Shown here: one piece after another, positions 1-64,000 of the stretch
Layout: the number at the start of each line of letters is the position of its first letter
Numbering within the stretch: position 1 is the stretch's first letter
Translations under genes and position numbers: made by a program
Origin: an uncultured Atopobium sp.
Lineage (GTDB): Bacteria > Actinomycetota > Coriobacteriia > Coriobacteriales > Atopobiaceae
NCBI GenBank assembly: GCA_946997485.1
Contig: CAMPVF010000002.1
Coordinates: 95,987 to 159,986 of the forward strand
Length of the DNA: 64,000 bases
Direction of reading: 5' to 3'
The notes under the pieces: model-generated
The model's database searches: none
Told to the model about the DNA's origin: nothing
What the model saw: only the letters and a program-made list of their open reading frames with translations

Positions 1-691
1 TCTTCTTAAGCTTTCTGGTGAAGCTCTTATGGGCGATAAGGATTTTGGTATTGACCCAGATGTTCCTCAGCATATAGCCCGCGAGCTTAAAGCTGCCTAT
101 GATGCTGGTCTTCAAATTGCTGTTGTTGTTGGCGGCGGAAACATTTTTCGCGGCCTGCAGGGTGCAGCAGCAGGTATGGATCGTGCACAGGGTGACAATA
201 TGGGCATGCTGGCTACTGTTATCAATGCGCTTGCGCTCCAAGATACGTTTGAACACAACGATATGCAGTGTCGCGTAATGAGCGCCATTGAAATGCATCA
301 AGTGTCCGAAACTTACATTCGTAGGCGCGCAATTCGTCATCTCGAAAAAGGTCGTATCACTATTTTTGCAGCTGGTACAGGTAATCCATACTTTACTACC
401 GACACGGCAGCTGCGCTTCGTGCCTGCGAAATTGGTGCAGAAGTGCTTATGAAAGCCACTAAGGTAGACGGCATCTACGACAGTGATCCCGTTAAAAATC
501 CATCGGCAAAACGCTTTACTACTATTTCGTATATGGATGTGCTCAATAAAAATTTGCAGGTAATGGATACCACTGCAACGGCGTTGTGCCATGACAACCA
601 CATGCCAATTATGGTGTTCAACCTGGATGCACACGGTATTTTCGACCGAGCACTTAAGGGCGAAGCCGTTGGTACTACCGTTTGCGAATAA
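1..691 (+). CDS. pyrH: UMP kinase (5' end truncated by window edge)
   Basis: ORF 29..691 translation carries [11 protein letters not shown] and the C-terminal UMP kinase fold. The frame is open to the window start. Confidence 0.9.
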
Positions 692-787
692 GTTTGCCCA
701 TTGCACATATACCACGCAATTTTCTTGGTATAGTCGTATAAGCATAATTCATGGCCTTGTATGTAGCTACATGGTAAAGGAGTAACA

Positions 788-1333
788 ATGAGTGAATATA
801 CCGATTTTGCAAAGTCGCACATGACCAAGGCAATTAGCGCGCTCAAAACTAATTTTTCGAAGGTGCGCACCGGTCGTGCTAATCCGCAGGTACTCGATGG
901 TATTAAGGTAGATTATTACGGTCAGCCAACGCCCATTTTGCAGCTTGCAGGCATTAAGGTGCCCGAGCCCACCGTGCTTGCTGTTGAGCCCTGGGATAAA
1001 AGTTCGCTTAAAGCTATCGAGAAGGCAATTGAAGCTTCCGATTTGGGCATTACGCCTAGCAACGACGGTGTAACTATTCGTTTGCCATTTCCTAAGCCCA
1101 CGCAACAGCGCCGCCTTGAGCTTGTAAAAGAGTGCAAGCAATATGCTGAGGATGCTAAAGTTGCTATTCGTAACGCGCGTCGTGATGCAAATGGTAAAGC
1201 TGAGCGCGATGAAGAGTTGAGCGAAGATGGTGTTTCGCGTGAGAAAAAAGCTATTCAAAAAATTACTGACGACTTTATTGCCCAGGTAGATGAGTTGCTG
1301 AAAACGAAATCGGCTGAGGTTATGGAGATTTAA
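788..1333 (+). CDS. frr: ribosome recycling factor
   Basis: 181 aa with typical Frr sequence (MTKAISALKTNFSKVRTGRANP...). It sits in the conserved pyrH-frr arrangement. Confidence 0.9.
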   Translation: MSEYTDFAKSHMTKAISALKTNFSKVRTGRANPQVLDGIKVDYYGQPTPILQLAGIKVPEPTVLAVEPWDKSSLKAIEKAIEASDLGITPSNDGVTIRLPFPKPTQQRRLELVKECKQYAEDAKVAIRNARRDANGKAERDEELSEDGVSREKKAIQKITDDFIAQVDELLKTKSAEVMEI

Positions 1334-2134
1334 GTGCAGGTAGATACAGCGCTTTTATACGAATACTTTGCCGCAGACGACACTAAAACTAACCAGCCAG
1401 ATGCCCCGCGCGAGCTTGTAGAGCGCCTTAATCTTGAGCGCATTCCAAAGCATGTATCCATTATTATGGATGGTAATGGTCGCTGGGCGCAAGCCCGGGG
1501 AAAAGATCGCTCGCAGGGTCATAAAGCTGGTGTTGCAGCGCTGCGTGAGGCTGTTACTACCAGTGTTCGCTTAGGTATTGACGTGTTAAGCGTATACGCA
1601 TTTTCTACCGAAAATTGGAAGCGTCCGCAAGCAGAAGTAAACTTGCTTATGCATCTTTTTGCAACAACGCTTGTGCGTGAGCTGCCGTTGTTTCACCAGG
1701 AAAACGTGCGTCTTATGTTTATCGGTGATCTAACGCAATTGCCGCAGGCAACGCAGGATGTATTTGCGCAAGGTCTTGAGGAAACAAAGCACAACACCGG
1801 TATGGTGTTTGCACTTGCGGTTAATTATGGTTCGCGTAGCGAAATAACCCGTGCGCTTAAACTGTGTTGTAAGCAGGTGCATGATGGTACGCTTGCCATT
1901 GACGATATAACCGAGGATACCATTGCCAGCAGGTTATACACCGCGCAGCTTCCCGATCCCGATTTGCTTATTCGCACGTCTGGTGAGATGCGCTTATCCA
2001 ACTATTTATTGTGGCAGCTTGCGTATAGTGAGCTGTATGTTACGCCTGTACTGTGGCCCGATTTTTCGCGCTGGGATTACTTGCGTGCTGTTATAGCGTA
2101 TCAAACACGCACCCGCCGCTTTGGGGGTTTGTAG
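1334..2134 (+). CDS. uppS: undecaprenyl diphosphate synthase (cis-prenyltransferase)
   Basis: HVSIIMDGNGRWA and FSTENWKRP motifs. A GTG start lies immediately after the frr stop. Confidence 0.85.
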   Translation: MQVDTALLYEYFAADDTKTNQPDAPRELVERLNLERIPKHVSIIMDGNGRWAQARGKDRSQGHKAGVAALREAVTTSVRLGIDVLSVYAFSTENWKRPQAEVNLLMHLFATTLVRELPLFHQENVRLMFIGDLTQLPQATQDVFAQGLEETKHNTGMVFALAVNYGSRSEITRALKLCCKQVHDGTLAIDDITEDTIASRLYTAQLPDPDLLIRTSGEMRLSNYLLWQLAYSELYVTPVLWPDFSRWDYLRAVIAYQTRTRRFGGL

Positions 2135-2138
2135 ACGC

Positions 2139-3095
2139 ATGATAAAAGCAAAGCGAACGGTATACTCAAAACGCACACGTGTTGGACAAGGTCTTGAGCG
2201 CGGCATTAATCGTTTGGAAAAGCGCCGCAACAAAAAAGAACCCGCACGTAAACGTGGTGAATTAAAAGGTCAGATTGCGCGCGCATGGACAGAAAAAGTT
2301 CTCATTCGCACGCTTTCGGGTGCTGTGTATGCCATTGCTATTGTTGCATGCATTTTTTTGGATACAAGTGCCCTTGCGCTTGCGATTGCCGGCATGGCGT
2401 GGCTGTGCTGCTCGGAATTTTTTCGTATGGCTCACAAAGCGGGCTATGCGCCTAATGAATTTATTGGCTTGTTTGTAGCTCTTGTGTTTCCTGTTGTAGC
2501 GCAGCTTGGTAGTGTTGTATATCTTACCTGCGTAGTTGTTATTTACGCTATGGTGCTTGCTGCGTATTATATTATTACGCCAAAAGCAACAATCGCCGAT
2601 ATTGCACTTAGTTTTATAGGGCCTTTGTACTGCTCGCTTATGCTTTCGCACATTGTTCTTATTCGCACGGCAGAAGCCACGCAGCCGCTTGGCATCGTTA
2701 CCCTTGCTGTTATGGGATCGGTGTGGGTTGAAGACGCCGCGGCATACTTTGTGGGCTGCAATTTTGGCCGCCACCGTCTTGCGCCTACCATCTCGCCTAA
2801 TAAAAGTGTTGAAGGTTTTTTTGGTGGCCTTGTTGGCTGTATTGCAATATGGCTGATAGCTGCATATCTTAACTTTATTCCTGTTGGGCTTCCCTTTGCT
2901 GCTTTCTGTGGATTATGCGTCGGTGTTATTTCAGTTGTTGGCGATTTGTTTGAATCGCGCATTAAGCGCTCCGTTAATCTTAAAGATTCTGGCAACATTA
3001 TTCCTGGTCATGGTGGCTTGCTCGATAGGAACGATTCCATGCTTTTTGGCTGTACAATGGCCTATTTACTCTTACATATAGGAGGCATCCTTTGA
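2139..3095 (+). CDS. cdsA: phosphatidate cytidylyltransferase (CDP-diglyceride synthase) with basic N-terminal extension
   Basis: Multi-TM protein ending in the CdsA signature SRIKRSVNLKDSGNIIPGHGGLLDRNDS. The ATG at 2139 follows the uppS stop, and the ORF track start at 2121 overlaps uppS. Confidence 0.75.
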   Translation: MIKAKRTVYSKRTRVGQGLERGINRLEKRRNKKEPARKRGELKGQIARAWTEKVLIRTLSGAVYAIAIVACIFLDTSALALAIAGMAWLCCSEFFRMAHKAGYAPNEFIGLFVALVFPVVAQLGSVVYLTCVVVIYAMVLAAYYIITPKATIADIALSFIGPLYCSLMLSHIVLIRTAEATQPLGIVTLAVMGSVWVEDAAAYFVGCNFGRHRLAPTISPNKSVEGFFGGLVGCIAIWLIAAYLNFIPVGLPFAAFCGLCVGVISVVGDLFESRIKRSVNLKDSGNIIPGHGGLLDRNDSMLFGCTMAYLLLHIGGIL

Positions 3096-4426
3096 GTTTG
3101 TTTTCTTCTTCTACCTCAATGGATATGCAAACATCCACTGTGGGATGCAACATTGCACATGGTGCGGATGTGTCGCCGCGCACGTCAGTATCTTTGCAAT
3201 CCTCACACGTACGCACGCCCGCACCCGCAAAAACGCAGGTAAAACCTCATGCAAAGCTGCGCGTTGCTATTTTAGGTTCGTCGGGCTCTATAGGCACGCA
3301 AACGCTCGACGTCTGTCGCCGTCACGCCGACAAAATTGATGTGGTGGCTCTTTCGGTGCATTCGTCTACAGACAAGCTTGTAGCGCAGGCGCAGGAATTT
3401 AAACCGCGCTATGCAGTTGTTTCTAATAAGACTCATGCGCACGACGCTATATTGCAGCAGCTACCGTCTACAACTACGCTTACCTGCGGCGCACGTGCAT
3501 TAGAAGAGCTGGTGTATGCCGATGACATCGATTGCGTTGTATGTGCTGTTGTGGGGTTTGCGGGCGTGCGCGTGGGCTATGCTGCACTTAAAGCGGGCAA
3601 AAAACTTGCCTACGCAAACAAGGAATCGCTTGTTGTAGCAGGCGATTTGCTCATGCCGCTTGTTACACCATACAACCTTGTGCCTGTCGATTCCGAGCAC
3701 AGTGCAATTTTTCAATGTTTGGTAGGCGAGGGACTTGCCCCAATTAAAAAAATATGGCTCACGTGCTCGGGCGGTCCTTTTTTTGGCTTTACAAAAAACC
3801 AGCTTAAAGCGGTAACGCCGCAGCAAGCGCTTGCTCATCCAACATGGCGTATGGGTGCAAAAATAACTATCGACTCGGCTACGCTCATGAATAAGGGGCT
3901 CGAAATTCTTGAAGCTGCGCGCCTGTTTGAGGTGCCTATCGATGCAATTGAAGTGCTTATTCATCGCCAAAGCACCATTCATTCTATGGTTGAATTTGTT
4001 GATGGTTCGCTAAAAGCTCAGCTTGGAGCCTCGGATATGCGTATCGCCATTCAATACGCGTTTAGCTATCCCAAAAGGTGGGATACGCCCACCCAGCCGC
4101 GCCTCGATTGGCATACAATTGCACCACTTTCGTTTGATTCTGCCGATGAGGACGCGTTTGGCTGCCTTCGTTTGGCGCGCCAGGCAGGTCGGATTGGAAA
4201 AACTATGCCCTGCGCTATGAATGCGGCAAACGAAGTGGCAAATGCTGCATTTCGCCGTGGCGACTGTTCGTTTCTTGATATAGAAGCCACCGTTGCGCAC
4301 GTAATGGAGCGTCATACGCCGCTTTCTGTAGAAAGTATCGAAATGCTCGAAGATGTAGATGCTGCGTGCCGCGCACAGGCACGTGAATTTTTGGGTATCG
4401 TATCCCATACAGGCGCACAGCGCTAA
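3092..4426 (+). CDS. dxr: 1-deoxy-D-xylulose 5-phosphate reductoisomerase
   Basis: LRVAILGSSGSIGTQTLDV NADPH motif and VDSEHSAIFQC. The TTG start at 3092 is 6 nt after AGGAGG and overlaps the cdsA stop. About 50 aa of N-terminal extension precede the Rossmann motif, so the true start may be internal. Confidence 0.85.
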   Translation: MSLFSSSTSMDMQTSTVGCNIAHGADVSPRTSVSLQSSHVRTPAPAKTQVKPHAKLRVAILGSSGSIGTQTLDVCRRHADKIDVVALSVHSSTDKLVAQAQEFKPRYAVVSNKTHAHDAILQQLPSTTTLTCGARALEELVYADDIDCVVCAVVGFAGVRVGYAALKAGKKLAYANKESLVVAGDLLMPLVTPYNLVPVDSEHSAIFQCLVGEGLAPIKKIWLTCSGGPFFGFTKNQLKAVTPQQALAHPTWRMGAKITIDSATLMNKGLEILEAARLFEVPIDAIEVLIHRQSTIHSMVEFVDGSLKAQLGASDMRIAIQYAFSYPKRWDTPTQPRLDWHTIAPLSFDSADEDAFGCLRLARQAGRIGKTMPCAMNAANEVANAAFRRGDCSFLDIEATVAHVMERHTPLSVESIEMLEDVDAACRAQAREFLGIVSHTGAQR

Positions 4427-4582
4427 CACAAACGCTGCGTGTAACGAGTATTAGGCAGAATGCGCAGCAAACTGCGCAGCTTTCGCGCCGTTTGCCATTG
4501 CGCTGCAGCGCCCGAGCTGTGTGTGGCACGTAATGGTGCTACACGGTAAGGTTCATACAACAGATTGTTGCAGGTTTAGATT

Positions 4583-6085
4583 GTGAATACGCAGATACCA
4601 GTCATTATATCCATCGCAAGCATGGTTTTTTGGGGCGTTCTTGTATTATCGCTTCTCGTTGTTCTTCATGAAGCAGGACACTTCATCTTGGCGCGCGTGT
4701 GTGGTATGCGTGTAAGCGAATTCTTTGTGGGTATGCCATGCAAAATTAAAGCGTCGCTACACCTTCGTCATTGGGGCACCGAGGTTGGTATTACGCCTTT
4801 GTTGCTTGGTGGCTATACGCGTATTTGCGGTATGAGCACGTATCAAAGCCCGTATGCCGAAGCGGTACTTGCATATGTGTATAGCGTTGGTAGATGCTCG
4901 GTATCAGAGTGTGCTCGCAGCGTGCAGTGTAGCGAAGATGAAGCATACGATGCGCTTATGATGCTTGCCGATTGGTGTTCCATTCGCAAAGTTTTACCTG
5001 CGCAGGCAGAGAAGCTTGCAGCGTGCCCTAACACGCAGCAAAGCTCAGCCGAAGACGCGCGGCAAGATATGCCACAAGACATGCACCACGAAGCCCACCA
5101 TGAAAACCAAGACAATCTCAAGGATGCCTCCGCTGCGGAACGTTCATGGTATAGCACGGTTTATTTTGAAACCATGCAGCGTGATGCGCACAATCGCACA
5201 ATGTTCGACACGGGGCATACGTTTACTGGTCCTAACACGCATCTGCAGGGCGCTCCAAACCCGCAGGCAGATGCCCATGCGTTTTATGTGTCCGAGATGC
5301 GCTCCACCTATAACGGTAAAGGATTTGTGCCGCGCATGCTGGCACTTGCAGCAGGCCCGGTGTTTAACATCATTGGAGCATTTGTAATTGTGGTAGTTGC
5401 ACTAAGCATTATTGGGTTTAATGCTCCTACCAACTCAAACACCTTGGGCGCAGTAGATCCCAACTCGTATGCAGCGCAGCTTGGCATGTCAGCTGGCGAT
5501 ACCATTATCGCTGTTAGTGATGTTCCTACACCAACGTGGAACGACGTTGCAGGTGCTATTACAACGCACGTGCGCGCACAAAAACCTTTTTCGCTTGAAT
5601 ATACCCGCGATGGCGTGCACAAACGTGTTGATGTCGATCCATCGCAGTGTAAGCAGCATTTTGGCATATACGCGCAATTTGCACTCACACATCTTTCACC
5701 GCTTCAGTCTATAACCGTTGCGCAGCGCTATTTTTCATCAACCATGGAGTTTATAGTCAATCTTTTTATTCCTCAACACACGCTCGAAACCATATCCCAG
5801 AGCTCATCTGTTGTTGGCATATCGCGCTTTGCTGCTCAGGCTGCCGAGCGCGGCCTTGAAAGCTTTCTTATGTTTTGCGCTATGATTTCCATGTCGCTTG
5901 GCTGTATGAACTTGTTGCCCATCCCGCCGCTCGATGGAGGAAAGGCGCTTTTTGAAATTATTCAAGCGATAACGCGCCGTCCCGTTTCGCCAAAAGTTCA
6001 AGCGGTTGTTTTGTATATTGGTCTTGCTTTTATTGGCGTTATTTTTCTTTTTGCGCTGTATAACGATATAGCGCCCATGTTGTAG
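4583..6085 (+). CDS. rseP: site-2 protease, M50 family zinc metalloprotease (RseP/Rip1-like) with large internal insertion
   Basis: HEAGHF (HExxH) in TM1, a PDZ-like region, and the LNLLPIPPLDGG motif. Its position between dxr and ispG matches mycobacterial rip1. Confidence 0.75.
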   Translation: MNTQIPVIISIASMVFWGVLVLSLLVVLHEAGHFILARVCGMRVSEFFVGMPCKIKASLHLRHWGTEVGITPLLLGGYTRICGMSTYQSPYAEAVLAYVYSVGRCSVSECARSVQCSEDEAYDALMMLADWCSIRKVLPAQAEKLAACPNTQQSSAEDARQDMPQDMHHEAHHENQDNLKDASAAERSWYSTVYFETMQRDAHNRTMFDTGHTFTGPNTHLQGAPNPQADAHAFYVSEMRSTYNGKGFVPRMLALAAGPVFNIIGAFVIVVVALSIIGFNAPTNSNTLGAVDPNSYAAQLGMSAGDTIIAVSDVPTPTWNDVAGAITTHVRAQKPFSLEYTRDGVHKRVDVDPSQCKQHFGIYAQFALTHLSPLQSITVAQRYFSSTMEFIVNLFIPQHTLETISQSSSVVGISRFAAQAAERGLESFLMFCAMISMSLGCMNLLPIPPLDGGKALFEIIQAITRRPVSPKVQAVVLYIGLAFIGVIFLFALYNDIAPML

Positions 6086-6172
6086 GATGTATGCCGGCAC
6101 GCTATTTTTTGCGCGCCTTTGCACGTGCGCGCCAGAGGTAGGTTACTAGGTAGGTTAGGTAGTTTAGATTTT

Positions 6173-7357
6173 ATGCACGATACACGTAATAACGATACAC
6201 ACATACACCAACACGCAGCTGCGCTGCATGATACTCCCATGCCCGCAGCGCCTGCTGAAAACCCCGCGTCTGCACTCATACCCGTGCGCAACCAAACGCA
6301 TCAGGTACACGTAGGCCCGGTTCCTGTTGGCGGCGGTGCTCCTGTATCTGTACAGTCGATGTGCACCACTAAAACCAGCGACGCCGAAGCTACGCTTGCT
6401 CAAATTACCAAGCTTATGGAAGCCGGCTGCGAAATTATTCGTGTGGCCATTCCAACACCTTCGGTATTAAACGGGTTTGGCGAAATTTGCAAAAAAAGCC
6501 CGCTTCCCGTTGTAGCTGATATCCATTTCGATTATAAGCTTGCTATTGCAGCAGCCCAGGCCGGAGCCTCGGCGCTGCGTATTAACCCGGGTAACATTGG
6601 CTCTATGGATAAGGTTGATGCTGTTATCGATGCCGCGCGAAAGGCACGTATTCCTATTCGCATTGGCGTTAATGCAGGCTCCATCGATAAGGCGCTTGAT
6701 ACGAGAGATGATCTGACGCTTTCTCAAAAGCTTATTGCGTCTGCGCGTGGCTATGTTGAGCATTTTCGTGCGCGCGACTTTAACGACATTGTGCTTTCGG
6801 CCAAAGCGCATTCGGTGCCAACAACACTCGAAACCTATCGTGCGCTATCGGCTGCGCTTCCCGACGTGCCCCTTCATGTGGGTGTTACCGAAGCCGGCAC
6901 GCAGCGTCAGGGCACCGTTAAAAATTCTGTAGGTGTTGGTATTTTGCTTGAGCAGGGTATTGGCGACACCATTCGTCTTTCGCTTACCTGCGATCCTGTA
7001 GAAGAAGTATACGTTGCATGGGACTTGCTCTCAGCGCTCGGTATGCGCAGGTTAACGCCCGAATTGGTGAGCTGTCCTACCTGTGGTCGTTGTCAGGTTG
7101 ACATGATAGAAATGGCACAGGTTGTATCCGATAGGCTCGCCCGCATTAAAGCGCCTATATCGGTTGCCGTTATGGGCTGCGCGGTGAATGGTCCAGGCGA
7201 AGCCCGCGATGCCGATTTAGGTGTTGCTTGCGGAAACAACAAGGGTGTTATCTTTCAAAATGGTAAGCCCATACGCAGCGTTCCATCCGATCGTATTGTG
7301 GATGAGCTATTTCAAGAAATTCAAGATAGGTATGGCATTGATGTAAACGATGCGTAG
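6173..7357 (+). CDS. ispG: 4-hydroxy-3-methylbut-2-en-1-yl diphosphate synthase
   Basis: VSVQSMCTTKTSD and the C-terminal CPTCGRC Fe-S motif. The ORF track opens at a TTG at 6119, and the ATG at 6173 is the more likely start. Confidence 0.85.
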   Translation: MHDTRNNDTHIHQHAAALHDTPMPAAPAENPASALIPVRNQTHQVHVGPVPVGGGAPVSVQSMCTTKTSDAEATLAQITKLMEAGCEIIRVAIPTPSVLNGFGEICKKSPLPVVADIHFDYKLAIAAAQAGASALRINPGNIGSMDKVDAVIDAARKARIPIRIGVNAGSIDKALDTRDDLTLSQKLIASARGYVEHFRARDFNDIVLSAKAHSVPTTLETYRALSAALPDVPLHVGVTEAGTQRQGTVKNSVGVGILLEQGIGDTIRLSLTCDPVEEVYVAWDLLSALGMRRLTPELVSCPTCGRCQVDMIEMAQVVSDRLARIKAPISVAVMGCAVNGPGEARDADLGVACGNNKGVIFQNGKPIRSVPSDRIVDELFQEIQDRYGIDVNDA

Positions 7358-7523
7358 CACCCGCGTGACGGTACGCAGATCATGTTGGAACATATCATGG
7401 ATATGACGTGCATAATCTTCGGAAGTTTTATATAAATTACATGCATATACGTGTGCGTGCTGCAGGTTCGATATATGATAAACCATTGTTATATGTATAC
7501 ACCACGTGAAAGGGGAATGAGTT

Positions 7524-9248
7524 TTGAAACGTTACGCAACTATGTCAAGGCTCTATGCGCCTACGCTTAAAGAAAATCCTGTTGACGCCGACATTGCAAG
7601 TCATCGTTTATTGTGTCGCGCTGGTATGATTCGTAAAGCCGCGTCTGGGTTGTATACATATTTGCCGCTTGCATGGCGATCTATCCTCAAAATTGAAGGC
7701 ATCATTCGTGATGAAATGGAAGCTATCGATTGCCAAGAAATGCTTACGCCTATTTTAACGTCGGCAGAGCTGTGGCACCAAAGCGGAAGATGGGACGTCT
7801 ACGGTCCTGAACTCATGCGTCTTACCGATCGCCACGATCATGAATATGCCTTAGGTCCAACTCATGAAGAAACCTATGTAGACCTTGTTCGAAGCGAACT
7901 TCGCAGCTACAAGCAGCTGCCTGTTACGCTCTACCATATTCAGGATAAATTTAGAGACGAGCGTCGTCCTCGTTTTGGACTCATGCGCAGCCGCGAATTT
8001 ATTATGAAAGACGCGTATTCATTTTGTGCTACACAAGAAAGCTTGCAGCAATGCTACGACGATCAAAAACAAGCGTATGCAAACGTTGCGCGTCGGTGTG
8101 GTATTCGCGCGCTTCCTGTTGTTGCCGATTCGGGTCAGATTGGTGGCGATACGAGCGTGGAGTTTATGGCGCTTGCCGATGCAGGCGAAGCCGAGCTTGT
8201 ATACTGTGATAGCTGCGGTTATGCCGCCGATGCAGAAGCTGCAACCACGCGTATTGCTATCGAAAACACCACTCAAACGACGCTTAAAAAAGTACACACG
8301 CCGCAGTGCTCAACTATTGACGACTTGGCAGCGCAACTTGGTGTTGATGCACTACAAACGCGTAAAGCGCTTGCGCTTGTTGCCGAAGATGGCAGAGCGT
8401 GTGTTGTTTTTGTACCCGGCATGCGCACGCTTAACGATGTAAAAGCAAGTCATGTGTTTGGTGAATACCACATGATGGACGACGAAGAACTCACACAGTT
8501 TGGCCTGGTAAAAGGCTTTATCGGACCGATTAATTTACCTCAAGATGTACACGTGTATCAGGATATTAGCCTTCAAGATGCAACCACGTGGATTTGTGGT
8601 GCAAATGAAGTTGATTATCACCTGGTAGGCGCTGTGCCTGGTCGCGATTTTGAACTTGGTGAGTACGTCGACGTAGTTAGCGCACAAGCAGGCGACGGTT
8701 GTCCTCGCTGTGCAGCTTCGCTTAAGTCGGCACGCGGTATCGAAATTTCGCAGGTATTTCAGCTTGGTACCAAATATTCGAGCGCGATGGGCGCTACCTT
8801 TATGGACGAGGATGGCACCGAAAAGCCCTTTATTATGGGGTGCTACGGCATTGGCGTTTCGCGTACGCTTGCTGCCGTGGTTGAGCAACACTACGACGAC
8901 CACGGTATTATTTGGCCTATCTCCGTTGCTCCTTATGAGGTAGAGGTTATTGCGCTTGATACCAACGACGATGTTATTTGGCCGCAGGCAACAGCTATCG
9001 CTGAGAAGCTCACCGCGCGCGGTATTGAAGTTATTGTTGATGACCGTGAGCTTCGTCCTGGCGTTAAGTTTAACGATGCCGATCTTATGGGCTTTCCGTA
9101 CCAGGTTGTGTGCGGTAAAAAAGCGCTTGAGCGCGGTTGTGTTGAGCTTAAGTGTCGTGCTGATGGTTCACGTGTTGAAGTGGCACTTGACGCTATCGTA
9201 TCCGAGCTTGAGCAGCGCATTGCGCACGACAAAGAACTTCTTAAGTAA
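7524..9248 (+). CDS. proS: prolyl-tRNA synthetase (bacterial type with editing domain)
   Basis: 574 aa with class II motifs and an INS editing region. The TTG at 7524 is preceded by a GGGGA RBS, and ATG 7542 is an alternative start. Confidence 0.9.
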   Translation: MKRYATMSRLYAPTLKENPVDADIASHRLLCRAGMIRKAASGLYTYLPLAWRSILKIEGIIRDEMEAIDCQEMLTPILTSAELWHQSGRWDVYGPELMRLTDRHDHEYALGPTHEETYVDLVRSELRSYKQLPVTLYHIQDKFRDERRPRFGLMRSREFIMKDAYSFCATQESLQQCYDDQKQAYANVARRCGIRALPVVADSGQIGGDTSVEFMALADAGEAELVYCDSCGYAADAEAATTRIAIENTTQTTLKKVHTPQCSTIDDLAAQLGVDALQTRKALALVAEDGRACVVFVPGMRTLNDVKASHVFGEYHMMDDEELTQFGLVKGFIGPINLPQDVHVYQDISLQDATTWICGANEVDYHLVGAVPGRDFELGEYVDVVSAQAGDGCPRCAASLKSARGIEISQVFQLGTKYSSAMGATFMDEDGTEKPFIMGCYGIGVSRTLAAVVEQHYDDHGIIWPISVAPYEVEVIALDTNDDVIWPQATAIAEKLTARGIEVIVDDRELRPGVKFNDADLMGFPYQVVCGKKALERGCVELKCRADGSRVEVALDAIVSELEQRIAHDKELLK

Positions 9249-9363
9249 CAATCTCATGCTGCGCCGTATGTAACACGCGCCATGCCGTATGCACTTCACG
9301 TGACGCTACGCGTGAGTGCACCGTGGCGCTTAAGTGCAGTTAGAGCAAAGTGTATATACTAAT

Positions 9364-9391
9364 GCACCCAAGAGCGCATGTTCTTGGGTGC
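9364..9391. terminator. putative bidirectional stem-loop between convergent proS and aroQ
   Basis: GCACCCAAGA-gcgcatgt-TCTTGGGTGC forms a 10-bp perfect inverted repeat, followed by a U-containing tract ATTGGTTGTATT. Confidence 0.35.
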
Positions 9392-9471
9392 ATTGGTTGT
9401 ATTATGTACGGAGCAAAAGTTAGGCTTTACGCTTTACGCTTTACGCGCGCGATTCCTTCTTATCTGCCGCC

Positions 9472-10617
9472 TTACGCGCCTCTCGTTTCGTGTATGTGCT
9501 GCGCCAACAGATGCATTGCTTCGGCATATCCGTCGATACCTTTACCCATTACGGTTGCAATACACGCTGGTCGAATGTATGAAATTTGGCGAAAGTCTTC
9601 GCGGGCGGGAACATCAGAAATATGGACTTCAACTGTTGGAATGTTTACGGCTTTAAGGGCATCGAGCAGTGCAATTGATGTGTGCGTGTATGCTGCCGGA
9701 TTAAACACAATGCCTTCATACACCCCGCGGGCTTGCTGAATTGCGTCTACAAGCTCGCCTTCGTGATTCGATTGGAAACACACACAGCTGGCAAAGCCCT
9801 CACGCTGCGCCGATGTTTCGCACACGTCAATAAGATGCGAATATGTTTGATTGCCATAAATGCCCGGCTCACGCAAGCCCAATAAATTGATATTGGGACC
9901 GTTAAGCACAAGAACATGAAGCTCGTCATGCGCACCCTTACGTGTATGCGCATGTGCGGTTTGTACGTGCTCGTCATCTACAACGTCGAAATTAAGAAGC
10001 GTATCGTTTGCGGCAGCCTGCCTTGAGGGTTGCCTGGTATTTTGTGCGGGTGTATTGGATTTTTGCTCACCTGCTTCATGTGCACCTGGCTCGCTTAACA
10101 GCAGCATACGCGTAAGCTCCTCTGCTTCTGATAGTCCCGCACATTGGAAGGCACCTTGCGCACCTTTTGTGTGCAGCTGCCCATAGGGGCGCACCGCATC
10201 GCTTACATTGTGCGGCAGGTGGCTGTGCTCGTCTGGCGTGTTCTGTGCACTTGTGGTTGCGCGCACGTCATGTACGTGCACGTCAAGAGCGGGTTTGTTT
10301 GTCATGCGCGCACCCGTTGGCTTTTGTGCGCCTGCGGTGTTATCGCATGCCGTAAGATCGTTTGGCAAGCCTGTTATATTGCAAAATGCCGAAAAAATAT
10401 TTTGCACTTTTGTTGGTCTACACACAATTTCGTAGCTGGTATCGTTTCGTTGAAGAAGACCAAGAACGCCCGAGAGGTTTTCGATACCTTCTGCATCGAT
10501 GAGCGTTGGCGTGGCAACGTGCACACGCAGGCGCGTCATACACAGTGCATTAGCTCGAATATTATTTTTACCGCCCAAACACGCAAGAATTGAGGCGGCA
10601 ATCTCTTCGTAGGTCAT
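9472..10617 (-). CDS. aroQ: type II 3-dehydroquinate dehydratase with N-terminal PTS EIIB(Glc-family)-like domain and low-complexity linker
   Basis: The C-terminal ~150 aa carry type II DHQase motifs (VLNGPNINLLGLREPGIYG, HISDV...ARE). The N-terminal ~85 aa match the EIIB pattern GGKNNI..ALCMTRLRV with the phosphocysteine motif C-(I/M)-TRLR. Between them lies ~140 aa rich in Q/A/T/H. Confidence 0.75.
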   Translation of the reverse strand: MTYEEIAASILACLGGKNNIRANALCMTRLRVHVATPTLIDAEGIENLSGVLGLLQRNDTSYEIVCRPTKVQNIFSAFCNITGLPNDLTACDNTAGAQKPTGARMTNKPALDVHVHDVRATTSAQNTPDEHSHLPHNVSDAVRPYGQLHTKGAQGAFQCAGLSEAEELTRMLLLSEPGAHEAGEQKSNTPAQNTRQPSRQAAANDTLLNFDVVDDEHVQTAHAHTRKGAHDELHVLVLNGPNINLLGLREPGIYGNQTYSHLIDVCETSAQREGFASCVCFQSNHEGELVDAIQQARGVYEGIVFNPAAYTHTSIALLDALKAVNIPTVEVHISDVPAREDFRQISYIRPACIATVMGKGIDGYAEAMHLLAQHIHETRGA

Positions 10618-10849
10618 AGCAACTTCCTTGGTCTAAAACTACATCGTATAGAAGTATACGGATAGAAGGCGTTGATGTGGCGTATAGCAGCTTGTTATTT
10701 TGCAAACGCGGCAATTTTCGCCGTGAGTGACAGCCCATCGCGCATATCTTCATGATATGTACGTAAATCGTTCGTATGATATGTGGTGTTGATAGTCGCG
10801 CGCTGCAGTCTTGTTGCTATACACAACGTGCCCTGCGCTGCCGTGCAAA

Positions 10850-12184
10850 TTAGTGCGTTATGCAGGCAAGTATATGACGCGCGCTTTCTTGGGGCGTTGC
10901 ATCAAGTGCGCAGGTATAATCTGCCCACGCGGTATAGCGGGGCATGCGCCTGCGTGCAAGTTCTTCAACACCAACCGAAGCTGAAAGCGGGCGTTTATAC
11001 AACGAGAGCAATTCAAGCGGGCGTGTAAGCAGCACAATAGCAGCTTGTTGATGCAGACATGCATAGTTTTCTTCTCGGCACACAATACCGCCACCGCAGG
11101 CAATAACGCGTGAGGGTTCTTTTGCCACCTTGGCACACACGGCATGCTCTTTTTCGCGAAAAGCATCTTCGCCATACTGCTGTATAAATTCATGGGGTGG
11201 CATAGCATACATCGCTGTAAATTCCGCGTCTAAGTCGACAAAGGTTTTACCGCACAGCGCCGCCAGCGCACGCCCGCACGTAGTTTTGCCTACGCCCGGC
11301 ATACCAATAAGTGCAATCGATTGCTCATTGGCACAAATTTGCTGTACGATGGGTCTAATGCGTGCTACATCGTGGTGCGTGTCTAAAAAGAGGTTGCTTG
11401 AGAATAGCGCCTGTGCAACAAGCATATACAAACCCTGAACATAAGGAATACCAAGCGTTTCTGCTGCCATGCATAAGCCGCTGCGAAGGGGATTATATAC
11501 CACATCTACCACGGCTTTTAGCGAAGAAAATGTACGCATCTGTTCGAGCGAGAGAATCGACTGCGGGCAGGCTGGATACATGCCAACAGGCGTTGTGTTT
11601 ACTATGATAGTGGCATCGGTATGCGCTCGCATAATCTCGTCGTATGACGTTGCACCTTGCGTATCTGCTACTACCATAGATGCGCCAAGCAGCCCAAGCG
11701 CCGTTTGCACAGCACGCGACGCGCCGCCATTGCCACAAATAACAACCTTGTGTTGCGCGAGAAGATTGTTTTTGTATCCTTTGGGAGCAGTTGCCATGGC
11801 TTGAATAATGTCGTCAACATTGACGGCAGGAATACAATTGTTGGTTGCCAAAAAGTCAAGCAACATCATCGTAAAACCAAGCACGTCGGTATTCTCTGCA
11901 AAAATACTACCGTCGGCTTGCTTAACCAGGGTATTTGCCGCGCCGGTAAGCTCTACCAGCATACTTTTATGTGTGCTGAGGCTGCAAACAACCTGTTTAT
12001 AGGGAATGGTAACGTTAAGTCCGCGCCAGGCGCCGTTTGTAACAAACGCCGCAACATCATCGGGCTCTTGTTCAAAAAGCGCATAGGGATAGCTTCCAAG
12101 CTGCTTGTGAATGTAGGGCGACCAGCTGTGTGCAAGCGTGCGACCCAGTAAGCCAAATTGAGCATTGTTGTTGTGCGCTGTCAT
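10850..12184 (-). CDS. aroE: bifunctional shikimate dehydrogenase (N-terminal) / shikimate kinase (C-terminal) fusion
   Basis: N-terminal AroE-like sequence (SWSPYIHK..., NVTIPYK) and a C-terminal P-loop IALIGMPGVGKTTCGRALA typical of AroK. Confidence 0.8.
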   Translation of the reverse strand: MTAHNNNAQFGLLGRTLAHSWSPYIHKQLGSYPYALFEQEPDDVAAFVTNGAWRGLNVTIPYKQVVCSLSTHKSMLVELTGAANTLVKQADGSIFAENTDVLGFTMMLLDFLATNNCIPAVNVDDIIQAMATAPKGYKNNLLAQHKVVICGNGGASRAVQTALGLLGASMVVADTQGATSYDEIMRAHTDATIIVNTTPVGMYPACPQSILSLEQMRTFSSLKAVVDVVYNPLRSGLCMAAETLGIPYVQGLYMLVAQALFSSNLFLDTHHDVARIRPIVQQICANEQSIALIGMPGVGKTTCGRALAALCGKTFVDLDAEFTAMYAMPPHEFIQQYGEDAFREKEHAVCAKVAKEPSRVIACGGGIVCREENYACLHQQAAIVLLTRPLELLSLYKRPLSASVGVEELARRRMPRYTAWADYTCALDATPQESARHILACITH

Positions 12185-13396
12185 TTATATCACCTCAGTA
12201 TATGAACCAAGATAGCGAACGTCACTACATACGTTGAGCAGTGCCCGAATAAGCGCGTCAAATTCTGGCGCAACAACAGGGCATTTTATGTCGAAGTAAA
12301 ACATAAACTCAAAATCGTGACCCACAATTGGCCTACTTTCGAGCTTAATAATGTTTATGCCAAGCGCGTAAAAACAGCGCAAAATTTTGTACAAGCTGCC
12401 TGGCTGGTGCGCGGCAGTAAGCATAAGGCTTGTTCTATCTGCACCTGGATAAATTTCGAGCGTTTTGGTAATGCAGGCAAAACGCGTGTAGTTGTTATCG
12501 GAGTCTTGAATGTCCTCTTTTAGCACTTTGAGTTTGTATAAATCGGCACACGAAGCTGAAGCAATAGCTGCAACGTGTGTATCCTGCGATGTAGCAACCA
12601 TTTGCGCAGCAATAGCCGTATTTTTAACGCGATGAATTTCAGCATGTGGCATTGTTTGCAAAAAGTTGGTGCACTGCGACAGAGCCTGTGGGTGAGAGTA
12701 GATGTGAGTAATCTCATCGAGCGGCAATTCTTTTTTTGCAAGCAGCGTGTGATCAATTTTAAGGCGTGTTGTGCGCGCAATACTAAAGGCATGTTTGCGC
12801 ATAAGGTCGAATACCTGCGTTACCGAGCCTGCGGTGCTGTTTTCGAGCGGCACAATGCCGTATTCACATTCGCCTTTCTCAACTGCGTCAAACACGTCTT
12901 CAAAATGCGGATAGTAGGTAAGTTGTGCATGATTAAAGAGTTTATCCGCGGCAAGCTGCTGATATGCGCCTTCTGCACCCTGCAGTGCAACACGCGCTAC
13001 ATGTGGGAATACGTTCGCTGTTTCATGCTGCGCATTAATGATGTGCTGCAGCATTGCGGGCGTTTCGCTCTTGCGTCCTGCTTGATGATTGCGTGAGAGC
13101 TCCATAATAAGCTCAAAAATTGTTTGAAATTCTTCGGTATGCTCTTTGGGACTTATGGCATACAGCGCGTAAAGGTGCTCGCGTTCGCGTGCACTGTCGA
13201 GGATGGGCAGCTTATGTGCGCGTTTGTATGCAGCAATGCGCTCAGCGCAGTCAAGGCGCTGTTTAAGCAGATCAACAAGGGTGGTGTCGATAGTGTTTAT
13301 CTCGTCGCGCGCAGCAAGCAGGGCGTTTGTATCCTCAGCTTCCTGCGGCGTTTGCACGGGCTTTGTAGTATTTGGTGACGAAGAGTGATGTTGCAT
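12185..13396 (-). CDS. pheA: bifunctional chorismate mutase / prephenate dehydratase (P-protein)
   Basis: N-terminal AroQ-class chorismate mutase helix (LLAARDEINTIDTTLVDLLKQRL), a PDT domain, and a C-terminal ACT domain containing ESRP. Confidence 0.85.
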   Translation of the reverse strand: MQHHSSSPNTTKPVQTPQEAEDTNALLAARDEINTIDTTLVDLLKQRLDCAERIAAYKRAHKLPILDSAREREHLYALYAISPKEHTEEFQTIFELIMELSRNHQAGRKSETPAMLQHIINAQHETANVFPHVARVALQGAEGAYQQLAADKLFNHAQLTYYPHFEDVFDAVEKGECEYGIVPLENSTAGSVTQVFDLMRKHAFSIARTTRLKIDHTLLAKKELPLDEITHIYSHPQALSQCTNFLQTMPHAEIHRVKNTAIAAQMVATSQDTHVAAIASASCADLYKLKVLKEDIQDSDNNYTRFACITKTLEIYPGADRTSLMLTAAHQPGSLYKILRCFYALGINIIKLESRPIVGHDFEFMFYFDIKCPVVAPEFDALIRALLNVCSDVRYLGSYTEVI

Positions 13397-13420
13397 ACGT
13401 ACCTATCTTTTATTTGTCGT

Positions 13421-14677
13421 TTATTGCTGCTCGTCTAGGAGCATATCCATAATTGTAAATGCGCACATAGCTTCAACAACAACGCATGCACGGGGAACGA
13501 TGCACGGGTCGTGACGACCAGAAATGCGCAAAAGAGCCGGTTGTTTTGTTGCTATATCAACCGACTGTTGTACATGACCTATCGATGGTGTGGGTTTTAT
13601 ACCAACGCGGACAAATACGGGCTCACCGGTACTTATACCGCCAAGCACGCCGCCTGCATGATTGGTTTCAAAGATAACGTCGCGTGCATGCGCGTCTGAG
13701 CGGCGACGCCAGCGCTCAGCATCAGCTTGAGGATTGGTGTTGTTTTCACAGGTAGATGTGTCGTGCGCGTTTGCGGCTGCCGCGTTTGTAGCATCTGTAG
13801 CATCTGATGTGTCTGCGGCATAGGTCATCTGGTCGTTGTGTTCCGATCCGCGCATGAGGCACGCACCAAATCCTTCGCCAAATTCAACGGCCTTAACAGC
13901 AGGAATACCAAAGAGTGCGCACGCGAGCTTGTTTTCCAAGCCGCCAAACATACCGCTGCCAATACCTGCAGGAACGCCGGTACACACACATTCTATGGTG
14001 CCGCCTACGCTATCGGCATCGCGCCGCGCGTCGTCTATATACGCGCTCATGGCTTGCGCAGCGTCGGCGTTAATGGTGCATAGTTCGTGAGGATGTGCGC
14101 ACGTGCGCTCTTCAAGCGTTTGCAGCTGTGCTTTAAGCACGCTACGACCGTGTTTGCTTCTATCGGCAAATGCAAATGTGTCGTCATGAATAGTGCCAAT
14201 AGACGCTACGTGTGCCATTACGCGCACGCCATGAGCCTGCAAATATTGCTTTGCAAGACCACCTGCAATGCATATACCTGCAGTAAGTCGGCCCGAAAAA
14301 TGTCCGCCACCGCTTATATCTTGAAAACCATGATAGCGCCGCCAGGCAGCATAATCGCTGTGCCCGGGGCGAAGTATATGACTGAGCGTTGCATAATCGC
14401 CCGAGCGTGTGTTGGTGTTTTGGATAATGCCGCAGATAGGAGCGCCACAGCTTGTGCCCTGTGCCGAGAAACCCGAAACAAAATGCACAGTGTCGGCTTC
14501 TTTGCGCGGCGTTGCAAATGAAGCAAAGCCGGGTGCGCGTCGTTGCATAAACTGCGTCAATGCTTCGAAGTTGGGGGTAAACCCTGCGGGAAAACCGTCG
14601 AGAACGCAGCCAATGGCATCGCTATGCGACTGACCAAATATCGAAAGAGTAAGACGGGTACCAATGCTCGATGACAT
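13421..14677 (-). CDS. aroC: chorismate synthase (with ~50 aa low-complexity insertion)
   Basis: N-terminal FGQSHSDAIGCVLDGFPAG and conserved C-terminal core. An insertion rich in D/T/A/N sits at roughly aa 283-335. Confidence 0.9.
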   Translation of the reverse strand: MSSSIGTRLTLSIFGQSHSDAIGCVLDGFPAGFTPNFEALTQFMQRRAPGFASFATPRKEADTVHFVSGFSAQGTSCGAPICGIIQNTNTRSGDYATLSHILRPGHSDYAAWRRYHGFQDISGGGHFSGRLTAGICIAGGLAKQYLQAHGVRVMAHVASIGTIHDDTFAFADRSKHGRSVLKAQLQTLEERTCAHPHELCTINADAAQAMSAYIDDARRDADSVGGTIECVCTGVPAGIGSGMFGGLENKLACALFGIPAVKAVEFGEGFGACLMRGSEHNDQMTYAADTSDATDATNAAAANAHDTSTCENNTNPQADAERWRRRSDAHARDVIFETNHAGGVLGGISTGEPVFVRVGIKPTPSIGHVQQSVDIATKQPALLRISGRHDPCIVPRACVVVEAMCAFTIMDMLLDEQQ

Positions 14678-14679
14678 GG

Positions 14680-16023
14680 TTAATCCTCCTTAATTTCGAT
14701 ATAACCGCCAAGTTCAATGAAGTCTTCAAAAAACGACGGATACGATTTAGCAACACATTCGGCTCCAATAAGAGTGCAGGAACGGCTTGAACCAGCTGCA
14801 CAAATAGCAGCCATCATAGCAATGCGGTGATCGTTTGCACACGACACGGTACCTGCGCCATTAAGACGACCGCGACCGTGAATATAAATAGCATCATCAT
14901 CAGCGGTAATGTCGGCGCCCAGGGCACTTAGCGCGCGTGTAATTGCTACAATGCGATTTGATTCTTTGAGCTGCAGACGATGCGCGCCTGTAAGTGTTGT
15001 ATTACCCCAGGCAAAACACGCTGTTGCGGCTAGTGGGGGAGCAAGATCGATAATATCGTTAAGCTCAAGTGTGCAGCCGCGCATGAGTTTTGCATGTACT
15101 TCAACAGCGTGTTCTTGTTGTTCTACATGCGCGCCAAAGTTCATAAGACATGAAAGAATGCGCCTATCACCCTGAAGACTTGCAAGGTTAAGGCCTTCAA
15201 CACGAATGTTATGACCCATTGCACCTGCAGCGAGCCAAAAACTTGCATTCGACCAATCGGCTTCAACTACAACAGGCTGGAGCGGACAGCGCATCTGCGT
15301 GCCGTTCACGGCAAATACCCACGGATCGGACGTGTTTTCTGGTTTGGTAACTTCTACCTGCACACCAAAGTATGACAGTGCTTGTATGGTCATCGATACG
15401 TAGTCTTGCGATTCAAAGGGTGCTTCAACCACAATTGTAAACGCTGCTTGAGCTGCACATGCAGCAAGAAGCAGCCCTGAGATATACTGGCTTGACACGT
15501 TTCCTTTGAGCTTAAATGTTGTTGCAGTAAGCGCGCCCGTAAGCGTAAAAGGAAATTCGCCCTGCTCGGAAAGGGTAATACCTGCATTGCTCAAAAGAGA
15601 ATAGAGTGGCTCGAGTGGGCGCTGTGCCAAGCGCTTTGCACCAACAAAACAAAATGAGCCACCAAGGGCAGCACATACAGCAACCATGAAGCGAAATGTT
15701 GAACCCGACTCTTTGCAGTTGAGTATGGGCATGTCTTCTAAGCGAGCGGGGGTGTTGTCGGCGGATATAGCCTCTTTTGGCGCAGAAGAATATTGCGAGC
15801 GTATGCCGCGTATGCGCCAGCCACGTTTTGTTTTGGTAATGCGCGCACCGAGCGCTTCGAGGCATGATACCGTGGTGTCGATGTCTTGCGACGTTGTCGT
15901 GCAATCTACATCAACTATCCCATCGCTTAATGCAGCAAGAATTAAAATACGGTGTGCCATCGATTTTGACGATATCGCACGAATGGTACCCGATAATTGA
16001 TGTGGCTCAATGATAACGTTCAA
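14680..16023 (-). CDS. aroA: 3-phosphoshikimate 1-carboxyvinyltransferase (EPSP synthase)
   Basis: 447 aa matching the EPSPS fold, with ISSKSMAHRILILAALSDG at the N-terminus. Confidence 0.9.
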   Translation of the reverse strand: MNVIIEPHQLSGTIRAISSKSMAHRILILAALSDGIVDVDCTTTSQDIDTTVSCLEALGARITKTKRGWRIRGIRSQYSSAPKEAISADNTPARLEDMPILNCKESGSTFRFMVAVCAALGGSFCFVGAKRLAQRPLEPLYSLLSNAGITLSEQGEFPFTLTGALTATTFKLKGNVSSQYISGLLLAACAAQAAFTIVVEAPFESQDYVSMTIQALSYFGVQVEVTKPENTSDPWVFAVNGTQMRCPLQPVVVEADWSNASFWLAAGAMGHNIRVEGLNLASLQGDRRILSCLMNFGAHVEQQEHAVEVHAKLMRGCTLELNDIIDLAPPLAATACFAWGNTTLTGAHRLQLKESNRIVAITRALSALGADITADDDAIYIHGRGRLNGAGTVSCANDHRIAMMAAICAAGSSRSCTLIGAECVAKSYPSFFEDFIELGGYIEIKED

Positions 16024-16138
16024 TGTTATGCCTTTCGTGTGTTGTCTTGCTCTGTGTGCCTTTTATGCAGCTCATGCATCGTGCACATCTCACGTTACGC
16101 GCGCTCGAGACTGGCGTACATGACGCGCATGCCGCGCG

Positions 16139-17245
16139 TTATGCGCCAAGATCGAGCAGCTCGCGCATTTCTTGTATGGGAATCGTTTTAAGCTCTGCGT
16201 GTCCAATGGTTGGCGTAAGCACAATGGTAATGGTATCGCCGCGGCGCTTTTTATCATGCAAAATAAACGGATAGAGTTCATTTGGCAAAAACGGCGTGCG
16301 AATAGGCAGATCGTAGCTGGTAAGAATGTCCTCAAGCTGGCGTGCAATGTTGCTATCAGCCCAGCCTTTGCGTGCGGCTGCACGCATCATGTAGCACATG
16401 CCCATACCAACACAGCTTCCATGACCAATACTAAAGTTCGATGCCGCTTCAATGGCATGTCCAATCGTATGGCCAAAATTGAGCACCTGACGTATGCTCG
16501 ATTCACATTCATCTTGAGAAACCACCTGCGCTTTAATTTCTGCGCAGCGACGAATCGACGCACAGGTGTGCGCGCTTATAGGCTCGTTTGCGTGAATATC
16601 ATCGGTAAGGCGATGAGAAGAAAGCTCCTCAAAAAGTGCTGCATCAGCCATCGCGCCATACTTAATTACTTCACCACACGCATCATGAAGCACGTTTTTT
16701 GGCAGGGTAGTAAGGGTAGCAGGGTCAATAATAACTGCCTGAGGCTGAGTAAAGCTACCCACAAGATTTTTGCCAGCTTCTAAATCGACTGCTGTTTTGC
16801 CGCCAATAGACGAATCAACCATGGCTAAAAGCGACGTTGGAATATGTATAAGTTGAATGCCACGCATGTAAAGCGCTGCACACAAACCGCCCATATCGCC
16901 CGTAACACCGCCACCAAGTGCAATAATGCAATCGGAGCGTGTAAGTTCATAGCCTGCGATACGCTCAAGCATACGTGCGCAAGTAGGAATGGTTTTATGC
17001 TGCTCACCTGCAGGAAACTCCACAATATGAGCAAGAACACCAGCCTCGTTAAGCGCATCACACACTATATGCCCGTAGAGCGCAGCAACCGTGCTATCAC
17101 TGATAACGCATATACGTGAAGCGTCTGTAACACTCATTACCAGCTTGGCTATATGGGAGAGAGCGCCCGTTTCAACAACAATGGGGTAGCGTTTACTTGC
17201 ACACGACACCATAATGGCGTCGTGATTGTTATCATGGATACTCAT
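16139..17245 (-). CDS. aroB: 3-dehydroquinate synthase
   Basis: 368 aa with the GGGVTGDMGG NAD-binding motif and metal-binding His residues. Its start overlaps the tyrA stop by 4 nt. Confidence 0.9.
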   Translation of the reverse strand: MSIHDNNHDAIMVSCASKRYPIVVETGALSHIAKLVMSVTDASRICVISDSTVAALYGHIVCDALNEAGVLAHIVEFPAGEQHKTIPTCARMLERIAGYELTRSDCIIALGGGVTGDMGGLCAALYMRGIQLIHIPTSLLAMVDSSIGGKTAVDLEAGKNLVGSFTQPQAVIIDPATLTTLPKNVLHDACGEVIKYGAMADAALFEELSSHRLTDDIHANEPISAHTCASIRRCAEIKAQVVSQDECESSIRQVLNFGHTIGHAIEAASNFSIGHGSCVGMGMCYMMRAAARKGWADSNIARQLEDILTSYDLPIRTPFLPNELYPFILHDKKRRGDTITIVLTPTIGHAELKTIPIQEMRELLDLGA

Positions 17246-18231
17246 GAGCTCTTCTCAGCCTTTCGTTCTGCTTGTCGTTTAAGCGCATCGCCCTGTTCAA
17301 GAAGCTGCGTAAGCGTTTCTGCATCTGCATCGTCGAGCGCCTGTTTGTAGCGCGCAAGCTCGTGTATGAGCAGGTCAATTTCGTGGGAGAGATTATCGCG
17401 GTTGTCCATAAAAAGTTCGCACCACATAACGGGATTGAGTCTGGCTACACGCGTGAGATCTTTATACGATCCGGCTGAAAATCCTTTGTGCATTTGCGCT
17501 GCTGGACTCTTTACGTACGCGTTTGAGACCACGTGTGCCAGCTGTGATGTGTAGGCAATTTGCTGGTCGTGGAATTGTGGTGTTGCGTTGCAGTACGAAG
17601 CAAAACCACAAGGCTCCAAAAGCTTCTGCAGACGTGCTGCCAGCGTGTGTGCATCGGCTTGTGGCTTTGTTGTATTATCTGCGCAGCATACAACCATGGG
17701 TGCTTTGTTAAACATGTTTGCGCGCGCATGAGCAAAGCCCGAATATTGGGTACCTGCCATAGGGTGGCAGCCAATAAAATGCCACGGATAATTTTTGGCG
17801 AGTGAAAAACAATAATCGCAGGTAGCACGCTTTACACCTGCAGTATCAATAACAAGTGCATCGGGGCTTATATACTGAGCATTACGCACAAGCCACTCTT
17901 GGTTTGCATGCGGATATAACGCAAGGATAATAAGTTCACAAAAAGGAATGGTGTCGGGTGTAAGTGTGCCGCATCCAAGCTCATCTAACGCGAGCGCGCA
18001 CGTATTGGGGTTTCTCTCATATATGTACAGTTGAGTTGAGTGCGATGGATTATGTGAGTTTTGAGCGGCAGCGGCAAATGCTTTTGCAAACGAACCGCCA
18101 ATAAGTCCCAAACCTACTACACCTATGGTACGCGGAATAAATGCTGTGGGATGCTGGTTTTGTTGGGTATCTGTACCCTGCTTCGCACCCTGTTGTGCAT
18201 TCTGGTTGTGTTGAGCAGAAATAACTGTCAC
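17242..18231 (-). CDS. tyrA: prephenate dehydrogenase
   Basis: IGVVGLGLIGGSFAKAF Rossmann motif and PDH family architecture. It is the first CDS of the aro supraoperon. Confidence 0.8.
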   Translation of the reverse strand: MTVISAQHNQNAQQGAKQGTDTQQNQHPTAFIPRTIGVVGLGLIGGSFAKAFAAAAQNSHNPSHSTQLYIYERNPNTCALALDELGCGTLTPDTIPFCELIILALYPHANQEWLVRNAQYISPDALVIDTAGVKRATCDYCFSLAKNYPWHFIGCHPMAGTQYSGFAHARANMFNKAPMVVCCADNTTKPQADAHTLAARLQKLLEPCGFASYCNATPQFHDQQIAYTSQLAHVVSNAYVKSPAAQMHKGFSAGSYKDLTRVARLNPVMWCELFMDNRDNLSHEIDLLIHELARYKQALDDADAETLTQLLEQGDALKRQAERKAEKSS

Positions 18232-18311
18232 CTCGTTTGTGCAACTATTAACGTGGCATCTTAATGGTGTTTTACCTGCTACGTTATGGGGTATGAGGGT
18301 AGGTTTGTATG

Positions 18312-18388
18312 TGGTGACCCCGGCGGGGTTCGAACCCGCGACCTTTCGCTCCGGAGGCGAACGCTCTCATCCACTGAGCTACGGGGCC
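18312..18388 (-). tRNA. tRNA-Arg (anticodon CCG)
   Basis: The reverse complement reads GGCCCCGTAGCTCAGTGGATGAGAGCGTTCGCCTCCGGAGCGAAAGGTCGCGGGTTCGAACCCCGCCGGGGTCACCA. This gives a 7-bp acceptor stem with one GU pair, a D-arm, an anticodon loop CUCCGGA (CCG), a T-arm GGTTCGAAC and an encoded CCA. Confidence 0.85.
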
Positions 18389-18499
18389 AGATGGTATACA
18401 AACGCGTGCACAAACGCTCACGCACATGCACTAAGCACGTGCATGGCACAGCGCACATATCAATGGTCATTAGTGTACCATGTGCAGCAGGTGATATGG

Positions 18500-18560
18500 C
18501 GCAGCTACGCGTAAATTTCTTATTAATTATATCTTACGAAAACGAAGAAACCCAAGACAC
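18500..18560 (-). promoter_or_regulatory. candidate promoter for tRNA-Arg/aro operon (perfect TATAAT on minus strand)
   Basis: The minus-strand sequence contains TATAAT (plus 18526..18531), about 135 nt upstream of the tRNA, with weak -35 candidates (TTGGGT/TTCTTC) upstream. Confidence 0.2.
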
Positions 18561-18829
18561 ACACGTACCACTAAGATGTATGCGTGGCGTACAGCCGCGC
18601 CATGGTTCCGCGCGTTTGCTTGCGCACGCTGCACACCCGCTGTGAGCGCTTTTGTTGTTGGTGGAGAGTATATGTATGCCTTACTCATATTATGTTATTT
18701 AGTTACAAGTTGTATCAGCATTTTGCGCGTGCTTTATAGTAATACCAATGCGCACGCGTATGTGCTTGCCGCACCATGCGTATGCGCACACTATCGTTAC
18801 GCTAAAAAAGCAGCAGCTAGGAGTTTTGC

Positions 18830-21274
18830 ATGGTTACAACTGCTCATACACAGAACGTTTCGTCTGCGTTCGACGCTTATGAAGGCTTAAGCTCGGCGCA
18901 GGTTACCACGTGCATTCAGCAGGGGCTTTGCAATACCAATTCCGACATCAAAACAAAAAGCATCTCGCAAATTGTTGCCACGCACGCGCTTACCCTTTTT
19001 AATGTTGTAAACATTGTGCTTGCTATTTTGGTGCTTACAACAGGGCAGTTTCGCAATATCTTGTTTATGGTTATTGTGTTTCTCAACCTTGTGATTGGTA
19101 TTTCGCAAGAAATCCGCGCCAAGCTCCTTGTTGACAAGCTGTCTATTGTGAGTGCAAAAAAGGTGCGCGTTATTCGCGATCATATGCAGCAATCTATCCA
19201 TATAAACGATATTGTTCTCGGCGATTATGTGCTGTTATCCCGCGGTGAGCAGGCGCCCGCCGACGGCAGCGTTATCGCAGGTGCTGCGTCTATGGACGAA
19301 AGCTTGCTTACGGGCGAAAGTAATCCTATCGAAAAAACAACAGGCGCTCCCATTTACTCGGGTTCGTTTGTCGATTCGGGCAGCATGCTCTATAAGGTTG
19401 AGCATGTAGCAGGCGATTGTTATGCTGCTAAAATTAACAATGCGGCAAAATACGTAAAACCGCTTTCAAGCGAAATTGTTATTACAATAAAAACGATTAT
19501 TTCGTATGCAACAATGGTGCTTATTCCTCTTGGAATATTGTTGTTTATCCGTATGTTTTGCATCGATCATCAATCGTACAACGACGCTATTTTGCAAGCA
19601 GTAGCTGCTACGGTGGGGATGATTCCGCAAGGCTTGGTGTTGCTTACGTCTACCATTTTTGCTATAGCTACCACAAAGCTTGCCTATAAGCACGTGCTTG
19701 TTCAGCAAAGCTATTGTGTCGAAACGCTTGCGCGTGTTGATGTTGTGTGTCTTGATAAAACAGGAACCATTACCACAGGTCACATGCGTGTAACCCGTGT
19801 TATCGATGCTACAGGGAGCGATGATGAGGCACATACGCGTCCGCTTTGTCGCGCTGTGTCGGCTATTTCGTTTGCAACGCGTGATGCTGCCAATGAAACG
19901 GCACGCGCGCTTATCGACTTTGTGGATATTGCGTCCTTTAGCAGCGCCGATATTGCGCGTAGTATTCCGTTTTCGTCACGTACAAAATATTCCGGCTGCA
20001 TTACAACCGATGGACACGCGTATGTGATGGGTGCGCCTCAATTTGTATTGGGCGCGCGTGCGGACAACTACAACAGTGCTATCGAGTCGTTTGCTGCTAT
20101 GACACGTGTGCTTGTTGTTGCTGAGTGCGCGGGCTTTGATGACCATGGTCACATTGTGTACACGTGCCACGATGCCCGCGATGGCGCGTGCAACCATGCA
20201 TCTGAAGATGGCGTGCGCGTGCTTGGCTTTGTTGGTATTGCCGAGGAAATTCGCGAAAGTGCACCTTCTACCATTGCATATTTTAAGCAAGAGGGGGTAG
20301 ACGTGCGCGTTATTTCGGGCGATGACCCTCGCAGTGTTTCGCAAATTGCACAAACAGTGGGCGTTGTCGATGCCGATAAGTATATCGATTGCTCTTCGCT
20401 TGAAGGCGATGAGGCTATTTCGCGCGCTGCCATGCAGTATCACGTGTTTGGTCGCGTAACTCCGCAGATTAAACAGCGTTTAGTTACCGCGCTTCAGCAT
20501 CAGGGGCATATTGTTGCTATGACGGGCGATGGTGTAAACGACATCCTTGCCCTTAAAGAAGCCGATTGCTCTATTGCTATGGCACAAGGGTCGGCGGCTG
20601 CGCGCAATGTGTCTGAGCTCGTGCTTGCCGATAATGATTTTTCGCACATCCCCGACATTGTGGTTGAAGGTCGTCGCTCTATCAACAATCTGCAGCGTTC
20701 TGCTGCACTGTTTTTAACCAAAACGGTTTATTCGGGGCTGCTTGCACTTATCTGTTTGTTGTGTCCGCCTTATCCGTTTATCCCTATTCAAATGTCGCTC
20801 ATTAATGTTGCAGCCATTGGTTTGCCGTCATTTTTGCTTGCGCTTGAGGTAAATCGCGCGCGCGTTGAAGGCTCGTTTCTTGCGCACGTGCTGGTGCGAA
20901 GCATACCTGCGTCTATTGTTATCGTTGCGCAGCTTGTGTTTACGATGCTGTATGGCCGCGCCTGCGCTATTCCCGATAGCAGCATCTCCACGTTGTGCAT
21001 GATAGAAATGTCTTGTGTGGGCATCGCCCTTATCTTGCGCATCTCAACGCCGCTTAATGTGCTGCGTAGCTGCGTTCTGTTTTTCAGCATTGCTATTGTT
21101 ATAATTGGGTATACGTGCTTATCCGACTTTTTACGCATGGGCGCGCTTACGTCTTCAATGATGATGCTCTGTGCGGCAATCTCGCTTGTTGGCGTTGTGC
21201 TCTTTTTTGTGTTTTACGCGTATGCCGAAAAGCACTACCCACTTTTAGCTGAGCTTTCTTTAAAAAAGCGGTAG
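18830..21274 (+). CDS. cation-transporting P-type ATPase (E1-E2 type, likely Ca2+/Mg2+ class)
   Basis: CLDKTGTITTG phosphorylation motif, MTGDGVNDILALKEADCSIAM hinge motif, and 8-10 TM segments. An AGGAG RBS precedes the start. Confidence 0.85.
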   Translation: MVTTAHTQNVSSAFDAYEGLSSAQVTTCIQQGLCNTNSDIKTKSISQIVATHALTLFNVVNIVLAILVLTTGQFRNILFMVIVFLNLVIGISQEIRAKLLVDKLSIVSAKKVRVIRDHMQQSIHINDIVLGDYVLLSRGEQAPADGSVIAGAASMDESLLTGESNPIEKTTGAPIYSGSFVDSGSMLYKVEHVAGDCYAAKINNAAKYVKPLSSEIVITIKTIISYATMVLIPLGILLFIRMFCIDHQSYNDAILQAVAATVGMIPQGLVLLTSTIFAIATTKLAYKHVLVQQSYCVETLARVDVVCLDKTGTITTGHMRVTRVIDATGSDDEAHTRPLCRAVSAISFATRDAANETARALIDFVDIASFSSADIARSIPFSSRTKYSGCITTDGHAYVMGAPQFVLGARADNYNSAIESFAAMTRVLVVAECAGFDDHGHIVYTCHDARDGACNHASEDGVRVLGFVGIAEEIRESAPSTIAYFKQEGVDVRVISGDDPRSVSQIAQTVGVVDADKYIDCSSLEGDEAISRAAMQYHVFGRVTPQIKQRLVTALQHQGHIVAMTGDGVNDILALKEADCSIAMAQGSAAARNVSELVLADNDFSHIPDIVVEGRRSINNLQRSAALFLTKTVYSGLLALICLLCPPYPFIPIQMSLINVAAIGLPSFLLALEVNRARVEGSFLAHVLVRSIPASIVIVAQLVFTMLYGRACAIPDSSISTLCMIEMSCVGIALILRISTPLNVLRSCVLFFSIAIVIIGYTCLSDFLRMGALTSSMMMLCAAISLVGVVLFFVFYAYAEKHYPLLAELSLKKR

Positions 21275-21304
21275 GCGAGGCGTAGCGGTCTTACGCGCTT
21301 TTTG
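21262..21304. terminator. putative intrinsic terminator after ATPase gene
   Basis: AAAAAAGCG...GCGTAgcggtctTACGCgcTTTTT is a short GC stem flanked by complementary A- and T-runs. Confidence 0.35.
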
Positions 21305-21401
21305 CACCTGGTGCCGCCCGCAATTACGTGCAGGTTTGCTTCGCTTTGTGCACGCGGCTATGTACCTATGAGTGTGTATGTGGTTTTGAAAGGATTGTTT
21401 T

Positions 21402-22517
21402 GTGATTTGCCCTAGTTGTCAGGCACATATACCCGATACGGCGCTTCGCTGTCCTGCGTGTCGCGCCGATGTTGAACATACGCGCATGATGACGCGGCTG
21501 TCTGTGCGTTTTTGCAGTACCTGCGGAGCTACGCTTGAGCGCGATGCACACGTATGTTCACATTGCAATACGCCGTGTGAAGTCGCATTTCAACCACGTA
21601 TACCAGCAGCTGCGGCAAGCCACGCGCCACAAGCCGCGCCTGCTGTACCTGCTTCGTCTGATGTACGAAACGCTGCATCTACATCATCCGATGCAAAATT
21701 TATGGATAATGCTCGCGATTATACCCATGATAATGGCCACCGCGGCGATTCTGCACTCACAGCACCTGCATCGCGCCCGCAGCCATCGTCGCAGATAGTA
21801 AGTGCTATTCCAAGTGCTCCTGCGGCTAACGACATTACTTCACCTCACGACAGGTTTCCTCGCATGCGCATGCTTATATGGGCACTGGTGTGCGCCGTGA
21901 TATTTGTTACATCAACGGTGCTTGCTATTACGCACCCATGGAATCCGTATGCATATGATACTAAAGCACGCGTGGGACAAGACATGTCGCAAGCAGGTTC
22001 GCCGGGCGTTATTAAGGAGCTTTCGAGTCAAGATAAAAACAATGCCACTGACGGCGATGTAAAAGCCGATGACCAATCCTATGACCAGCTTAAAAGTGCC
22101 TACGAAAAGTTAGGAAAGCAGCAGGTTGCACTTAATGATCTCGAAAGCACATTTCGTAACGCTGTAGCTAATCAGCAAAGCGACTCCTACAGTGATATTG
22201 CATCACGTGTGCACGCTGCGTCGATTGCTGTAAGCAACATCATTGCGTCGGTGCAGCATGTACATGTAGAAACACACACCTACGAAGACGAAAAGTCGCG
22301 CCTTACTACTCTTGGAAACTGGCTTCGCAACTATTGTGATACGCTCTCTAAGCTTTGTGATTACGCAGCTAAACAGCCACGTGCGCGCGATTTGAAAGCG
22401 CGTGTTGATGCAAAATTGGGTACGGACGATTCAACAAATAATCAAGACACCTACAAAAATTTGTTTGAAACGCATTACGACGAATATAAACCCGTATATA
22501 AGGAGCCAAAAAAGTAG
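21402..22517 (+). CDS. double zinc-ribbon membrane protein of unknown function
   Basis: Four N-terminal CxxC pairs (CPSC, CPAC, CSTC, CSHC), a Pro/Ala/Ser linker, one TM helix and a polar extracytoplasmic C-terminal domain. GTG start. Confidence 0.6.
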   Translation: MICPSCQAHIPDTALRCPACRADVEHTRMMTRLSVRFCSTCGATLERDAHVCSHCNTPCEVAFQPRIPAAAASHAPQAAPAVPASSDVRNAASTSSDAKFMDNARDYTHDNGHRGDSALTAPASRPQPSSQIVSAIPSAPAANDITSPHDRFPRMRMLIWALVCAVIFVTSTVLAITHPWNPYAYDTKARVGQDMSQAGSPGVIKELSSQDKNNATDGDVKADDQSYDQLKSAYEKLGKQQVALNDLESTFRNAVANQQSDSYSDIASRVHAASIAVSNIIASVQHVHVETHTYEDEKSRLTTLGNWLRNYCDTLSKLCDYAAKQPRARDLKARVDAKLGTDDSTNNQDTYKNLFETHYDEYKPVYKEPKK

Positions 22518-22699
22518 GGGTGGGGCAGCTGCGCGTGTGCTCGCGGCCGTGCTAATTTGCCAAAAATGTGAATGTGCGCAAGGCTTGATATTATTAAACG
22601 AACTATAATAAGGTACTATAACGTACAAGTAAGGTATTATGCCCGTGATATACACGATGTGCTCACGTGCAGCATGTCCAAAACGAAATGAGGTTGCTC

Positions 22700-23242
22700 A
22701 TGCAAACATATACGCCTGCTTACCACGTATTAGGTGATGAGGTTGCTATTTTTGACACGACAAAAGGTACTATTGTTGTGCGTCTTGACGGAGAGGGCGC
22801 ACCTATTCATGTAGCAAACTTCTGTGAGCTTGCCCAAAGCGGATTTTATGACGATCTTAAGTTCCATCGCTACGTTCCCGGTTTTGTTATTCAGGGAGGC
22901 TGCCCCAATACGCGTTCAATGACGCCTCAGCAAGTTGCGGCGGGCGGCGCTGGCCCTGATGGCATACCTGGTACTGGTGGTCCTGGTTACTGCATTAAGC
23001 AGGAATTCACTACAAATCCGCGCAACTCGCATGAAGATGGCGCGCTCGCTATGGCGCGCTCGCAGATGCCCGATTCTGCAGGTTCTCAATTTTACTTTTG
23101 TCTAGGCGCTCAACATGAGCTCGATTCGGGTTATACTGTATTTGGACAAACTATTGAAGGCAAGGATGTAATCGGACGTCTTCGTCAAGGCGACGGTATC
23201 AACAGCATTCGCATTGAGCATCGTGCTCCTTCCGTTCAATAA
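22700..23242 (+). CDS. peptidyl-prolyl cis-trans isomerase, cyclophilin type
   Basis: HRYVPGFVIQGGCP and FGQTIEGKDV cyclophilin motifs. GAGG RBS sits 6 nt before the ATG at 22700, and the ORF track opens at 22667. Confidence 0.85.
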   Translation: MQTYTPAYHVLGDEVAIFDTTKGTIVVRLDGEGAPIHVANFCELAQSGFYDDLKFHRYVPGFVIQGGCPNTRSMTPQQVAAGGAGPDGIPGTGGPGYCIKQEFTTNPRNSHEDGALAMARSQMPDSAGSQFYFCLGAQHELDSGYTVFGQTIEGKDVIGRLRQGDGINSIRIEHRAPSVQ

Positions 23243-23279
23243 TTCATTTGTTTAACCATTGTTTCCCAAAGGAGACACC

Positions 23280-24593
23280 GTGAATCAACAAGCATATGAA
23301 CGCGCTAAACAAGCGTATCAACAAGGCAATATACCCGAGGCTATCGCCTCGCTTACGGCTGCAAAGAACCCCGGTGAGCTTTGTGGTCAGGTCGATCACT
23401 TGTTAGGTAATTGCTACATGAAGATGTCGCAATTTGAGCGCGCTGCGTTTGCGTATGGCGATGCGCTGCGTGATAGTTCCTATGGTCATGTAGGATCTGT
23501 TGCGTGTAACCGTGGTCGCGCCTTTTTAGCAGCACATAAGCCGCAAGATGCTATTGCGTCGCTTACCTGCGCGCTTAAAGATGAAACATATAAAACACCC
23601 TATAAGGCATATATGGCGCTCGGTAGTGCATATATGTCGCTTAACAATACGCGTGATGCGGGCGTTGCCTATAGAAGCGCTGCTATCGACGCTGCAAACC
23701 CCAAGCCGGCCGAAGCACTGAAGCACCTTGGTCGCTGCTTTATTTTACTTGGTCGTGCTGTCGATGCTATCGAGGCCTATCGTACCGCTCTCGATTTTGC
23801 AACGCCGCTCGCCGATCAGCATGCCATTTATGCCGATTTGGGATTGGCCTACATTGCTGCAAACCGTATGAGTGAAGCGGTTGATGCCTTCAATCACGCA
23901 GTTAAAGATGGCAATTTTACGCTTTCGCAAGAGCAGCAAAAAGCATTTGATGCTGCCCGCAAAGCGCTGTCAAACGCAACCGGTTCAGGTCCTTCCGAAA
24001 CCGATGCGCTGCTTGCAGCTGCTGGATATGGCTCATCTTCCATGGTTGATCCTCTCGATCCAACAGGTAAATCGGGCGCATTTATGCCGTCACCTGAGGA
24101 CACCGGATTTTTCTCAATTAAAGAAGAAGATCTTGTTCAGCAAGACAAAGAACAACGCAAGGTGCGCCGCAAAAAGCACCATGGCGGGCTTATCGCTTTT
24201 TTGGTGATAGTGCTTATTCTCCTTTTGGCTGCTGGTGGTGTGTGCTTTGCCTTTTATAAAGGGTATGGCTGGCCAACTCAAGAAACCATTACCAAAGAGC
24301 TGTTTTCCTCTGTTTCGCAGGGTAAATCTACTGCGCCTTTGTTGTCTAGCCAGGTAAGCATGGCAACTAAGCAATCAATTGAGTCGCTGCTTCCGCGCGA
24401 TGGCGCTACGGTTGATATTAAAGGTATCGATCGCGATATGAACAGCTCAACCATTTATGCAACAGCCACGCTTTCAAAAGGTGGAAAGCAAGATTACACC
24501 ATTAATTTTGTGCGCGAAGGTATTGAGTGGAAAGTAAGCGATGTAACTGTTGAGTATGCATCTAAAACTTCTACAAGCTCTACGTTGTCATAA
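23280..24593 (+). CDS. TPR-repeat membrane protein (cytoplasmic TPRs, one TM, small extracellular domain)
   Basis: Several TPR-like helical repeats, a TM segment LIAFLVIVLILLLAAGGVCFAFY, and AAAGGAGA before the GTG at 23280. Confidence 0.65.
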   Translation: MNQQAYERAKQAYQQGNIPEAIASLTAAKNPGELCGQVDHLLGNCYMKMSQFERAAFAYGDALRDSSYGHVGSVACNRGRAFLAAHKPQDAIASLTCALKDETYKTPYKAYMALGSAYMSLNNTRDAGVAYRSAAIDAANPKPAEALKHLGRCFILLGRAVDAIEAYRTALDFATPLADQHAIYADLGLAYIAANRMSEAVDAFNHAVKDGNFTLSQEQQKAFDAARKALSNATGSGPSETDALLAAAGYGSSSMVDPLDPTGKSGAFMPSPEDTGFFSIKEEDLVQQDKEQRKVRRKKHHGGLIAFLVIVLILLLAAGGVCFAFYKGYGWPTQETITKELFSSVSQGKSTAPLLSSQVSMATKQSIESLLPRDGATVDIKGIDRDMNSSTIYATATLSKGGKQDYTINFVREGIEWKVSDVTVEYASKTSTSSTLS

Positions 24594-24728
24594 ACCACAG
24601 CGCCGTGTGTGCCCAGCCGTGCAGCCTTGCAGCCGTGCATGATGCCTGGTATTGCTGTTGTTTATGTGCTGCACCACCTGCACACCATGCGTGCATCGTG
24701 ACGTCCGTATTCTAGCGTAAGGAACACT

Positions 24729-25772
24729 ATGTCTCTGTTCGATTCATTTTTTGGCGAATATGAAGGCGATTTAGCCATCGATTTGGGTACAGCCAACACG
24801 CTTGTTGCCGTGCGTGGCCAGGGCATCGTGCTTAATGAGCCGTCTGTTGTTGCTATCGATAAAAGCGAAGATCGCGTGCTTGCGGTTGGCGCCGATGCAA
24901 AACGTATGATTGGTCGTACACCAGGCTCTATTACTGCCGAGCGCCCACTGAAGGATGGCGTTATTGCCGATTTTGATGTAACTGAAGTTATGTTGCGCTA
25001 CTTTATCGAAAAGGCGCGCGGTAAGCGTCGTCATCCCTGGAGCCCGCGTCCAAGCGTGGTTGTTTGTGTTCCTTCGGGCGTAACGTCAGTAGAAAAACGC
25101 GCCGTGTTCGAGGCAACCATTTCTGCTGGTGCGCGTCAAGCATACCTTATCGAAGAGCCTATGGCGGCTGCTATTGGTGCCGATTTACCTATCGAAGACC
25201 CAACCGGATCGATGGTTGTTGATATTGGTGGTGGTACTACCGAGGTTGCCGTTATTGCTATGGGCGGTATTGTTGTGTCGCAGTCCATTCGTACAGCGGG
25301 CGATGAATTCGATCAAACTATTCTTGAACATGTGCGCGATGCTTACAATTTGTCGATTGGTGAGCGCACTGCCGAGGACATTAAAATTAAAGTTGGTAGT
25401 GCTGCTCCTCTTGCAGAAGAGCTCGATGTTGAGGTAAACGGCCGCGACGTTATGAGTGGTTTGCCAAAAACCGTACGTATCGAAAGCGAAGAAATTCGTC
25501 GTGCGCTCGACAAACCGTTGGACGAAGTTACCAAAACGGTAAAAGATGCGCTCGACCTTACGCCTCCCGATCTTGCCAGCGACCTTATGTACTACGGCGT
25601 ACTCCTTACCGGCGGTGGCGGTTTGCTGCGCGGGCTCGACCAGCGCCTTCGCGACGAAACCGGTGTACCCGTTAATGTAAGTCCTACCTCACTTGAAAAC
25701 GTTGTAAACGGTTGCGCAAAGGTGCTTGAAGCAAATGCTCTTTCGGGCGGTTTTGTACAAAGCTCCAATTAG
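24729..25772 (+). CDS. mreB: rod shape-determining actin homologue MreB
   Basis: DLAIDLGTANTLV and the actin ATPase fold, 347 aa. Confidence 0.9.
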   Translation: MSLFDSFFGEYEGDLAIDLGTANTLVAVRGQGIVLNEPSVVAIDKSEDRVLAVGADAKRMIGRTPGSITAERPLKDGVIADFDVTEVMLRYFIEKARGKRRHPWSPRPSVVVCVPSGVTSVEKRAVFEATISAGARQAYLIEEPMAAAIGADLPIEDPTGSMVVDIGGGTTEVAVIAMGGIVVSQSIRTAGDEFDQTILEHVRDAYNLSIGERTAEDIKIKVGSAAPLAEELDVEVNGRDVMSGLPKTVRIESEEIRRALDKPLDEVTKTVKDALDLTPPDLASDLMYYGVLLTGGGGLLRGLDQRLRDETGVPVNVSPTSLENVVNGCAKVLEANALSGGFVQSSN

Positions 25773-25783
25773 CGGAGGTGCTC

Positions 25784-26980
25784 ATGCCTTCACTCTTTGA
25801 GCGCGCAAAACACCGTGGAACTATTGCGCGCCCTCAAGATAATGCTCTGCGCACCCTTATAGTGTGTGTTGTGCTTTCTGTTGCATTGCTCATTGTTACC
25901 ACAAGAAGTTTTGCGCAAGCGCCAATTATGGGTGTGCGCAGTGTTGCCGCGGTGGTTGCTATGCCTGTGCAGTATGTTGCTGCCCTGGTGGGCGCACCTT
26001 TTCGTGCAGCTGGCACATGGTTTGGTAATGCCGGCGCTGATAGTCAAACACTCTCTGAACTGCAAGAAGAAAACGCCAAACTTACCTCTCAAATAGCTGA
26101 GCTCAAAGAAACCGCCCTTACCGCACAACGCTTGCAAGATTTGCTTGCGCTCAAAAGTTCATACAATTTGCAATCGGTTGCCGTGCGCATTATTGCAGGC
26201 TCGCATACCTCGTGGGAATCAACCGTTACCATCGATAAAGGATCTGCGCATGGTCTTCGCGTGGGTATGCCGGTAGTCGATTCTAACGGCGCTATCGGTC
26301 AAATTATCGAATGTGATGCAACTTCGTCTATTGTGCGTCTTATCTCCGATGAAAAATCGAGCATTTCTGCCATGATCCAGTCGAACCGCGCGCAAGGCAT
26401 TATTCAAGGCTCTATTGACGGTACCGTTAAGCTGCGCTTTATTAACACCAACCTCGAAGCACATGTTGGCGATATTGTTGTAACGAGCGGCCTTGGTGGT
26501 ATTTTCCCCAAAGGTATTCCTATCGGTAAAATTGCATCGGTGAATAAAACCCCAGGATCGCTGTATTACGACATTCGTATAACGCCCTTGTCGCAAACCG
26601 AAAATCTTGAAGAAGTGCTTGTTGTAACGTCGCTTACCGAAGAGCAAAAAGCCACTGATAGCGATATGGCAAAAGCAAATGAGCAGGATACTGCCACCAA
26701 TCAAGATGTTGCTTCGATAAAAGAGCGCCCCGTGTCTACAACGAATGCCCTCGATGCACATGCACCTGCGAACAATGGCGAAAGCAAGGATGCACATGGT
26801 AAGGACGCCTCGTCGTCTCACACGCAGCAGGGCAAAAAGCCATCAGGCGATAATGCTCCAAGCAACAAATCATCTGCAGACGCAGCTAACAAAAAGGCAC
26901 AATCGGGCTCATCTGCCGGTGGTTTTATAATGCCAAGCTGGCCTTTTGCGGCCGTGCATCTAAGCGAAAAGGAGCACTAG
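25784..26980 (+). CDS. mreC: rod shape-determining protein MreC with low-complexity C-terminal tail
   Basis: An N-terminal TM, a coiled coil (LSELQEENAKLTSQIAELKE) and an MreC beta domain. The C-terminal ~115 aa are rich in S/K/A/D. Confidence 0.8.
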   Translation: MPSLFERAKHRGTIARPQDNALRTLIVCVVLSVALLIVTTRSFAQAPIMGVRSVAAVVAMPVQYVAALVGAPFRAAGTWFGNAGADSQTLSELQEENAKLTSQIAELKETALTAQRLQDLLALKSSYNLQSVAVRIIAGSHTSWESTVTIDKGSAHGLRVGMPVVDSNGAIGQIIECDATSSIVRLISDEKSSISAMIQSNRAQGIIQGSIDGTVKLRFINTNLEAHVGDIVVTSGLGGIFPKGIPIGKIASVNKTPGSLYYDIRITPLSQTENLEEVLVVTSLTEEQKATDSDMAKANEQDTATNQDVASIKERPVSTTNALDAHAPANNGESKDAHGKDASSSHTQQGKKPSGDNAPSNKSSADAANKKAQSGSSAGGFIMPSWPFAAVHLSEKEH

Positions 26981-26981
26981 T

Positions 26982-27647
26982 ATGCGACTTGCAACGCACT
27001 CATTAGCTCCACGATCACTTACGTTATGTGCGCTTATCTGCTTTATTATCCACTTAGCGTTTGTACCTGCTATTACGCTTGGAGCGGGACATATTCACAT
27101 GGCGCTTATCTTTACCGGCCTTGTAAGCTTAAGTGAAGGCGGCACACGTGGCATTTGGGCAGGCTTTTTTTCGGGCTTGTTGTTTGATATATATGCGCCT
27201 GGTGCATGGGGCATGCTCAGTTTGTTACTCTGCATCGCTGCCTTTTGTTTGGGCGCCGACCAGCGCAATCGCATACAAGACAATCTCCTTGTGGCGTCAT
27301 CGCTGTTTTCTGCCGCGTGCCTTGCTGTTGTTGTTGTTCAGCTTATATGTATGCTTGCTGCAGGGTATGTAACCGATTTTATTGCAGCGCTCATCTACCG
27401 CGTGCTGTCGGTGTGGATTTTAACATCGCTTGCTTTTGTTCCTGCCGCATGGTTGTATCGAAAATATGTTGCTGCACCTGCGCTTGAGGGTTCTCACGCG
27501 CGTCCCAGCAACGCTCAATCGCTCAGCGCGCACATTGCATCAAGCATTGCAACTACCTTTTCAAAAAAGCGCACGGTTGCTCACATGCCTCATTCTCATT
27601 CAAAACTGCGCGTCTCTTACAAAAGTCGCTATAAGCTGCGCGGGTAG
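26982..27647 (+). CDS. mreD: putative rod shape-determining protein MreD (polytopic membrane protein)
   Basis: A 5-TM small membrane protein directly downstream of mreC and upstream of PBP2. The call rests mainly on position. Confidence 0.55.
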   Translation: MRLATHSLAPRSLTLCALICFIIHLAFVPAITLGAGHIHMALIFTGLVSLSEGGTRGIWAGFFSGLLFDIYAPGAWGMLSLLLCIAAFCLGADQRNRIQDNLLVASSLFSAACLAVVVVQLICMLAAGYVTDFIAALIYRVLSVWILTSLAFVPAAWLYRKYVAAPALEGSHARPSNAQSLSAHIASSIATTFSKKRTVAHMPHSHSKLRVSYKSRYKLRG

Positions 27648-27652
27648 GGCTT

Positions 27653-29695
27653 ATGAGTGTTGTTGGTCTTATCGTTATAGTTCTTGCCTGTCTTCTTATT
27701 GCGTTTCTTGTTGTCTTTATTGTACTTGGCAAGCGCTCAAAAAAGTTTACGTTTGATATTGGAGGATCGGTACCGCGCGCGGCAGGTGGGGTGCAGGTGT
27801 CGCCGCACAGTACGTTCAAAACGCGCATAATCGCATGTCAAGTGGCATGTGGCGCCGTTATTGCAACGCTTGCAACACGGCTGTGGAATATGCAGCTTCT
27901 CTCAAACGAGTCGTATATTAAGCAAGCCGAAATGAACCGTACACGCACGATTGCCCTTACTGCAGCACGCGGCCGTATCCTCGATCGCAATGGCGAAGTG
28001 CTTGTGGCAAACCGCCCGTCGCTTTGCGTGTGCGCGCAGCCGCACGTACAAGACGACTCCATCGAAGTGCGTCTTTTATCCAACCTTGTTGGCATCCCTG
28101 AGCAGGTTATTCGTCTTAAAATACAAGATACGGCACAAGGTCCACAAAAACCGCGCTGTATTGCAGTTGATATTTCACGCCGCGTGGTGGCGTTTGTGAG
28201 TGCGCACCAATCGGTGTTTGAGGGCGTGTACATTGAAGATCGCTCTCAGCGCTCCTATCCAAAGGGGAGCCTAGCTGCGCATGTACTTGGCTATACGGGT
28301 GCTATTACCGAAGAGCAAATTAAAGCGGCTGCTCAAAACCAAGACCCCGACGCCAGCGATGGTAGCATTACCTACGAAACGGGCGACATTGTGGGGCAGG
28401 CGGGTGTAGAAGCGCAGTACGAAAACGTGCTTCAGGGCATCAAAGGTGAACAAGTTGTGCACGTAGATGCCGATGGTAACATTCTTAACCGGAGCGGCTC
28501 TGTTGATGCGCAAGCGGGCTCTGATGTCGTGCTTACGCTCGATTCAAAGGTGCAACAAGCTGCAGAAACGGCACTTCAAACACATCTTACGAGGCTTCAG
28601 CAAAGCGGACGCAGCGATTGTCGTTCGGGCTGCGCGCTTGTTGTAGATGTAACGAATGGCGATATCATCGCTCTTGCATCGGCGCCAACGTTTTCGCCCA
28701 ACGTGTTTGTAGGCGGCATTTCAAACGACGATTGGGATGCACTTAGCAGTCCTACCAGCAACAACCCGCTCCTCAACCGTGCTATTGGTGGACTGTATCC
28801 TTCGGCATCAACCATAAAACCCCTAAGTGCTATAGCCGCGCTCAATTATGGCATTTCCACGTTTCAGTCAACCTACATGTGTACGGGTTTTTGGACGGGC
28901 TTTGGTAAAAACTATGGTCAGTACTGCTGGCTTCACACAGGGCACGGATCTATGACTTTGCAATCGGGCATTACTTATTCGTGCGACGTGGTATTTTACG
29001 AGGTAGGCAAGGGCTTTTTTAATTCGTCCGATAACGAAGGTTTGCAAAAAACCTTTAAGCGCTATGGTTTGGGTGCATTGACTAATATCGATTTGCCGGG
29101 CGAAGTTGCAGGACGTATTCCCGATGCTGCCTGGAAAGAGCAATACTTTTCGTCTTACGACGCACAAGCGCGCGCGTGGCGTGGCGGCGATTTAACCAAC
29201 CTTGCCATCGGGCAGGGCGATTTACTTATTACGCCGCTGCAGCTTGCAAGTGCTTACTGCGCGATTGCAACGGGTGGCACGTGTATGAAACCGCATATTT
29301 TAAAGTCGATAAAGTCGAGTACAAATTCTGGCTCGGTTATCGATTATAAGCCTGAAGTTCGCTTTACCGTTACCGAAGACGAACCTACGATGTCGATGAT
29401 TCACACAAGCCTTACGGGCGTTGTCTATGAAGAGTCGCAGGCGCAGGCCGCTCATTTTACCAATATGAAGGAAAAAATAGCTGGTAAAACGGGTACTGCC
29501 GAAACCAATAAAAAAGATCCAACTGGCTGGTTTGTGGCATATGCGCCCGCCGATAAGCCGCAATACGTTGTTGTGTCGCTTATCGAAAACGGTGGGTTTG
29601 GTGGTGATAGTGCGCTGTATGTTGTGCGCGACATACTCGGTGCGCTGTATAACGAGCCCGATACGGCGTCTATTGGCAAAGCAACGAGAGACTAG
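27653..29695 (+). CDS. mrdA: penicillin-binding protein 2 (elongasome transpeptidase)
   Basis: An N-terminal TM, a PBP dimerisation domain, and a transpeptidase domain with the SxxK, SxN and KTGT motifs (KTGTAE). Confidence 0.85.
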   Translation: MSVVGLIVIVLACLLIAFLVVFIVLGKRSKKFTFDIGGSVPRAAGGVQVSPHSTFKTRIIACQVACGAVIATLATRLWNMQLLSNESYIKQAEMNRTRTIALTAARGRILDRNGEVLVANRPSLCVCAQPHVQDDSIEVRLLSNLVGIPEQVIRLKIQDTAQGPQKPRCIAVDISRRVVAFVSAHQSVFEGVYIEDRSQRSYPKGSLAAHVLGYTGAITEEQIKAAAQNQDPDASDGSITYETGDIVGQAGVEAQYENVLQGIKGEQVVHVDADGNILNRSGSVDAQAGSDVVLTLDSKVQQAAETALQTHLTRLQQSGRSDCRSGCALVVDVTNGDIIALASAPTFSPNVFVGGISNDDWDALSSPTSNNPLLNRAIGGLYPSASTIKPLSAIAALNYGISTFQSTYMCTGFWTGFGKNYGQYCWLHTGHGSMTLQSGITYSCDVVFYEVGKGFFNSSDNEGLQKTFKRYGLGALTNIDLPGEVAGRIPDAAWKEQYFSSYDAQARAWRGGDLTNLAIGQGDLLITPLQLASAYCAIATGGTCMKPHILKSIKSSTNSGSVIDYKPEVRFTVTEDEPTMSMIHTSLTGVVYEESQAQAAHFTNMKEKIAGKTGTAETNKKDPTGWFVAYAPADKPQYVVVSLIENGGFGGDSALYVVRDILGALYNEPDTASIGKATRD

Positions 29696-29699
29696 CATT

Positions 29700-31109
29700 A
29701 TGGCACAAATACCTCAATTTCACTCTTCATCGCACATGCACAGAAAACCGTTGCATATACAACGCGCAATGTCCAAGAAAAAGGGCGCTCGGCTGCAGCC
29801 TTCGAATACCTTAGGCGTGGGCGCTCCTAATCCCGTGCGCGCGCAAACGCAAACGCGCAGCCATTCCCACAAGCGCAGCGAAAAAGCGCGTGCTCAGCTT
29901 TCGCGCGGCTCGCGCATGCCTTCGTTTTTTGGTCTTTCTACCAGTCTTGCTGTGGCATATGCCAAGGTAGGGGGCATGAGTAGGAGCTTTTCGCGCGGAA
30001 AAGCACCTGTCTACCTGCCCAACCTTATTTGCGTGCTCGGCCTGCTTATTTTTGGTACGTTTGTTATGTACACCGCGTCGCTGGCAATTCCTAAGGTATC
30101 GTTTGTACGCCATTTGTTTGGTATTGCACTTGGCGTTATCGCTGCTATTGCCATGTGGCGTTACGATTATCGCAACTTGCGCCGGCTTACCTACGCCCTG
30201 CTTATTCTTAATGTAGTGCTCATTATTATGCCGATGATACCAGGCATTGGCTATCATGCAAAAGGTCTTACTGGATGGGTAAAGCTGCCGCTTATCGGTC
30301 TTCGCTTTCAGCCTTCCGAGCCTTCAAAAATTGTCACCATTTTGCTTATGGCTGCTATGGGCTCTGCGTACAACGGAAAAATTACCGAACTTAAAGAGTA
30401 TTACAAGCTTTGCGGCATTCTCTCCATTCCGTTTTTGCTTATTTTGCTTCAGCCCGACTTAGGTACTGGCCTTATCGTGCTTATTAGCGGCGCTACTATC
30501 ATTATTTGCTCGGGCGCAAAACGCCTGTGGATATTTGTTACTGTGTGTGCGCTTGTGGGCTTAAGTGCGCTGGTTATCGTTACATCTTCCATTGAAGGTT
30601 TGCCGCATATCCTTAAGCCCTACCAGCTGCACCGCCTTATCGTGTTTATCGATTCGTCTGTTGACCCTTCGGGCTTTGGTTACAACTTGCAACAGGCAAA
30701 AATTGCCGTTGGCTCGGGCGGTATGTTTGGCAAGGGGATAGGTAATGCAACGCAATCGGTAAGTGGCTTTTTACCCGAAGCACACACCGACTTTGTGTTT
30801 GCCCTGCTTGCAGAAGAGTTTGGCTTTATGGGCTCTGCTGTGTTGCTCGGGCTTTTTGGCACACTTATTTTTTCGACATATCTGTTGGCGCAGCGTCTCG
30901 AAAATGCTTTTGGTAAACTGGTATTAGTTGGCTGTGCTACGATGTGGATGTTCCAGCTGTTACAAAATGTTGGTATGTGTATTGGCATTATGCCGATTAC
31001 CGGCATACCGCTTCCGTTTATTTCGTTTGGCTCATCGTCGATGGTAGCACAGCTGCTTGCTGTTGGCCTTGTGCAGTCGGTGTGGCGACACATACCAAAA
31101 GCCGCTTAA
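29700..31109 (+). CDS. rodA: SEDS-family peptidoglycan glycosyltransferase RodA
   Basis: FtsW/RodA family sequence (PSEPSKI, GIPLPFISFGSSS) with ~100 aa of basic N-terminal extension. The ATG at 29700 follows the mrdA stop, and the ORF track start at 29532 overlaps mrdA. Confidence 0.85.
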   Translation: MAQIPQFHSSSHMHRKPLHIQRAMSKKKGARLQPSNTLGVGAPNPVRAQTQTRSHSHKRSEKARAQLSRGSRMPSFFGLSTSLAVAYAKVGGMSRSFSRGKAPVYLPNLICVLGLLIFGTFVMYTASLAIPKVSFVRHLFGIALGVIAAIAMWRYDYRNLRRLTYALLILNVVLIIMPMIPGIGYHAKGLTGWVKLPLIGLRFQPSEPSKIVTILLMAAMGSAYNGKITELKEYYKLCGILSIPFLLILLQPDLGTGLIVLISGATIIICSGAKRLWIFVTVCALVGLSALVIVTSSIEGLPHILKPYQLHRLIVFIDSSVDPSGFGYNLQQAKIAVGSGGMFGKGIGNATQSVSGFLPEAHTDFVFALLAEEFGFMGSAVLLGLFGTLIFSTYLLAQRLENAFGKLVLVGCATMWMFQLLQNVGMCIGIMPITGIPLPFISFGSSSMVAQLLAVGLVQSVWRHIPKAA

Positions 31110-31183
31110 GCGCCGCGCCCGGCAGCCCAGCGCTCGGTCTTCACCTGTGCATCAACAAACGCCGTGCTCAAAAGGATTGTATT

Positions 31184-32344
31184 ATGATACAACACGCAAT
31201 ACACACTGCTTCTTATGGTTCCTCAGCGCCGCAGGTGCTGGTATTTTGTGTGTCATCAGGCGTATCTGCCACCCTTGTTTCGCAGCTTCGCTCAGCGTTT
31301 GTGCCGCGTACGCGCGATGTTACGGTAGAAGTAACGACGCCTGCATCTCTTGTGCACTATCGCGCAAATTACGTTGTTCATCTTGCCTGCGCGTCTGCGT
31401 CTGCCACGCCTCATGCGGACGACGCTTCTTTTCGTGCGGCTTCTCAGCTGCGTGCAAACGATGATGCCGAGCGTGTTGTATCGTATGTTGAGCGTACTGG
31501 CTGCAACCTTGTTGTACTTGCGTCTTCTGCTCGTGAACTTCCGCTTGCTTATCTTGCTCGCCAGGCAGGAAATGTTGGCACAACAATGTCGTGGCAGGTG
31601 TTTACGTCACCCGAACCTCGCACGTTGTGTCTGCAGCTTATTGACATGCTTTTGCATACTCCATCTGCAGCGTTGTATTGTGCCGCGTTTGCCTGCTGCC
31701 ACATGCGCGCCGCCCACACACTTATTTCAACAAGCGCTACCAGCGTGCGTGCTCTGAGCGAAAAAAAGCACCTTGTAGTGCCTTTCTTGCCACGGATATT
31801 TCGTATTGGCGATATGCCTTTTATGGTGTTCGAGCAGCTGTCCATGGTGCAGCGTTTGCAAAATAAGGGGCTTGCACCTCGCAGCTCATCTTTACGCACG
31901 TCATTTCATCCGGCACTTTTATGCGCACTTGCTTGCTGCGCCTTTGGTGCGCGTGCGTGTGCGCGCGGTATAACGCGCCGCGTGCCGTTTGGTGGTTTTC
32001 TTGTTCGTCCTGCTATTGCATCGTTGTGTACGTATGTGTTTGGGTATGCGTACCTGCTAAGCACCTATATGGCGTCAGCTGAGCCGCAGCGTTTGGCAAA
32101 CGCGTCTGCCCACCCAAACGAAGGTGCACCAGCAGCGGCTATAGCACCAACAGCACCTACAGCTACCACGCAAAACGCGGCTCTTTCTCAAGCGCCTGTC
32201 CCTGCGCCTACACAAACGTGCAAATCTTATGTATATCACCCAGAAACGGATGCAAAATTGAGCAATATGCAAGATAATAAGGAGCTGTCTTTTAATGCTC
32301 AACAGCTACATACGCGTGAGTACATAGATATCACAAGTTCTTAG
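31184..32344 (+). CDS. hypothetical Ala/Cys/Ser-rich protein of unknown function
   Basis: A long ORF with no competing ORFs on other frames and AAAAGGA before the ATG at 31184. The N-terminal segment QVLVFCVSSGVSATLV faintly resembles Cys-loop phosphotransfer folds, and there is no confident family. Confidence 0.4.
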   Translation: MIQHAIHTASYGSSAPQVLVFCVSSGVSATLVSQLRSAFVPRTRDVTVEVTTPASLVHYRANYVVHLACASASATPHADDASFRAASQLRANDDAERVVSYVERTGCNLVVLASSARELPLAYLARQAGNVGTTMSWQVFTSPEPRTLCLQLIDMLLHTPSAALYCAAFACCHMRAAHTLISTSATSVRALSEKKHLVVPFLPRIFRIGDMPFMVFEQLSMVQRLQNKGLAPRSSSLRTSFHPALLCALACCAFGARACARGITRRVPFGGFLVRPAIASLCTYVFGYAYLLSTYMASAEPQRLANASAHPNEGAPAAAIAPTAPTATTQNAALSQAPVPAPTQTCKSYVYHPETDAKLSNMQDNKELSFNAQQLHTREYIDITSS

Positions 32345-32537
32345 CCGGCTTTGTGGTGCATCTATACTGTCTTATTTGGGGAGGCACATCTCACACCCCT
32401 AGCTGTAAAAGACACCAACACACTCATATGTACGTTACAACACGCTACATACGCCTTGTGGTCACATATTGACCTTACCTTTGTGGATGGCTATGATGTA
32501 GAGCTGTTGTACACAATTAATGATGAAGGGTAGACAC

Positions 32538-32891
32538 ATGTACGCAATCGTTACCACTGGTGGCAAGCAGTATAAGGTTGCCAAGGGCGATATCTTTAGT
32601 GTTGAGAAGCTCGACGCGCAGCCTGGCGACAAGGTTAAACTTGACGTTCTTTTGCTTAACGACGGCAAAAAAACTATCGTTGATGCTGCTACCTTAGCAA
32701 AAAAGAAAGTCACGTGCGAAGTTCTCGATCAATACAAAGATAAAAAAGTTATCGTCTTTAAACTTAAAAAGCGTAAGCGCTATCACCGCACTCGTGGTCA
32801 CCGTCAAAACCTCACCAAGCTTATGGTTTCGAGCATGCCCACCACTCGTGCAGCAGCAAAAAAAGCTGACACAGCACAAGACGAAGCATAA
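32538..32891 (+). CDS. rplU: 50S ribosomal protein L21
   Basis: MYAIVTTGGKQYKV... Confidence 0.9.
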   Translation: MYAIVTTGGKQYKVAKGDIFSVEKLDAQPGDKVKLDVLLLNDGKKTIVDAATLAKKKVTCEVLDQYKDKKVIVFKLKKRKRYHRTRGHRQNLTKLMVSSMPTTRAAAKKADTAQDEA

Positions 32892-32938
32892 CGGTTACTG
32901 CTCATTTGTTAGATAACGATTACGAAGGTAGGTAAAAC

Positions 32939-33187
32939 ATGGCTCACAAGAAAGGTTTGGGATCATCCCGCAACGGACGCGATTCCAACGCACAGCGTCT
33001 TGGCACCAAGGTATACGGTGGTCAATCTATTAAGGCTGGTCAAATCATCGTTCGTCAACGTGGTACGCACATTACTCCTGGCGAAAACGTTGGCCGTGGT
33101 AAAGACGACACGCTGTTTGCACTTAAAGATGGTGTTGTAGAATTTGTTCGTGGTGCTAAGCACTATGTACACGTTCGCACCGCATAA
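32939..33187 (+). CDS. rpmA: 50S ribosomal protein L27
   Basis: [22 protein letters not shown]... Confidence 0.9.
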
Positions 33188-33210
33188 CAGCCGCGTTATA
33201 GCACCTAAAC

Positions 33211-33240
33211 AACCGCTTGCCATCCGGTGAGCGGTTTTTT
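33211..33240 (+). terminator. intrinsic terminator after rpmA
   Basis: AACCGCT-tgccatccggtg-AGCGGTT followed by TTTTTT. Confidence 0.55.
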
Positions 33241-33360
33241 AATGATAGTAGAAGGGAATACAGAAGGGCATTTAGTGTAGTTATGACATCTCATGTATCG
33301 CACCATCATCACATGCATATTCGCTGGCATAATTTGCTGGACAGTAATCCTTCGTGCCCC

Positions 33361-34617
33361 ATGAAGCATCTGCGCTTTCACGAGCGTGCGTCGATTGTGG
33401 GACATGTTGGCATGATGCTGTTGTCCTACGGCACAGGAGCCTGGCGTGTGCGCCAGAGCATGAACGCTATCGCGCGCGTACTCAATCTTACGTGCAGCGC
33501 TGATATTGGTCTTGTGTCGCTCGATTACACGTGTATCGACGACGAAGGACACAGCTACACACAGGCACTCAGCCTTGCCACAACAGGTGTTAACACCTCA
33601 AAGCTGCATCAAATGGAATTGTTTGTTGACCGCTTTGTTGCTCATGCTGATACCTACACGTTGGGCGAGTTTATCGAGCAGCTCGATGACGTTGAACATT
33701 TGCCGCTTAATTATAGTGCCCTTCAAGCGGCACTTGCGTCGGGGCTTGCGTGTGCAGGCTTTATCTTTTTGCTTGGCGCGGGTATTTACGAGATGATTTG
33801 CTGCTTTTTTGGCGCAGCTGTGGGGAATTATGTGCGCCGCACGCTTATCGATCACAAAATTACCCTTATTGGCCAGGTAGCAGGCGGTGTTGCTCCGGCG
33901 TGCGTGGTATATGTTCTGGTGCATACACTGCTTATGATGGTTCTTCATCCAGCGGGTCCCCACCTTGAAGGCTACATTGGCGCGCTGCTTTTTGTTATTC
34001 CAGGATTTCCTTTTATTACTGCTGGGCTCGACTTAGCAAAGCTCGATATGCGTTCTGGTATTGAGCGGTTAGTATATGCGCTTATCATTATCGTTGTTGC
34101 AACGGTAGTAGGGTGGACGTGCGCCCTTGCTCTTAATTTGCAGCCGCACGATCTTATTCCGCTTGCAGGTTTAACGCCTCTCACACTTACCATTCTGCGA
34201 CTTATTACCAGCTGGTGTGGTGTATTTGGCTTTTCGATTATGTTTAATACCGAATGCAAAATGGCTATGCTCACGGCCGCTATTGGCGCCGTTGCCAATA
34301 CTATCCGACTTAGTCTGGTATCGTGGACACTTGTGCCCGCCTGTATTGCCGCATTTATCGGCGCGCTCATTGCCGGTATGATGGCATCTTTGGTGCGCAA
34401 ACGCATTGGTTTTCCGCGCATTGCCCTTACTGTGCCGTCGATTGTTATTATGGTTCCCGGCCTGTATATGTATCGCGCGATGTATAGCTTTGGCTCCCTT
34501 AACATTCCCACCGGGTCACACTGGTTTTTGGAATCGCTGCTTATCGTGTTAGCGCTGCCACTTGGTCTTATCGTGGCACGTATTATTAGCGATCCAGAGT
34601 GGCGTAAATTTAGCTAG
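33361..34617 (+). CDS. putative threonine/serine exporter family protein (ThrE-like, two-domain)
   Basis: ~10 TM segments in two halves, with an N-terminal cytoplasmic segment and the G..WRV motif resembling ThrE/YjjP-YjjB fusions. The ATG at 33361 follows the rpmA terminator, and the ORF track opens at 33217. Confidence 0.5.
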   Translation: MKHLRFHERASIVGHVGMMLLSYGTGAWRVRQSMNAIARVLNLTCSADIGLVSLDYTCIDDEGHSYTQALSLATTGVNTSKLHQMELFVDRFVAHADTYTLGEFIEQLDDVEHLPLNYSALQAALASGLACAGFIFLLGAGIYEMICCFFGAAVGNYVRRTLIDHKITLIGQVAGGVAPACVVYVLVHTLLMMVLHPAGPHLEGYIGALLFVIPGFPFITAGLDLAKLDMRSGIERLVYALIIIVVATVVGWTCALALNLQPHDLIPLAGLTPLTLTILRLITSWCGVFGFSIMFNTECKMAMLTAAIGAVANTIRLSLVSWTLVPACIAAFIGALIAGMMASLVRKRIGFPRIALTVPSIVIMVPGLYMYRAMYSFGSLNIPTGSHWFLESLLIVLALPLGLIVARIISDPEWRKFS

Positions 34618-34644
34618 CGAGAATTTGCACGTTTTTGTTTCAAC

Positions 34645-34673
34645 TTGATAAACAAACCACAACTCCGTAGCAT
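34645..34673 (+). promoter_or_regulatory. candidate sigma-A promoter for leader/ECF transporter transcript
   Basis: TTGATA (34645-34650), a 17 nt spacer, then TAGCAT (34668-34673). Confidence 0.35.
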
Positions 34674-34736
34674 TGCGCGCGGCTATGTGATTTACTACAG
34701 CGTAGAGAACACAACTCAACGTTCAAGGAGGTCACC

Positions 34737-34811
34737 ATGATTGCTCAAAATGCTCGCGTCGTTTCATATTCATCACAGTTTTGCGCATGGTGGTGGCGTA
34801 CAATTTCATAG
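34737..34811 (+). CDS. Trp-rich leader peptide MIAQNARVVSYSSQFCAWWWRTIS (attenuation leader)
   Basis: An AAGGAGG RBS sits 6 nt before the ATG of a 24-codon ORF ending in TAG. It contains three consecutive TGG codons (34788-34796) and lies just upstream of a terminator. Confidence 0.6.
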   Translation: MIAQNARVVSYSSQFCAWWWRTIS

Positions 34812-34841
34812 GACTCTGATACACACATCCATGATTTGTGC

Positions 34842-34874
34842 GGACTTTCAGAGTAACTTTGAAAGTCCTTTTTT
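34842..34874 (+). terminator. intrinsic terminator of Trp attenuator
   Basis: GGACTTTCA-gagtaac-TTTGAAAGTCC followed by TTTTTT. The upstream GGACTCTGA (34811-34819) can pair with TCAGAGT in the terminator's 5' arm and loop, giving an alternative antiterminator. Confidence 0.6.
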
Positions 34875-35016
34875 ATGATTTTTTGCGTCCTATTGTTTTT
34901 TGCACGTACGTTCCGTATCTGTTGTCCTTTGTTTTGCATATTGTATTTCTTCGCACACGCGACCACACCGGTGTAAATCAAGGCACACAACACAACTTGA
35001 GTTTTAAGGAGTTACC

Positions 35017-35628
35017 ATGTCTTCTCAATCATTTGAAACCACAGCCGCTACTACAAATGTCGCTCCCACACCAGCACCTGGCACTGCAGCCGTAAAAAAA
35101 TCGAGCATCGACATCGCGTCGCTTACCATTGTTGCGGTGTTGCTTGCAGCTGGGTTTATTCTCGACCTTACTGTTGGAAAAGCGCTTGCTATTACCGGTA
35201 TTCAACCCGAGTTTATTATTTCGTCGTACTGTCTTGCACTGCTTTTGTTGCGTCTTAAATTTCACCAAGCAGCGATTGTTGGATTGCTTGCCGCTGCGCT
35301 CATCCAGCTTAACACGTCAATTCCTGGTCTTGAGTTTGTGTGCGATATCCCTGCTGCTGCAATTTGCGCGCTTGCTATTAGTGCGCTTGGTAAACACAGC
35401 TTAAGGCCGATTGTTCCTGCAGCGCTCACCTTTGTAACTACGCTTATTTCCGGTTTTATTTTTGCAACGTGTGCGGTTCTGTTTTTCCTTAAGCTAGAGC
35501 CCGTTGCGCTGTTAGGTATGGCGCCGCTGGTAGTAAGCACCGCTGTTGCAAATGCACTTGTTGTTGAAGTGCTTATTCGTCCACTTAATGCGGTTGTATC
35601 AAAAACAGCCACCGTTCGTGCAAGGTAA
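35017..35628 (+). CDS. ECF transporter substrate-specific (S) component, predicted tryptophan-specific (TrpP-like) by regulatory context
   Basis: 203 aa with 6 predicted TM helices and a TAAGGAG RBS. It lies immediately upstream of the ecfA-ecfT pair and downstream of the Trp leader/attenuator. Confidence 0.65.
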   Translation: MSSQSFETTAATTNVAPTPAPGTAAVKKSSIDIASLTIVAVLLAAGFILDLTVGKALAITGIQPEFIISSYCLALLLLRLKFHQAAIVGLLAAALIQLNTSIPGLEFVCDIPAAAICALAISALGKHSLRPIVPAALTFVTTLISGFIFATCAVLFFLKLEPVALLGMAPLVVSTAVANALVVEVLIRPLNAVVSKTATVRAR

Positions 35629-35631
35629 TGT

Positions 35632-37620
35632 ATGGAAGCTATGTCTGCGCGCTCGCATGATGCGTCCCTCGATGCATCATGCCCTGCGTTTTTGTTAGAT
35701 GATGTGTCGTTTCGCTATGCGCTTGGCGCATCTGATGAAACTGAAAGCGCTGATAGTAATGAGAGTAGCGGCGTTGATGGTTCGCCTGCTGATGCAGCTG
35801 CTTATGCAGCCGCTGCGAGGCAGGCACCGTGTGCACTCTCGCACATTAATCTTTCGATTGAGCGCGGTGATTTTTTAGGCATCATTGGGCCTTCAGGTGC
35901 TGGTAAAACTACGCTTGCCTGTCTTTTTTCGGGTGCTATACCGCACCATTATGGTGGCGAGCTCTCAGGCACCGTTCAGCTGTTTTCGCACGATACAAAG
36001 GCGCTTAGCCTTACCGACATTGCGCGCTTTGTTGGTCTTGTTATGCAGGATATCGATGCGCAAATGGTTGCTAGTGTTGTTGAAGATGAGCTATTGTTTG
36101 GTCTTGAAAACTTTGGTGTGCCAGCAGGGGATATTCCTTCGCGTATTGAGGAAGCGCTGCATCGTATTGGTATTGAATCATTGCGCAATCGCACCATAGC
36201 CACGCTTTCGGGCGGGCAAAAACAAAAAGTGGCCCTTGCTGCTATTATTGCCCTTAAGCCTTCGGTATTGGTGCTCGATGAGCCCACCTGCGCGCTCGAT
36301 CCTGCATCTTCGCGTACCATCTATGAGCTTTTGAGTGAACTTAATCGGAGCTTTGGTATTACGATTATTGCCATTGAGCAAAAAGTGGCCCTTTTAAGTG
36401 AGTTTTGTTCGCATTTAGCTGTGTTGCACGAAGGCTCTCTTGCGGCATATGGCACAACGTCGGATGTACTTTCGCAGGTAGATACCCTTGATGCTATTGG
36501 TATTAGTTATCCTCGAACCACGCGGTTCGTGCGTTATGTAAAACAGGCGGGCTTTGAGCCGGATACGCCCCTATATGTGCGTGTTGATGATACGGTTCAT
36601 TTTGCCGAGCGCGTACTTAACTTGGATCATACGCCCGCATTCGAGCCGGGTTCAACTTCAAGTTCAGCTTCAAGTTCAACTTCAAGTTCAGCTTCAAGTT
36701 CAACTTCAAGTTCAGCTTCAAGTTCAACTTCAAGTTCAACTTCAAGTTCAAAAGCAGGTTCAATGTGCACAGAGCGCAAGCCTGCAGTTCAATTTTCTCA
36801 TGTATCGTTTTCGTATCCAACTAATACCTACTCGCTTAACGATGTTTCCTTTGAGGCATACCCGTCCGAAATTTTGTGTCTTGTCGGCCAAAACGGTGCA
36901 GGTAAAACAACTATAACTAAGCTTATTAATGGTCTTTTGAAGCCGCGTTCTGGCAGCGTGTACATCGATGGCACCAAAACAAACACCAAAAAAACAAGCA
37001 CGATTGCGCGCAGTGTTTCAACTCTTTTTCAAAATCCCGACAGAATGCTTTCGTGCGAAACCGTGCTCGATGAGGTTATGCTCTCGTGCACGCTTGTTGG
37101 ATATACGCCTCACGATGCCCGTGAGCGCAGCCTGCGCGTTATTCACCAGCTACATCTTAACCCTGAGGCCAATCCTTTTCTGTTATCGGCAGGACAGCGG
37201 CATATTGTTGCACTTGCGGCAACAATTGTTACCGAGCCCAAGGTTCTCATTTTAGATGAGCCTACCTGCGGTCTTGATTATGCTGAATGCTGCTACGTTA
37301 TGCGTGTTGTTCAAGATTTGCGTGCGCGCGGCTGCTGTGTTGTTATGGTGTGTCACGATATGGAAGTGGTGCTCGACAATGCAACACGTTTGGTTGTACT
37401 TGCCGCGGGTGAGCTTGTGGCGCAAGGAAGTATTTCAGACATTTTTTCTCAAGATGCACTGTGTCAGCGCGCGTGTTTGCGCCCGCCACTGCTGGTAGAT
37501 GTTGCGCTTCAGCTTAGTAATACCTGCAAGCTTGCGTGTTCCACTACATACGATGCTGCAGCGCTTGCGCAGGTTGTTATTAGTGCTGCGCAGCATAACG
37601 GAAAGGTGTGCCATGACTAG
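35632..37620 (+). CDS. ecfA: ECF transporter ATPase, fused duplicated EcfA1-EcfA2 with Ser-rich repeat linker
   Basis: Two complete ABC domains, each with Walker A (GPSGAGKTT / GQNGAGKTT), signature (LSGGQKQKV / LSAGQRHIV) and Walker B (LVLDEPT / LILDEPT). They are separated by a (SSAS/SSTS)n linker. Confidence 0.85.
   Translation: MEAMSARSHDASLDASCPAFLLDDVSFRYALGASDETESADSNESSGVDGSPADAAAYAAAARQAPCALSHINLSIERGDFLGIIGPSGAGKTTLACLFSGAIPHHYGGELSGTVQLFSHDTKALSLTDIARFVGLVMQDIDAQMVASVVEDELLFGLENFGVPAGDIPSRIEEALHRIGIESLRNRTIATLSGGQKQKVALAAIIALKPSVLVLDEPTCALDPASSRTIYELLSELNRSFGITIIAIEQKVALLSEFCSHLAVLHEGSLAAYGTTSDVLSQVDTLDAIGISYPRTTRFVRYVKQAGFEPDTPLYVRVDDTVHFAERVLNLDHTPAFEPGSTSSSASSSTSSSASSSTSSSASSSTSSSTSSSKAGSMCTERKPAVQFSHVSFSYPTNTYSLNDVSFEAYPSEILCLVGQNGAGKTTITKLINGLLKPRSGSVYIDGTKTNTKKTSTIARSVSTLFQNPDRMLSCETVLDEVMLSCTLVGYTPHDARERSLRVIHQLHLNPEANPFLLSAGQRHIVALAATIVTEPKVLILDEPTCGLDYAECCYVMRVVQDLRARGCCVVMVCHDMEVVLDNATRLVVLAAGELVAQGSISDIFSQDALCQRACLRPPLLVDVALQLSNTCKLACSTTYDAAALAQVVISAAQHNGKVCHD
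36649..36762 (+). repeat. in-frame tandem repeat, 24-nt unit (ttcaacttcaagttcagcttcaag) x ~4.5 encoding SSTSSSAS repeats
   Basis: Directly visible as alternating ttcaacttcaag/ttcagcttcaag units. It also creates spurious ORFs in both alternative frames (QLQV..., LNLK...). Confidence 0.8.
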
Positions 37621-38359
37621 TTTTTTTGAATATACAGCTGGCACTACGCTGCTTCATCGTGCACATCCTCTCGCAAAGCTGCTTCTTGCATTCTCGGTTA
37701 TTATTGCTGCGTTTTTAACCGATAAACTGTATGTGCTTGGTGCCTTATGCATTATTATTCTTGCAACAAGCGTCAGCTGCGGTCTTTTTTCGCAGCTTAA
37801 ATCGCTGCTATCTGCACTTATCGGCCTATCGTTGGTTATGCTTATTATCCAATGCGCGCTTAATAGGCATGGCGATGTGCTCGCGTTGTTTATTACCAAT
37901 TTGGGCCTTATAACAGGCGCACGTGCAGCGCTTCGTCTGTGGTGTTTTGCGCTGCCGCTCGTGTGTTGTTTTGCACTTACGCGCCTCGAAGATCTTGCCA
38001 ATTGTGTGGTTATGTACCTGCATGTTCCGTACACTTACGTGTTTACGCTCATGACGGCAATTCGGTTTGTTCCTATTTTTTCAAGCGAAATGAAACATAT
38101 CACCGATGTCCAAACGGCGCGTGGGGTAGAATTTGATACCACAAATCCTCTTAAAAAACTCAAGCTTATGATGCCGCTTATTGTGCCTTTGCTTGTTGTG
38201 TCGGTGCGAAAAGCCGACATGATTGCCCTTGCTGCCCAGCAGCGTGGCTTTTATTTGCGGCAGGCTCACTCGTGCTCAAAAACATATCCTGTACATCTGT
38301 GTGATGCACTTTTGGTTAGTGTTGGATGCTGTTTAATTATTACTGCAATCCTTATATAA
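37613..38359 (+). CDS. ecfT: ECF transporter transmembrane (T) component
   Basis: A CbiQ/EcfT-like polytopic membrane protein with the ARGVE motif (QTARGVEFD). The ATG at 37613 overlaps the ecfA stop, and the ORF track start at 37499 lies inside ecfA. Confidence 0.75.
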   Translation: MTSFFEYTAGTTLLHRAHPLAKLLLAFSVIIAAFLTDKLYVLGALCIIILATSVSCGLFSQLKSLLSALIGLSLVMLIIQCALNRHGDVLALFITNLGLITGARAALRLWCFALPLVCCFALTRLEDLANCVVMYLHVPYTYVFTLMTAIRFVPIFSSEMKHITDVQTARGVEFDTTNPLKKLKLMMPLIVPLLVVSVRKADMIALAAQQRGFYLRQAHSCSKTYPVHLCDALLVSVGCCLIITAILI

Positions 38360-38413
38360 TGAAATGTGCGTATGTATGCGCACCTACAAGCAGTAATACT
38401 TAAAGGAGACATT

Positions 38414-39907
38414 GTGCCAACAAACACCTTTACTGATATTTGTCGCATTTTTGTAAAAGGCGGCGATGGCGGAGCTGGCTGTACATCATTTCGCCGTGAA
38501 GCATATGTGCCTAAAGGCGGGCCTGATGGAGGCGACGGTGGGCATGGTGCAAACATAATTTTGCGTGCAAACCCGCAGGTATCGTCCCTGGTTGCATACC
38601 GTTTTAAGCATCATTTTAAGGCTGAGCGCGGAACGCATGGCCAGGGTGCGCGTAAAGCTGGTAGCGACGGAAAAGACATGATTCTCGATGTACCGCTTGG
38701 TACTGTTGTGCGCGAAGTCGATCCAAAAACAAAAAAGCCGCTCTATGTGATTGCTGATATGTGTCATGCAGGCATGGAAGTTGTTGTTGCAAAAGGCGGC
38801 GTAGGCGGTCGCGGTAACATTCACTTTGTTACGTCGGTGCGCAGATCACCTGCATTTTCAGAAAAAGGCGAGCCTGCTCGCGAACACGAAATTGAACTTG
38901 AAATGAAGCTTCTTGCCGATGCCGCGCTTGTGGGCATGCCATCGGTTGGTAAAAGCTCTATTATTGCACGTATATCTGCTGCTCGTCCAAAAATTGCCGA
39001 TTATCCTTTTACCACGCTCACACCCAATTTAGGCATGGTACGTGCGTGTTCGGGTGCATCGTTTGTTGTTGCCGATGTGCCCGGTCTTATCGAAGGTGCA
39101 AGCTGTGGCAAAGGTCTTGGCCATCAATTTTTGCGTCATATCGAACGCTCGGCTGTTATTTTGCACGTTGTTGACATGACGGGCGGGTTTGAAAGCCGCG
39201 ATCCTGTTGTTGATTATCACACCATTAATAACGAGCTTGCCGCGTATGCGCCGATGCTTGCTGAGCGCACGCAACTTGTTATTGCAAACAAGTGCGACAT
39301 GCTAACCGATACAACGCCTATAGAGCGTTTGCGTGCAGCTGCCAAGCAAGACGGGTTTAGCTGTATCGAAATGTCTGCGCTTACAGGCATGGGCGTTGAT
39401 GCTGCTATCGAAACCATCGCGCAGGTTGTGTCGCGCCTTCGTCCCTCTATCGATGCGTATGTTTCGCAAGACTCGCTTGAAGCGGCAGAGCACGTGCGCT
39501 TCCAGCAACAACACCGCGAGCGCATTATTCACATTGCGCAAGAATCTACTGGTATTTGGCGTGTTTCTGGTGAGCTTATTGAGCGTATGGTTATTCAAAC
39601 CGATTGGGATAACGATGAAGCGCTTATGTATTTGCAGCATCGCTTCGACAGGCTTAAGCTCGAAGATCGTCTGCTTAAGGCGGGCGCACATAAGGGTGAT
39701 GAAATTCGCATTTTAGGGTATTCGTTTACGTTTGAAACTGCAGATGATCTTGAGTCGGAATTTGCCGGTGAATGTGCAGGTGATGATGAGCTTGATGCTG
39801 CGCACACTGCAGCGTTTGAGCTTGAGTGTGATGATAGTAGCAGTGATGGTGCCGATGCTCCCGCAGCTGCTGATGCAGCTGCGGCGTGCGACGATATAGA
39901 CGGGTAG
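38414..39907 (+). CDS. obg: GTPase Obg with acidic C-terminal tail
   Basis: Obg fold glycine-rich N-terminus (KGGDGGAGCTSFRRE...GGPDGGDGGHG), G-domain motifs (GMPSVGKSS, DVPGLIEGA, NKCD) and an OCT-like region. AAAGGAGA precedes the GTG at 38414. Confidence 0.9.
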   Translation: MPTNTFTDICRIFVKGGDGGAGCTSFRREAYVPKGGPDGGDGGHGANIILRANPQVSSLVAYRFKHHFKAERGTHGQGARKAGSDGKDMILDVPLGTVVREVDPKTKKPLYVIADMCHAGMEVVVAKGGVGGRGNIHFVTSVRRSPAFSEKGEPAREHEIELEMKLLADAALVGMPSVGKSSIIARISAARPKIADYPFTTLTPNLGMVRACSGASFVVADVPGLIEGASCGKGLGHQFLRHIERSAVILHVVDMTGGFESRDPVVDYHTINNELAAYAPMLAERTQLVIANKCDMLTDTTPIERLRAAAKQDGFSCIEMSALTGMGVDAAIETIAQVVSRLRPSIDAYVSQDSLEAAEHVRFQQQHRERIIHIAQESTGIWRVSGELIERMVIQTDWDNDEALMYLQHRFDRLKLEDRLLKAGAHKGDEIRILGYSFTFETADDLESEFAGECAGDDELDAAHTAAFELECDDSSSDGADAPAAADAAAACDDIDG

Positions 39908-39916
39908 GGCAGTTTT

Positions 39917-40603
39917 GTGATTTCTACCTACCGCGCACTACCACAAATTGGTGAAAACCCGCATAAACACTATCGTTTGGGCATTATGGGCGGCACCTTC
40001 GATCCTATTCATAATGGGCACTTGGTGGCAGCCGAAACGGCGTACGATGCTCTTGAACTCGACCTTGTTATTTTTATGCCTGCTGGTGTTCCTGCATTTA
40101 AGCGAAAAAAGCAGGTGAGCCCCGCCGAAGATAGGTATGCGATGACGCTGCTTGCTACGGCTGACAATCCGCATTTTGTTGCGTCGCGTTTTGAGATTGA
40201 TCGCCCGGGTGTTACGTATACCGCAGATACCCTGCATATGATGCGCGATTTTTATCCCGAAAATGTTGAACTGTTTTTTATAACGGGTGCTGATGCTATT
40301 TCTGAAATTCTTACCTGGCATAACGCCGAGTCATTGGCAAGTGAAGCCACGCTTGTTGCAGCTACGCGTCCCGGCTACGATTTAGAGCCCACGCAGCGTA
40401 AGCTTGAGCATGCTGCGTTGCATTTTGACGTGCGCTACCTTGAAGTACCTGCGCTTGCTATATCCTCGAGCTATTTGCGCTCGCGCATTGAAAAACAACA
40501 GTCGCTGCGCTATCTTACGCCCGATTCAGTAACAGGGTACATTCACAAGCACGGCTTATACGGCACGGTACTTTCTGTGTATAAACCCTTGGGTTCGCTC
40601 TAG
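39917..40603 (+). CDS. nadD: nicotinate-nucleotide adenylyltransferase
   Basis: GIMGGTFDPIHNGHL nucleotidyltransferase motif. Confidence 0.85.
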   Translation: MISTYRALPQIGENPHKHYRLGIMGGTFDPIHNGHLVAAETAYDALELDLVIFMPAGVPAFKRKKQVSPAEDRYAMTLLATADNPHFVASRFEIDRPGVTYTADTLHMMRDFYPENVELFFITGADAISEILTWHNAESLASEATLVAATRPGYDLEPTQRKLEHAALHFDVRYLEVPALAISSSYLRSRIEKQQSLRYLTPDSVTGYIHKHGLYGTVLSVYKPLGSL

Positions 40604-41101
40604 CAGGCTGTGTTTACCTGCCGCGCGTGCGTTTGTGCAGGTAGCATGGTTATCTTTCCATACATATTTTAATCCTATGATATTTCTATCATAAGCATGT
40701 AAATTCTTGTGTTACATCAAACGAAATTGTGCGCATGGTGGTACTATGGTACGCGTGCGATGAGAAGGACGCGTCGCTTAACGATGCACGTTACAGAGAG
40801 CAACAGATGCTGAGATGTTGTACGAGAGCTGTTAAGCGATATCACCTTTGAGCAGTAGCCCGAACATACCTGCATCTTGCATATGCCGCGCCTGGCTTTG
40901 TGTTTTTCGCGTCTGTGCATACGAGCATGTACCAGTAGGCACTACCGTCCGATCGACGAAACCGATCAACCGAGTAAAGCGAACGTGGAGTTTTCGCTCG
41001 CTGGGTATATATCGAAGCTGCGCACCTTGTGCTTACAACGCTTCGTCCCAGCTAGGAGACGGGCGTTATTTCAACGCCCTGTGCAAACAGAAAGGGTAGC
41101 G
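40604..41101 (+). promoter_or_regulatory. long (~500 nt) untranslated leader upstream of ileS; candidate T-box/attenuator region (unverified)
   Basis: No credible CDS here. It contains a GGTGGTAC core (around 40741) reminiscent of the T-box AGGGUGGNACCGCG motif, and a 7-bp GC hairpin GGGCGTT...AACGCCC just before the RBS. The region was not resolvable by eye. Confidence 0.25.
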
Positions 41102-43909
41102 ATGGCACAAGAATTCAAGCAATCAATGAACTTGCCAAAAACCTCATTTTCAATGCGCGCTGGACTCGCACAACACGAGCCCGAGCGTCTGAGTGTTTGG
41201 GAACAAAACAACGTGTATGAGCTGCTGCTCAAAAAGAACGAGGGCAACAAAAAGTTTGTTCTGCACGATGGCCCTCCCTATGCCAATGGTCCCATTCACT
41301 TGGGTCATGCCATGAACAAAATTTCAAAGGACATTATCAACCGCTATTGGTCGATGCGCGGCTATCAAACACCCTTTGTGCCCGGTTGGGACTGCCATGG
41401 TCAGCCCATTGAGCACAAGGTTGAAACCATGCTTGGCACCGAAAAATTTAACGCGCTGCCCGTGGCAAAAATCCGCGAGCTCTGCCGTAAAATGGCTGTT
41501 GAGCAGGTAGATACCCAGCGTCAAGGTTTTAAGCGCTTGGGCGTGTTGGGTGAGTGGGAAAATCCCTATCTTACGTATGTTCACGACTATGACGCCTGCG
41601 ATATCGAAATCTTTAAAGCGCTGTTCGACAACGGTAGTGTGTATCTCGGCCGCAAGCCCGTGCACTGGTGCATGTACTGCCACACGGCGCTTTCCGAAGC
41701 TGAAATTGAGTACTCCGACGAAGTTTCGCCTGCTATTTATGTGCGTTTTGAGCTTTCGAGCACGCCTTCTGGGCTTGAAGATTTTAGCGGGAACATTTAC
41801 GTTGACATCTGGACAACGACGCCCTGGACGCTTCCTGCCGACATGTGTGTTATCTTGCAACCTGAGGCCACGTATGTAGCTGTTAAGCACAACGGCCAGC
41901 TCGAAATTATGGCCGAAGCCCTCTATCAGCACTGTTGTGAAAAATTTGGCTACGGCGAAGTTGAGCTCTACCATGTGCCTTCAGGTGAGCTGTGGCAAAA
42001 AACGGGTAAGGAGCTGGTGCATAACACCTACAAATTGCCTATTTTTGATACCGCAGAAAAGCAAGGCGAGTTCATTTATGCCGACTACGTTACGCTTGAC
42101 GACGGTACGGGTGTTGTTCACTGCGCACCTGGTCATGGTGTCGACGACTATATTGCCGGCTGTAAATTTAACATTGATGTTGTTATGCCTGTTGACGACA
42201 ACGGTTGTTTTTACGAAGGTGAGGGCATCGGTACAGGTGGTATGTTCTCTAAAATGAATGTAAACGACGCAAACCCCAAGGTAATCGATCTTTTGCGCGA
42301 GCGTGGCACCCTCATTTTGCACGAGGACATCAACCACTCATATCCGCACTGCTGGCGCTGTAAAAAACCTGTTATTTTTAGAGCAACCAGCCAATGGTTT
42401 GTATCTATGGACAAAACGCAGCTTCGCAAACAAGCAGCTACCTGCCTTGATTCGGTGGCGTTTTACCCCAATCACGCCCGCAAACGTATAGGGTCGATGG
42501 TTGAAGGTCGTCCCGACTGGTGCATTTCTCGTCAGCGTAACTGGGGTGTTCCAATTCCTGCATTTACTTGCGACGATTGCGGCGAGCTTGTTATGAATGA
42601 CGATACGCTCGATTGTGTTATCGCGCTATTCAAGCAAAAGGGCTCTGATGCATGGTTTACCGATAAGCCCAGCGATTATCTTGGAGATGCTTGCGTGTGT
42701 CCTGCGTGCGGCTCGCACAATTTGAGCGCCACTACCGACATTCTCGACGTGTGGTGGGATTCTGGTGTAAGCCACACCGCCGTTTGTAAGCATCGCAAAA
42801 ACCTGCATTTTCCTGCGGATATGTATCTTGAAGGTTCCGATCAGCACCGCGGCTGGTTTATGAGCTCGCTTATGACGAGTGTTGGTGCATACGGCGTTGC
42901 TCCTTATAAAGCCGTTGTTTCGCAGGGCTTTACCCTCGATGGCCAGGGCAGAAAAATGTCGAAGAGTCTCGGCAATGTTATCGATCCAAATAAGGTGTGT
43001 GCAACGCAAGGTGCCGACATCATTCGTTTGTGGGTGGCATCGGTTGATACCTCGGTCGATGTGGCGTGTGACGATGATATTCTGTCGCACGTTGGCAACG
43101 CATACCGTCACTTTAGAAATACCATTCGTTTCTTGCTTGGCGAGCTCGAAGATCAGTTCTCGTTTGAGCGTGATGGTATAAGCCCCGATGCGCTTGAAGA
43201 TTTAGACAAGCTTATGCTTGCGCGTATGTGCACCGTTCATAACGAAGTTACGCGCGCGTACGAAAATTACAAGTTTAACCAGGTATATCGCCTGCTATAC
43301 GACTTTGTGGTTGTTGAACTTTCACAAGGCTACCTTAACGCTACAAAAGACCGCATGTATTGCGGCAAAGCAACCGGTCATGCACGCAAGAGTGCACAAA
43401 CTACCTGGGCATATTTGCTAAGCATGCTCGTACGCGACTTGCAACCAATTTTGGTGTTTACCTGCGACGAAGCTATGAGCCACATGCCAGCATCGCTGCG
43501 CGACGATCAGCAATTTGCTGCGTTGTTGTCGTGGTTTGAGCTGCCGGTGGGTGCTGAGTTTATCGCACATAACGAAGAGGCCTACACCAACGCCGTAACG
43601 CTCCGCAGCGCCTACACGAAAGCCTACGAAGCTGCACGTACACAGGGTGATATTGCTGAAAATTCAACGCAGGCAACACGCTGTGTTGTAAAAGCACCTG
43701 CGTTGGTGATAGACAACCTGCAATCGTATTCCGCGCTCGATTTAGCGGAGCTTTTCGTGTGTTCTGAAGTTACGCTTGAGCCCGCAGATGCCGTATCGTG
43801 CGAGGTATATCCTGCGCGCGGTACTAAATGCGTGCGCTGTTGGAACTATCGTAGCTGCAACGACGAGGGCTTATGTGAGCGCTGCGCAGATGTGATGGCT
43901 TCGCTCTAA
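41102..43909 (+). CDS. ileS: isoleucyl-tRNA synthetase
   Basis: PYANGPIHLGH (HIGH), GWDCHGQPIE, KMSKS (RKMSKSLGN) and a C-terminal zinc finger CVRCWNYRSC...CERC. The ORF track's upstream in-frame extension (40877) was rejected in favour of the ATG at 41102 (MAQEFKQSMNLPKTSF). Confidence 0.9.
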   Translation: MAQEFKQSMNLPKTSFSMRAGLAQHEPERLSVWEQNNVYELLLKKNEGNKKFVLHDGPPYANGPIHLGHAMNKISKDIINRYWSMRGYQTPFVPGWDCHGQPIEHKVETMLGTEKFNALPVAKIRELCRKMAVEQVDTQRQGFKRLGVLGEWENPYLTYVHDYDACDIEIFKALFDNGSVYLGRKPVHWCMYCHTALSEAEIEYSDEVSPAIYVRFELSSTPSGLEDFSGNIYVDIWTTTPWTLPADMCVILQPEATYVAVKHNGQLEIMAEALYQHCCEKFGYGEVELYHVPSGELWQKTGKELVHNTYKLPIFDTAEKQGEFIYADYVTLDDGTGVVHCAPGHGVDDYIAGCKFNIDVVMPVDDNGCFYEGEGIGTGGMFSKMNVNDANPKVIDLLRERGTLILHEDINHSYPHCWRCKKPVIFRATSQWFVSMDKTQLRKQAATCLDSVAFYPNHARKRIGSMVEGRPDWCISRQRNWGVPIPAFTCDDCGELVMNDDTLDCVIALFKQKGSDAWFTDKPSDYLGDACVCPACGSHNLSATTDILDVWWDSGVSHTAVCKHRKNLHFPADMYLEGSDQHRGWFMSSLMTSVGAYGVAPYKAVVSQGFTLDGQGRKMSKSLGNVIDPNKVCATQGADIIRLWVASVDTSVDVACDDDILSHVGNAYRHFRNTIRFLLGELEDQFSFERDGISPDALEDLDKLMLARMCTVHNEVTRAYENYKFNQVYRLLYDFVVVELSQGYLNATKDRMYCGKATGHARKSAQTTWAYLLSMLVRDLQPILVFTCDEAMSHMPASLRDDQQFAALLSWFELPVGAEFIAHNEEAYTNAVTLRSAYTKAYEAARTQGDIAENSTQATRCVVKAPALVIDNLQSYSALDLAELFVCSEVTLEPADAVSCEVYPARGTKCVRCWNYRSCNDEGLCERCADVMASL

Positions 43910-44040
43910 CATACATTGCTAGCACACGCTTAGCCGTCTGCGCCCGCGCGCCTGCTAAACGTGTGCGCTTTGCTTTACCGCGTGCACTGAGTCTGCGCGC
44001 GTCCAACCAGAACCATTCAACCAAACGAAGGCGAGGGGAT

Positions 44041-44589
44041 ATGAACAACACTGGCACGATGTGCAACCACCACCAACAGCGCTGTCTCAAACTTTGGCTA
44101 AGCGCGCTTATCTGTTGTGTGCTTGTTGCATTCGACCAGCTGGTAAAATGGCATATCCGCTCGTCTTTTGCGGTAGGCGAGGTGCAGCCTGGCATTGCGG
44201 GCGTGTTTGAATTTTGCTACGTGCAAAACAGAGGCGCTGCGTTTGGTGCGGCTCAAGGTGCTCAGGTTATCTTTTGTATCTTTGCTGTCGTCATTGTGGG
44301 TTTTTGTATCCGCGTGCTTGTGCGCTCTTCGCGGCTTGCGCTCCTTGAACATGCATGCATACTTGCTATTTGCGCAGGTGCCCTTGGCAATGCTATCGAT
44401 AGGGTAGCGCTTGGCTATGTTGTCGATTTTATCAACCTGAGGTTTATGACGTTTCCTGTGTTCAATCTTGCCGATATCTACATTACCTGCGCTGCTCTTG
44501 TTGTTATGGTGATGCTCCTTGTGTGCCCTTCGCGCGTATATGCGCTTATTTCTTGTGGCAGCCGTACTTCAACCAATTCGAAAGAATAG
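44041..44589 (+). CDS. lspA: lipoprotein signal peptidase (signal peptidase II)
   Basis: Conserved SPase II motifs (NRGAAFG, NAIDR, FNLADIYI). Its position after ileS is the conserved one. Confidence 0.8.
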   Translation: MNNTGTMCNHHQQRCLKLWLSALICCVLVAFDQLVKWHIRSSFAVGEVQPGIAGVFEFCYVQNRGAAFGAAQGAQVIFCIFAVVIVGFCIRVLVRSSRLALLEHACILAICAGALGNAIDRVALGYVVDFINLRFMTFPVFNLADIYITCAALVVMVMLLVCPSRVYALISCGSRTSTNSKE

Positions 44590-45612
44590 GTGCGTATGAG
44601 TCAAGAGAGGCAAACATTCCTTGTATCACCACAATTCGACAATATGCGCCTTGATAGCTTTTTAGCTGCGCAAAAGGACATGCCCGCGCGTTCTGCGTGC
44701 GCAAAGTATATTGAGCGCGGCTGTGTTGAAATTAATAACACCGAAGCACTTTCAAAAGCAGAGCATGTGCGCCTGGGCGATCGCGTGTCAATTGTTATCG
44801 AAACGCAGCAAAAACCTACCGTTATCATGCCAAATCCGCAAATTCCGCTTGACGTGCGCTATGAGGATGAGTATCTGCTTGTTATCTCAAAACAAAAAGG
44901 GCTTGTGTGCCATCCTTCAAGCGGTCATATTGACGATACGCTTGCAAATGCGCTGGTAGCACACTGTGGGTTTGACCATTTGGGCAAATTGCAGGGCGAC
45001 GATCGTCCCGGCATTGTGCACCGGCTTGATATGGATACCACGGGGCTTATGGTTGCTGCAAAAGACAACGAAACACAAGAGCAGCTTCAAGATCTCATTC
45101 GCTTGCGCGATTTTGACCGGCGCTATCTTGCGCTTGTACAAGGATATGTTTCGCCTGATGAAGGCACGATAACTACCGGTATTGCGCGCTCAAAGAAAAA
45201 CCGTCTTAAAATGTGCGTTTCAAAAGACCCGCTTTCGCGCCAGGCAATTACCACGTTTAAAACGCTCGATCGCTTTGAGGCATCTGCGCACGATGACGGC
45301 TATTCACTGTTGGAATGTCACTTGTATACTGGCCGTACGCATCAAATTCGTGTGCATATGCGCTATACCGGGCATTGTTTGGTGGGCGATCCGCTATATG
45401 GCAAGGCGGGCGAGCGCATTAACCTGCACCTTAAGCGGCAATTCTTGCACTCCTGGCATATTAATTTCGATCACCCAATTACCCATGAGCACATCGAACT
45501 TTTTGATACGCTTCCTTCTGATTTATATACGGCGCTCACTAATTTGCGCCCGCGATCTATGGGCGAAACCTCATGGGGTGCTATACTATACAACAAACTA
45601 AACATACAGTAG
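44590..45612 (+). CDS. rluD: RluA-family 23S rRNA pseudouridine synthase (RluD-like) with S4 domain
   Basis: An N-terminal S4 domain and the HRLDMDTTGLMVAAK catalytic motif. Its position after lspA is the conserved one. Confidence 0.8.
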   Translation: MRMSQERQTFLVSPQFDNMRLDSFLAAQKDMPARSACAKYIERGCVEINNTEALSKAEHVRLGDRVSIVIETQQKPTVIMPNPQIPLDVRYEDEYLLVISKQKGLVCHPSSGHIDDTLANALVAHCGFDHLGKLQGDDRPGIVHRLDMDTTGLMVAAKDNETQEQLQDLIRLRDFDRRYLALVQGYVSPDEGTITTGIARSKKNRLKMCVSKDPLSRQAITTFKTLDRFEASAHDDGYSLLECHLYTGRTHQIRVHMRYTGHCLVGDPLYGKAGERINLHLKRQFLHSWHINFDHPITHEHIELFDTLPSDLYTALTNLRPRSMGETSWGAILYNKLNIQ

Positions 45613-45680
45613 TTAAAGACGCACGTGAGCACTATCGTTGCTGGTAGTACACGTTACTCGCCAATTGTAGAGGTGAATGC

Positions 45681-46970
45681 ATGAATCTATACGTCATGGG
45701 CATTACGCCCATTGTCATATTCAACGGTTTGGTATGGGTGTTTTTTACATTTGCCTATTTCTATCAAATTGTTTACCTGCTGCGTGTGATGTCGCGTGGC
45801 GACGTTGTGCTGCCCAAAGCAAAAAAGAACCATCGGTATGCATTTGTTATTCCCGCGCATAACGAGGAGTCGGTTATTGGCAATTTGGTGCACTCCATTC
45901 TTACCCAAGAATACGACGGCGTTATCGATTGTTTTGTTGTTGCCGATGCATGCACCGACGCTACCTTTGAGCGCGCGCAGCAGGCAGGCGCCATTACCTG
46001 GCAGCGCAACGACCTTGTGCGCAAAGGTAAAAGCTGGGTTCTCGATTATGCATTCAACCGTATCTTAAATGAGTACGAAGACAAGTACGATGCGTTTTTC
46101 ATTATGGATGCTGACAATATTTTGTCGCCCACCTATGTAAGCGTTATGAACCAGGCTTTTGATGCTGGCTATCTTGTATGTACAAGTTATCGTAATTCTA
46201 AAAACTTCGATTCAAGCTGGATTAGCTCAGCATATGCTCTGTGGTTTTTGCGCGAGGCAAAGTTTCTCAATAACGCACGCATGATGCTCGGCACCAGTTG
46301 CGCCATTTCAGGGAGCGGCTGGATGGTTGCTGTGCCCATCATTCGTGGTATGCACGGTTGGCGCTTTCATTCCCTTACCGAAGACATTCAGTTTTCAACC
46401 TTTTGCTGTGCGCACGACATTCAAATTGGGTATGCACCGGCTGAGTTTTTTGACGAGCAGCCCGTTACGTTTAAGGCGTCGTGGACGCAGCGTATGCGCT
46501 GGACAAAAGGCTTTTACCAGGTGTTTTTCTCATACGTAAAAAATCTGTTACGCTCCATTGGTCATCGCCGTTTTGCTGCATACGACATGCTCATGACAGT
46601 TGCTCCGGGCATGATTTTAACGCTGCTTTCATTTTTCATTAACTTTGGTTACCTTATTGTTGGCTACGTATCGCACGGCTTTATTGCTACATCTGCCGAG
46701 CTTGCCATGTGTATTGCGTCGTTGGTAATAACGTTTTTATCGATGTATGTAACCTTCTTTATTCTTGGCGTTATCACCACACTAAGCGAGCGCAAGCACA
46801 TTCACGCAAAAAAGCAGTGGCGCATTATTTCAAACCTCTTTACCTTCCCGTTGTTTATGATGACCTACATTCCTATTACCGTTGCAGCGCTGTTCAAAAA
46901 GGTTGAATGGGTGCCAACAAAGCATGACATTGCGGTTGATTTTGACGATGTTATGAGTAGTAACTCGTAA
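45681..46970 (+). CDS. membrane-embedded family 2 glycosyltransferase (processive type, DxD + QxxRW)
   Basis: N-terminal TMs, a GT-A domain (FVIPAHNEE, MDADN), QRMRW, and four C-terminal TMs. Confidence 0.7.
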   Translation: MNLYVMGITPIVIFNGLVWVFFTFAYFYQIVYLLRVMSRGDVVLPKAKKNHRYAFVIPAHNEESVIGNLVHSILTQEYDGVIDCFVVADACTDATFERAQQAGAITWQRNDLVRKGKSWVLDYAFNRILNEYEDKYDAFFIMDADNILSPTYVSVMNQAFDAGYLVCTSYRNSKNFDSSWISSAYALWFLREAKFLNNARMMLGTSCAISGSGWMVAVPIIRGMHGWRFHSLTEDIQFSTFCCAHDIQIGYAPAEFFDEQPVTFKASWTQRMRWTKGFYQVFFSYVKNLLRSIGHRRFAAYDMLMTVAPGMILTLLSFFINFGYLIVGYVSHGFIATSAELAMCIASLVITFLSMYVTFFILGVITTLSERKHIHAKKQWRIISNLFTFPLFMMTYIPITVAALFKKVEWVPTKHDIAVDFDDVMSSNS

Positions 46971-47136
46971 GCGAAATGTGTTTTATGAGTTTGATATAAG
47001 GTGTTACAATCGATATACACGGGGGCGTCTGTATGCGTCGCACATTGTACATTCTTCGGCATCGCAGCGTTTAGCTGCATTGCCGTGTGCATTACGGTAG
47101 CCGTACTACATGACATGCGAGAAAAGGAGATAAGGC

Positions 47137-48651
47137 ATGGCAATGTTTTTTAAGGAAGAGTCACACACATTTTCTGAATACTTACTTGTGCCAGGGTATT
47201 CTTCTCACGTTAACATTCCTGCCAACGTTTCGCTTGAAGCGCCGCTTGTTCGCTACAAAAAAGGTGAGCAATCGGCAATTTCCATGCATATCCCCCTGGT
47301 TTCATCCATTATGCAAGCTGTTTCTGGTACCCGTCTTGCCATTGCCTTAGCGCAGCAGGGCGGTATTTCGTTTATTTACGGCTCACAAGCGCCCGAAAGT
47401 GAAGCACAAATGGTGCGCGAAGTAAAAAGCTACAAGGCTGGCTTTGTGGTTTCCGACTCCACGCTTACGCCTGATATGTGCCTTGCCGACGTGCTCGAAC
47501 TTAAGGAGCGCACCGGTCATACCACCATGCCTGTTACCGAAAATGGCCTGCCACAAGGGCGTTTTTGCGGTATTGTAACTTCGCGCGATTATCGCGTTTC
47601 TCGCGATGATCCAAATAAACCAGTGCGTGAGTTTATGACGCCCGCAAACGAATGTGTTACCGCAACGCCCGATACCTCGCTTAAAGAGTGCAACGACATC
47701 ATTTGGGAAAAGAAAATCAACGCACTTCCTATTGTTGATGCCGCGGGCAATTTGTCGTCGCTCGTTTTTCGTAAAGACTACGACCAGCACAAATCCCGTC
47801 CCGATGAGCTTCTCGACGAGCATAAGCGCTACGTTGTTGGCGCAGGTATTAACACACGCGATTATGCCGAGCGTGTGCCACTGCTCATCGAAGCTGGTGC
47901 CGATGTGTTGTGTATCGACTCATCTGAAGGCTATAGTGAATGGCAAAAACTTACCATCGACTGGATTCGTAAAAACTACGGTGAGTCGGTTAAAGTTGGC
48001 GCTGGTAACGTTGTTGATGGAGAGGGCTTCCGCTATCTTGCAAACTGTGGTGCCGACTTCGTGAAAGTGGGCATTGGCGGCGGTTCAATTTGTATTACGC
48101 GTGAGCAAAAAGGTATTGGTCGTGGTCAGGCGTCTGCTCTTATCGACGTGTGCCGTGCTCGTGATGAATACTATAAAGAAACAGGCATTTACGTGCCCGT
48201 TTGCTCCGATGGTGGTATTGTATACGATTACCATATGACGCTTGCACTTGCCATGGGTGCCGACTTCCTTATGCTCGGCCGCTACTTTGCGCGCTTTGAT
48301 GAATCGCCAACTCGTCGTCTTAATGTTAACGGCTCTTACGTAAAAGAGTACTGGGGCGAAGGCTCTGCACGTGCACGCAACTGGGCGCGCTACGACTTGG
48401 GCGGATCTAAAAAATCGCTCTCGTTTGTTGAAGGCGTCGACTCATATGTGCCGTATGCTGGTCCTTTGAAAGATAACGTAGAAAATTCACTTACCAAAGT
48501 TCGCTCCACGATGTGCAACTGCGGTGCGCTTACCTTGCAAGAGCTGCGCGAAAAGGCGCGTATCACGCTCGTGAGCTCAACATCGCTAGTTGAAGGCGGC
48601 GCTCACGACGTTATCCTTAAAGATTCATCCACCGATATCAACTTTAGATAA
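47137..48651 (+). CDS. guaB: IMP dehydrogenase family protein (with CBS pair)
   Basis: A TIM barrel with [12 protein letters not shown], tandem CBS domains and an AAGGAGA RBS. Confidence 0.8.
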
Positions 48652-48736
48652 CACACACAAACGGTAAGCTGCAAGCATCACTATGTGGTGAGTACACAGC
48701 AGGTACCACACCTAACACAGCACGTAAGGGGAAGTC

Positions 48737-51370
48737 ATGGCACAATCTACGCAGAACACAGGCGCGCCTCACGCCGCGCCCGCCTACAATGCTCAAGATA
48801 TTGAGCTTCGCTGGCAGGGCATTTGGGAGAAGCATAACACCTATCAAACACCATCATCGTCGTCTAAGCCCAAGCAGTATGTGCTTGAGATGTTTCCATA
48901 CCCCTCAGGCGACTTGCACATGGGGCATGCACGTAATTACACCATTGGTGACGTTATGGCGCGGCAGCTTCACATGCGCGGCTATGACGTACTTCACCCC
49001 ATGGGCTTTGATGCGTTTGGTTTGCCTGCCGAAAACGCTGCTATCAAGCACCACACCGAGCCTTCCGTGTGGACGTATGGCAACATTAAACAGGCAACTG
49101 CAACCATGAAACGCATGGGTTTTTCATACGACTACGCGCGCACCTTTAATACCTGCGACCCTGAGTATTATCGCTGGGGTCAGTGGATGTTTATTAAAAT
49201 GTGGGAAAAAGGTCTTGCATACCGTGCGTATTCCGACGTAAATTGGTGCGACACCTGCAATACTGTTCTTGCAAACGAGCAGGTAATTAACGGTTGTTGC
49301 TGGCGCTGCCACAGCGTTGCGCAAAAGAAAAAGCTTTCGCAGTGGTATCTTAAAATTACCGCGTATGCCGATGAGCTGCTTTCTGACTTGGATACGCTTA
49401 ACGCGTGGCCCGAAAACGTTATTGCCCAGCAGAAAAACTGGATTGGTAAATCGACGGGTACCGAAATCGATTTTGAACTTGCTTCGTGTGCAAACGGTTC
49501 TCCTCTTGCCAACAGCCAAAACAAGCTGTGCGTGTTTACTACGCGTGCCGATACCATTTTTGGTGTATCGTTTTTGGTGCTGCCGCCTGAAAGCGACATT
49601 GCGGCTCAGCTCGTTGCGCACACCGAGTATGAAGGTGCATTTAACGAGCTTAAAGCTGCAACCGAAAAAATTTCTGCCATTGATAGACAGGGTTCCGATC
49701 GTGAAAAGCACGGCGTCTTTTTGGGCGCATATGCAAAGAACCCCATTAACAATCGTTTGGTGCCCATTTGGGCTGCCGATTACGTGCTTGCCGATTACGG
49801 TACCGGCGCGGTTATGGGCGTGCCTTGCGGCGACCAGCGCGATTTCGATTTCGCTAAAAAGTACAACCTCGAAATTGCCCCTATTATCTGCAAAGACACC
49901 GATCCGCTTTATGATGAACTTAAAGACGAGCGCGATCTTGTTGTCCGCAGCGTAAGCTGGGATAGCGCCATGGAAGCCGAAGGCTACTTGGTTCAGTCGG
50001 GCGAATTTACCGGTCTTGTGGGCGGAAAGCATTCACCGGCCGAAAAAGCTATCACGCAGGCACTTGTTGCGCGTGGCTGTGCACGCAGCACTACCAACTA
50101 TCGTTTGCGTGACTGGCTTATTTCGCGCCAGCGGTATTGGGGAAACCCCATTCCTATGATTCATTGTGATGCATGTGGCGATGTGCCCGTGCCTTACGAT
50201 GAGCTGCCGGTGCGCTTGCCCGAGCATGTAAACTTGCACGATGGGCAAAATTTGAGTGATGTAGAAGAGTTTGCGCGTACTACGTGCCCGCGCTGCCATA
50301 AACCTGCGCGTCGTATTACCGATACGATGGACACATTTACCTGTTCAAGCTGGTATTACCTGCGCTACTGCGATCCCCACAACACCGAGCTGCCGTTTAG
50401 TCAACAGGCAGTTTCGCGCTGGATGTGCGTCGATCACTACATTGGCGGCATTGAGCATGCTATTTTGCACTTGCTCTACTCACGTTTTTGGACAAAAGTT
50501 ATGCGCGATTTGGGGTTATGTGCTATCGACGAGCCGTTCCGTCATTTGCTTTGCCAGGGTATGGTGCGCGATCATAATGGCGAAACGATGAGTAAGTCTA
50601 AAGGCAATGTAGTTCCACCGGCGAGTGTTATCGAGCCCTATGGTGCCGATACGTTGCGTCTTGCTATTTTGTTTATTGCACCTGCCGAAAAAGATTTCGA
50701 CTGGGACGAAGACGTGGTGCAGGGCACCAACCGCTTTATTAAACGTGCATGGAAACAGGTGTGGCAGCTTGCACATCTTGCGCGCGCTCACGATGCACAT
50801 CTGCTGAGCGATCCTGCGTGTGAAATTACGCTGTCTGATTCAGAGCTTGCTGCACTTAACGCGTCTGAGCGTGTGCTCTTTTCTTCGCTACAGGAGCTTG
50901 GTACAAAATGCACTAACGATTTTGAGCGTTGCCAATTTAACACGGCGATTTCTGCAGTTATGGAGCTTGTAAACGCTACAACAAAGTGTCTACACGACGG
51001 CAACGAAACCATGAATGCGCAGCTTGCTGCCCTTATTGCGCGCGATATTGTGCTTATGTTGGCAAGCGTGTGCCCGCACATGGCAGAGGAGCTTTGGCAT
51101 ACGGCGCTCTATCCGCAGCTTGATGAGGGTGTAAGCGTATATGATGCAGCGTGGCCTTCCTTTGATGTGTCGCGCGTTCAGCATACAACAGTTGATATGG
51201 CGGTGCAGGTACAAGGCAAAGTACGTGCACATATTCAGGTTGAGAAGGATGCAACGAACGATCAAATTCAAGCGGCCGCACTTGAGGCCGTATCGGCGCA
51301 GCTTGCTGGTAAAACCGTACGTAAAGTGATTGTTATTGCAAACAAGCTTGTCAACATCGTAGCGTCTTAG
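48737..51370 (+). CDS. leuS: leucyl-tRNA synthetase
   Basis: [12 protein letters not shown] (HIGH), TMSKSKGN (KMSKS) and a CP1 editing domain, 877 aa. Confidence 0.9.
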
Positions 51371-51603
51371 CTATGTCTTAGCTGTGCGGTTTCATGAGTT
51401 TGTGTTCACCTGCTGCACGTATGTGCATCAGCGGTTCCTTTAGTTGTGTGCGCACGCGCCATGCACGAAGTTGTAGGGGACGTGAAGACGAAATTGTTGT
51501 TGCGCAACTATTACTACTCATGATATAGTATCTGTTCGTATGTTTTAATAATTAAGCGATCAGGAATCTCATGCCTGACGATTAGTGAGTATAAGAGAGG
51601 TTA

Positions 51604-51786
51604 ATGATGGCAGTTCCCAAGCAAAAAAAGGGTCGCGGCGCAACACACACTCGTCGTTCGGCAAACAGCAAATTGGCAGTTGCAGCTCGTTCTGTATGCC
51701 CACGTTGTGCAGCAACTAAACTCCCTCATCATGTATGCACCAACTGTGGCTACTACAAAGATCGTGAAGTTGTAGTTACCGACTAG
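51604..51786 (+). CDS. rpmF: 50S ribosomal protein L32
   Basis: MAVPKQKKGRG...CPRC...CTNCGYY zinc-ribbon L32. Confidence 0.85.
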   Translation: MMAVPKQKKGRGATHTRRSANSKLAVAARSVCPRCAATKLPHHVCTNCGYYKDREVVVTD

Positions 51787-51821
51787 CTTGTTTTCACATA
51801 AAGCTATTGTATGCACGTAAT

Positions 51822-51857
51822 GGAGGGTCGATCCACCAATATGGGTCGGCCTTTTTT
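51822..51857 (+). terminator. possible terminator after rpmF (GC-rich segment + T6)
   Basis: GGAGGGTCGATCCACCAATATGGGTCGGCC followed by TTTTTT. The stem pairing is imperfect. Confidence 0.25.
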
Positions 51858-51980
51858 ACTAAACACTGGCTTAAACCTGCCAGGTTATATGCAAGCGTGA
51901 TGCGCGCTCGGCTTTATAAGCGTTATATGTGCTGCATTTCGTGTACCATACGTGCTGTTGCGTAGATATTGGAGATTTAC

Positions 51981-52958
51981 ATGGTTCGTGTTTGCGTAGA
52001 TGCTATGGGTGGCGATGAACAACCATCTGTTGTGCTTGAAGGTATTGCACAGGCGCTTAGTCAAGATCCCGATTTACAAGTATTGGTGTGCGGCGCGCGC
52101 GACGTTGTTGTGCCGTTTTGCGACACACATACTCGTGCCTGCGCACTTGTTACTACGCAAACAATCGACATGCATGAGCATCCTGCAGAGGCAGTGCGCA
52201 CCAAGCGCGATTCGAGCATTGTTCAAGGCTGCCGCGCGGTAAAAGAACACCGCGCCGATGGCTTTTTTTCTGCCGGTTCCACGGGTGCTATTTTTACTGC
52301 AGCCACACTCGAAATTGGCCGTCTTAAAGGTGTAAAACGCCCGGCAATTGCGTATGCAGTGCCTTCAACCTCGCAGCATCGCACCGTGTTTCTCGACCTT
52401 GGTGCCAATGCCGATGTTCGTCCAAACGCGCTTGTCCAGTTTGCTGTCATGGGTAGGGCGTATAGCCGCAGTATGTGCCACGTAAAGCAGCCAACGGTGT
52501 GTTTGCTTTCCAATGGTCGTGAGTCTACAAAAGGGTCGCAAAGTATTTTAGAAGCGCACGCAGCGCTTAAAGCAGCTGGTAGCTGGTTTATTGGCAATTG
52601 CGAGCCCACCGATATTTTTTCCGATTATTGCGATGTTGTTGTGTGCGATGGTTTTTGCGGCAACATCACGCTTAAAACAATTGAAAGCACCATGAAATTT
52701 GTTGCGCAGCGCTTAAAACAAGCGGCGCGTACCTCGCTTGGCGCGGGTATTGGTCTTACGCTTGCTGCGAGTGCGTTTCGTGATATTAAACACGATCTTT
52801 CGGGCGAAGAGCATGGCGGAGCGGTGCTGTTAGGCTTAAATGCGCCGGTATTTATTGGTCATGGTTCAACATCTCAGCTTGCTATTTGCCAAGGTACGCT
52901 TGCCTGCGCAGACGCAATTCGCAGCAATCTAGTGAGTAAACTTGCCGAAGATTTATAG
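51981..52958 (+). CDS. plsX: phosphate acyltransferase PlsX
   Basis: MVRVCVDAMGGD... PlsX N-terminus and a GGAG RBS. Confidence 0.85.
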   Translation: MVRVCVDAMGGDEQPSVVLEGIAQALSQDPDLQVLVCGARDVVVPFCDTHTRACALVTTQTIDMHEHPAEAVRTKRDSSIVQGCRAVKEHRADGFFSAGSTGAIFTAATLEIGRLKGVKRPAIAYAVPSTSQHRTVFLDLGANADVRPNALVQFAVMGRAYSRSMCHVKQPTVCLLSNGRESTKGSQSILEAHAALKAAGSWFIGNCEPTDIFSDYCDVVVCDGFCGNITLKTIESTMKFVAQRLKQAARTSLGAGIGLTLAASAFRDIKHDLSGEEHGGAVLLGLNAPVFIGHGSTSQLAICQGTLACADAIRSNLVSKLAEDL

Positions 52959-53325
52959 CGCTTTTCTGTAGTAGGTTCGCTTAAGGCCGGCATAGGTGTA
53001 GCAGCTGATACGTTGTGGCTTGTACTAAGCGGCCTGTGTGCAATAGCTTGTACGGAGCGGCTTGGGTGTACCCTTGTTTTTTTCGTAGTTTGTCCGCCCA
53101 CGGTTCATCGCTGTCCATAATGCATTATCCTAGTACTATGAAGTAAACCGTGCACACCACGTGCCTTGGTGGCATACGTGCGTTTATGCAGGTCATACAC
53201 GTGTATGTTGCACCGCAGCTTTGCATGTGTTTGCACGCGCGCGGCGTTTTTTGGTTTGCTTCATGTTCGCATGGAATCTGCGTGTATGTGCGCTTGTTTC
53301 ATACGCAGACTACAAAGGAGCAATT

Positions 53326-53565
53326 ATGGATAATGCTGCTATTACCGATAAAGTTTTCGAACTTATTAGTACAGAACTCGAAGTAGACAAAGCCACACTT
53401 ACGCTCGAAACTCGTTTTAAAGAAGATTTAGGCTGCGATTCCTTTGATTTGTTGTCGCTCGTAACGGCGTTTGAGGATGAATTTGCTCGCACGCTTGACG
53501 ACGATAGCCTTCAGCACATTGTTACTGTTGGTGATGCTGTTCGTGCGGTTCAGCAGTCGTTATAG
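53326..53565 (+). CDS. acpP: acyl carrier protein
   Basis: 79 aa with the phosphopantetheine-attachment motif DLGCDSFDLLSLV and an AAAGGAG RBS. The ORF track's longer upstream extension was rejected. Confidence 0.85.
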   Translation: MDNAAITDKVFELISTELEVDKATLTLETRFKEDLGCDSFDLLSLVTAFEDEFARTLDDDSLQHIVTVGDAVRAVQQSL

Positions 53566-53576
53566 GCGGCGATGGT

Positions 53577-54266
53577 ATGACGTACACAGAGCGTGTTTGT
53601 CGCGTGCAAGAAATTCTTGATTATACGTTTTCAGATATAACGCTGGCAAAAGCAGCGCTTACGCATCCATCTGCGGTTGAAGGCCAGCCGGTGTCTGCAA
53701 GTTATGAACGACTTGAGTTTTTGGGCGATTCTATTTTAGGTGCCATTATTGCCTGTGACATGTTTGAGCAATTTCCCGATATGGACGAAGGTGCACTTAC
53801 GCGCATGAAAACGTCACTGGTTAGTGGTCAAACATTAAGTCAGGTTGCTGATGAGCTCGGCATAGCCCCGCTTATCGTGTTTGGTGAATCTGAGCGAGGT
53901 ACGGGCACGCGTGGTATGCATTCAGCACTCGAAAATGTATACGAAGCGCTGGTAGGAGCCATGTATTTGGATGGCGGCTACGACCCAACAGCGGCATTTA
54001 TTCGCAGAACACTTGCCGAATATATGGTGCCGCAGCGCGCAACGCACCCCATATCGCCCAAATCGGAGCTGCAAGAATTTTCGCAGCGTATTTATCATGA
54101 AATGCCTGTATATGAGCTCGAAGAAGAATCGGGTCCGGCGCACTTGCCGCACTTTACCACAGCGGTGTACGTTAACGGTGAGCTTGTTGGCAGGGGAAGC
54201 GGCACCTCTAAAAAAGAGTCGCAAACGCAAGCTGCTCAAGCGGCGCTCGATAAGCTCGAAAAGTAG
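53577..54266 (+). CDS. rnc: ribonuclease III
   Basis: RNase III signature ERLEFLGDSILG and a C-terminal dsRBD. Confidence 0.9.
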   Translation: MTYTERVCRVQEILDYTFSDITLAKAALTHPSAVEGQPVSASYERLEFLGDSILGAIIACDMFEQFPDMDEGALTRMKTSLVSGQTLSQVADELGIAPLIVFGESERGTGTRGMHSALENVYEALVGAMYLDGGYDPTAAFIRRTLAEYMVPQRATHPISPKSELQEFSQRIYHEMPVYELEEESGPAHLPHFTTAVYVNGELVGRGSGTSKKESQTQAAQAALDKLEK

Positions 54267-54311
54267 CGCTGCGCACCAGGTAGATGGTCGTTTTGTCAGA
54301 AAGGTACACGC

Positions 54312-57300
54312 GTGTATTTAGCATCGTTAACGCTTAAAGGATTTAAGTCGTTTGCTGATAAAACGTCTATCGTGTTCGATCCAGGTTTAAGCGTTATTGT
54401 CGGTCCCAACGGTTCGGGAAAATCAAATATTTCTGATGCTATTTTGTGGGTTCTTGGCGAGAAGAGTCCAAAAATTTTGCGTGGGCAAGCAATGGAAGAC
54501 GTTATTTTTGCTGGTTCAACCAAGCGCAGTGCCGTGAGCATGTGCGAAGTGTGCCTGGTGCTCAATAACGACGATCACACGCTGCCCATCGATTTTCGCG
54601 AGGTTGCGATTACGCGCCGGCTTTATCGAAGCGGCGAAAATGAATATCTTATCAACAATTCACCTGCACGCCTGCGCGACATCATAGACATTTTGCACGA
54701 TTCGGGCTTGGGCAAAGACACTCATTCTATTATTTCGCAAGGAAAGCTCGACGCCATTCTTGCTTCTAAACCAGAAGATAGACGTCAGCTTATTGAAGAA
54801 GCTGCGGGTATTGCTAAGCATCGCCGTCGTAAACAACTTGCCGAAAAAAAGCTTGAAGCAATGCATGTTCATCTTGCGATGGCAAAGCATACCCAGCGCG
54901 AAATTGCCCGTCGTCTTAAACCGCTTGAACGCCAACTTGAACAAGCACAAAAAAGTACTGAACTTAAACAGGGCTTGCGCAAAGCACAAACGATGATTGC
55001 AACCGACGATGTGCGACAGTTAAAACAGCAGTATACAACCCTTGAATACAGCATGAAGCAAGCCGATGCGCAAGTTGAACTTTGTGCGTATCGCGAGCAA
55101 GAAGTGCAAAAAAGTTTGCACAGCTATCAAGTGCTCCTTGAACAAAAAGGATTGTTTGTTGGCGACTTAAGTGAACAGCGCCGTCGTATGCACGATTGTG
55201 TCGGCAGACTCGATTCGGATATGCGCCTTCTCGAAGAAAAAGGCAAGCATATGGTTGAGCGTATAAGCGAAATTAGACGTTCAATTTCGGCACTTGAACG
55301 CAGTAAAGCGGCTGATACAAGCGAATTTCACACGCTGAGTGCAGACAATGCCGAGCTTGCAGAATCGTTGCGTGTGCTTAAGGAACAGGTGCAGCAGCAC
55401 TCATCCGATTTTGCCGATGTAAAAAAACGACATAATGAACTTTCATCGAAGATAGCAGCGCTTAATGCCCAGCAAAAGGCAACTACGCAGGAATATAACA
55501 GCGTGTATCTCAAGCGTGCGCAAGCACAAGAGCAAATTGAACAACGCGATGCTCAGCATGAACTATTTTCGCTGCGGACGCATGAACTTGAAGATGAACT
55601 TTCCCAGCTTACTTCGAGGCGTGAAGTTCAAACACGTGAACGTAATGAACTTGCTTCGGCGCTCGATGTGCAGCGTGCTACAAAAGATGAACTTACCCAG
55701 CAACAAACGCAGGCGCAGCAAGGTGTACGCGAGCTTGCGCAAGAGCTTCAGCAGGCACAACAGTCGCTAAGCGACGTGCGCGGAAAAAAGCAAGCGCTCG
55801 AAAGTTTAATGAACCACCTGGCGTGTTCATCTGAAGCGCAAAAATTTGTACGCACATCTGGTGCTGTTTCGATAGCATCGCAGGTAATCGACCTATTTTG
55901 CGTACCTGCTGCATATGAACAGTATGTTGAATGCGTTCTTCGCGATGTGTTATCGGGCTTTGTTGTAACAAATACGCTTGAAGAGCTATGCGCGTTTGTT
56001 GCTAGCGATGAGTTTGCGCGCAAACAAGGTGCCGTATGCTTAGTTGCGCGTGATGCTATACTACACGAAGGAGCCGCTGATAGCACGGATGCGCGGTCTT
56101 TACCTGCAGAAACGCTTACACTACACAACGTTTGTGCACATAGTTTGTATCGGGCAATTACGCCCGCTTTGCCCGACGATAACGCGGATGTTGCTGCTGC
56201 TGACAGCAGTGTTGCAGATGGTCTTGCGTACGCATTGCTTGCATCGTGGTATAGCGTTGATGATGTGCACGCGTTGGCTTCATTCCATAGGGCATATCCA
56301 ACGCTTAATTTTGTAGCGTCGCAGGGAATTTGTTTATATGCGGATGGCAGAATATGTGCCGCAACCAGCGCAGATGATAATCACGCATTCGAAAGAAAGC
56401 GCATGCTTGCATCGTATACAAAAGAGCTTGCCAGGCTCGAAGATACCTGCGCGACGCTTGCACATAAGCACAAAACCGCGCAGCAACACGTAGATAAGCT
56501 GCAAGAAAAACGCACGGCGCTTCTTGCTACGCTGAGCGCTCAAGACGCGCGCCATACCGCGCTTACAAGCGAGATTGCTCAGATAAACGCTGGTATTTCC
56601 CGCGCGCAAGAGCAGATTTCTGTTGTTACTCAAAAGCAGCATGATGCTGATGCGCGTTTTGAACAAATCGTAAGCAACCATAAAACGTATATGCAGCAAG
56701 AACAAGAGCTCACAGCTAAACTCGACACGCTTTCACGTGAGCTTACAAGCTGTCTTGACGAGCGTCGTGAACTGTCGTCGCAGCAGCGGCATCTTGACAC
56801 GCGTCTTAGCGAAACAAAGCTTTCACTCGCGCGCACGCAAGAGCGGTATCGTCACTGCACAGCGCGGGCAGAACAGCTCTCTTCGCAGCTTGCTACCTAT
56901 GATGAGCGAATTTCTAATCTTGAAAAAGAAGCCTTTGTGTTTGATGGTATGAGTAAGCGCGTAGATCCACTGTATCAGTGTTACCAAACATTAGCTTCGG
57001 CGGCGGCAGCCTGGGCCGAGAAACTCAAGTCTACAGCAACCCTTGCCCAAGCCGATTCTGACGCGCTTAAAAAAACAATTCAAGATGCAAAAGATGCCTG
57101 CGAAGCGGCACGTAACCAAACGCTCGAAGCTGAACAAAAGCAGCAAGAGCTTACCATTGTTAAAACAAAGCTCGATGTTCAAATTGAACATGCTATCGAG
57201 AGAATGTGCGCGTATGGCTACAGTTTAGATGATGCACTTGCGCTTGAACCTCTGCAGGATCGCGCCGTACTTGAGCGTCAAATTGAACATATTGAACATG

Positions 57301-57923
57301 AACTTTCTGAACTGGGTCCGGTAAACGAAGCTGCACAAAGCGAATATGACGAAATACGTACGCGCTATGATTCAATATCTGCCCAGGTAGACGACCTCGA
57401 AACAGCATCGGCATCATTGAAAAAAATTACGGCAGCTGTTGAACGTGCTATGAAAAAAGCGTTTTTAGCGTCGTTTGCCCAGATAAATGACAACTTCTCG
57501 CACATATTTAGCATGTTATTTATTGGCGGTAACGGTCATCTTGAACTTACGTCGCCCGACAATATCGACGAAACGGGGCTTGAGATTATTGCACAGCCAC
57601 AAGGCAAAAAGGTGCAAAAAATGTCGCTGCTTTCCGGTGGTGAAAAATCCCTGTGTGCACTTGCGCTTCTTTTTGCCACGTATAAAGCGCGCACCGTGCC
57701 GTTTTATGTGTTCGATGAAATTGAAGCTGCGCTCGATGATATTAATTTGTCGCGCTTGCTTGGCGCTATAGAATCGCTAAAAGCATCTACACAGCTCATT
57801 GTTATTTCTCACCAACGCCGCACCATGGAACAGGCAGACGTGCTGTATGGCATTTCGATGCATGCCGACGGTGTGTCGCATGTGGTGTCGCAGCGCCTTG
57901 AAGGTGCAGCTCAGCACACCTAA
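54312..57923 (+). CDS. smc: chromosome segregation protein SMC
   Basis: An N-terminal Walker A (GPNGSGKSN), long coiled coils, a hinge, and the C-terminal LSGGEKSLCALALLFA signature with Walker B. 1203 aa with a GTG start. Confidence 0.9.
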   Translation: MYLASLTLKGFKSFADKTSIVFDPGLSVIVGPNGSGKSNISDAILWVLGEKSPKILRGQAMEDVIFAGSTKRSAVSMCEVCLVLNNDDHTLPIDFREVAITRRLYRSGENEYLINNSPARLRDIIDILHDSGLGKDTHSIISQGKLDAILASKPEDRRQLIEEAAGIAKHRRRKQLAEKKLEAMHVHLAMAKHTQREIARRLKPLERQLEQAQKSTELKQGLRKAQTMIATDDVRQLKQQYTTLEYSMKQADAQVELCAYREQEVQKSLHSYQVLLEQKGLFVGDLSEQRRRMHDCVGRLDSDMRLLEEKGKHMVERISEIRRSISALERSKAADTSEFHTLSADNAELAESLRVLKEQVQQHSSDFADVKKRHNELSSKIAALNAQQKATTQEYNSVYLKRAQAQEQIEQRDAQHELFSLRTHELEDELSQLTSRREVQTRERNELASALDVQRATKDELTQQQTQAQQGVRELAQELQQAQQSLSDVRGKKQALESLMNHLACSSEAQKFVRTSGAVSIASQVIDLFCVPAAYEQYVECVLRDVLSGFVVTNTLEELCAFVASDEFARKQGAVCLVARDAILHEGAADSTDARSLPAETLTLHNVCAHSLYRAITPALPDDNADVAAADSSVADGLAYALLASWYSVDDVHALASFHRAYPTLNFVASQGICLYADGRICAATSADDNHAFERKRMLASYTKELARLEDTCATLAHKHKTAQQHVDKLQEKRTALLATLSAQDARHTALTSEIAQINAGISRAQEQISVVTQKQHDADARFEQIVSNHKTYMQQEQELTAKLDTLSRELTSCLDERRELSSQQRHLDTRLSETKLSLARTQERYRHCTARAEQLSSQLATYDERISNLEKEAFVFDGMSKRVDPLYQCYQTLASAAAAWAEKLKSTATLAQADSDALKKTIQDAKDACEAARNQTLEAEQKQQELTIVKTKLDVQIEHAIERMCAYGYSLDDALALEPLQDRAVLERQIEHIEHELSELGPVNEAAQSEYDEIRTRYDSISAQVDDLETASASLKKITAAVERAMKKAFLASFAQINDNFSHIFSMLFIGGNGHLELTSPDNIDETGLEIIAQPQGKKVQKMSLLSGGEKSLCALALLFATYKARTVPFYVFDEIEAALDDINLSRLLGAIESLKASTQLIVISHQRRTMEQADVLYGISMHADGVSHVVSQRLEGAAQHT

Positions 57924-57974
57924 TGATGCTCTTGGAAATGTTGGATAAATTGTTTGCATATCTCGCGTAAATAC

Positions 57975-57988
57975 CGTACAATTGTACG
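57975..57988. promoter_or_regulatory. perfect 14-bp palindrome CGTACAATTGTACG upstream of ftsY (candidate operator)
   Basis: Seen directly, about 40 nt upstream of the ftsY start. Confidence 0.2.
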
Positions 57989-58028
57989 TACGATGTAATT
58001 CTCATACACCACGAAAGATAGGATATCG

Positions 58029-58928
58029 ATGCCATCATTCACGCAACGGCTTAAAGAAGGTCTTGAGCGTTCGCGCAAGGCAATAAGTGAGATTTTTTAT
58101 TTTGGTGCCGCCGTCGACGACGACTTTTGGGAGGATCTCGAAGATCACCTTGTGATGGGTGATGTTGGCGCCGATGTTGCAGGGAAAATTGTTGATGATT
58201 TACGCCTGTTAGCTGCGCAAAACAATTATAAAGATGCATCAGCTATTAGAGGCGCACTTATCGATAAACTTGCTTCGTATGTGTATACCTCTGATGTAGA
58301 TCCGTTTGCTACATACCCTGCTTGTGTGCTCTTTGTTGGCATTAACGGCGCAGGTAAAACAACAACGGTGGGCAAGCTTGCGTATGCCGCCTGCGCAGCG
58401 AAGAAACGCTGCATTATAGGCGCCGCCGATACATTCCGCGCGGCTGCCATAGAGCAGCTCGAAGTATGGGCAACGCGTGCGCAGGTGCCGTGCGTTACGC
58501 GCGAGCGGGGAAGCGACCCTGCAAGCGTGTGTTTTGATACTCTTGTGCAAGCACAACAAACCAATGCCGATGTTGTGCTTATCGATACCGCTGGCCGCTT
58601 GCATACGTCTAAAGACCTTATGCAAGAGCTGCTTAAAGTAGTTACTATTACCAAAAAACATGCCAATATGCCGGTATATGTTGTGCTTGTGCTCGATGCT
58701 AGTTGTGGTCAAAACGGGCTTGTTCAAGCGCGCGAGTTTAATGAGGCGCTTGGTCTTGATGGTATGATTGTTACAAAACTCGACGGCACATCAAAAGGTG
58801 GTATTGCAATTCGTGCTTCTCATGAGCTTCAACTGCCCATTTTTAGAATTGGTGTTGGCGAAACGCTCGAAGATTTGCAACCGTTTTCTGCGCACGACTT
58901 TGCCGCAGCGCTTGTTGGCAGCGAGTAG
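58029..58928 (+). CDS. ftsY: signal recognition particle receptor FtsY (NG domain only)
   Basis: SRP GTPase motifs GINGAGKTTT, DTAGR and TKLDG, with no acidic A domain. Confidence 0.9.
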   Translation: MPSFTQRLKEGLERSRKAISEIFYFGAAVDDDFWEDLEDHLVMGDVGADVAGKIVDDLRLLAAQNNYKDASAIRGALIDKLASYVYTSDVDPFATYPACVLFVGINGAGKTTTVGKLAYAACAAKKRCIIGAADTFRAAAIEQLEVWATRAQVPCVTRERGSDPASVCFDTLVQAQQTNADVVLIDTAGRLHTSKDLMQELLKVVTITKKHANMPVYVVLVLDASCGQNGLVQAREFNEALGLDGMIVTKLDGTSKGGIAIRASHELQLPIFRIGVGETLEDLQPFSAHDFAAALVGSE

Positions 58929-58979
58929 TGACATCTTTGCACGGCGGTTTTACGGTGAACGAGGTACAAGGGGGATTTT

Positions 58980-60443
58980 GTGTTTAGCAGTCTTTCTGAT
59001 AGATTACAACAAACGTTTTCGCAGCTTCGCGGCAAGGCGACTCTTACCGAACAAGACATTGCTGCAGCTATGCGCGAAATTCGTATGGCGCTTCTTGAAG
59101 CCGACGTTAACTATCGCGTGGTAAAAGAATTTGTTGCAACGTGCAAGGAAAAATGCTCAACTGCAGAAGTGCTCTCTTCGCTTACGCCTGCACAAAATGT
59201 AGTTAAGGTAGTATTAGACGAGCTTACACGCTTGTTGGGTAGCACATCATCGGGTTTGGTGCTCTCTTCTGGCCGCACGCCTAACGTTATTATGCTTGTT
59301 GGTCTGCAAGGATCGGGTAAAACAACTGCTACCGCTAAGCTTGCATATTTGCTAAAACAGCAGGGTAGAGCACCACTTGTTGCTGCCTGCGACACACACC
59401 GACCAGCTGCTGCCGATCAACTTCAAACGCTTGCACATGAGATTGGTGTTGGTTTTTATCGCGCTGACAATACAGCTGCGCAAGATGTTGCAGCTCAGGC
59501 TATCCAAGATGCAGTAGACAAACTTAAAGACATAGTTATTATCGATACCGCTGGCCGCACTCAGCTCGATGAAGAAATGATGCTTGAAGCTATTGCCATT
59601 AAACAAGCGGTAAAGCCCGATCAAATTCTAATGGTTGTCGATGCTATGGCTGGTCAGGACATCGTTAACGTTGTAAAAGAATTTTCGGCGCGCCTTGATT
59701 TCGACGGTGTTATTATCTCTAAGCTTGATGGTGACGCTCGTGGTGGTGGCGCGTTATCTGTTCGTGAAGTTACTGGTAAACCCATTAAATTTGTATCCAT
59801 GGGCGAAAAACCCTCCTCTCTTGAGGTATTTCACCCCGATAGGATGGCAAAACGTATTTTGGGCATGGGTGATGTTGTTGGTATTATCGAACAAGCACAA
59901 AAAGTTGCCCAAAAATCGGACATCGAACAAGCTGAGCGTATGTTGCGCGAAGGATTTACGATGAACGATATGCTTTTGCAAATGCAGCAAATAAAAAAGA
60001 TGGGTGGTATTCAAAAGTTGTTGGGATCGCTTCCTGGTGGTGATAAAGCGCTGCGTGAGGGCGCTGCCGAACTTGGAAGCGAGCAAATCAAAACAACCGA
60101 AGCTATCATTTATTCGATGACAAAACAAGAGCGCTTACACCCTAAGATTATTAACGGTCAGCGCAGAAAACGCATTGCTCAAGGTTCTGCCACCAGTGTA
60201 CAGCAGGTAAATCAGCTGCTTAAACAGTGGGGCGAAATGAATAAGATGATGAGCAAAATGAAACAGCTTACGCAGGCTGGTAAAGGCGGCAAAAAAGGCA
60301 TGCGCCAGATGCGCGACATGATGCGTTCGCTTCAGCAGTCAAATGGTGCTGCCGGCCGTGGTGGTATGGGTGGCTTTGGCGGTTTTGGCGGCGGCATGGG
60401 CGGCATGGGCGGCTTTGGCGGGAAAAATCCCTTCGGTTTCTAA
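58980..60443 (+). CDS. ffh: signal recognition particle protein Ffh with Gly/Met/Phe-rich C-terminal tail
   Basis: An NG domain (GLQGSGKTTA, DTAGR, SKLDGDARGG), an M domain and a C-terminal (GGMGGFGG)n tail. GTG start. Confidence 0.9.
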   Translation: MFSSLSDRLQQTFSQLRGKATLTEQDIAAAMREIRMALLEADVNYRVVKEFVATCKEKCSTAEVLSSLTPAQNVVKVVLDELTRLLGSTSSGLVLSSGRTPNVIMLVGLQGSGKTTATAKLAYLLKQQGRAPLVAACDTHRPAAADQLQTLAHEIGVGFYRADNTAAQDVAAQAIQDAVDKLKDIVIIDTAGRTQLDEEMMLEAIAIKQAVKPDQILMVVDAMAGQDIVNVVKEFSARLDFDGVIISKLDGDARGGGALSVREVTGKPIKFVSMGEKPSSLEVFHPDRMAKRILGMGDVVGIIEQAQKVAQKSDIEQAERMLREGFTMNDMLLQMQQIKKMGGIQKLLGSLPGGDKALREGAAELGSEQIKTTEAIIYSMTKQERLHPKIINGQRRKRIAQGSATSVQQVNQLLKQWGEMNKMMSKMKQLTQAGKGGKKGMRQMRDMMRSLQQSNGAAGRGGMGGFGGFGGGMGGMGGFGGKNPFGF

Positions 60444-60445
60444 TT

Positions 60446-61291
60446 ATGCCGTGTATTCACCTTGCATTCAAAAACGATCCTGCACTTGCAGCTTATACGC
60501 AGCTAACAGCACGCCAGCTGCAAGCACGCGGAAATCCATCTTCTGCAAAGCTTATCTTAGAGTCGCAGTTCGTTATTAAAACAGCACTTGAGCGCGGCTA
60601 TCCGCTTGAGAGCATTCTTGTGTGTCGTGAACATTTCGATACACTTATGTCCACGCTTGAACCCTTTGCAGCAGCTCTATCCAATCTGCCTATTTATACC
60701 TTGCCCAAGGAAGAAATGAGCACGCTTGTTGGATTTTCTGTGCATCGTGGCTATTTTGCCTGCATGCCGCGCCCTTCGCGGCGCACCGTCGCGTCGCTCA
60801 ATCTAAGCTCTGCTTCGCTCATTTGTGTGCTTGAAACCATAAGCGACGTAAGTAATATTGGAGCGCTCTTTCGTTCGGCTGCGGCGTTTGGCGCAGACGG
60901 CATTATTCTAAGCGCAAGCTGTGCCGATCCATATAATCGCAGGTCAGTGCGCACATCTATGGGCGCCGTTTTGTCGCTGCCGTGGGCACAAGCAGCATCA
61001 GCTACGTCACATACGTGGGCAGCCGATACCGCCTGCATGCTTTCTTCGCATGGATTTGTAAACATAGCATGCGCGCTTGATGATAACGCGATGAGCCTTA
61101 ATGCCGTGCAAATGCAGTCATTTTCCAAAAAGGCACTGTGGTTTGGCAGCGAGGGGTGGGGTCTTAGTCAAGAAGCCCGCGCTGCATGCGATATGAGCGT
61201 TATGATTCCCATGCAGCGCGGTATCGATTCTCTTAATGTTGCTGCAAGCAGCGCGGTATTTTTCTGGGAGTGCGCACGCAGCGCGCGTTAG
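60446..61291 (+). CDS. TrmH/SpoU-family RNA 2'-O-methyltransferase (RlmB-like)
   Basis: An N-terminal substrate-binding domain plus SPOUT motifs (VLETISDVSNIGALFRSAAAFG, LWFGSEGWGLS, IPMQRGIDSLNVAASSAV). Confidence 0.75.
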   Translation: MPCIHLAFKNDPALAAYTQLTARQLQARGNPSSAKLILESQFVIKTALERGYPLESILVCREHFDTLMSTLEPFAAALSNLPIYTLPKEEMSTLVGFSVHRGYFACMPRPSRRTVASLNLSSASLICVLETISDVSNIGALFRSAAAFGADGIILSASCADPYNRRSVRTSMGAVLSLPWAQAASATSHTWAADTACMLSSHGFVNIACALDDNAMSLNAVQMQSFSKKALWFGSEGWGLSQEARAACDMSVMIPMQRGIDSLNVAASSAVFFWECARSAR

Positions 61292-61300
61292 TGTATTGTT

Positions 61301-63217
61301 TTATCCTTCCGCAGGTTCTGCCTGTTTTGGTTTGGGCGCAAAGCCATCTTCTCGATTAAGAATATTCATAAACTCGTCGCCCGTAATTGTTTCCTTAAGC
61401 TGAAGATAGCGTGCAATTTCGTGCAGCTTAAACTTATAGTTTTGCAGGGTTTTAAGCGCTGTTTGGTGCGCTTGCTCAATAAGTTCTTGCACTTCTTTAT
61501 CTACCGCTACAGCGGTGCCTTCGGAGCAACTGAGTTCTTCGTCGCCGCCCAGATACTTGTTGCGTGTTTCGCCAAGTGCCACCATGCCAAACTCATCGGA
61601 CATACCAAGCTGCGTTACCATTGCACGTGCAATTTTTGTTGCTTTGGCAATGTCGTCTGCTGCGCCAGAAGAGCGGTGTCCAAATATAATTTCTTCGGCG
61701 GCACGGCCGCCACAAAGCACGGCAAGTCGCTGCTGGTATTCTTCTTTTGTTGTAAGGTAACGCTCGTCTTCTTCGGCTTGCATTGTAAAGCCAAGCGCGC
61801 CCGAGGTACGCGGTATAATTGTGATTTTTGAAACGGGCGAACGTCCATTTTGAACAGCTGCCACAATTGCGTGTCCTGTTTCGTGATACGCAACCACTTT
61901 ACGCTCGTGCTCACTCAACACGGCGGTTTTCTTCTTTTCGCCGGCAACAACTACGTCTACCGACTCTTCCAAATCGTTTTGCGTTACACGGTTTCTACCT
62001 GCGCGTACTGCACGCAGCGCCGCCTCGTTAATCATGTTAGCCAAATCGGCACCCGACGTACCGGGTGTTTGACGTGCAACCTGCGTAAAGTCGACATTTG
62101 GTTCAATTTTTACATCATGCGCATGAAGCTTAAGAATAGCCTCTCTACCTGCAAGATCGGGCAGTTCAACGGGGATACGCCTATCAAAACGACCAGGACG
62201 CAAAAGTGCTGGGTCGAGCGTTTCGGGACGGTTCGTTGCGGCAAGCACAACAATACCTTCGTGGTTGTCAAAGCCGTCCATCTCGGCAAGAAGCTGGTTG
62301 AGCGTTTGCTCGCGCTCGTCGTTTGAGTTTATGCTCATACCACGTTTTTTACCAACGGTGTCGAGCTCATCAATAAAGATGATACATGGTGCTTTTTCTT
62401 TTGCCTGCTTAAAGAGGTCGCGCACTTTAGCTGCGCCACGACCAACGAACATTTCAACAAATTCTGAGCCCGAAATTTGGAAAAACGGTACCTTTGCTTC
62501 ACCGGCAACGGCGCGAGCAAGCAGCGTTTTACCAGTACCAGGAGGGCCTACAAGCAATGCGCCCTTAGGACAACGTGCACCTATAGCAGCATATTTTTTG
62601 GGATTATCCAAAAAGCTTACAATTTCATGAAGGGAATCTTTTGCTTCATCCTGACCTGCCACGTCATTAAAAGTAACGCCGGTTTCCTGGCCTTTTACCT
62701 CTTTTGCGTGCGACTTACCAAACGATCCAATGCCGCCAAACCCGCCAAAGCCACCGCCAAAATTCATGGACGGCGAATCGTCGCCCAGCTGCTTTTTAAG
62801 GCGTTTATTAATCATCCAACCAGCAAAAATAATAATGATAAACGGCAGCAGGTTAATAAGTAGCCACAGCCATGCGTCTTGGTTGGGGTCGGGGATAAGC
62901 GCCGAAAATTCAACATTGTGCTGCGTGAGTTTTGAAACCAACGTTGCATCTTGCGGGAATTGACCCGTTTCATATACTGTTTCTGCGCCTTTGTCGCCTG
63001 TAGTAAAACGAATATATTTAGTACCAGTATCAAGCTGCACTTTTGTGACTTGTCCTGCATCGAGTTTTTCAAGAAAATCGCTATAGGATGTTTTGGTAAC
63101 TGTTTGCTGACTTATCTGCGGCATAATAATACTGCGCACGATGAATGCAATACCGAGCGCGATGATGATGTAGAGAATCATCGACTGTCTTCTGCGTTTG
63201 GTGTCCATTTTTTTCAT
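61301..63217 (-). CDS. ftsH: ATP-dependent zinc metalloprotease FtsH
   Basis: AAA+ Walker [12 protein letters not shown], a second region of homology, and the HETGHAIV zinc site. 638 aa. Confidence 0.9.
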
Positions 63218-63420
63218 ATGCTGAACACTCCTTTAACGTACGTAAGGGTAGGATGCACTAACTATAATATGTATAGTGTGTCCCTGCCGTATGGCATAAA
63301 AAACTGTGCGTAAAAACTATAAGTAGCCCCATGCGTTGCAACAATGAGCACGTGGTTGCCCTAAAACACACTATTGCGTAGGGATGGCGTGTATGCCCGA
63401 GGCGATGGCATCCTTCATAA

Positions 63421-63458
63421 AAATGAATAATAATGCATAGATATTGAATAATGCAATA
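63421..63458. promoter_or_regulatory. candidate ArgR (ARG box) operator upstream of arcA
   Basis: AATGAATAATAATGCATA (63422-63439) matches the ARG-box consensus TNTGAATWWWWATTCANW at 14 of 16 defined positions. A degenerate second copy TTGAATAATGCAA follows 5 bp downstream. Confidence 0.3.
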
Positions 63459-63829
63459 TGTTATGTGCGTTTTACCGCTATATGCGCAACCTAAGAGCAG
63501 CATTTATACGTTCGCAAGCAATGTAACAAATACTAGTATTAACCTGTATGTTCCCGATATCTTCACATCTTTACACCGTTAACATACAGAAACCAACCGT
63601 TTACGGTATTCGTGCGCAATGAAAAAATCATAGGTATTTTTATTGGATATACTAGCTACTAGTACACACGCACCAATGGTACGCGTTGCCAGCGATGGTA
63701 CGTAATGTTGGCATGGTGCGCCAGGGCGTGTTGTGTTCTTTGTAAGTGTGTGATTGGTGCTTGCATCTAACCATCGTTTGTACGATTATTCCGTTGCACC
63801 ACTCACAACCCGACTGTATGGGAGGCATC

Positions 63830-64000
63830 ATGGCTAACGGACTGCACGTCCACAGCGAAATTGGCACCTTAAAAAAGGTCTTGTTGCATCGTCCTGGTGA
63901 AGAACTTCTCAATCTTCCGCCCGATGAACTAAGTCGTTTGCTTTTCGACGATGTACCATTTCTTGAGGTAGCGCAACAAGAACATGACCGTTTCGCCGAT
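63830..64000 (+). CDS. arcA: arginine deiminase (N-terminal part; continues beyond window)
   Basis: [41 protein letters not shown] is a typical ArcA N-terminus, preceded by GGGAGG. Confidence 0.8.

What the first reader, a model, noticed from the sequence alone, without database searches (positions are those of the whole stretch)
9472..10617. PTS EIIB(Glc)-like domain fused to type II 3-dehydroquinate dehydratase
The last gene of the aro supraoperon encodes 381 aa. Residues ~1-85 match the glucose-family PTS EIIB domain, including the GGKxNI...C-(I/M)-TRLR-V phosphocysteine loop (CMTRLRVHV). Residues ~230-381 form a normal type II DHQase. A ~140 aa low-complexity linker rich in Q/A/T/H joins them. 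No EIIC/EIIA partner is adjacent. An EIIB phosphocarrier fused to a shikimate-pathway enzyme suggests possible PTS-phosphorylation-dependent control of aromatic biosynthesis, or a moonlighting or degenerate EIIB. The gene is also separated from aroE/K by an unusually long 232-nt gap that could hold its own promoter.
Basis: partly seen in the sequence, partly recalled or inferred. Interest (0 to 1): 0.7.

Follow-up and report, generated by a model that had tools for sequence, protein, structure and literature searches.

The report
PTS EIIB domain fused to dehydroquinase
A vaginal Fannyhessea/Atopobium bacterium, like most of its family, makes its shikimate-pathway dehydroquinase with an intact sugar-phosphotransferase (PTS) EIIB phospho-acceptor domain attached, which may link aromatic amino-acid synthesis to sugar/PEP supply and has not been studied.

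Summary
ORF 9472-10617 (-) encodes 381 aa in three parts:
- A glucose-class PTS EIIB domain (PF00367, 36.7 bits, cutoff 27), with Cys26 in CMTRLR aligned to the active-site cysteine loop (CITRLR) of E. coli IIB(Glc).
- A 140-aa disordered linker.
- A catalytically complete type II dehydroquinase (PF01220, 179.8 bits).

It is not an assembly artefact. The identical protein occurs in many independent assemblies.

It is also not rare. The fusion is the normal aroQ of Atopobiaceae (Fannyhessea, Parafannyhessea, Olsenella, Olegusella, Thermophilibacter, Tractidigestivibacter). It is always the last gene of the aro cluster, and databases name it only "type II 3-dehydroquinate dehydratase".

The EIIB is not degenerate:
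- Cys26, Thr28, Arg29 and Arg31 are invariant.
- dN/dS is about 0.37, against about 1.0 for the linker.
- The fusion EIIBs form one clade whose nearest relatives are MurP-like EIIBC transporters.

Two things are new here: two conserved short motifs in the linker, and an exact TATACT hexamer in 51 of 62 upstream gaps, which supports a separate promoter.

No PTS partner lies nearby. PTS-dependent control of the enzyme is the best hypothesis, but it is untested. I found no paper describing the fusion.

The parts
9472..10617 (-). Complete CDS of the EIIB-linker-type II dehydroquinase fusion (381 aa plus stop)
   Evidence: ORF list. Pfam PF00367 and PF01220 both above cutoff. Identical product found in many independent assemblies.
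10342..10617 (-). Glucose-class PTS EIIB domain, residues 1-92
   Evidence: PF00367, 36.7 bits. Aligns to E. coli IIB(Glc) structures 1O2F, 3BP3 and 1IBA. AF2 pLDDT above 92 with helix-strand-strand-helix-strand-strand-helix order. Mean pairwise identity in the family 55%; dN/dS about 0.37.
10525..10542 (-). Phosphocysteine loop C26-M-T-R-L-R31 (Cys26 codon at 10540-10542)
   Evidence: Aligned to the CITRLR loop of E. coli IIB(Glc). C26, T28, R29, L30 and R31 are invariant in 72 sequences. C[M/A]TRLR is present in 120 of 120 homologues.
9931..10341 (-). Intrinsically disordered linker, residues 93-229
   Evidence: pLDDT below 50. Family identity 15%, length 34-194 aa, median net charge -14.5, dN/dS about 1.0. 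Length varies 379-391 aa within the species cluster.
10270..10287 (-). Conserved linker motif 1, L111-D-V-H-V-H116; family pattern [LI]-x-V-x-[IV]-[STN]
   Evidence: V113 is at least 90% conserved. Alignment view. Predicted as a short strand at low confidence in homologue P0108.
10096..10131 (-). Conserved linker motif 2, an acidic stretch followed by an L-x-x-[LM]-L helix (S163-EAEELTRMLLL-174)
   Evidence: L168 and L172 are at least 90% conserved. Alignment view. Predicted helix 164-174 at pLDDT about 60, and helix 123-135 in P0108.
9475..9930 (-). Type II 3-dehydroquinate dehydratase domain, residues 230-381
   Evidence: PF01220, 179.8 bits. TIGR01088 above cutoff. Best solved relative 8IDR, E = 1.4e-40. 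Foldseek match to 8IDU: target TM-score 0.94, rmsd 1.2 A. Catalytic residues R249, Y254, N306, H312, D319, E330, H332, R339 and R343 are invariant; N242 and S334 are at least 90% conserved.
10618..10849 (-). 232-nt intergenic gap between aroE/K and the fusion gene
   Evidence: Coordinates. A gap of 103-451 nt (median 173) is present in 61 of 62 related loci. No Rfam match. RNA fold no better than shuffles, z = -0.11.
10653..10658 (-). Conserved TATACT hexamer, a candidate -10 promoter element, 41 nt upstream of the ATG
   Evidence: Exact TATACT in 51 of 62 orthologous gaps, against 7.0 +/- 2.4 in shuffles and 2 on the opposite strand. Density 4.46 per kb in gaps against 0.020 per kb in the rest of the same loci. 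Window position.
10623..10629 (-). Shine-Dalgarno-like AAGGAAG
   Evidence: Read directly from the sequence.
9358..9397 (.). 18-bp stem hairpin between the convergent proS and fusion genes; probable bidirectional terminator that ends the aro cluster
   Evidence: Terminator-like scan.
10850..18231 (-). Rest of the aro cluster: tyrA 17242-18231, aroB 16139-17245, aroA 14680-16023, aroC 13421-14677, pheA (CM-PDT-ACT) 12185-13396, aroE-aroK fusion 10850-12184
   Evidence: Pfam. The same order appears in other assemblies and in relatives.

Best explanation
**What it is.** The gene encodes the aro cluster's only 3-dehydroquinate dehydratase, a type II enzyme with all catalytic residues. No other DHQase gene is present in the cluster. 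Attached at its N-terminus is a glucose-class PTS EIIB domain that looks phosphorylation-competent, joined by a long, disordered, mostly acidic linker.

**Origin and upkeep.**
- The fusion arose once, in an ancestor of most Atopobiaceae. Its EIIB module came from the MurP/sucrose-type EIIBC lineage.
- It has been inherited vertically and kept under purifying selection.
- It is probably transcribed from its own conserved promoter at the 3' end of the aro cluster.

**Most likely mechanism (inferred, not shown).**
- Cys26 accepts a phosphoryl group from an EIIA(Glc)-class domain of the cell's PTS: PEP -> EI -> HPr -> EIIA -> Cys26.
- The domain therefore reports the PTS phosphorylation state, that is, sugar flux and the PEP/pyruvate ratio.
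- Phospho-EIIB and dephospho-EIIB would engage the two conserved linker motifs (LxVxI strand, acidic LxxLL helix) and/or the DHQase oligomer differently. That would tune DHQase activity, assembly or partner binding.
- The logic is that the shikimate pathway consumes two PEP per chorismate, so flux would be matched to PEP and carbon supply.

**Status of each step.**
- Shown: the architecture, its conservation, its single origin and the cis-element.
- Inferred: phosphotransfer and any effect on DHQase.
For: **Architecture and reality**

**Active site kept**
- C[M/A]TRLR is present in 120 of 120 homologues.
- G15, G16, N19, C26, T28, R29, L30 and R31 are invariant across 72 sequences that are only 41-59% identical to the query, apart from one same-species sequence at 93%.

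**Selection**
- dN/dS is 0.37 for EIIB, 0.25 for DHQase and 0.99 for the linker.
- Mean pairwise identity is 55%, 71% and 15% respectively.

**Single origin**
- Fusion EIIBs form one clade (45 of 45) in 44 of 50 bootstrap replicates.

**Spread**
- 279 species genomes encode a relative of this EIIB type.
- 65 of the 80 best loci have EIIB and DHQase in one complete reading frame, nearly all directly after pheA-aroEK.
- Two more loci are cut by a contig end (L010, L061) and one looks frameshifted (L064).

**Only recurrent non-transporter context**
- Among the 148 nearest cluster representatives, 23 carry DHquinase_II and 22 carry EIIC. No other partner occurs more than once.

**The linker is not a passive tether**
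- It contains two conserved short motifs.
- These are predicted as a strand and a helix at low confidence.

**PTS present in the family**
- MurR-MurQ-EIIBC-MupG clusters occur in Lancefieldella parvula and Thermophilibacter immobilis. Homologues are named from Olsenella.
- F. vaginae ATCC BAA-55 expresses PTS IIA and IIB genes (PMC11410844). The type strain carries the fusion (L011).

**Own promoter**

**Metabolic logic**
- DAHP synthase and EPSP synthase each consume one PEP. This is established biochemistry, not a result from these tools.
Against: - There is no direct evidence of phosphorylation or of any effect on DHQase.
- No EI, HPr, EIIA(Glc) or EIIC gene lies in the 64-kb window or within 6 kb of any fusion locus.
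- I could not show an EIIA(Glc)-class donor in any fusion-bearing genome. Co-occurrence was shown only at genus level and, for unspecified PTS classes, at strain level.
- AF2 monomer models do not dock the EIIB or the linker motifs onto DHQase with confidence (pLDDT 33-62).
- The very variable, near-neutral linker could equally mean the two domains act independently.
- DHQase is not a classical flux-controlling step. DAHP synthase is, by general knowledge.
- The dN/dS values are rough, because synonymous sites are near saturation at these divergences.
Confidence: 0.45

Rival explanations
1. The EIIB is a working PTS component that acts in trans. It would be a phosphoryl donor for a separate EIIC that lacks its own EIIB, or a phosphoryl buffer. 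It is merely tethered to, or co-expressed with, DHQase and does not regulate the enzyme.
For: - The active site is intact and invariant.
- The long flexible linker would let the domain reach other partners.
- Its nearest sequence relatives are transporter EIIBs.
Against: - The Atopobiaceae EIIC proteins recovered all carry their own N-terminal EIIB.
- No EIIC is adjacent in any of about 65 loci.
- The gene is invariably placed in the aro cluster, not in a sugar operon.
- The conserved linker motifs are unexplained by this model.
Confidence: 0.15
2. The EIIB is a phosphorylation-dependent docking site displayed in many copies on the DHQase oligomer. It would sequester a regulator, as dephospho-IIB(Glc) of E. 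coli PtsG sequesters Mlc. DHQase would serve mainly as a scaffold, and the output would be transcriptional.
For: - The domain aligns to the IIB(Glc) whose complex with Mlc has been solved (3BP8 appears among the hits).
- Type II DHQases are typically dodecamers (general knowledge), which would give multivalent display.
- The conserved linker motifs look like partner-binding elements that fold on binding.
Against: - No candidate regulator was identified.
- Nothing in the window or the loci points to one.
- The oligomeric state of the fusion is unknown.
Confidence: 0.12
3. The EIIB fold has been co-opted for a role that does not involve PTS phosphorylation, such as solubility, assembly, a redox-sensitive cysteine or small-molecule binding. 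The conserved loop would be kept for that reason.
For: - No PTS partner is nearby.
- An EIIA(Glc) donor has not been demonstrated in these genomes.
- Soluble proteins made only of tandem EIIB domains, some with degenerate sites, show that this fold is used outside transporters.
Against: - Every residue of the canonical phosphoryl-transfer loop (C, T, R, L, R) and the upstream GG..N motif is invariant. This matches the pattern in bona fide transporter EIIBs.
- The fusion family shows none of the degeneration seen in some of those tandem-EIIB proteins.
Confidence: 0.15
4. This is an artefact: two adjacent genes (a small EIIB and aroQ) merged by a sequencing or assembly frameshift.
For: None. One related locus (L064) appears frameshifted, with the DHQase match not contained in the reading frame opened by the EIIB.
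Against: - The identical 381-aa product is found in many independent assemblies.
- 65 loci from different species have one continuous frame.
- All 120 best homologues are two-domain proteins.
Confidence: 0.01

Closest known systems
IIB(Glc) domain of E. coli PtsG (PDB 1O2F, 3BP3, 1IBA; in complex with Mlc in 3BP8)
   Same: Same Pfam family (PF00367). The GG-x-x-N-(6)-C-x-T-R-L-R active-site region aligns residue for residue. The predicted order of secondary-structure elements is the same.
   Different: In PtsG the domain is C-terminal to EIIC and tethered to the membrane. Here it is N-terminal, soluble, and attached to a biosynthetic enzyme with no EIIC.
N-terminal EIIB of MurP / sucrose / beta-glucoside / trehalose-type EIIBC transporters, e.g. 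the MurR-MurQ-EIIBC-MupG clusters of Lancefieldella parvula (L086) and Thermophilibacter immobilis (L087)
   Same: These are the nearest sequence relatives, about 40% identical over the domain. The domain is N-terminal in both, and both share the CMTRLR loop and the terminal LTG motif.
   Different: Homology stops at the end of the EIIB domain; the linker motifs have no counterpart. The fusion EIIBs form a separate clade. The downstream partner is DHQase rather than EIIC.
Stand-alone type II 3-dehydroquinate dehydratase (AroQ), e.g. C. glutamicum 8IDR/8IDU and M. tuberculosis 1H05
   Same: About 50% identity over the aligned domain in the structure comparison; E = 1.4e-40; target TM-score 0.94. 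All catalytic residues are conserved.
   Different: It carries a 230-residue N-terminal extension (EIIB plus linker) that the characterised enzymes lack.
NCBIfam NF011497 (PRK14905), 'triosephosphate isomerase / PTS system glucose/sucrose-specific transporter subunit IIB'
   Same: This is another curated case of a glucose-class EIIB fused to a soluble metabolic enzyme. The query's EIIB matches its EIIB part, model positions 275-349 of 357.
   Different: The enzyme is different (glycolytic TPI) and the EIIB is C-terminal. I found no functional study of it either.
PTS domains fused in cis as regulatory phospho-acceptors: PRD-containing regulators with EIIB(Gat)-like and EIIA(Mtl)-like domains (MtlR, LicR, ManR), and LacS with a C-terminal IIA(Glc)-like domain (from general knowledge, not tested here)
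   Same: They share the concept proposed here: a PTS domain in a non-PTS protein is phosphorylated by the PTS, and this changes the protein's activity.
   Different: The EIIB superfamily or domain type is different, and the targets are transcription factors or a permease rather than a biosynthetic enzyme. The analogy is mechanistic only.

Membership tests
PTS EIIB, glucose class (Pfam PF00367) | Profile score above the curated threshold | tested here: met
   36.7 bits against a cutoff of 27, residues 9-41 covering the whole 34-position model.
PTS EIIB, glucose class (Pfam PF00367) | Active-site cysteine in the N-x(2)-x-C-x-T-R-[LIVM]-R loop, with both arginines | tested here: met
   C26-M-T-R29-L-R31 aligns to the CITRLR loop of E. 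coli IIB(Glc). Invariant in the family.
PTS EIIB, glucose class (Pfam PF00367) | IIB(Glc) fold (four-stranded antiparallel sheet packed against helices) | tested here: inconclusive
   AF2 pLDDT is above 92, with H-E-E-H-E-E-H order consistent with IIB(Glc). The Foldseek list was filled by DHQase hits, so the isolated domain was never compared by fold.
PTS EIIB, glucose class (Pfam PF00367) | Physical or operonic association with a cognate EIIC | tested here: not met
   No EIIC in the polypeptide, in the 64-kb window, or within 6 kb in about 65 related loci.
PTS EIIB, glucose class (Pfam PF00367) | Phosphorylation on Cys by an EIIA(Glc)-class domain | not testable with these tools
   This needs biochemistry. 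The PTS is present in the family and in the F. vaginae type strain.
Type II 3-dehydroquinate dehydratase (PF01220 / TIGR01088 aroQ) | Profile scores above the curated thresholds | tested here: met
   PF01220 scores 179.8 against 23.3. TIGR01088 scores 171.5 against 169.85, and NF003806 scores 182.3 against 171.
Type II 3-dehydroquinate dehydratase (PF01220 / TIGR01088 aroQ) | Catalytic residues (M. tuberculosis numbering Asn12, Arg19, Tyr24, Asn75, His81, Asp88, Glu99, His101, Arg108, Arg112) | tested here: met
   The equivalents are N242, R249, Y254, N306, H312, D319, E330, H332, R339 and R343. They are invariant in the family, except N242 at 90% or more. The register comes from the alignment of query 232-375 to 1H05 residues 2-144. 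The residue roles come from general knowledge.
Type II 3-dehydroquinate dehydratase (PF01220 / TIGR01088 aroQ) | Flavodoxin-like fold matching solved DHQases | tested here: met
   Foldseek match to 8IDU: target TM-score 0.94, rmsd 1.2 A, 50% identity.
Type II 3-dehydroquinate dehydratase (PF01220 / TIGR01088 aroQ) | Pathway context (the sole DHQase of an aro cluster) | tested here: met
   The cluster tyrA-aroB-aroA-aroC-pheA-aroEK contains no other aroD or aroQ. The same is true in relatives. The rest of the genome was not examined.
Type II 3-dehydroquinate dehydratase (PF01220 / TIGR01088 aroQ) | Dodecameric assembly and enzymatic activity | not testable with these tools
   This requires multimer modelling or experiment.
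cis-fused PTS regulatory domains (PRD-regulator / LacS type) | Phosphorylation of the fused PTS domain changes the activity of the host protein | not testable with these tools
   This is a mechanistic analogy only. The EIIB superfamily differs from that of MtlR, LicR and ManR.

The most novel reading that the evidence does not exclude
The Atopobiaceae EIIB-AroQ would be the first example of a glucose-class EIIB domain used in cis as a phospho-switch on a biosynthetic enzyme. PTS phosphorylation of Cys26, read out through the conserved LxVxI and acidic LxxLL linker motifs on a multimeric dehydroquinase, would gate shikimate-pathway flux, or recruit a regulator, according to PEP and sugar supply. 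That would be a direct protein-level link between the PTS and aromatic amino-acid biosynthesis in a whole family of human- and animal-associated Actinomycetota.
Probability: 0.3. Interest if true: 0.75.

Novelty: new variant of a known kind. Interest (0 to 1): 0.55.

Why it matters
**New kind of PTS output.** The PTS is the main carbon-status sensor of many bacteria. Its known outputs act on transporters, transcription factors, adenylate cyclase and a few catabolic enzymes. A conserved, intact EIIB(Glc) domain welded to a shikimate-pathway enzyme suggests a direct output onto an anabolic, PEP-consuming pathway, which has not been described.

**Cleanly testable.** The system has one cysteine, one easy spectrophotometric enzyme assay and two short linker motifs to mutate.

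**Relevant organisms.** It occurs in Fannyhessea vaginae, a key bacterial-vaginosis organism, and in gut, oral and rumen Olsenella relatives.

**Annotation.** These proteins are currently named only "type II 3-dehydroquinate dehydratase" or "hypothetical protein", which hides the second domain.

**If the EIIB proves not to regulate DHQase**, the finding reduces to a lineage-specific domain fusion of modest interest.

Tried and rejected
1. A search of the 5.8-billion-protein index with the 96-aa EIIB alone returned nothing. This was a word-index limitation. It was replaced by the exhaustive HMMER search.
2. A regulatory RNA in the 232-nt gap: no Rfam match at gathering threshold or at E <= 1. 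The fold is no better than shuffled sequence, z = -0.11.
3. The sigma-70 consensus scan found no minus-strand promoter in the gap. The conserved TATACT emerged only from comparing orthologous gaps.
4. A terminator hairpin upstream of TATACT: no systematic structure, median z = -0.32.
5. TATACT as a general -10 box of this genome: it is not enriched window-wide, with 24 matches against 19.6 expected.
6. The linker motifs as relics of the transporter linker or first EIIC helix: the hhalign alignment ends at the LTG motif that closes the EIIB domain.
7. Same-genome co-occurrence of the fusion with an EIIBC transporter, tested by matching contig lengths and record names: no shared record was found. 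AP018530.1 carries the fusion and CP063767.1 carries the EIIBC.
8. The EIIA from L054 as a probe: dropped, because that locus looks like a low-GC Firmicute.
9. Supplementary tables of the F. vaginae transcriptome paper held no PTS or aro gene data. A second vaginal multi-omics preprint was uninformative.
10. The AFDB structure search for the architecture outside Atopobiaceae was unavailable.
11. Literature searches for EIIB with dehydroquinase, PTS_EIIB with shikimate, TPI with EIIB, and type II dehydroquinase fusions found no description of this protein.
Full report
**1. The observation**

The minus strand carries one uninterrupted ORF at 9472-10617. It has an ATG start and encodes 381 aa. 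An AAGGAAG Shine-Dalgarno-like sequence precedes the ATG.

- Pfam places PF00367 (PTS_EIIB) on residues 9-41 at 36.7 bits (gathering cutoff 27). It places PF01220 (DHquinase_II) on residues 235-371 at 179.8 bits.
- NCBIfam's aroQ equivalog TIGR01088 is passed at 171.5 against 169.85. Residues 3-99 align to the N-terminal EIIB part of sucrose, beta-glucoside, MurNAc and trehalose EIIBC models.
- Against solved structures, residues 4-54 align to E. coli IIB(Glc) (1O2F, 3BP3, 1IBA; E about 2e-6). CMTRLR lies over CITRLR, the active-site cysteine loop of IIB(Glc).
- The C-terminal half matches type II dehydroquinases at E = 1.4e-40.
- The AlphaFold2 model gives pLDDT above 92 for residues 1-92 and high confidence for 234-380. 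Most of 98-223 is below 50. The DHQase part superposes on C. glutamicum 8IDU at target TM-score 0.94 and rmsd 1.2 A.

**2. Not an artefact, and not rare**

The identical 381-aa product was called in 125 blocks of independent assemblies. The six places shown all have the order tyrA-aroB-aroA-aroC-pheA-aroEK-[gap]-fusion, convergent with proS.

- All 120 best homologues of 1252 carry both Pfam domains. The named ones are Olsenella, Thermophilibacter and Coriobacteriia, and all are annotated simply as "type II 3-dehydroquinate dehydratase".
- A scan of one genome per species with the pattern Nx[LIV]CMTRLR[ILV] found 279 genomes that encode a relative. The window matches Atopobium sp. Marseille-P4126 (OPYK01000001.1) at 100%. 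The nearest named relative is Fannyhessea vaginae.
- The same 90%-identity cluster contains WP_006303890.1 from F. vaginae PB189-T1-4.
- In 65 of the 80 best loci the EIIB and DHQase lie in one complete frame, nearly always directly downstream of pheA and aroEK. Two more fusion loci are cut by a contig end (L010, L061). One looks frameshifted (L064).
- The remaining loci are EIIBC transporter genes. They encode proteins of about 476-495 aa and come from Lancefieldella parvula, 'Atopobium sp.' MAGs, a Collinsella MAG and a Clostridiales MAG.

The genera with the fusion are Fannyhessea, Parafannyhessea, Olsenella, Olegusella, Thermophilibacter, Tractidigestivibacter and Paratractidigestivibacter, which covers most of the family Atopobiaceae. 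A few contigs labelled Bacteroidales or Oscillospiraceae carry a typical Atopobiaceae aro cluster and are probably mis-binned.

**3. The EIIB domain is maintained, not decaying**

- All 120 homologues keep C-[M/A]-TRLR.
- In 72 diverse sequences, G15, G16, N19, C26, T28, R29, L30, R31, L52, G53, E63 and V65 are invariant.
- Mean pairwise identity is 55% for EIIB, 71% for DHQase and 15% for the linker.
- Rough Nei-Gojobori dN/dS values are 0.37, 0.25 and 0.99 respectively. Synonymous sites are near saturation, so only the ranking should be trusted.
- The DHQase catalytic set is invariant or nearly so. In M. tuberculosis numbering this is Asn12, Arg19, Tyr24, Asn75, His81, Asp88, Glu99, His101, Arg108 and Arg112. 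Here the equivalents are N242, R249, Y254, N306, H312, D319, E330, H332, R339 and R343.
- This is the only DHQase in the cluster.

**4. Origin**

An exhaustive HMMER search with residues 1-96 against 1.84 billion cluster representatives gave 748 hits.

- Of the best 148, 146 are EIIB proteins. Of these, 23 also carry DHquinase_II and 22 carry EIIC. No other partner domain recurs.
- The closest non-fused relatives inside the family sit in MurR-MurQ-EIIBC-MupG clusters, that is, MurNAc-type PTS. These are found in Lancefieldella and in Thermophilibacter immobilis CP063767.1. Homologues are named from Olsenella.
- In a neighbour-joining tree of 45 fusion and 54 transporter EIIB domains, the fusion domains form a single clade in 44 of 50 bootstrap replicates. 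This indicates one fusion event followed by vertical descent.
- Profile-profile alignment of the fusion N-terminal regions against the transporter N-terminal regions is confident up to the LTG motif that ends the EIIB domain, and stops there. The linker therefore evolved after the fusion, or has diverged beyond recognition.

**5. The linker**

Its length ranges from 34 to 194 aa in the family. It differs by a few residues even within the window's own species cluster, giving total lengths of 379-391 aa. In most members it is strongly acidic, with median net charge -14.5. The window's version is unusually rich in A, T, H and Q.

Two short islands are conserved inside it:
- The first is [LI]-x-V-x-[IV]-[STN]. 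In the window this is L111-DVHV-H116, and V113 is at least 90% conserved.
- The second is an acidic run followed by L-x-x-[LM]-L. In the window this is residues 163-174, SEAEELTRMLLL, and L168 and L172 are at least 90% conserved.

AF2 predicts the two islands as a short strand and a helix, both in the window protein and in the 301-aa homologue P0108. Confidence is only 33-62 pLDDT. That is typical of elements that fold on binding a partner. What they bind is unknown.

**6. The upstream gap**

The other aro genes abut or overlap, apart from a 115-nt gap between aroB and aroA. The fusion gene, by contrast, is preceded by a gap in 61 of 62 related loci (median 173 nt, range 103-451).

- The gap has no Rfam match, no unusual RNA structure and no systematic hairpin.
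- Fifty-one of 62 gaps contain an exact TATACT on the coding strand, 35-105 nt upstream of the start codon and usually after CC(C/G). Shuffles give 7.0 +/- 2.4, and the opposite strand has it in 2.
- The density is 4.46 per kb in the gaps against 0.020 per kb in the remaining 647 kb of the same loci.
- In the window the hexamer is at 10653-10658 (-), 41 nt upstream of the ATG.

It fits the TANNNT -10 consensus of actinobacterial promoters (general knowledge). No -35 match accompanies it. I read it as a conserved promoter, or possibly an operator, that gives the fusion gene its own transcriptional control. This is inference; no transcript data were available.

An 18-bp hairpin at 9358-9397 between the convergent fusion and proS genes looks like a shared terminator.

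**7. PTS partners**

- Nothing PTS-like other than this EIIB exists in the 64-kb window. This rests on a phmmer search with HPr, Crr and 13 EIIBC queries and on Pfam scans of all major ORFs.
- No fusion locus has a PTS gene within 6 kb.
- The family does have the PTS, in the MurNAc-type EIIBC clusters described above. F. vaginae ATCC BAA-55 expresses genes annotated as PTS IIA and IIB (PMC11410844). To my knowledge this is the type strain, the same as DSM 15829, which carries the fusion in L011.
- I could not confirm an EIIA(Glc)-class donor in any fusion-bearing genome. This is the main gap in the argument.

**8. Interpretation**

What is shown:
- It is a real two-domain protein that is widespread in one bacterial family and arose once.
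- Its EIIB keeps the complete phosphoryl-transfer signature under purifying selection.
- Its DHQase is complete and is the only one in the aro cluster.
- Its linker carries two conserved motifs.
- Its gene has a conserved upstream element of its own.

What is inferred:
- Cys26 is phosphorylated by the PTS, and this modulates DHQase activity, assembly or partner binding.
- The metabolic rationale is that the pathway spends two PEP per chorismate and that the PTS phosphorylation state tracks PEP and sugar availability. Both are established biochemistry.

I put this at about 0.45. The rivals are:
- a trans-acting EIIB with no effect on the enzyme (0.15);
- a multivalent docking scaffold for a regulator, by analogy with Mlc and IIB(Glc) (0.12);
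- a co-opted fold that is not phosphorylated (0.15);
- an artefact (0.01 or less).

**9. Comparison with what is known, and novelty**

The two halves individually are ordinary members of PF00367 and PF01220. One usual attribute of EIIB, association with an EIIC, is tested and not met.

- The nearest curated analogue is NCBIfam NF011497, a TPI/EIIB fusion, which the query's EIIB also matches.
- The nearest mechanistic precedents are PTS domains fused in cis to PRD regulators or to LacS (general knowledge). These involve other domain classes and non-enzyme targets.
- No paper in the searchable library describes an EIIB-dehydroquinase.

The sequences are already in public databases and the Pfam architecture is precomputed, so the fusion itself is not a discovery. 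Its conservation pattern, single origin, linker motifs, dedicated cis-element and functional implication appear to be undescribed.

I rate it a new variant of a known kind, with interest 0.55.

Noticed in passing
Proteins P0122, P0160, P0123, P0134, P0156: These are soluble proteins built only of 3-5 tandem glucose-class EIIB domains, with no EIIC. P0122 (4 domains) and P0160 (3 domains) keep every CxTR[LIV]R site. P0123, P0134 and P0156 keep only one intact site, and their other sites are degenerate (CSTRVT, CSTRLK, CFTKLR). Their taxonomy is unknown.
   Followed up: partly
window 10850-12184 (-): The gene upstream is itself a fusion of shikimate dehydrogenase (AroE) and shikimate kinase (AroK), 444 aa. 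It is conserved next to the EIIB-AroQ gene in nearly all related loci.
   Followed up: partly
window 18312-18388 (-) and 18667-18672 (-): A tRNA-Arg(CCG) lies between the divergently transcribed P-type ATPase gene (18830-21274, +) and tyrA, directly upstream of the aro cluster. A second intergenic TATACT lies about 280 nt upstream of the tRNA.
   Followed up: no
window 9358-9397: An 18-bp-stem hairpin sits between the convergent proS and EIIB-aroQ genes. It is a likely bidirectional terminator.
   Followed up: no
window 9931-10341 (-); cluster members: Members of the same 90%-identity cluster are 379, 381, 389 or 391 aa long. The disordered linker therefore carries indel polymorphism within the species.
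   Followed up: no
whole window: No DAHP synthase gene is present in the aro cluster or anywhere in the 64 kb. The first committed and classically regulated step of the pathway is encoded elsewhere.
   Followed up: partly
window 26982-27647 (+), 30944-32344 (+), 35017-35628 (+): Three sizeable ORFs (221, 466 and 203 aa) have no Pfam match at E <= 1e-4. The first follows mreB-mreC and may be mreD. The 466-aa ORF overlaps the end of the FtsW/RodA gene.
   Followed up: no
L025, L031, L032, L038, L044, L050 (genome-contig loci): Contigs from bins labelled Oscillospiraceae, Alloprevotella, Bacteroidaceae or Paludibacteraceae carry the EIIB-aroQ fusion, and most also show the upstream pheA-aroEK genes typical of Atopobiaceae. 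They are probably mis-binned or mislabelled MAG contigs.
   Followed up: no
L064:6001-6846: In this rumen MAG the DHQase match is not contained in the reading frame opened by the EIIB. This could be a frameshift, a pseudogene or an assembly error.
   Followed up: no
L054:56-5404: A low-GC (Clostridiales-labelled) MurR-MurQ-EIIBC-MupG cluster is followed by a Crr-like EIIA(Glc) gene. The Atopobiaceae versions of the cluster (L086, L087) have no adjacent EIIA.
   Followed up: partly

Follow-up and report, generated by a model that had tools for sequence, protein, structure and literature searches.

A predicted tryptophan-sensing leader peptide attenuator upstream of a dedicated ECF transporter operon in Atopobium and related bacteria

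Introduction

The trpL leader of Escherichia coli (Trp_leader, RF00513), which precedes trpEDCBA, combines a short ORF led by a Shine-Dalgarno (SD) sequence and carrying two tandem Trp codons near its end with three alternative RNA pairings, namely segments 1:2, 2:3 (antiterminator) and 3:4 (terminator plus U-run). Its stop codon is placed such that a terminating ribosome masks segment 2, and termination is the default when the leader is not translated. A second Trp-containing leader peptide of E. coli controls a Trp permease in the tnaC-tnaA-tnaB operon. There, TnaC senses free tryptophan through the nascent peptide with a single critical Trp and blocks Rho, and the operon is induced by excess tryptophan. 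In Firmicutes, the trpP (yhaG) genes, which encode ECF S components of the TrpP family (PF17099), are reportedly under TRAP or T-box control, i.e. TRAP or uncharged tRNA acts as the sensor and import rises at low Trp or Trp-tRNA. Leaders bound by TRAP contain nine to eleven (G/U)AG triplets with a spacing of 2-3 nt.

Among Actinobacteria, Trp leader-peptide attenuators have been described for the trp operons of Corynebacterium and Streptomyces and for trpS, i.e. ahead of biosynthetic operons or genes for tRNA synthetases; they contain two or three UGG codons in a row and a GC-rich terminator with a U-tract (Seliverstov et al. 2005, PMC1262725). Predictions published in 2022 (PMC9413887) extended leader-peptide attenuators beyond the Proteobacteria by comparative logic like that used here, possibly with links to transport; they differ from the present case in amino acid and phylum and involve a classical ABC rather than an ECF transporter, and their sequences are unrelated to the leader described below.

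Here, we analysed a stretch of 64,000 nucleotides from an uncultured Atopobium sp. (contig CAMPVF010000002.1; hereafter, the window), in which a sequence-only reading had proposed a trpL-type attenuator ahead of an ECF S-component gene. The leader resembles trpL in its SD-led short ORF with tandem Trp codons near the end, in its 1:2, 2:3 and 3:4 segments, and in a stop codon placed so that a terminating ribosome would mask segment 2, with termination as the predicted default without translation. Unlike trpL, it carries three Trp codons, precedes an uptake system, occurs in Coriobacteriia and Gardnerella, and has no sequence or covariance-model similarity to RF00513 at E up to 10. With the Corynebacterium and Streptomyces attenuators it shares the phylum and, presumably, the mechanism, whereas its motif, GGUCGA / UCGACC plus UGAGUC / GGCUC, differs from their conserved triple gGCC-rGCy-GGCC (PMC1262725). 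Like Firmicutes trpP, the locus encodes a TrpP-related S component, and import would increase at low Trp or Trp-tRNA, but the translating ribosome would be the sensor. Like tnaC, the short ORF lies upstream of an operon with a putative Trp permease; unlike tnaC, it is coupled to an intrinsic terminator, its peptide is not conserved, and its logic would be that of starvation.

Results

A leader ORF with three tandem Trp codons lies upstream of an ECF transporter operon

The transporter operon in the window comprises three genes:

35017..35628, + strand: ECF S component, 203 aa, with an S-component fold; divergent TrpP-like protein with predicted tryptophan specificity
35632..37620, + strand: fused ECF ATPase A-A', 662 aa (TIGR04520, TIGR04521, E about 1e-113), with two ABC_tran domains
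37499..38359, + strand: ECF T component of the CbiQ family (PF02361, E = 1.9e-19), start uncertain

The start of the T component is uncertain because its ORF overlaps the ATPase gene by 122 nt. The S-component fold together with the adjacent EcfA/A' and EcfT genes marks a dedicated (group I-like) ECF operon, which distinguishes the locus from Firmicutes trpP, and the gene order S(-S2)-AA'-T was kept in all loci. While the S protein of the window has the six-helix ECF S-component fold, it reached no threshold in Pfam or NCBIfam and gave no TrpP match at E up to 10. Since direct matches to these databases were lacking, its family was reached via homologues and fold. TrpP (PF17099) was matched by 13 of the 29 family members at E up to 1. 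The homologue P0009 (54% identity with the S protein of the window) scored 44.9 bits (cut-off 27.2) over model positions 4-162 of 169, and P0021 scored 26.4 bits (cut-off 27.2). The fold agrees with the ECF S component called by the sequence-only reading; the protein is neither BioY nor ThiT, and its homologues score on TrpP. Judged by these comparisons, the S protein of the window probably belongs to a divergent TrpP branch, which, unlike Firmicutes TrpP, falls below the Pfam threshold. Two observations bear on the substrate, the WWW leader and the family resemblance, and both suggest tryptophan.

Upstream of the S gene, the following elements precede the RNA structures of the leader:

34645..34673, + strand: putative promoter-like site, TTGATA (34645-34650), 17-nt spacer, TAGCAT (34668-34673)
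34725..34731, + strand: SD sequence AAGGAGG of the leader ORF, 5 nt 5' of the ATG
34737..34811, + strand: RBS-led leader ORF, MIAQNARVVSYSSQFCAWWWRTIS, 24 codons plus TAG (34809-34811)
34788..34796, + strand: three tandem Trp codons (TGG TGG TGG), the putative sensing site, four codons ahead of the TAG

The strong RBS and the 24-codon ORF with WWW four codons ahead of its stop were thus recovered as previously read (34725-34811). The proposed promoter-like TTGATA-17-TAGCAT is also present and is the sole sigma-70-like match between 34300 and 35200; however, it matches at 9 of 12 positions and about 1.5 such matches are expected by chance in this region, so that the site is weak evidence by itself. 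The leader ORF is identical to that of Atopobium sp. Marseille-P4126 (L001), and the attenuator leader as a whole is about 140 nt long. TGGTGGTGG occurs four times in the window compared to 0.21 expected copies. The other three sites were rejected as further leaders because they are located inside long genes and in other frames.

The leader can adopt mutually exclusive structures that fit ribosome footprints

Downstream of the Trp codons, four structural elements were assigned, including a 1:2-type hairpin that is absent from the sequence-only reading:

34797..34843, + strand: segment 1:2 hairpin (anti-antiterminator or pause hairpin), CGUACAA..UCAU.GGA paired with UCC.AUGA..UUGUGCG
34813..34819, + strand: antiterminator 5' strand ACUCUGA, starting 2 nt past the stop codon and 17 nt past the last Trp codon
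34842..34874, + strand: intrinsic terminator with a 12-bp stem and 3-nt loop (34842-34868) followed by T6 (34869-34874)
34848..34854, + strand: antiterminator 3' strand UCAGAGU, within the 5' arm and loop of the terminator

The terminator, which starts exactly 30 nt 3' of the leader stop codon, folds at -16.1 kcal/mol (z = -4.8), and none of 200 shuffles equalled this fold. Its position 30 nt downstream and its U6 tract had been called correctly, whereas the stem, read as 9 bp around a 7-nt loop, is in fact 12 bp long and closes a loop of 3 nt. For the antiterminator fold (34809-34857), we obtained -12.5 kcal/mol (z = -2.7; 1/200 shuffles reaches that), and when the upstream region was paired with the terminator 5' arm, loop and initial 6 nt of the 3' arm, the best duplex in the window reached z = -3.4 (p = 0.01). 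The ACUCUGA:UCAGAGU helix is the alternative pairing with TCAGAGT that had been suggested to disrupt the terminator. The 1:2 hairpin of the window (-12.5 kcal/mol, z = -2.6; 2/200 shuffles) forms in unconstrained folds. The folding analysis proposed earlier thus reveals mutually exclusive structures, and their geometry fits the footprints of ribosomes.

When a ribosome was placed at WWW in constrained folds, the alternative structure reached -12 to -22 kcal/mol, compared to just -2 to -9 kcal/mol with the ribosome at the stop codon. The terminator is thermodynamically stabler than the antiterminator in almost every sequence, with the exception of L040 with a stalled ribosome, and the attenuation model therefore relies on kinetics. 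Truncated-transcript folding, in which 6 nt of the 3' arm were allowed to pair, had a muddled outcome; for example, a partial terminator beat the antiterminator in Gardnerella L006.

Across lineages, the distance from WWW to the antiterminator strand is constant (16-22 nt), with the stop codon located 4, 9 or 12-13 codons past WWW. The strand that forms the best duplex with the terminator arm is in every case the one located at the leader stop, and it always lies inside the footprint of a terminating ribosome. Relative to the stop, the antiterminator strand spans -12..+7 in most Coriobacteriia, -13..+6 in L002 and L003, and -4..+22 in the window; in those Gardnerella leaders that have a long ORF, it lies within -27..-1. 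Because just four codons follow WWW in the leader shared by the window and L001 versus nine elsewhere, these two have the tightest geometry. By position and energy, though not by covariation, a candidate antiterminator was recovered in every lineage.

Leader and terminator are conserved ahead of the transporter operon

To see whether tandem-Trp mini-ORFs are conserved upstream of S-component orthologues, as the sequence-only reading had suggested checking, we inspected 80 genome loci that encode relatives of the S protein. The WWW mini-ORF is located directly upstream of the S gene in 52 of them and upstream of the first, tandem S gene, about 0.85-1.05 kb away, in a further 23. The remaining five loci are cut by contig ends and were left out, so that the WWW leader and terminator precede the operon in 75/75 related genome loci with enough upstream DNA. 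An absence of the leader from 28 loci, i.e. the 23 with tandem S genes and the five truncated ones, was considered and rejected on these grounds. Carriers belong to Atopobium, Lancefieldella, Olsenella, Collinsella, Tractidigestivibacter and Gardnerella, and Coriobacterium glomerans has a W-A-W variant of the leader. The gene upstream of the leader is thrE in the window, rpmA in Lancefieldella-like contigs and a DAG-kinase-family gene in C. glomerans; because these neighbours differ between genomes, the leader element appears to travel with the transporter operon.

The WWW block is invariant in 47/47 unique leader sequences, and the leader peptides otherwise vary between lineages. The SD and ATG are always there, with a strong SD at equal spacing ahead of the leader ATG in every lineage inspected. 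A DNA pattern built from the leader alone retrieved 42 metagenome contigs that also have the hairpin and T-run. In all of the 38 that could be evaluated, a TrpP-like gene follows downstream, which in L102 is a remnant of one.

A GC-rich hairpin with a T-run follows each leader, and a terminator is found in all 47 unique sequences. The terminator covaries: 97.7% of its cells are paired, 22 cells show double changes, and 0/500 shuffles reach this level. In Coriobacteriia, the 1:2 helix joins UGGCGYGA, the codons for W2-W3-Arg, to UCRCGCCA immediately past the stop. Of its cells, 85.6% are paired versus at most 52% when the partner is slid, and a C-G pair is replaced by U-A in 12 sequences, with 0/500 shuffles reaching such covariation. 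Also kept in Coriobacteriia is GGUCGA, which encodes Gly-Arg and is complementary to UCGACC / UUGACC in the terminator loop and 3' arm.

For the antiterminator within Coriobacteriia, no measure of covariation exceeded shuffles, as its strands are nearly invariant; the case for this helix therefore rests on position, energy and cross-clade replacement. In Collinsella aerofaciens-type leaders, the duplex energy is no better than that of GC-rich shuffles (p about 0.3-0.4). The ACUCUGA heptamer is also found in Gardnerella leaders, where it is coding. It is the conservation rather than any single sequence that sets the element apart from chance.

Discussion

Our analysis demonstrates the sequence elements of the leader, their conservation, the alternative folds with their geometry, and the identity of the transporter. 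The interpretation that fits them best, and which we hold with considerable confidence, is a ribosome-mediated trpL-type transcription attenuator that would sense charged tRNA-Trp and control a dedicated ECF importer operon (TrpP-like S, A-A' and T). The trpL-type interpretation had been offered from the letters of the window, and each of its testable sequence-level predictions (ORF, terminator, exclusive structures, downstream protein) was borne out. Because Atopobium, Lancefieldella, Olsenella, Collinsella and Gardnerella share the arrangement, it very probably represents a real switch that turns the importer on at tryptophan shortage.

For the window, we infer a functional promoter, actual ribosome stalling and Trp-dependent read-through, which would operate as follows. 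Transcription would start near 34680 and a ribosome would translate the 24-codon leader. With ample Trp-tRNA, the ribosome would reach the TAG at 34809, and its footprint, extending about 12-15 nt downstream, would mask ACUCUGA (34813-34819), which would allow the terminator (34842-34868) with its U6 to form and stop transcription ahead of the S gene. With Trp-tRNA in short supply, the ribosome would stall at UGG UGG UGG (34788-34796) and melt the 1:2 hairpin (34797-34843), leaving ACUCUGA free to pair with UCAGAGU (34848-34854), so that no terminator would form and RNA polymerase would read into the transporter genes. Since ACUCUGA is enclosed in the loop of the 1:2 hairpin when no ribosome is present, termination would be the default state.

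Several other explanations of the locus have to be weighed against such an attenuator. Seen in isolation, a lone 24-codon ORF and a 7-bp alternative helix are each weak, and the promoter match is at chance level, as would be expected if the mini-ORF were fortuitous and the hairpin either ended transcription of the thrE-like gene upstream or stood alone without regulatory coupling. However, the WWW ORF and terminator persist in 75/75 loci despite the changing neighbour, the rpmA neighbour already has its own terminator, the leader-only search yields trpP-type operons alone, and the SD, ATG, in-frame WWW and stop position are conserved while the peptide sequence is not. These conservation data refute a chance mini-ORF in practice and leave it a negligible probability. 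The precedent of tnaC and the C-terminal Gly-Arg-x that is conserved in Coriobacteriia leaders might instead point to a TnaC-like sensor, in which the nascent WWW peptide and free tryptophan would arrest the ribosome, with induction by excess Trp or via Rho-dependent termination. Yet the Gly-Arg codons are kept as nucleotides (GGUCGA) that pair with the terminator, the peptide outside WWW is not conserved between lineages, and a canonical intrinsic terminator with a U-run is found everywhere. In addition, a ribosome at the stop codon would mask the antiterminator strand, whereas induction through arrest at that codon would require the reverse, and an importer induced by excess of its own substrate would make little physiological sense; we regard this sensor as very unlikely.

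Given the TRAP or T-box control reported for Firmicutes trpP, the terminator could also be worked by another sensor (a T-box, a TRAP-like protein, a riboswitch or another RNA-binding protein), with the mini-ORF being incidental. Rfam searches of the leader returned no family at E up to 10 for the window and up to 1 for five further loci (L002, L006, L016, L043 and L060), and a scan of 15 loci at the gathering threshold returned SRP RNA alone; the T-box model (RF00230) matched neither the window nor the other scanned leaders. Between 34675 and 35016, there is no TRAP-type run of at least four (G/U)AG triplets. The leader of about 140 nt is moreover too short for a T-box and its conserved features are translation signals and Trp codons, which makes control by another sensor highly improbable. 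A further possibility accepts the attenuator and questions the cargo: the transporter may import indole, a Trp precursor or a Trp derivative, with the leader reporting just the Trp-tRNA status. The window S protein is too divergent to match Pfam TrpP, and in many loci a single leader precedes two paralogous S genes, a hint that there may be several substrates. On the other hand, close homologues match TrpP over the full model (P0009, see above), and the simplest view is that starvation induces uptake of tryptophan itself; we consider a different substrate unlikely.

Returning to the attenuator with tryptophan as the predicted cargo, the sequence-only reading had suggested that leader-peptide control of an ECF importer may be undescribed. 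In line with this, no Rfam family matched and the searchable literature yielded no description of the element; a Russian proceedings paper of 2015 on Trp attenuators of Actinobacteria could, however, be prior art. On balance, we lean towards an undescribed 'trpP leader' family that would be the usual means of controlling a dedicated tryptophan ECF importer across Coriobacteriales and that also occurs in Gardnerella. An ECF transporter would then have a leader-peptide attenuator assigned to it for the first time. Leader and operon probably reached Gardnerella together through horizontal transfer, with a donor related to the window organism.

As the trpL-type mechanism is textbook knowledge, the value of the finding lies in where the mechanism is used. 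Leader-peptide attenuation, which in Actinobacteria has been tied to biosynthetic operons and tRNA synthetases, would now also cover an uptake system and the class Coriobacteriia. The set of at least 47 unique sequences, in which peptide, stop position and helix sequences vary while the ribosome-footprint geometry remains constant, is useful for attenuator modelling and for a covariance model currently absent from Rfam. With its compact size of about 140 nt, the leader may offer a natural read-out of tRNA-Trp charging and a possible reporter in poorly tractable organisms. An unannotated membrane protein family and its operon receive a functional label from sequence, that of a predicted tryptophan importer induced by Trp starvation. 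If true, this would give tryptophan specificity to an S-component branch that is unnamed in Pfam and NCBIfam, and the carriers would belong to the microbiota of the vagina and gut, in which the supply of tryptophan has clinical interest.

Results

The sequence-only reading had placed a trpL-type tryptophan attenuator, comprising a promoter-like pair, a ribosome-binding site, an ORF with three tandem Trp codons (WWW), a terminator and an alternative pairing, in front of an ECF S component gene. Reading of window positions 34400-35300 together with the ORF listing bore out this layout:

34645-34650 and 34668-34673, + strand: promoter-like, sigma-70-like pair TTGATA and TAGCAT with a 17-nt spacer
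34725-34731, + strand: Shine-Dalgarno AAGGAGG, 5 nt upstream of the ATG at 34737
34737-34811, + strand: leader ORF, product MIAQNARVVSYSSQFCAWWWRTIS
34788-34796, + strand: UGG UGG UGG within the leader ORF
34797-34843, + strand: 1:2-type hairpin, in which the post-WWW codons and stop pair with 34829-34843
34809-34811, + strand: leader stop UAG
34813-34819 with 34848-34854, + strand: alternative helix ACUCUGA:UCAGAGU, which invades the 5' arm and loop of the terminator
34842-34868, + strand: terminator hairpin (12 bp, 3-nt loop), beginning exactly 30 nt past the leader stop and followed by T6 at 34869-34874

The terminator (-16.1 kcal/mol, z = -4.8; equalled by 0/200 shuffles) lies where it had been proposed, T6 included, but its stem, earlier given as 9 bp with a 7-nt loop, extends to 12 bp with a 3-nt loop. 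Both the 1:2-type hairpin (-12.5 kcal/mol, z = -2.6) and the proposed alternative pairing, folded over 34809-34857 (-12.5 kcal/mol, z = -2.7), were more stable than shuffles, and in unconstrained folds the hairpin coexisted with the terminator. TTGATA-17-TAGCAT was the sole sigma-70-like match in 34300-35200; since about 1.5 are expected by chance, we regard it as a plausible promoter. The nonamer TGGTGGTGG occurs four times in the 64-kb window (0.21 expected). Its extra copies at 25226-25234 (+), 44067-44075 (-) and 59741-59749 (+) are not leaders and lie out of frame within long genes; two read Gly-Gly-Gly, in host proteins that by eye are candidate actin/MreB-like and Ffh-like.

A genome scan with one genome per species yielded 80 loci with S-protein relatives, from Atopobium sp. 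Marseille-P4126 (L001), another Atopobium MAG, Lancefieldella, Olsenella, Tractidigestivibacter, Collinsella and a Gardnerella-type set of eleven genomes (L003-L009 and L011-L014; one labelled only Bifidobacteriaceae bacterium). Atopobium sp. Marseille-P4126 has an identical leader and an S protein 95% identical to that of the window. The WWW mini-ORF lay immediately 5' of the matched S gene in 52/80 loci; in another 23 the matched gene was the second of two tandem S genes, with the leader 0.85-1.05 kb upstream, before the first. Contig ends interrupt the upstream DNA of the other five, one of which still shows the terminator, so that the mini-ORF, whose conservation upstream of S orthologues had been proposed as a check, was present in 75/75 loci with enough upstream DNA. 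The leader peptides have little in common outside WWW (e.g., MRNMNAQARDTFDAARMWWWQTSLWRSLL, MRATCTQQWWWNNLSFSGQR, MKNTMKSLNNWWWRDANTIGRQ). Even so, a strong Shine-Dalgarno sequence precedes every leader ORF, and a GC-rich hairpin with a T-run comes after it. Coriobacterium glomerans PW2 carries the same element with W-A-W in place of WWW (MDTLSDTIAAWAWRDACPLGRD; L081, about 2765-2900, CP002628.1). Its stop lies at the usual distance of nine codons, and GGUCGA, UGA and the terminator are all retained; with only two, non-adjacent, Trp codons this leader is a natural variant.

In the reverse direction, the leader-only DNA pattern TGGTGGTGG-N18-GGTC-N5-TGAG matched 120 stretches of metagenome contigs, 42 of them also with the hairpin and T-run; the other matches were chance occurrences inside genes. 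A clean TrpP-like ORF followed immediately 3' of the leader in 34 of the 42 contigs, and in three more it was frameshifted, partial or initially mis-framed. One held an S-gene remnant only and four ended before the gene could be judged; no leader copy preceded another kind of gene among the metagenome contigs matched. The gene upstream of the element varies. It is thrE in the window; Lancefieldella-like contigs have rpmA at this place, equipped with a terminator of its own, and C. glomerans has a DAG-kinase-family gene. The element thus belongs to the transporter operon. In the contig with the remnant (L102, 1909-2240), intact leader and terminator precede just the last codons of the S gene (…PIKKALKVED*), which looks like a deletion remnant of a first S gene.

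The S protein (203 aa, 35017-35628) had no Pfam or NCBIfam match, even at E = 10. Pfam TrpP (PF17099) was matched by 13/29 of its homologues (E up to 1), and the homologue P0009, 54% identical to it, scored 44.9 bits over nearly the whole model (cut-off 27.2). An AlphaFold model from the family alignment (pLDDT 81.5) has six helices. The next gene after the S gene encodes a fused EcfA-A' ATPase (TIGR04520 and TIGR04521, E about 1e-113), and the one after that an EcfT/CbiQ protein; this order, S(-S2)-AA'-T, is conserved in all related loci. The earlier assignment as an ECF S component, probably TrpP, was therefore right, and the S protein is a divergent branch of the TrpP family. The longest ECF T ORF overlaps the A-A' gene end by 122 nt (window 37499-37620; likewise in L001); the T gene probably begins further downstream, unless it shares this stretch with the A-A' gene in another frame.

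Many Collinsella, Olsenella and Tractidigestivibacter and some Gardnerella operons contain a tandem pair of diverged TrpP-like S genes, whose products each share about 40-50% identity with the window protein, with one WWW leader and one A-A'-T module for both (L041, L042, L047, L048, L050-L056, L059-L063, L068-L070, L074, L076-L078, L080; further L003, L008, L012, L057, L060, L065, L066, L073). This suggests two substrates or affinities under one Trp signal.

Upstream of the leader, the window contains:

32520-32891: rplU
32939-33187: rpmA
33217-34617: thrE-like exporter

The order across 32520-39907 is rplU, rpmA, thrE-like, leader, trpP-ecfAA'-ecfT and obg (from about 38366-38430). In Lancefieldella-like contigs L083 and L084 the transporter operon is directly flanked by rpmA and obg, and it is apparently inserted into the widespread rplU-rpmA-obg cluster. 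Within 38200-38600 there was no + strand terminator-like site between the end of ECF T (38359) and obg and no promoter-like site anywhere, the + strand terminator-like sites at 38230-38248 being within the T gene; obg, an essential GTPase gene, may thus be partly co-transcribed with the Trp-regulated operon. Further upstream, a 466-aa ORF (30944-32344, +) has no Pfam family, and its sole NCBIfam match, to the TIGR04222 membrane domain, is weak (E = 9e-4). In the ORF listing it overlaps the end of an FtsW/RodA-family gene (29532-31109); it may be a real gene or a spurious one.

The window S protein shares 45-54% identity with those of Gardnerella (L003-L009, L011-L014) vs 42-47% with those of Lancefieldella (L015-L040), a genus of its own family; Gardnerella proteins are thus at least as close to it as those of Lancefieldella. 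Window and Gardnerella also have in common the ACUCUGA strand and a terminator loop of the GUAA type. These sequence similarities suggest horizontal transfer of the whole leader and operon between Gardnerella and Atopobium-like bacteria.

When 35 unique leaders from Coriobacteriia were aligned, 97.7% of terminator cells were paired and 22 were double-change cells, a level reached by 0/500 shuffles. The W2-W3-Arg codons UGGCGYGA pair with UCRCGCCA directly past the stop (85.6% of cells paired vs <=52% with the partner slid), and in 12 sequences CGC has changed synonymously to CGU while the opposite strand carries the compensating G-to-A, again reached by 0/500 shuffles. This helix is segment 1:2 of the classical scheme, in which segment 1 holds the Trp codons. 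As antiterminator, GGUCGA (Gly-Arg codons, GGUC invariant) pairs with UCGACC or UUGACC of the terminator loop and 3' arm, and UGA-GUCYY forms a second helix with the terminator 5' arm. Pairing reaches 97% in the first helix, which is invariant, and 75% in the second; antiterminator covariation in Coriobacteriia exceeded shuffles by none of the measures, so that here conservation, not covariation, argues for it. Between clades the antiterminator sequence is replaced and its arrangement preserved: GUUURCUCU(A/G) with (C/U)RGRGUAARC in L002 and Gardnerella corresponds to ACUCUGA with UCAGAGU in the window, and comparison by eye of Gardnerella L003 with L006 shows an A-U pair of this helix replaced by G-C, with a matching change in the terminator 3' arm.

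An unbiased search for duplexes between all upstream sequence and the terminator, taken from its 5' arm through the loop to the sixth nucleotide of the 3' arm, chose the strand at the leader stop in every case. Relative to the stop, this strand is -12..+7 for most of the Coriobacteriia and -13..+6 for L002 and L003, and it falls within -27..-1 for those Gardnerella leaders whose ORFs are longer. The window strand was -4..+22 (z = -3.4, p = 0.01); in Collinsella aerofaciens-type leaders the duplex energy was no better than in GC-rich shuffles (p 0.3-0.4).

While the number of codons from WWW to the stop varies (4 in the window and L001, 9 in most, 12-13 in most Gardnerella), the antiterminator strand always starts 16-22 nt past the last UGG, just past the ~12-nt leading edge of a ribosome stalled at WWW (value quoted in PMC4833913), and is always inside the stretch that a ribosome at the stop would occupy. 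A ribosome stalled at WWW would leave this strand exposed, and one at the stop would cover it and favour termination. In ribosome-masked folds, placing the ribosome at WWW gave an alternative structure of -12 to -22 kcal/mol, and placing it at the stop one of -2 to -9. The terminator is thermodynamically more stable than the antiterminator in almost every sequence, and the model therefore depends on co-transcriptional kinetics, as in trpL. The promoter, ribosome stalling, read-through and substrate are all predictions from sequence.

The stop 4 codons past WWW in the window and L001 compares with 9-13 codons in other loci. Beyond TAG the window frame is open as far as TAA in the terminator loop (DSDTHIHDLCGLSE), and the heptamer ACTCTGA, non-coding in the window, is coding (T-L-K) in Gardnerella. 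The window/L001 leader looks like one shortened by a new stop codon with the RNA pairing strand retained.

Discussion

A chance ORF beside an unrelated terminator is excluded by the conservation from gene to leader (75/75) and from leader to gene. Control by a T-box or known riboswitch would be at odds with the lack of any Rfam match on the window leader or on those of the related loci scanned, and control by TRAP with the lack of a run of (G/U)AG repeats in the window leader region. Nor does a TnaC-like sensor of free Trp fit, given that the peptide is not conserved, an intrinsic terminator is present and the strand is placed so that a ribosome at the stop favours termination. The transporter may take up a substrate other than Trp itself, e.g., a precursor or derivative; the presence of tandem S paralogues is a hint that there is more than one.

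The leader element would work like E. coli trpL and the Corynebacterium and Streptomyces trp attenuators (PMC1262725); by sequence it falls outside Rfam Trp_leader. A survey of attenuators in Actinobacteria covered only upstream regions of biosynthetic and tRNA-synthetase operons (PMC1262725), a gene called trpP in C. glutamicum is transcribed apart from the trpL-led operon (PMC11995493), and predicted His-leader attenuators of Firmicutes possibly also control a transporter (PMC9413887). In the literature searched we found no description of a Trp leader peptide before an ECF or TrpP operon, or of any leader peptide in Gardnerella or Coriobacteriia; a 2009 ECF comparative-genomics paper and a Russian proceedings paper of 2015 on actinobacterial Trp attenuators might contain one. 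The attenuation mechanism is ordinary; what is new, or at least not yet catalogued, is its target and clade. The leader provides a useful functional prediction for the operon, that of a Trp importer.
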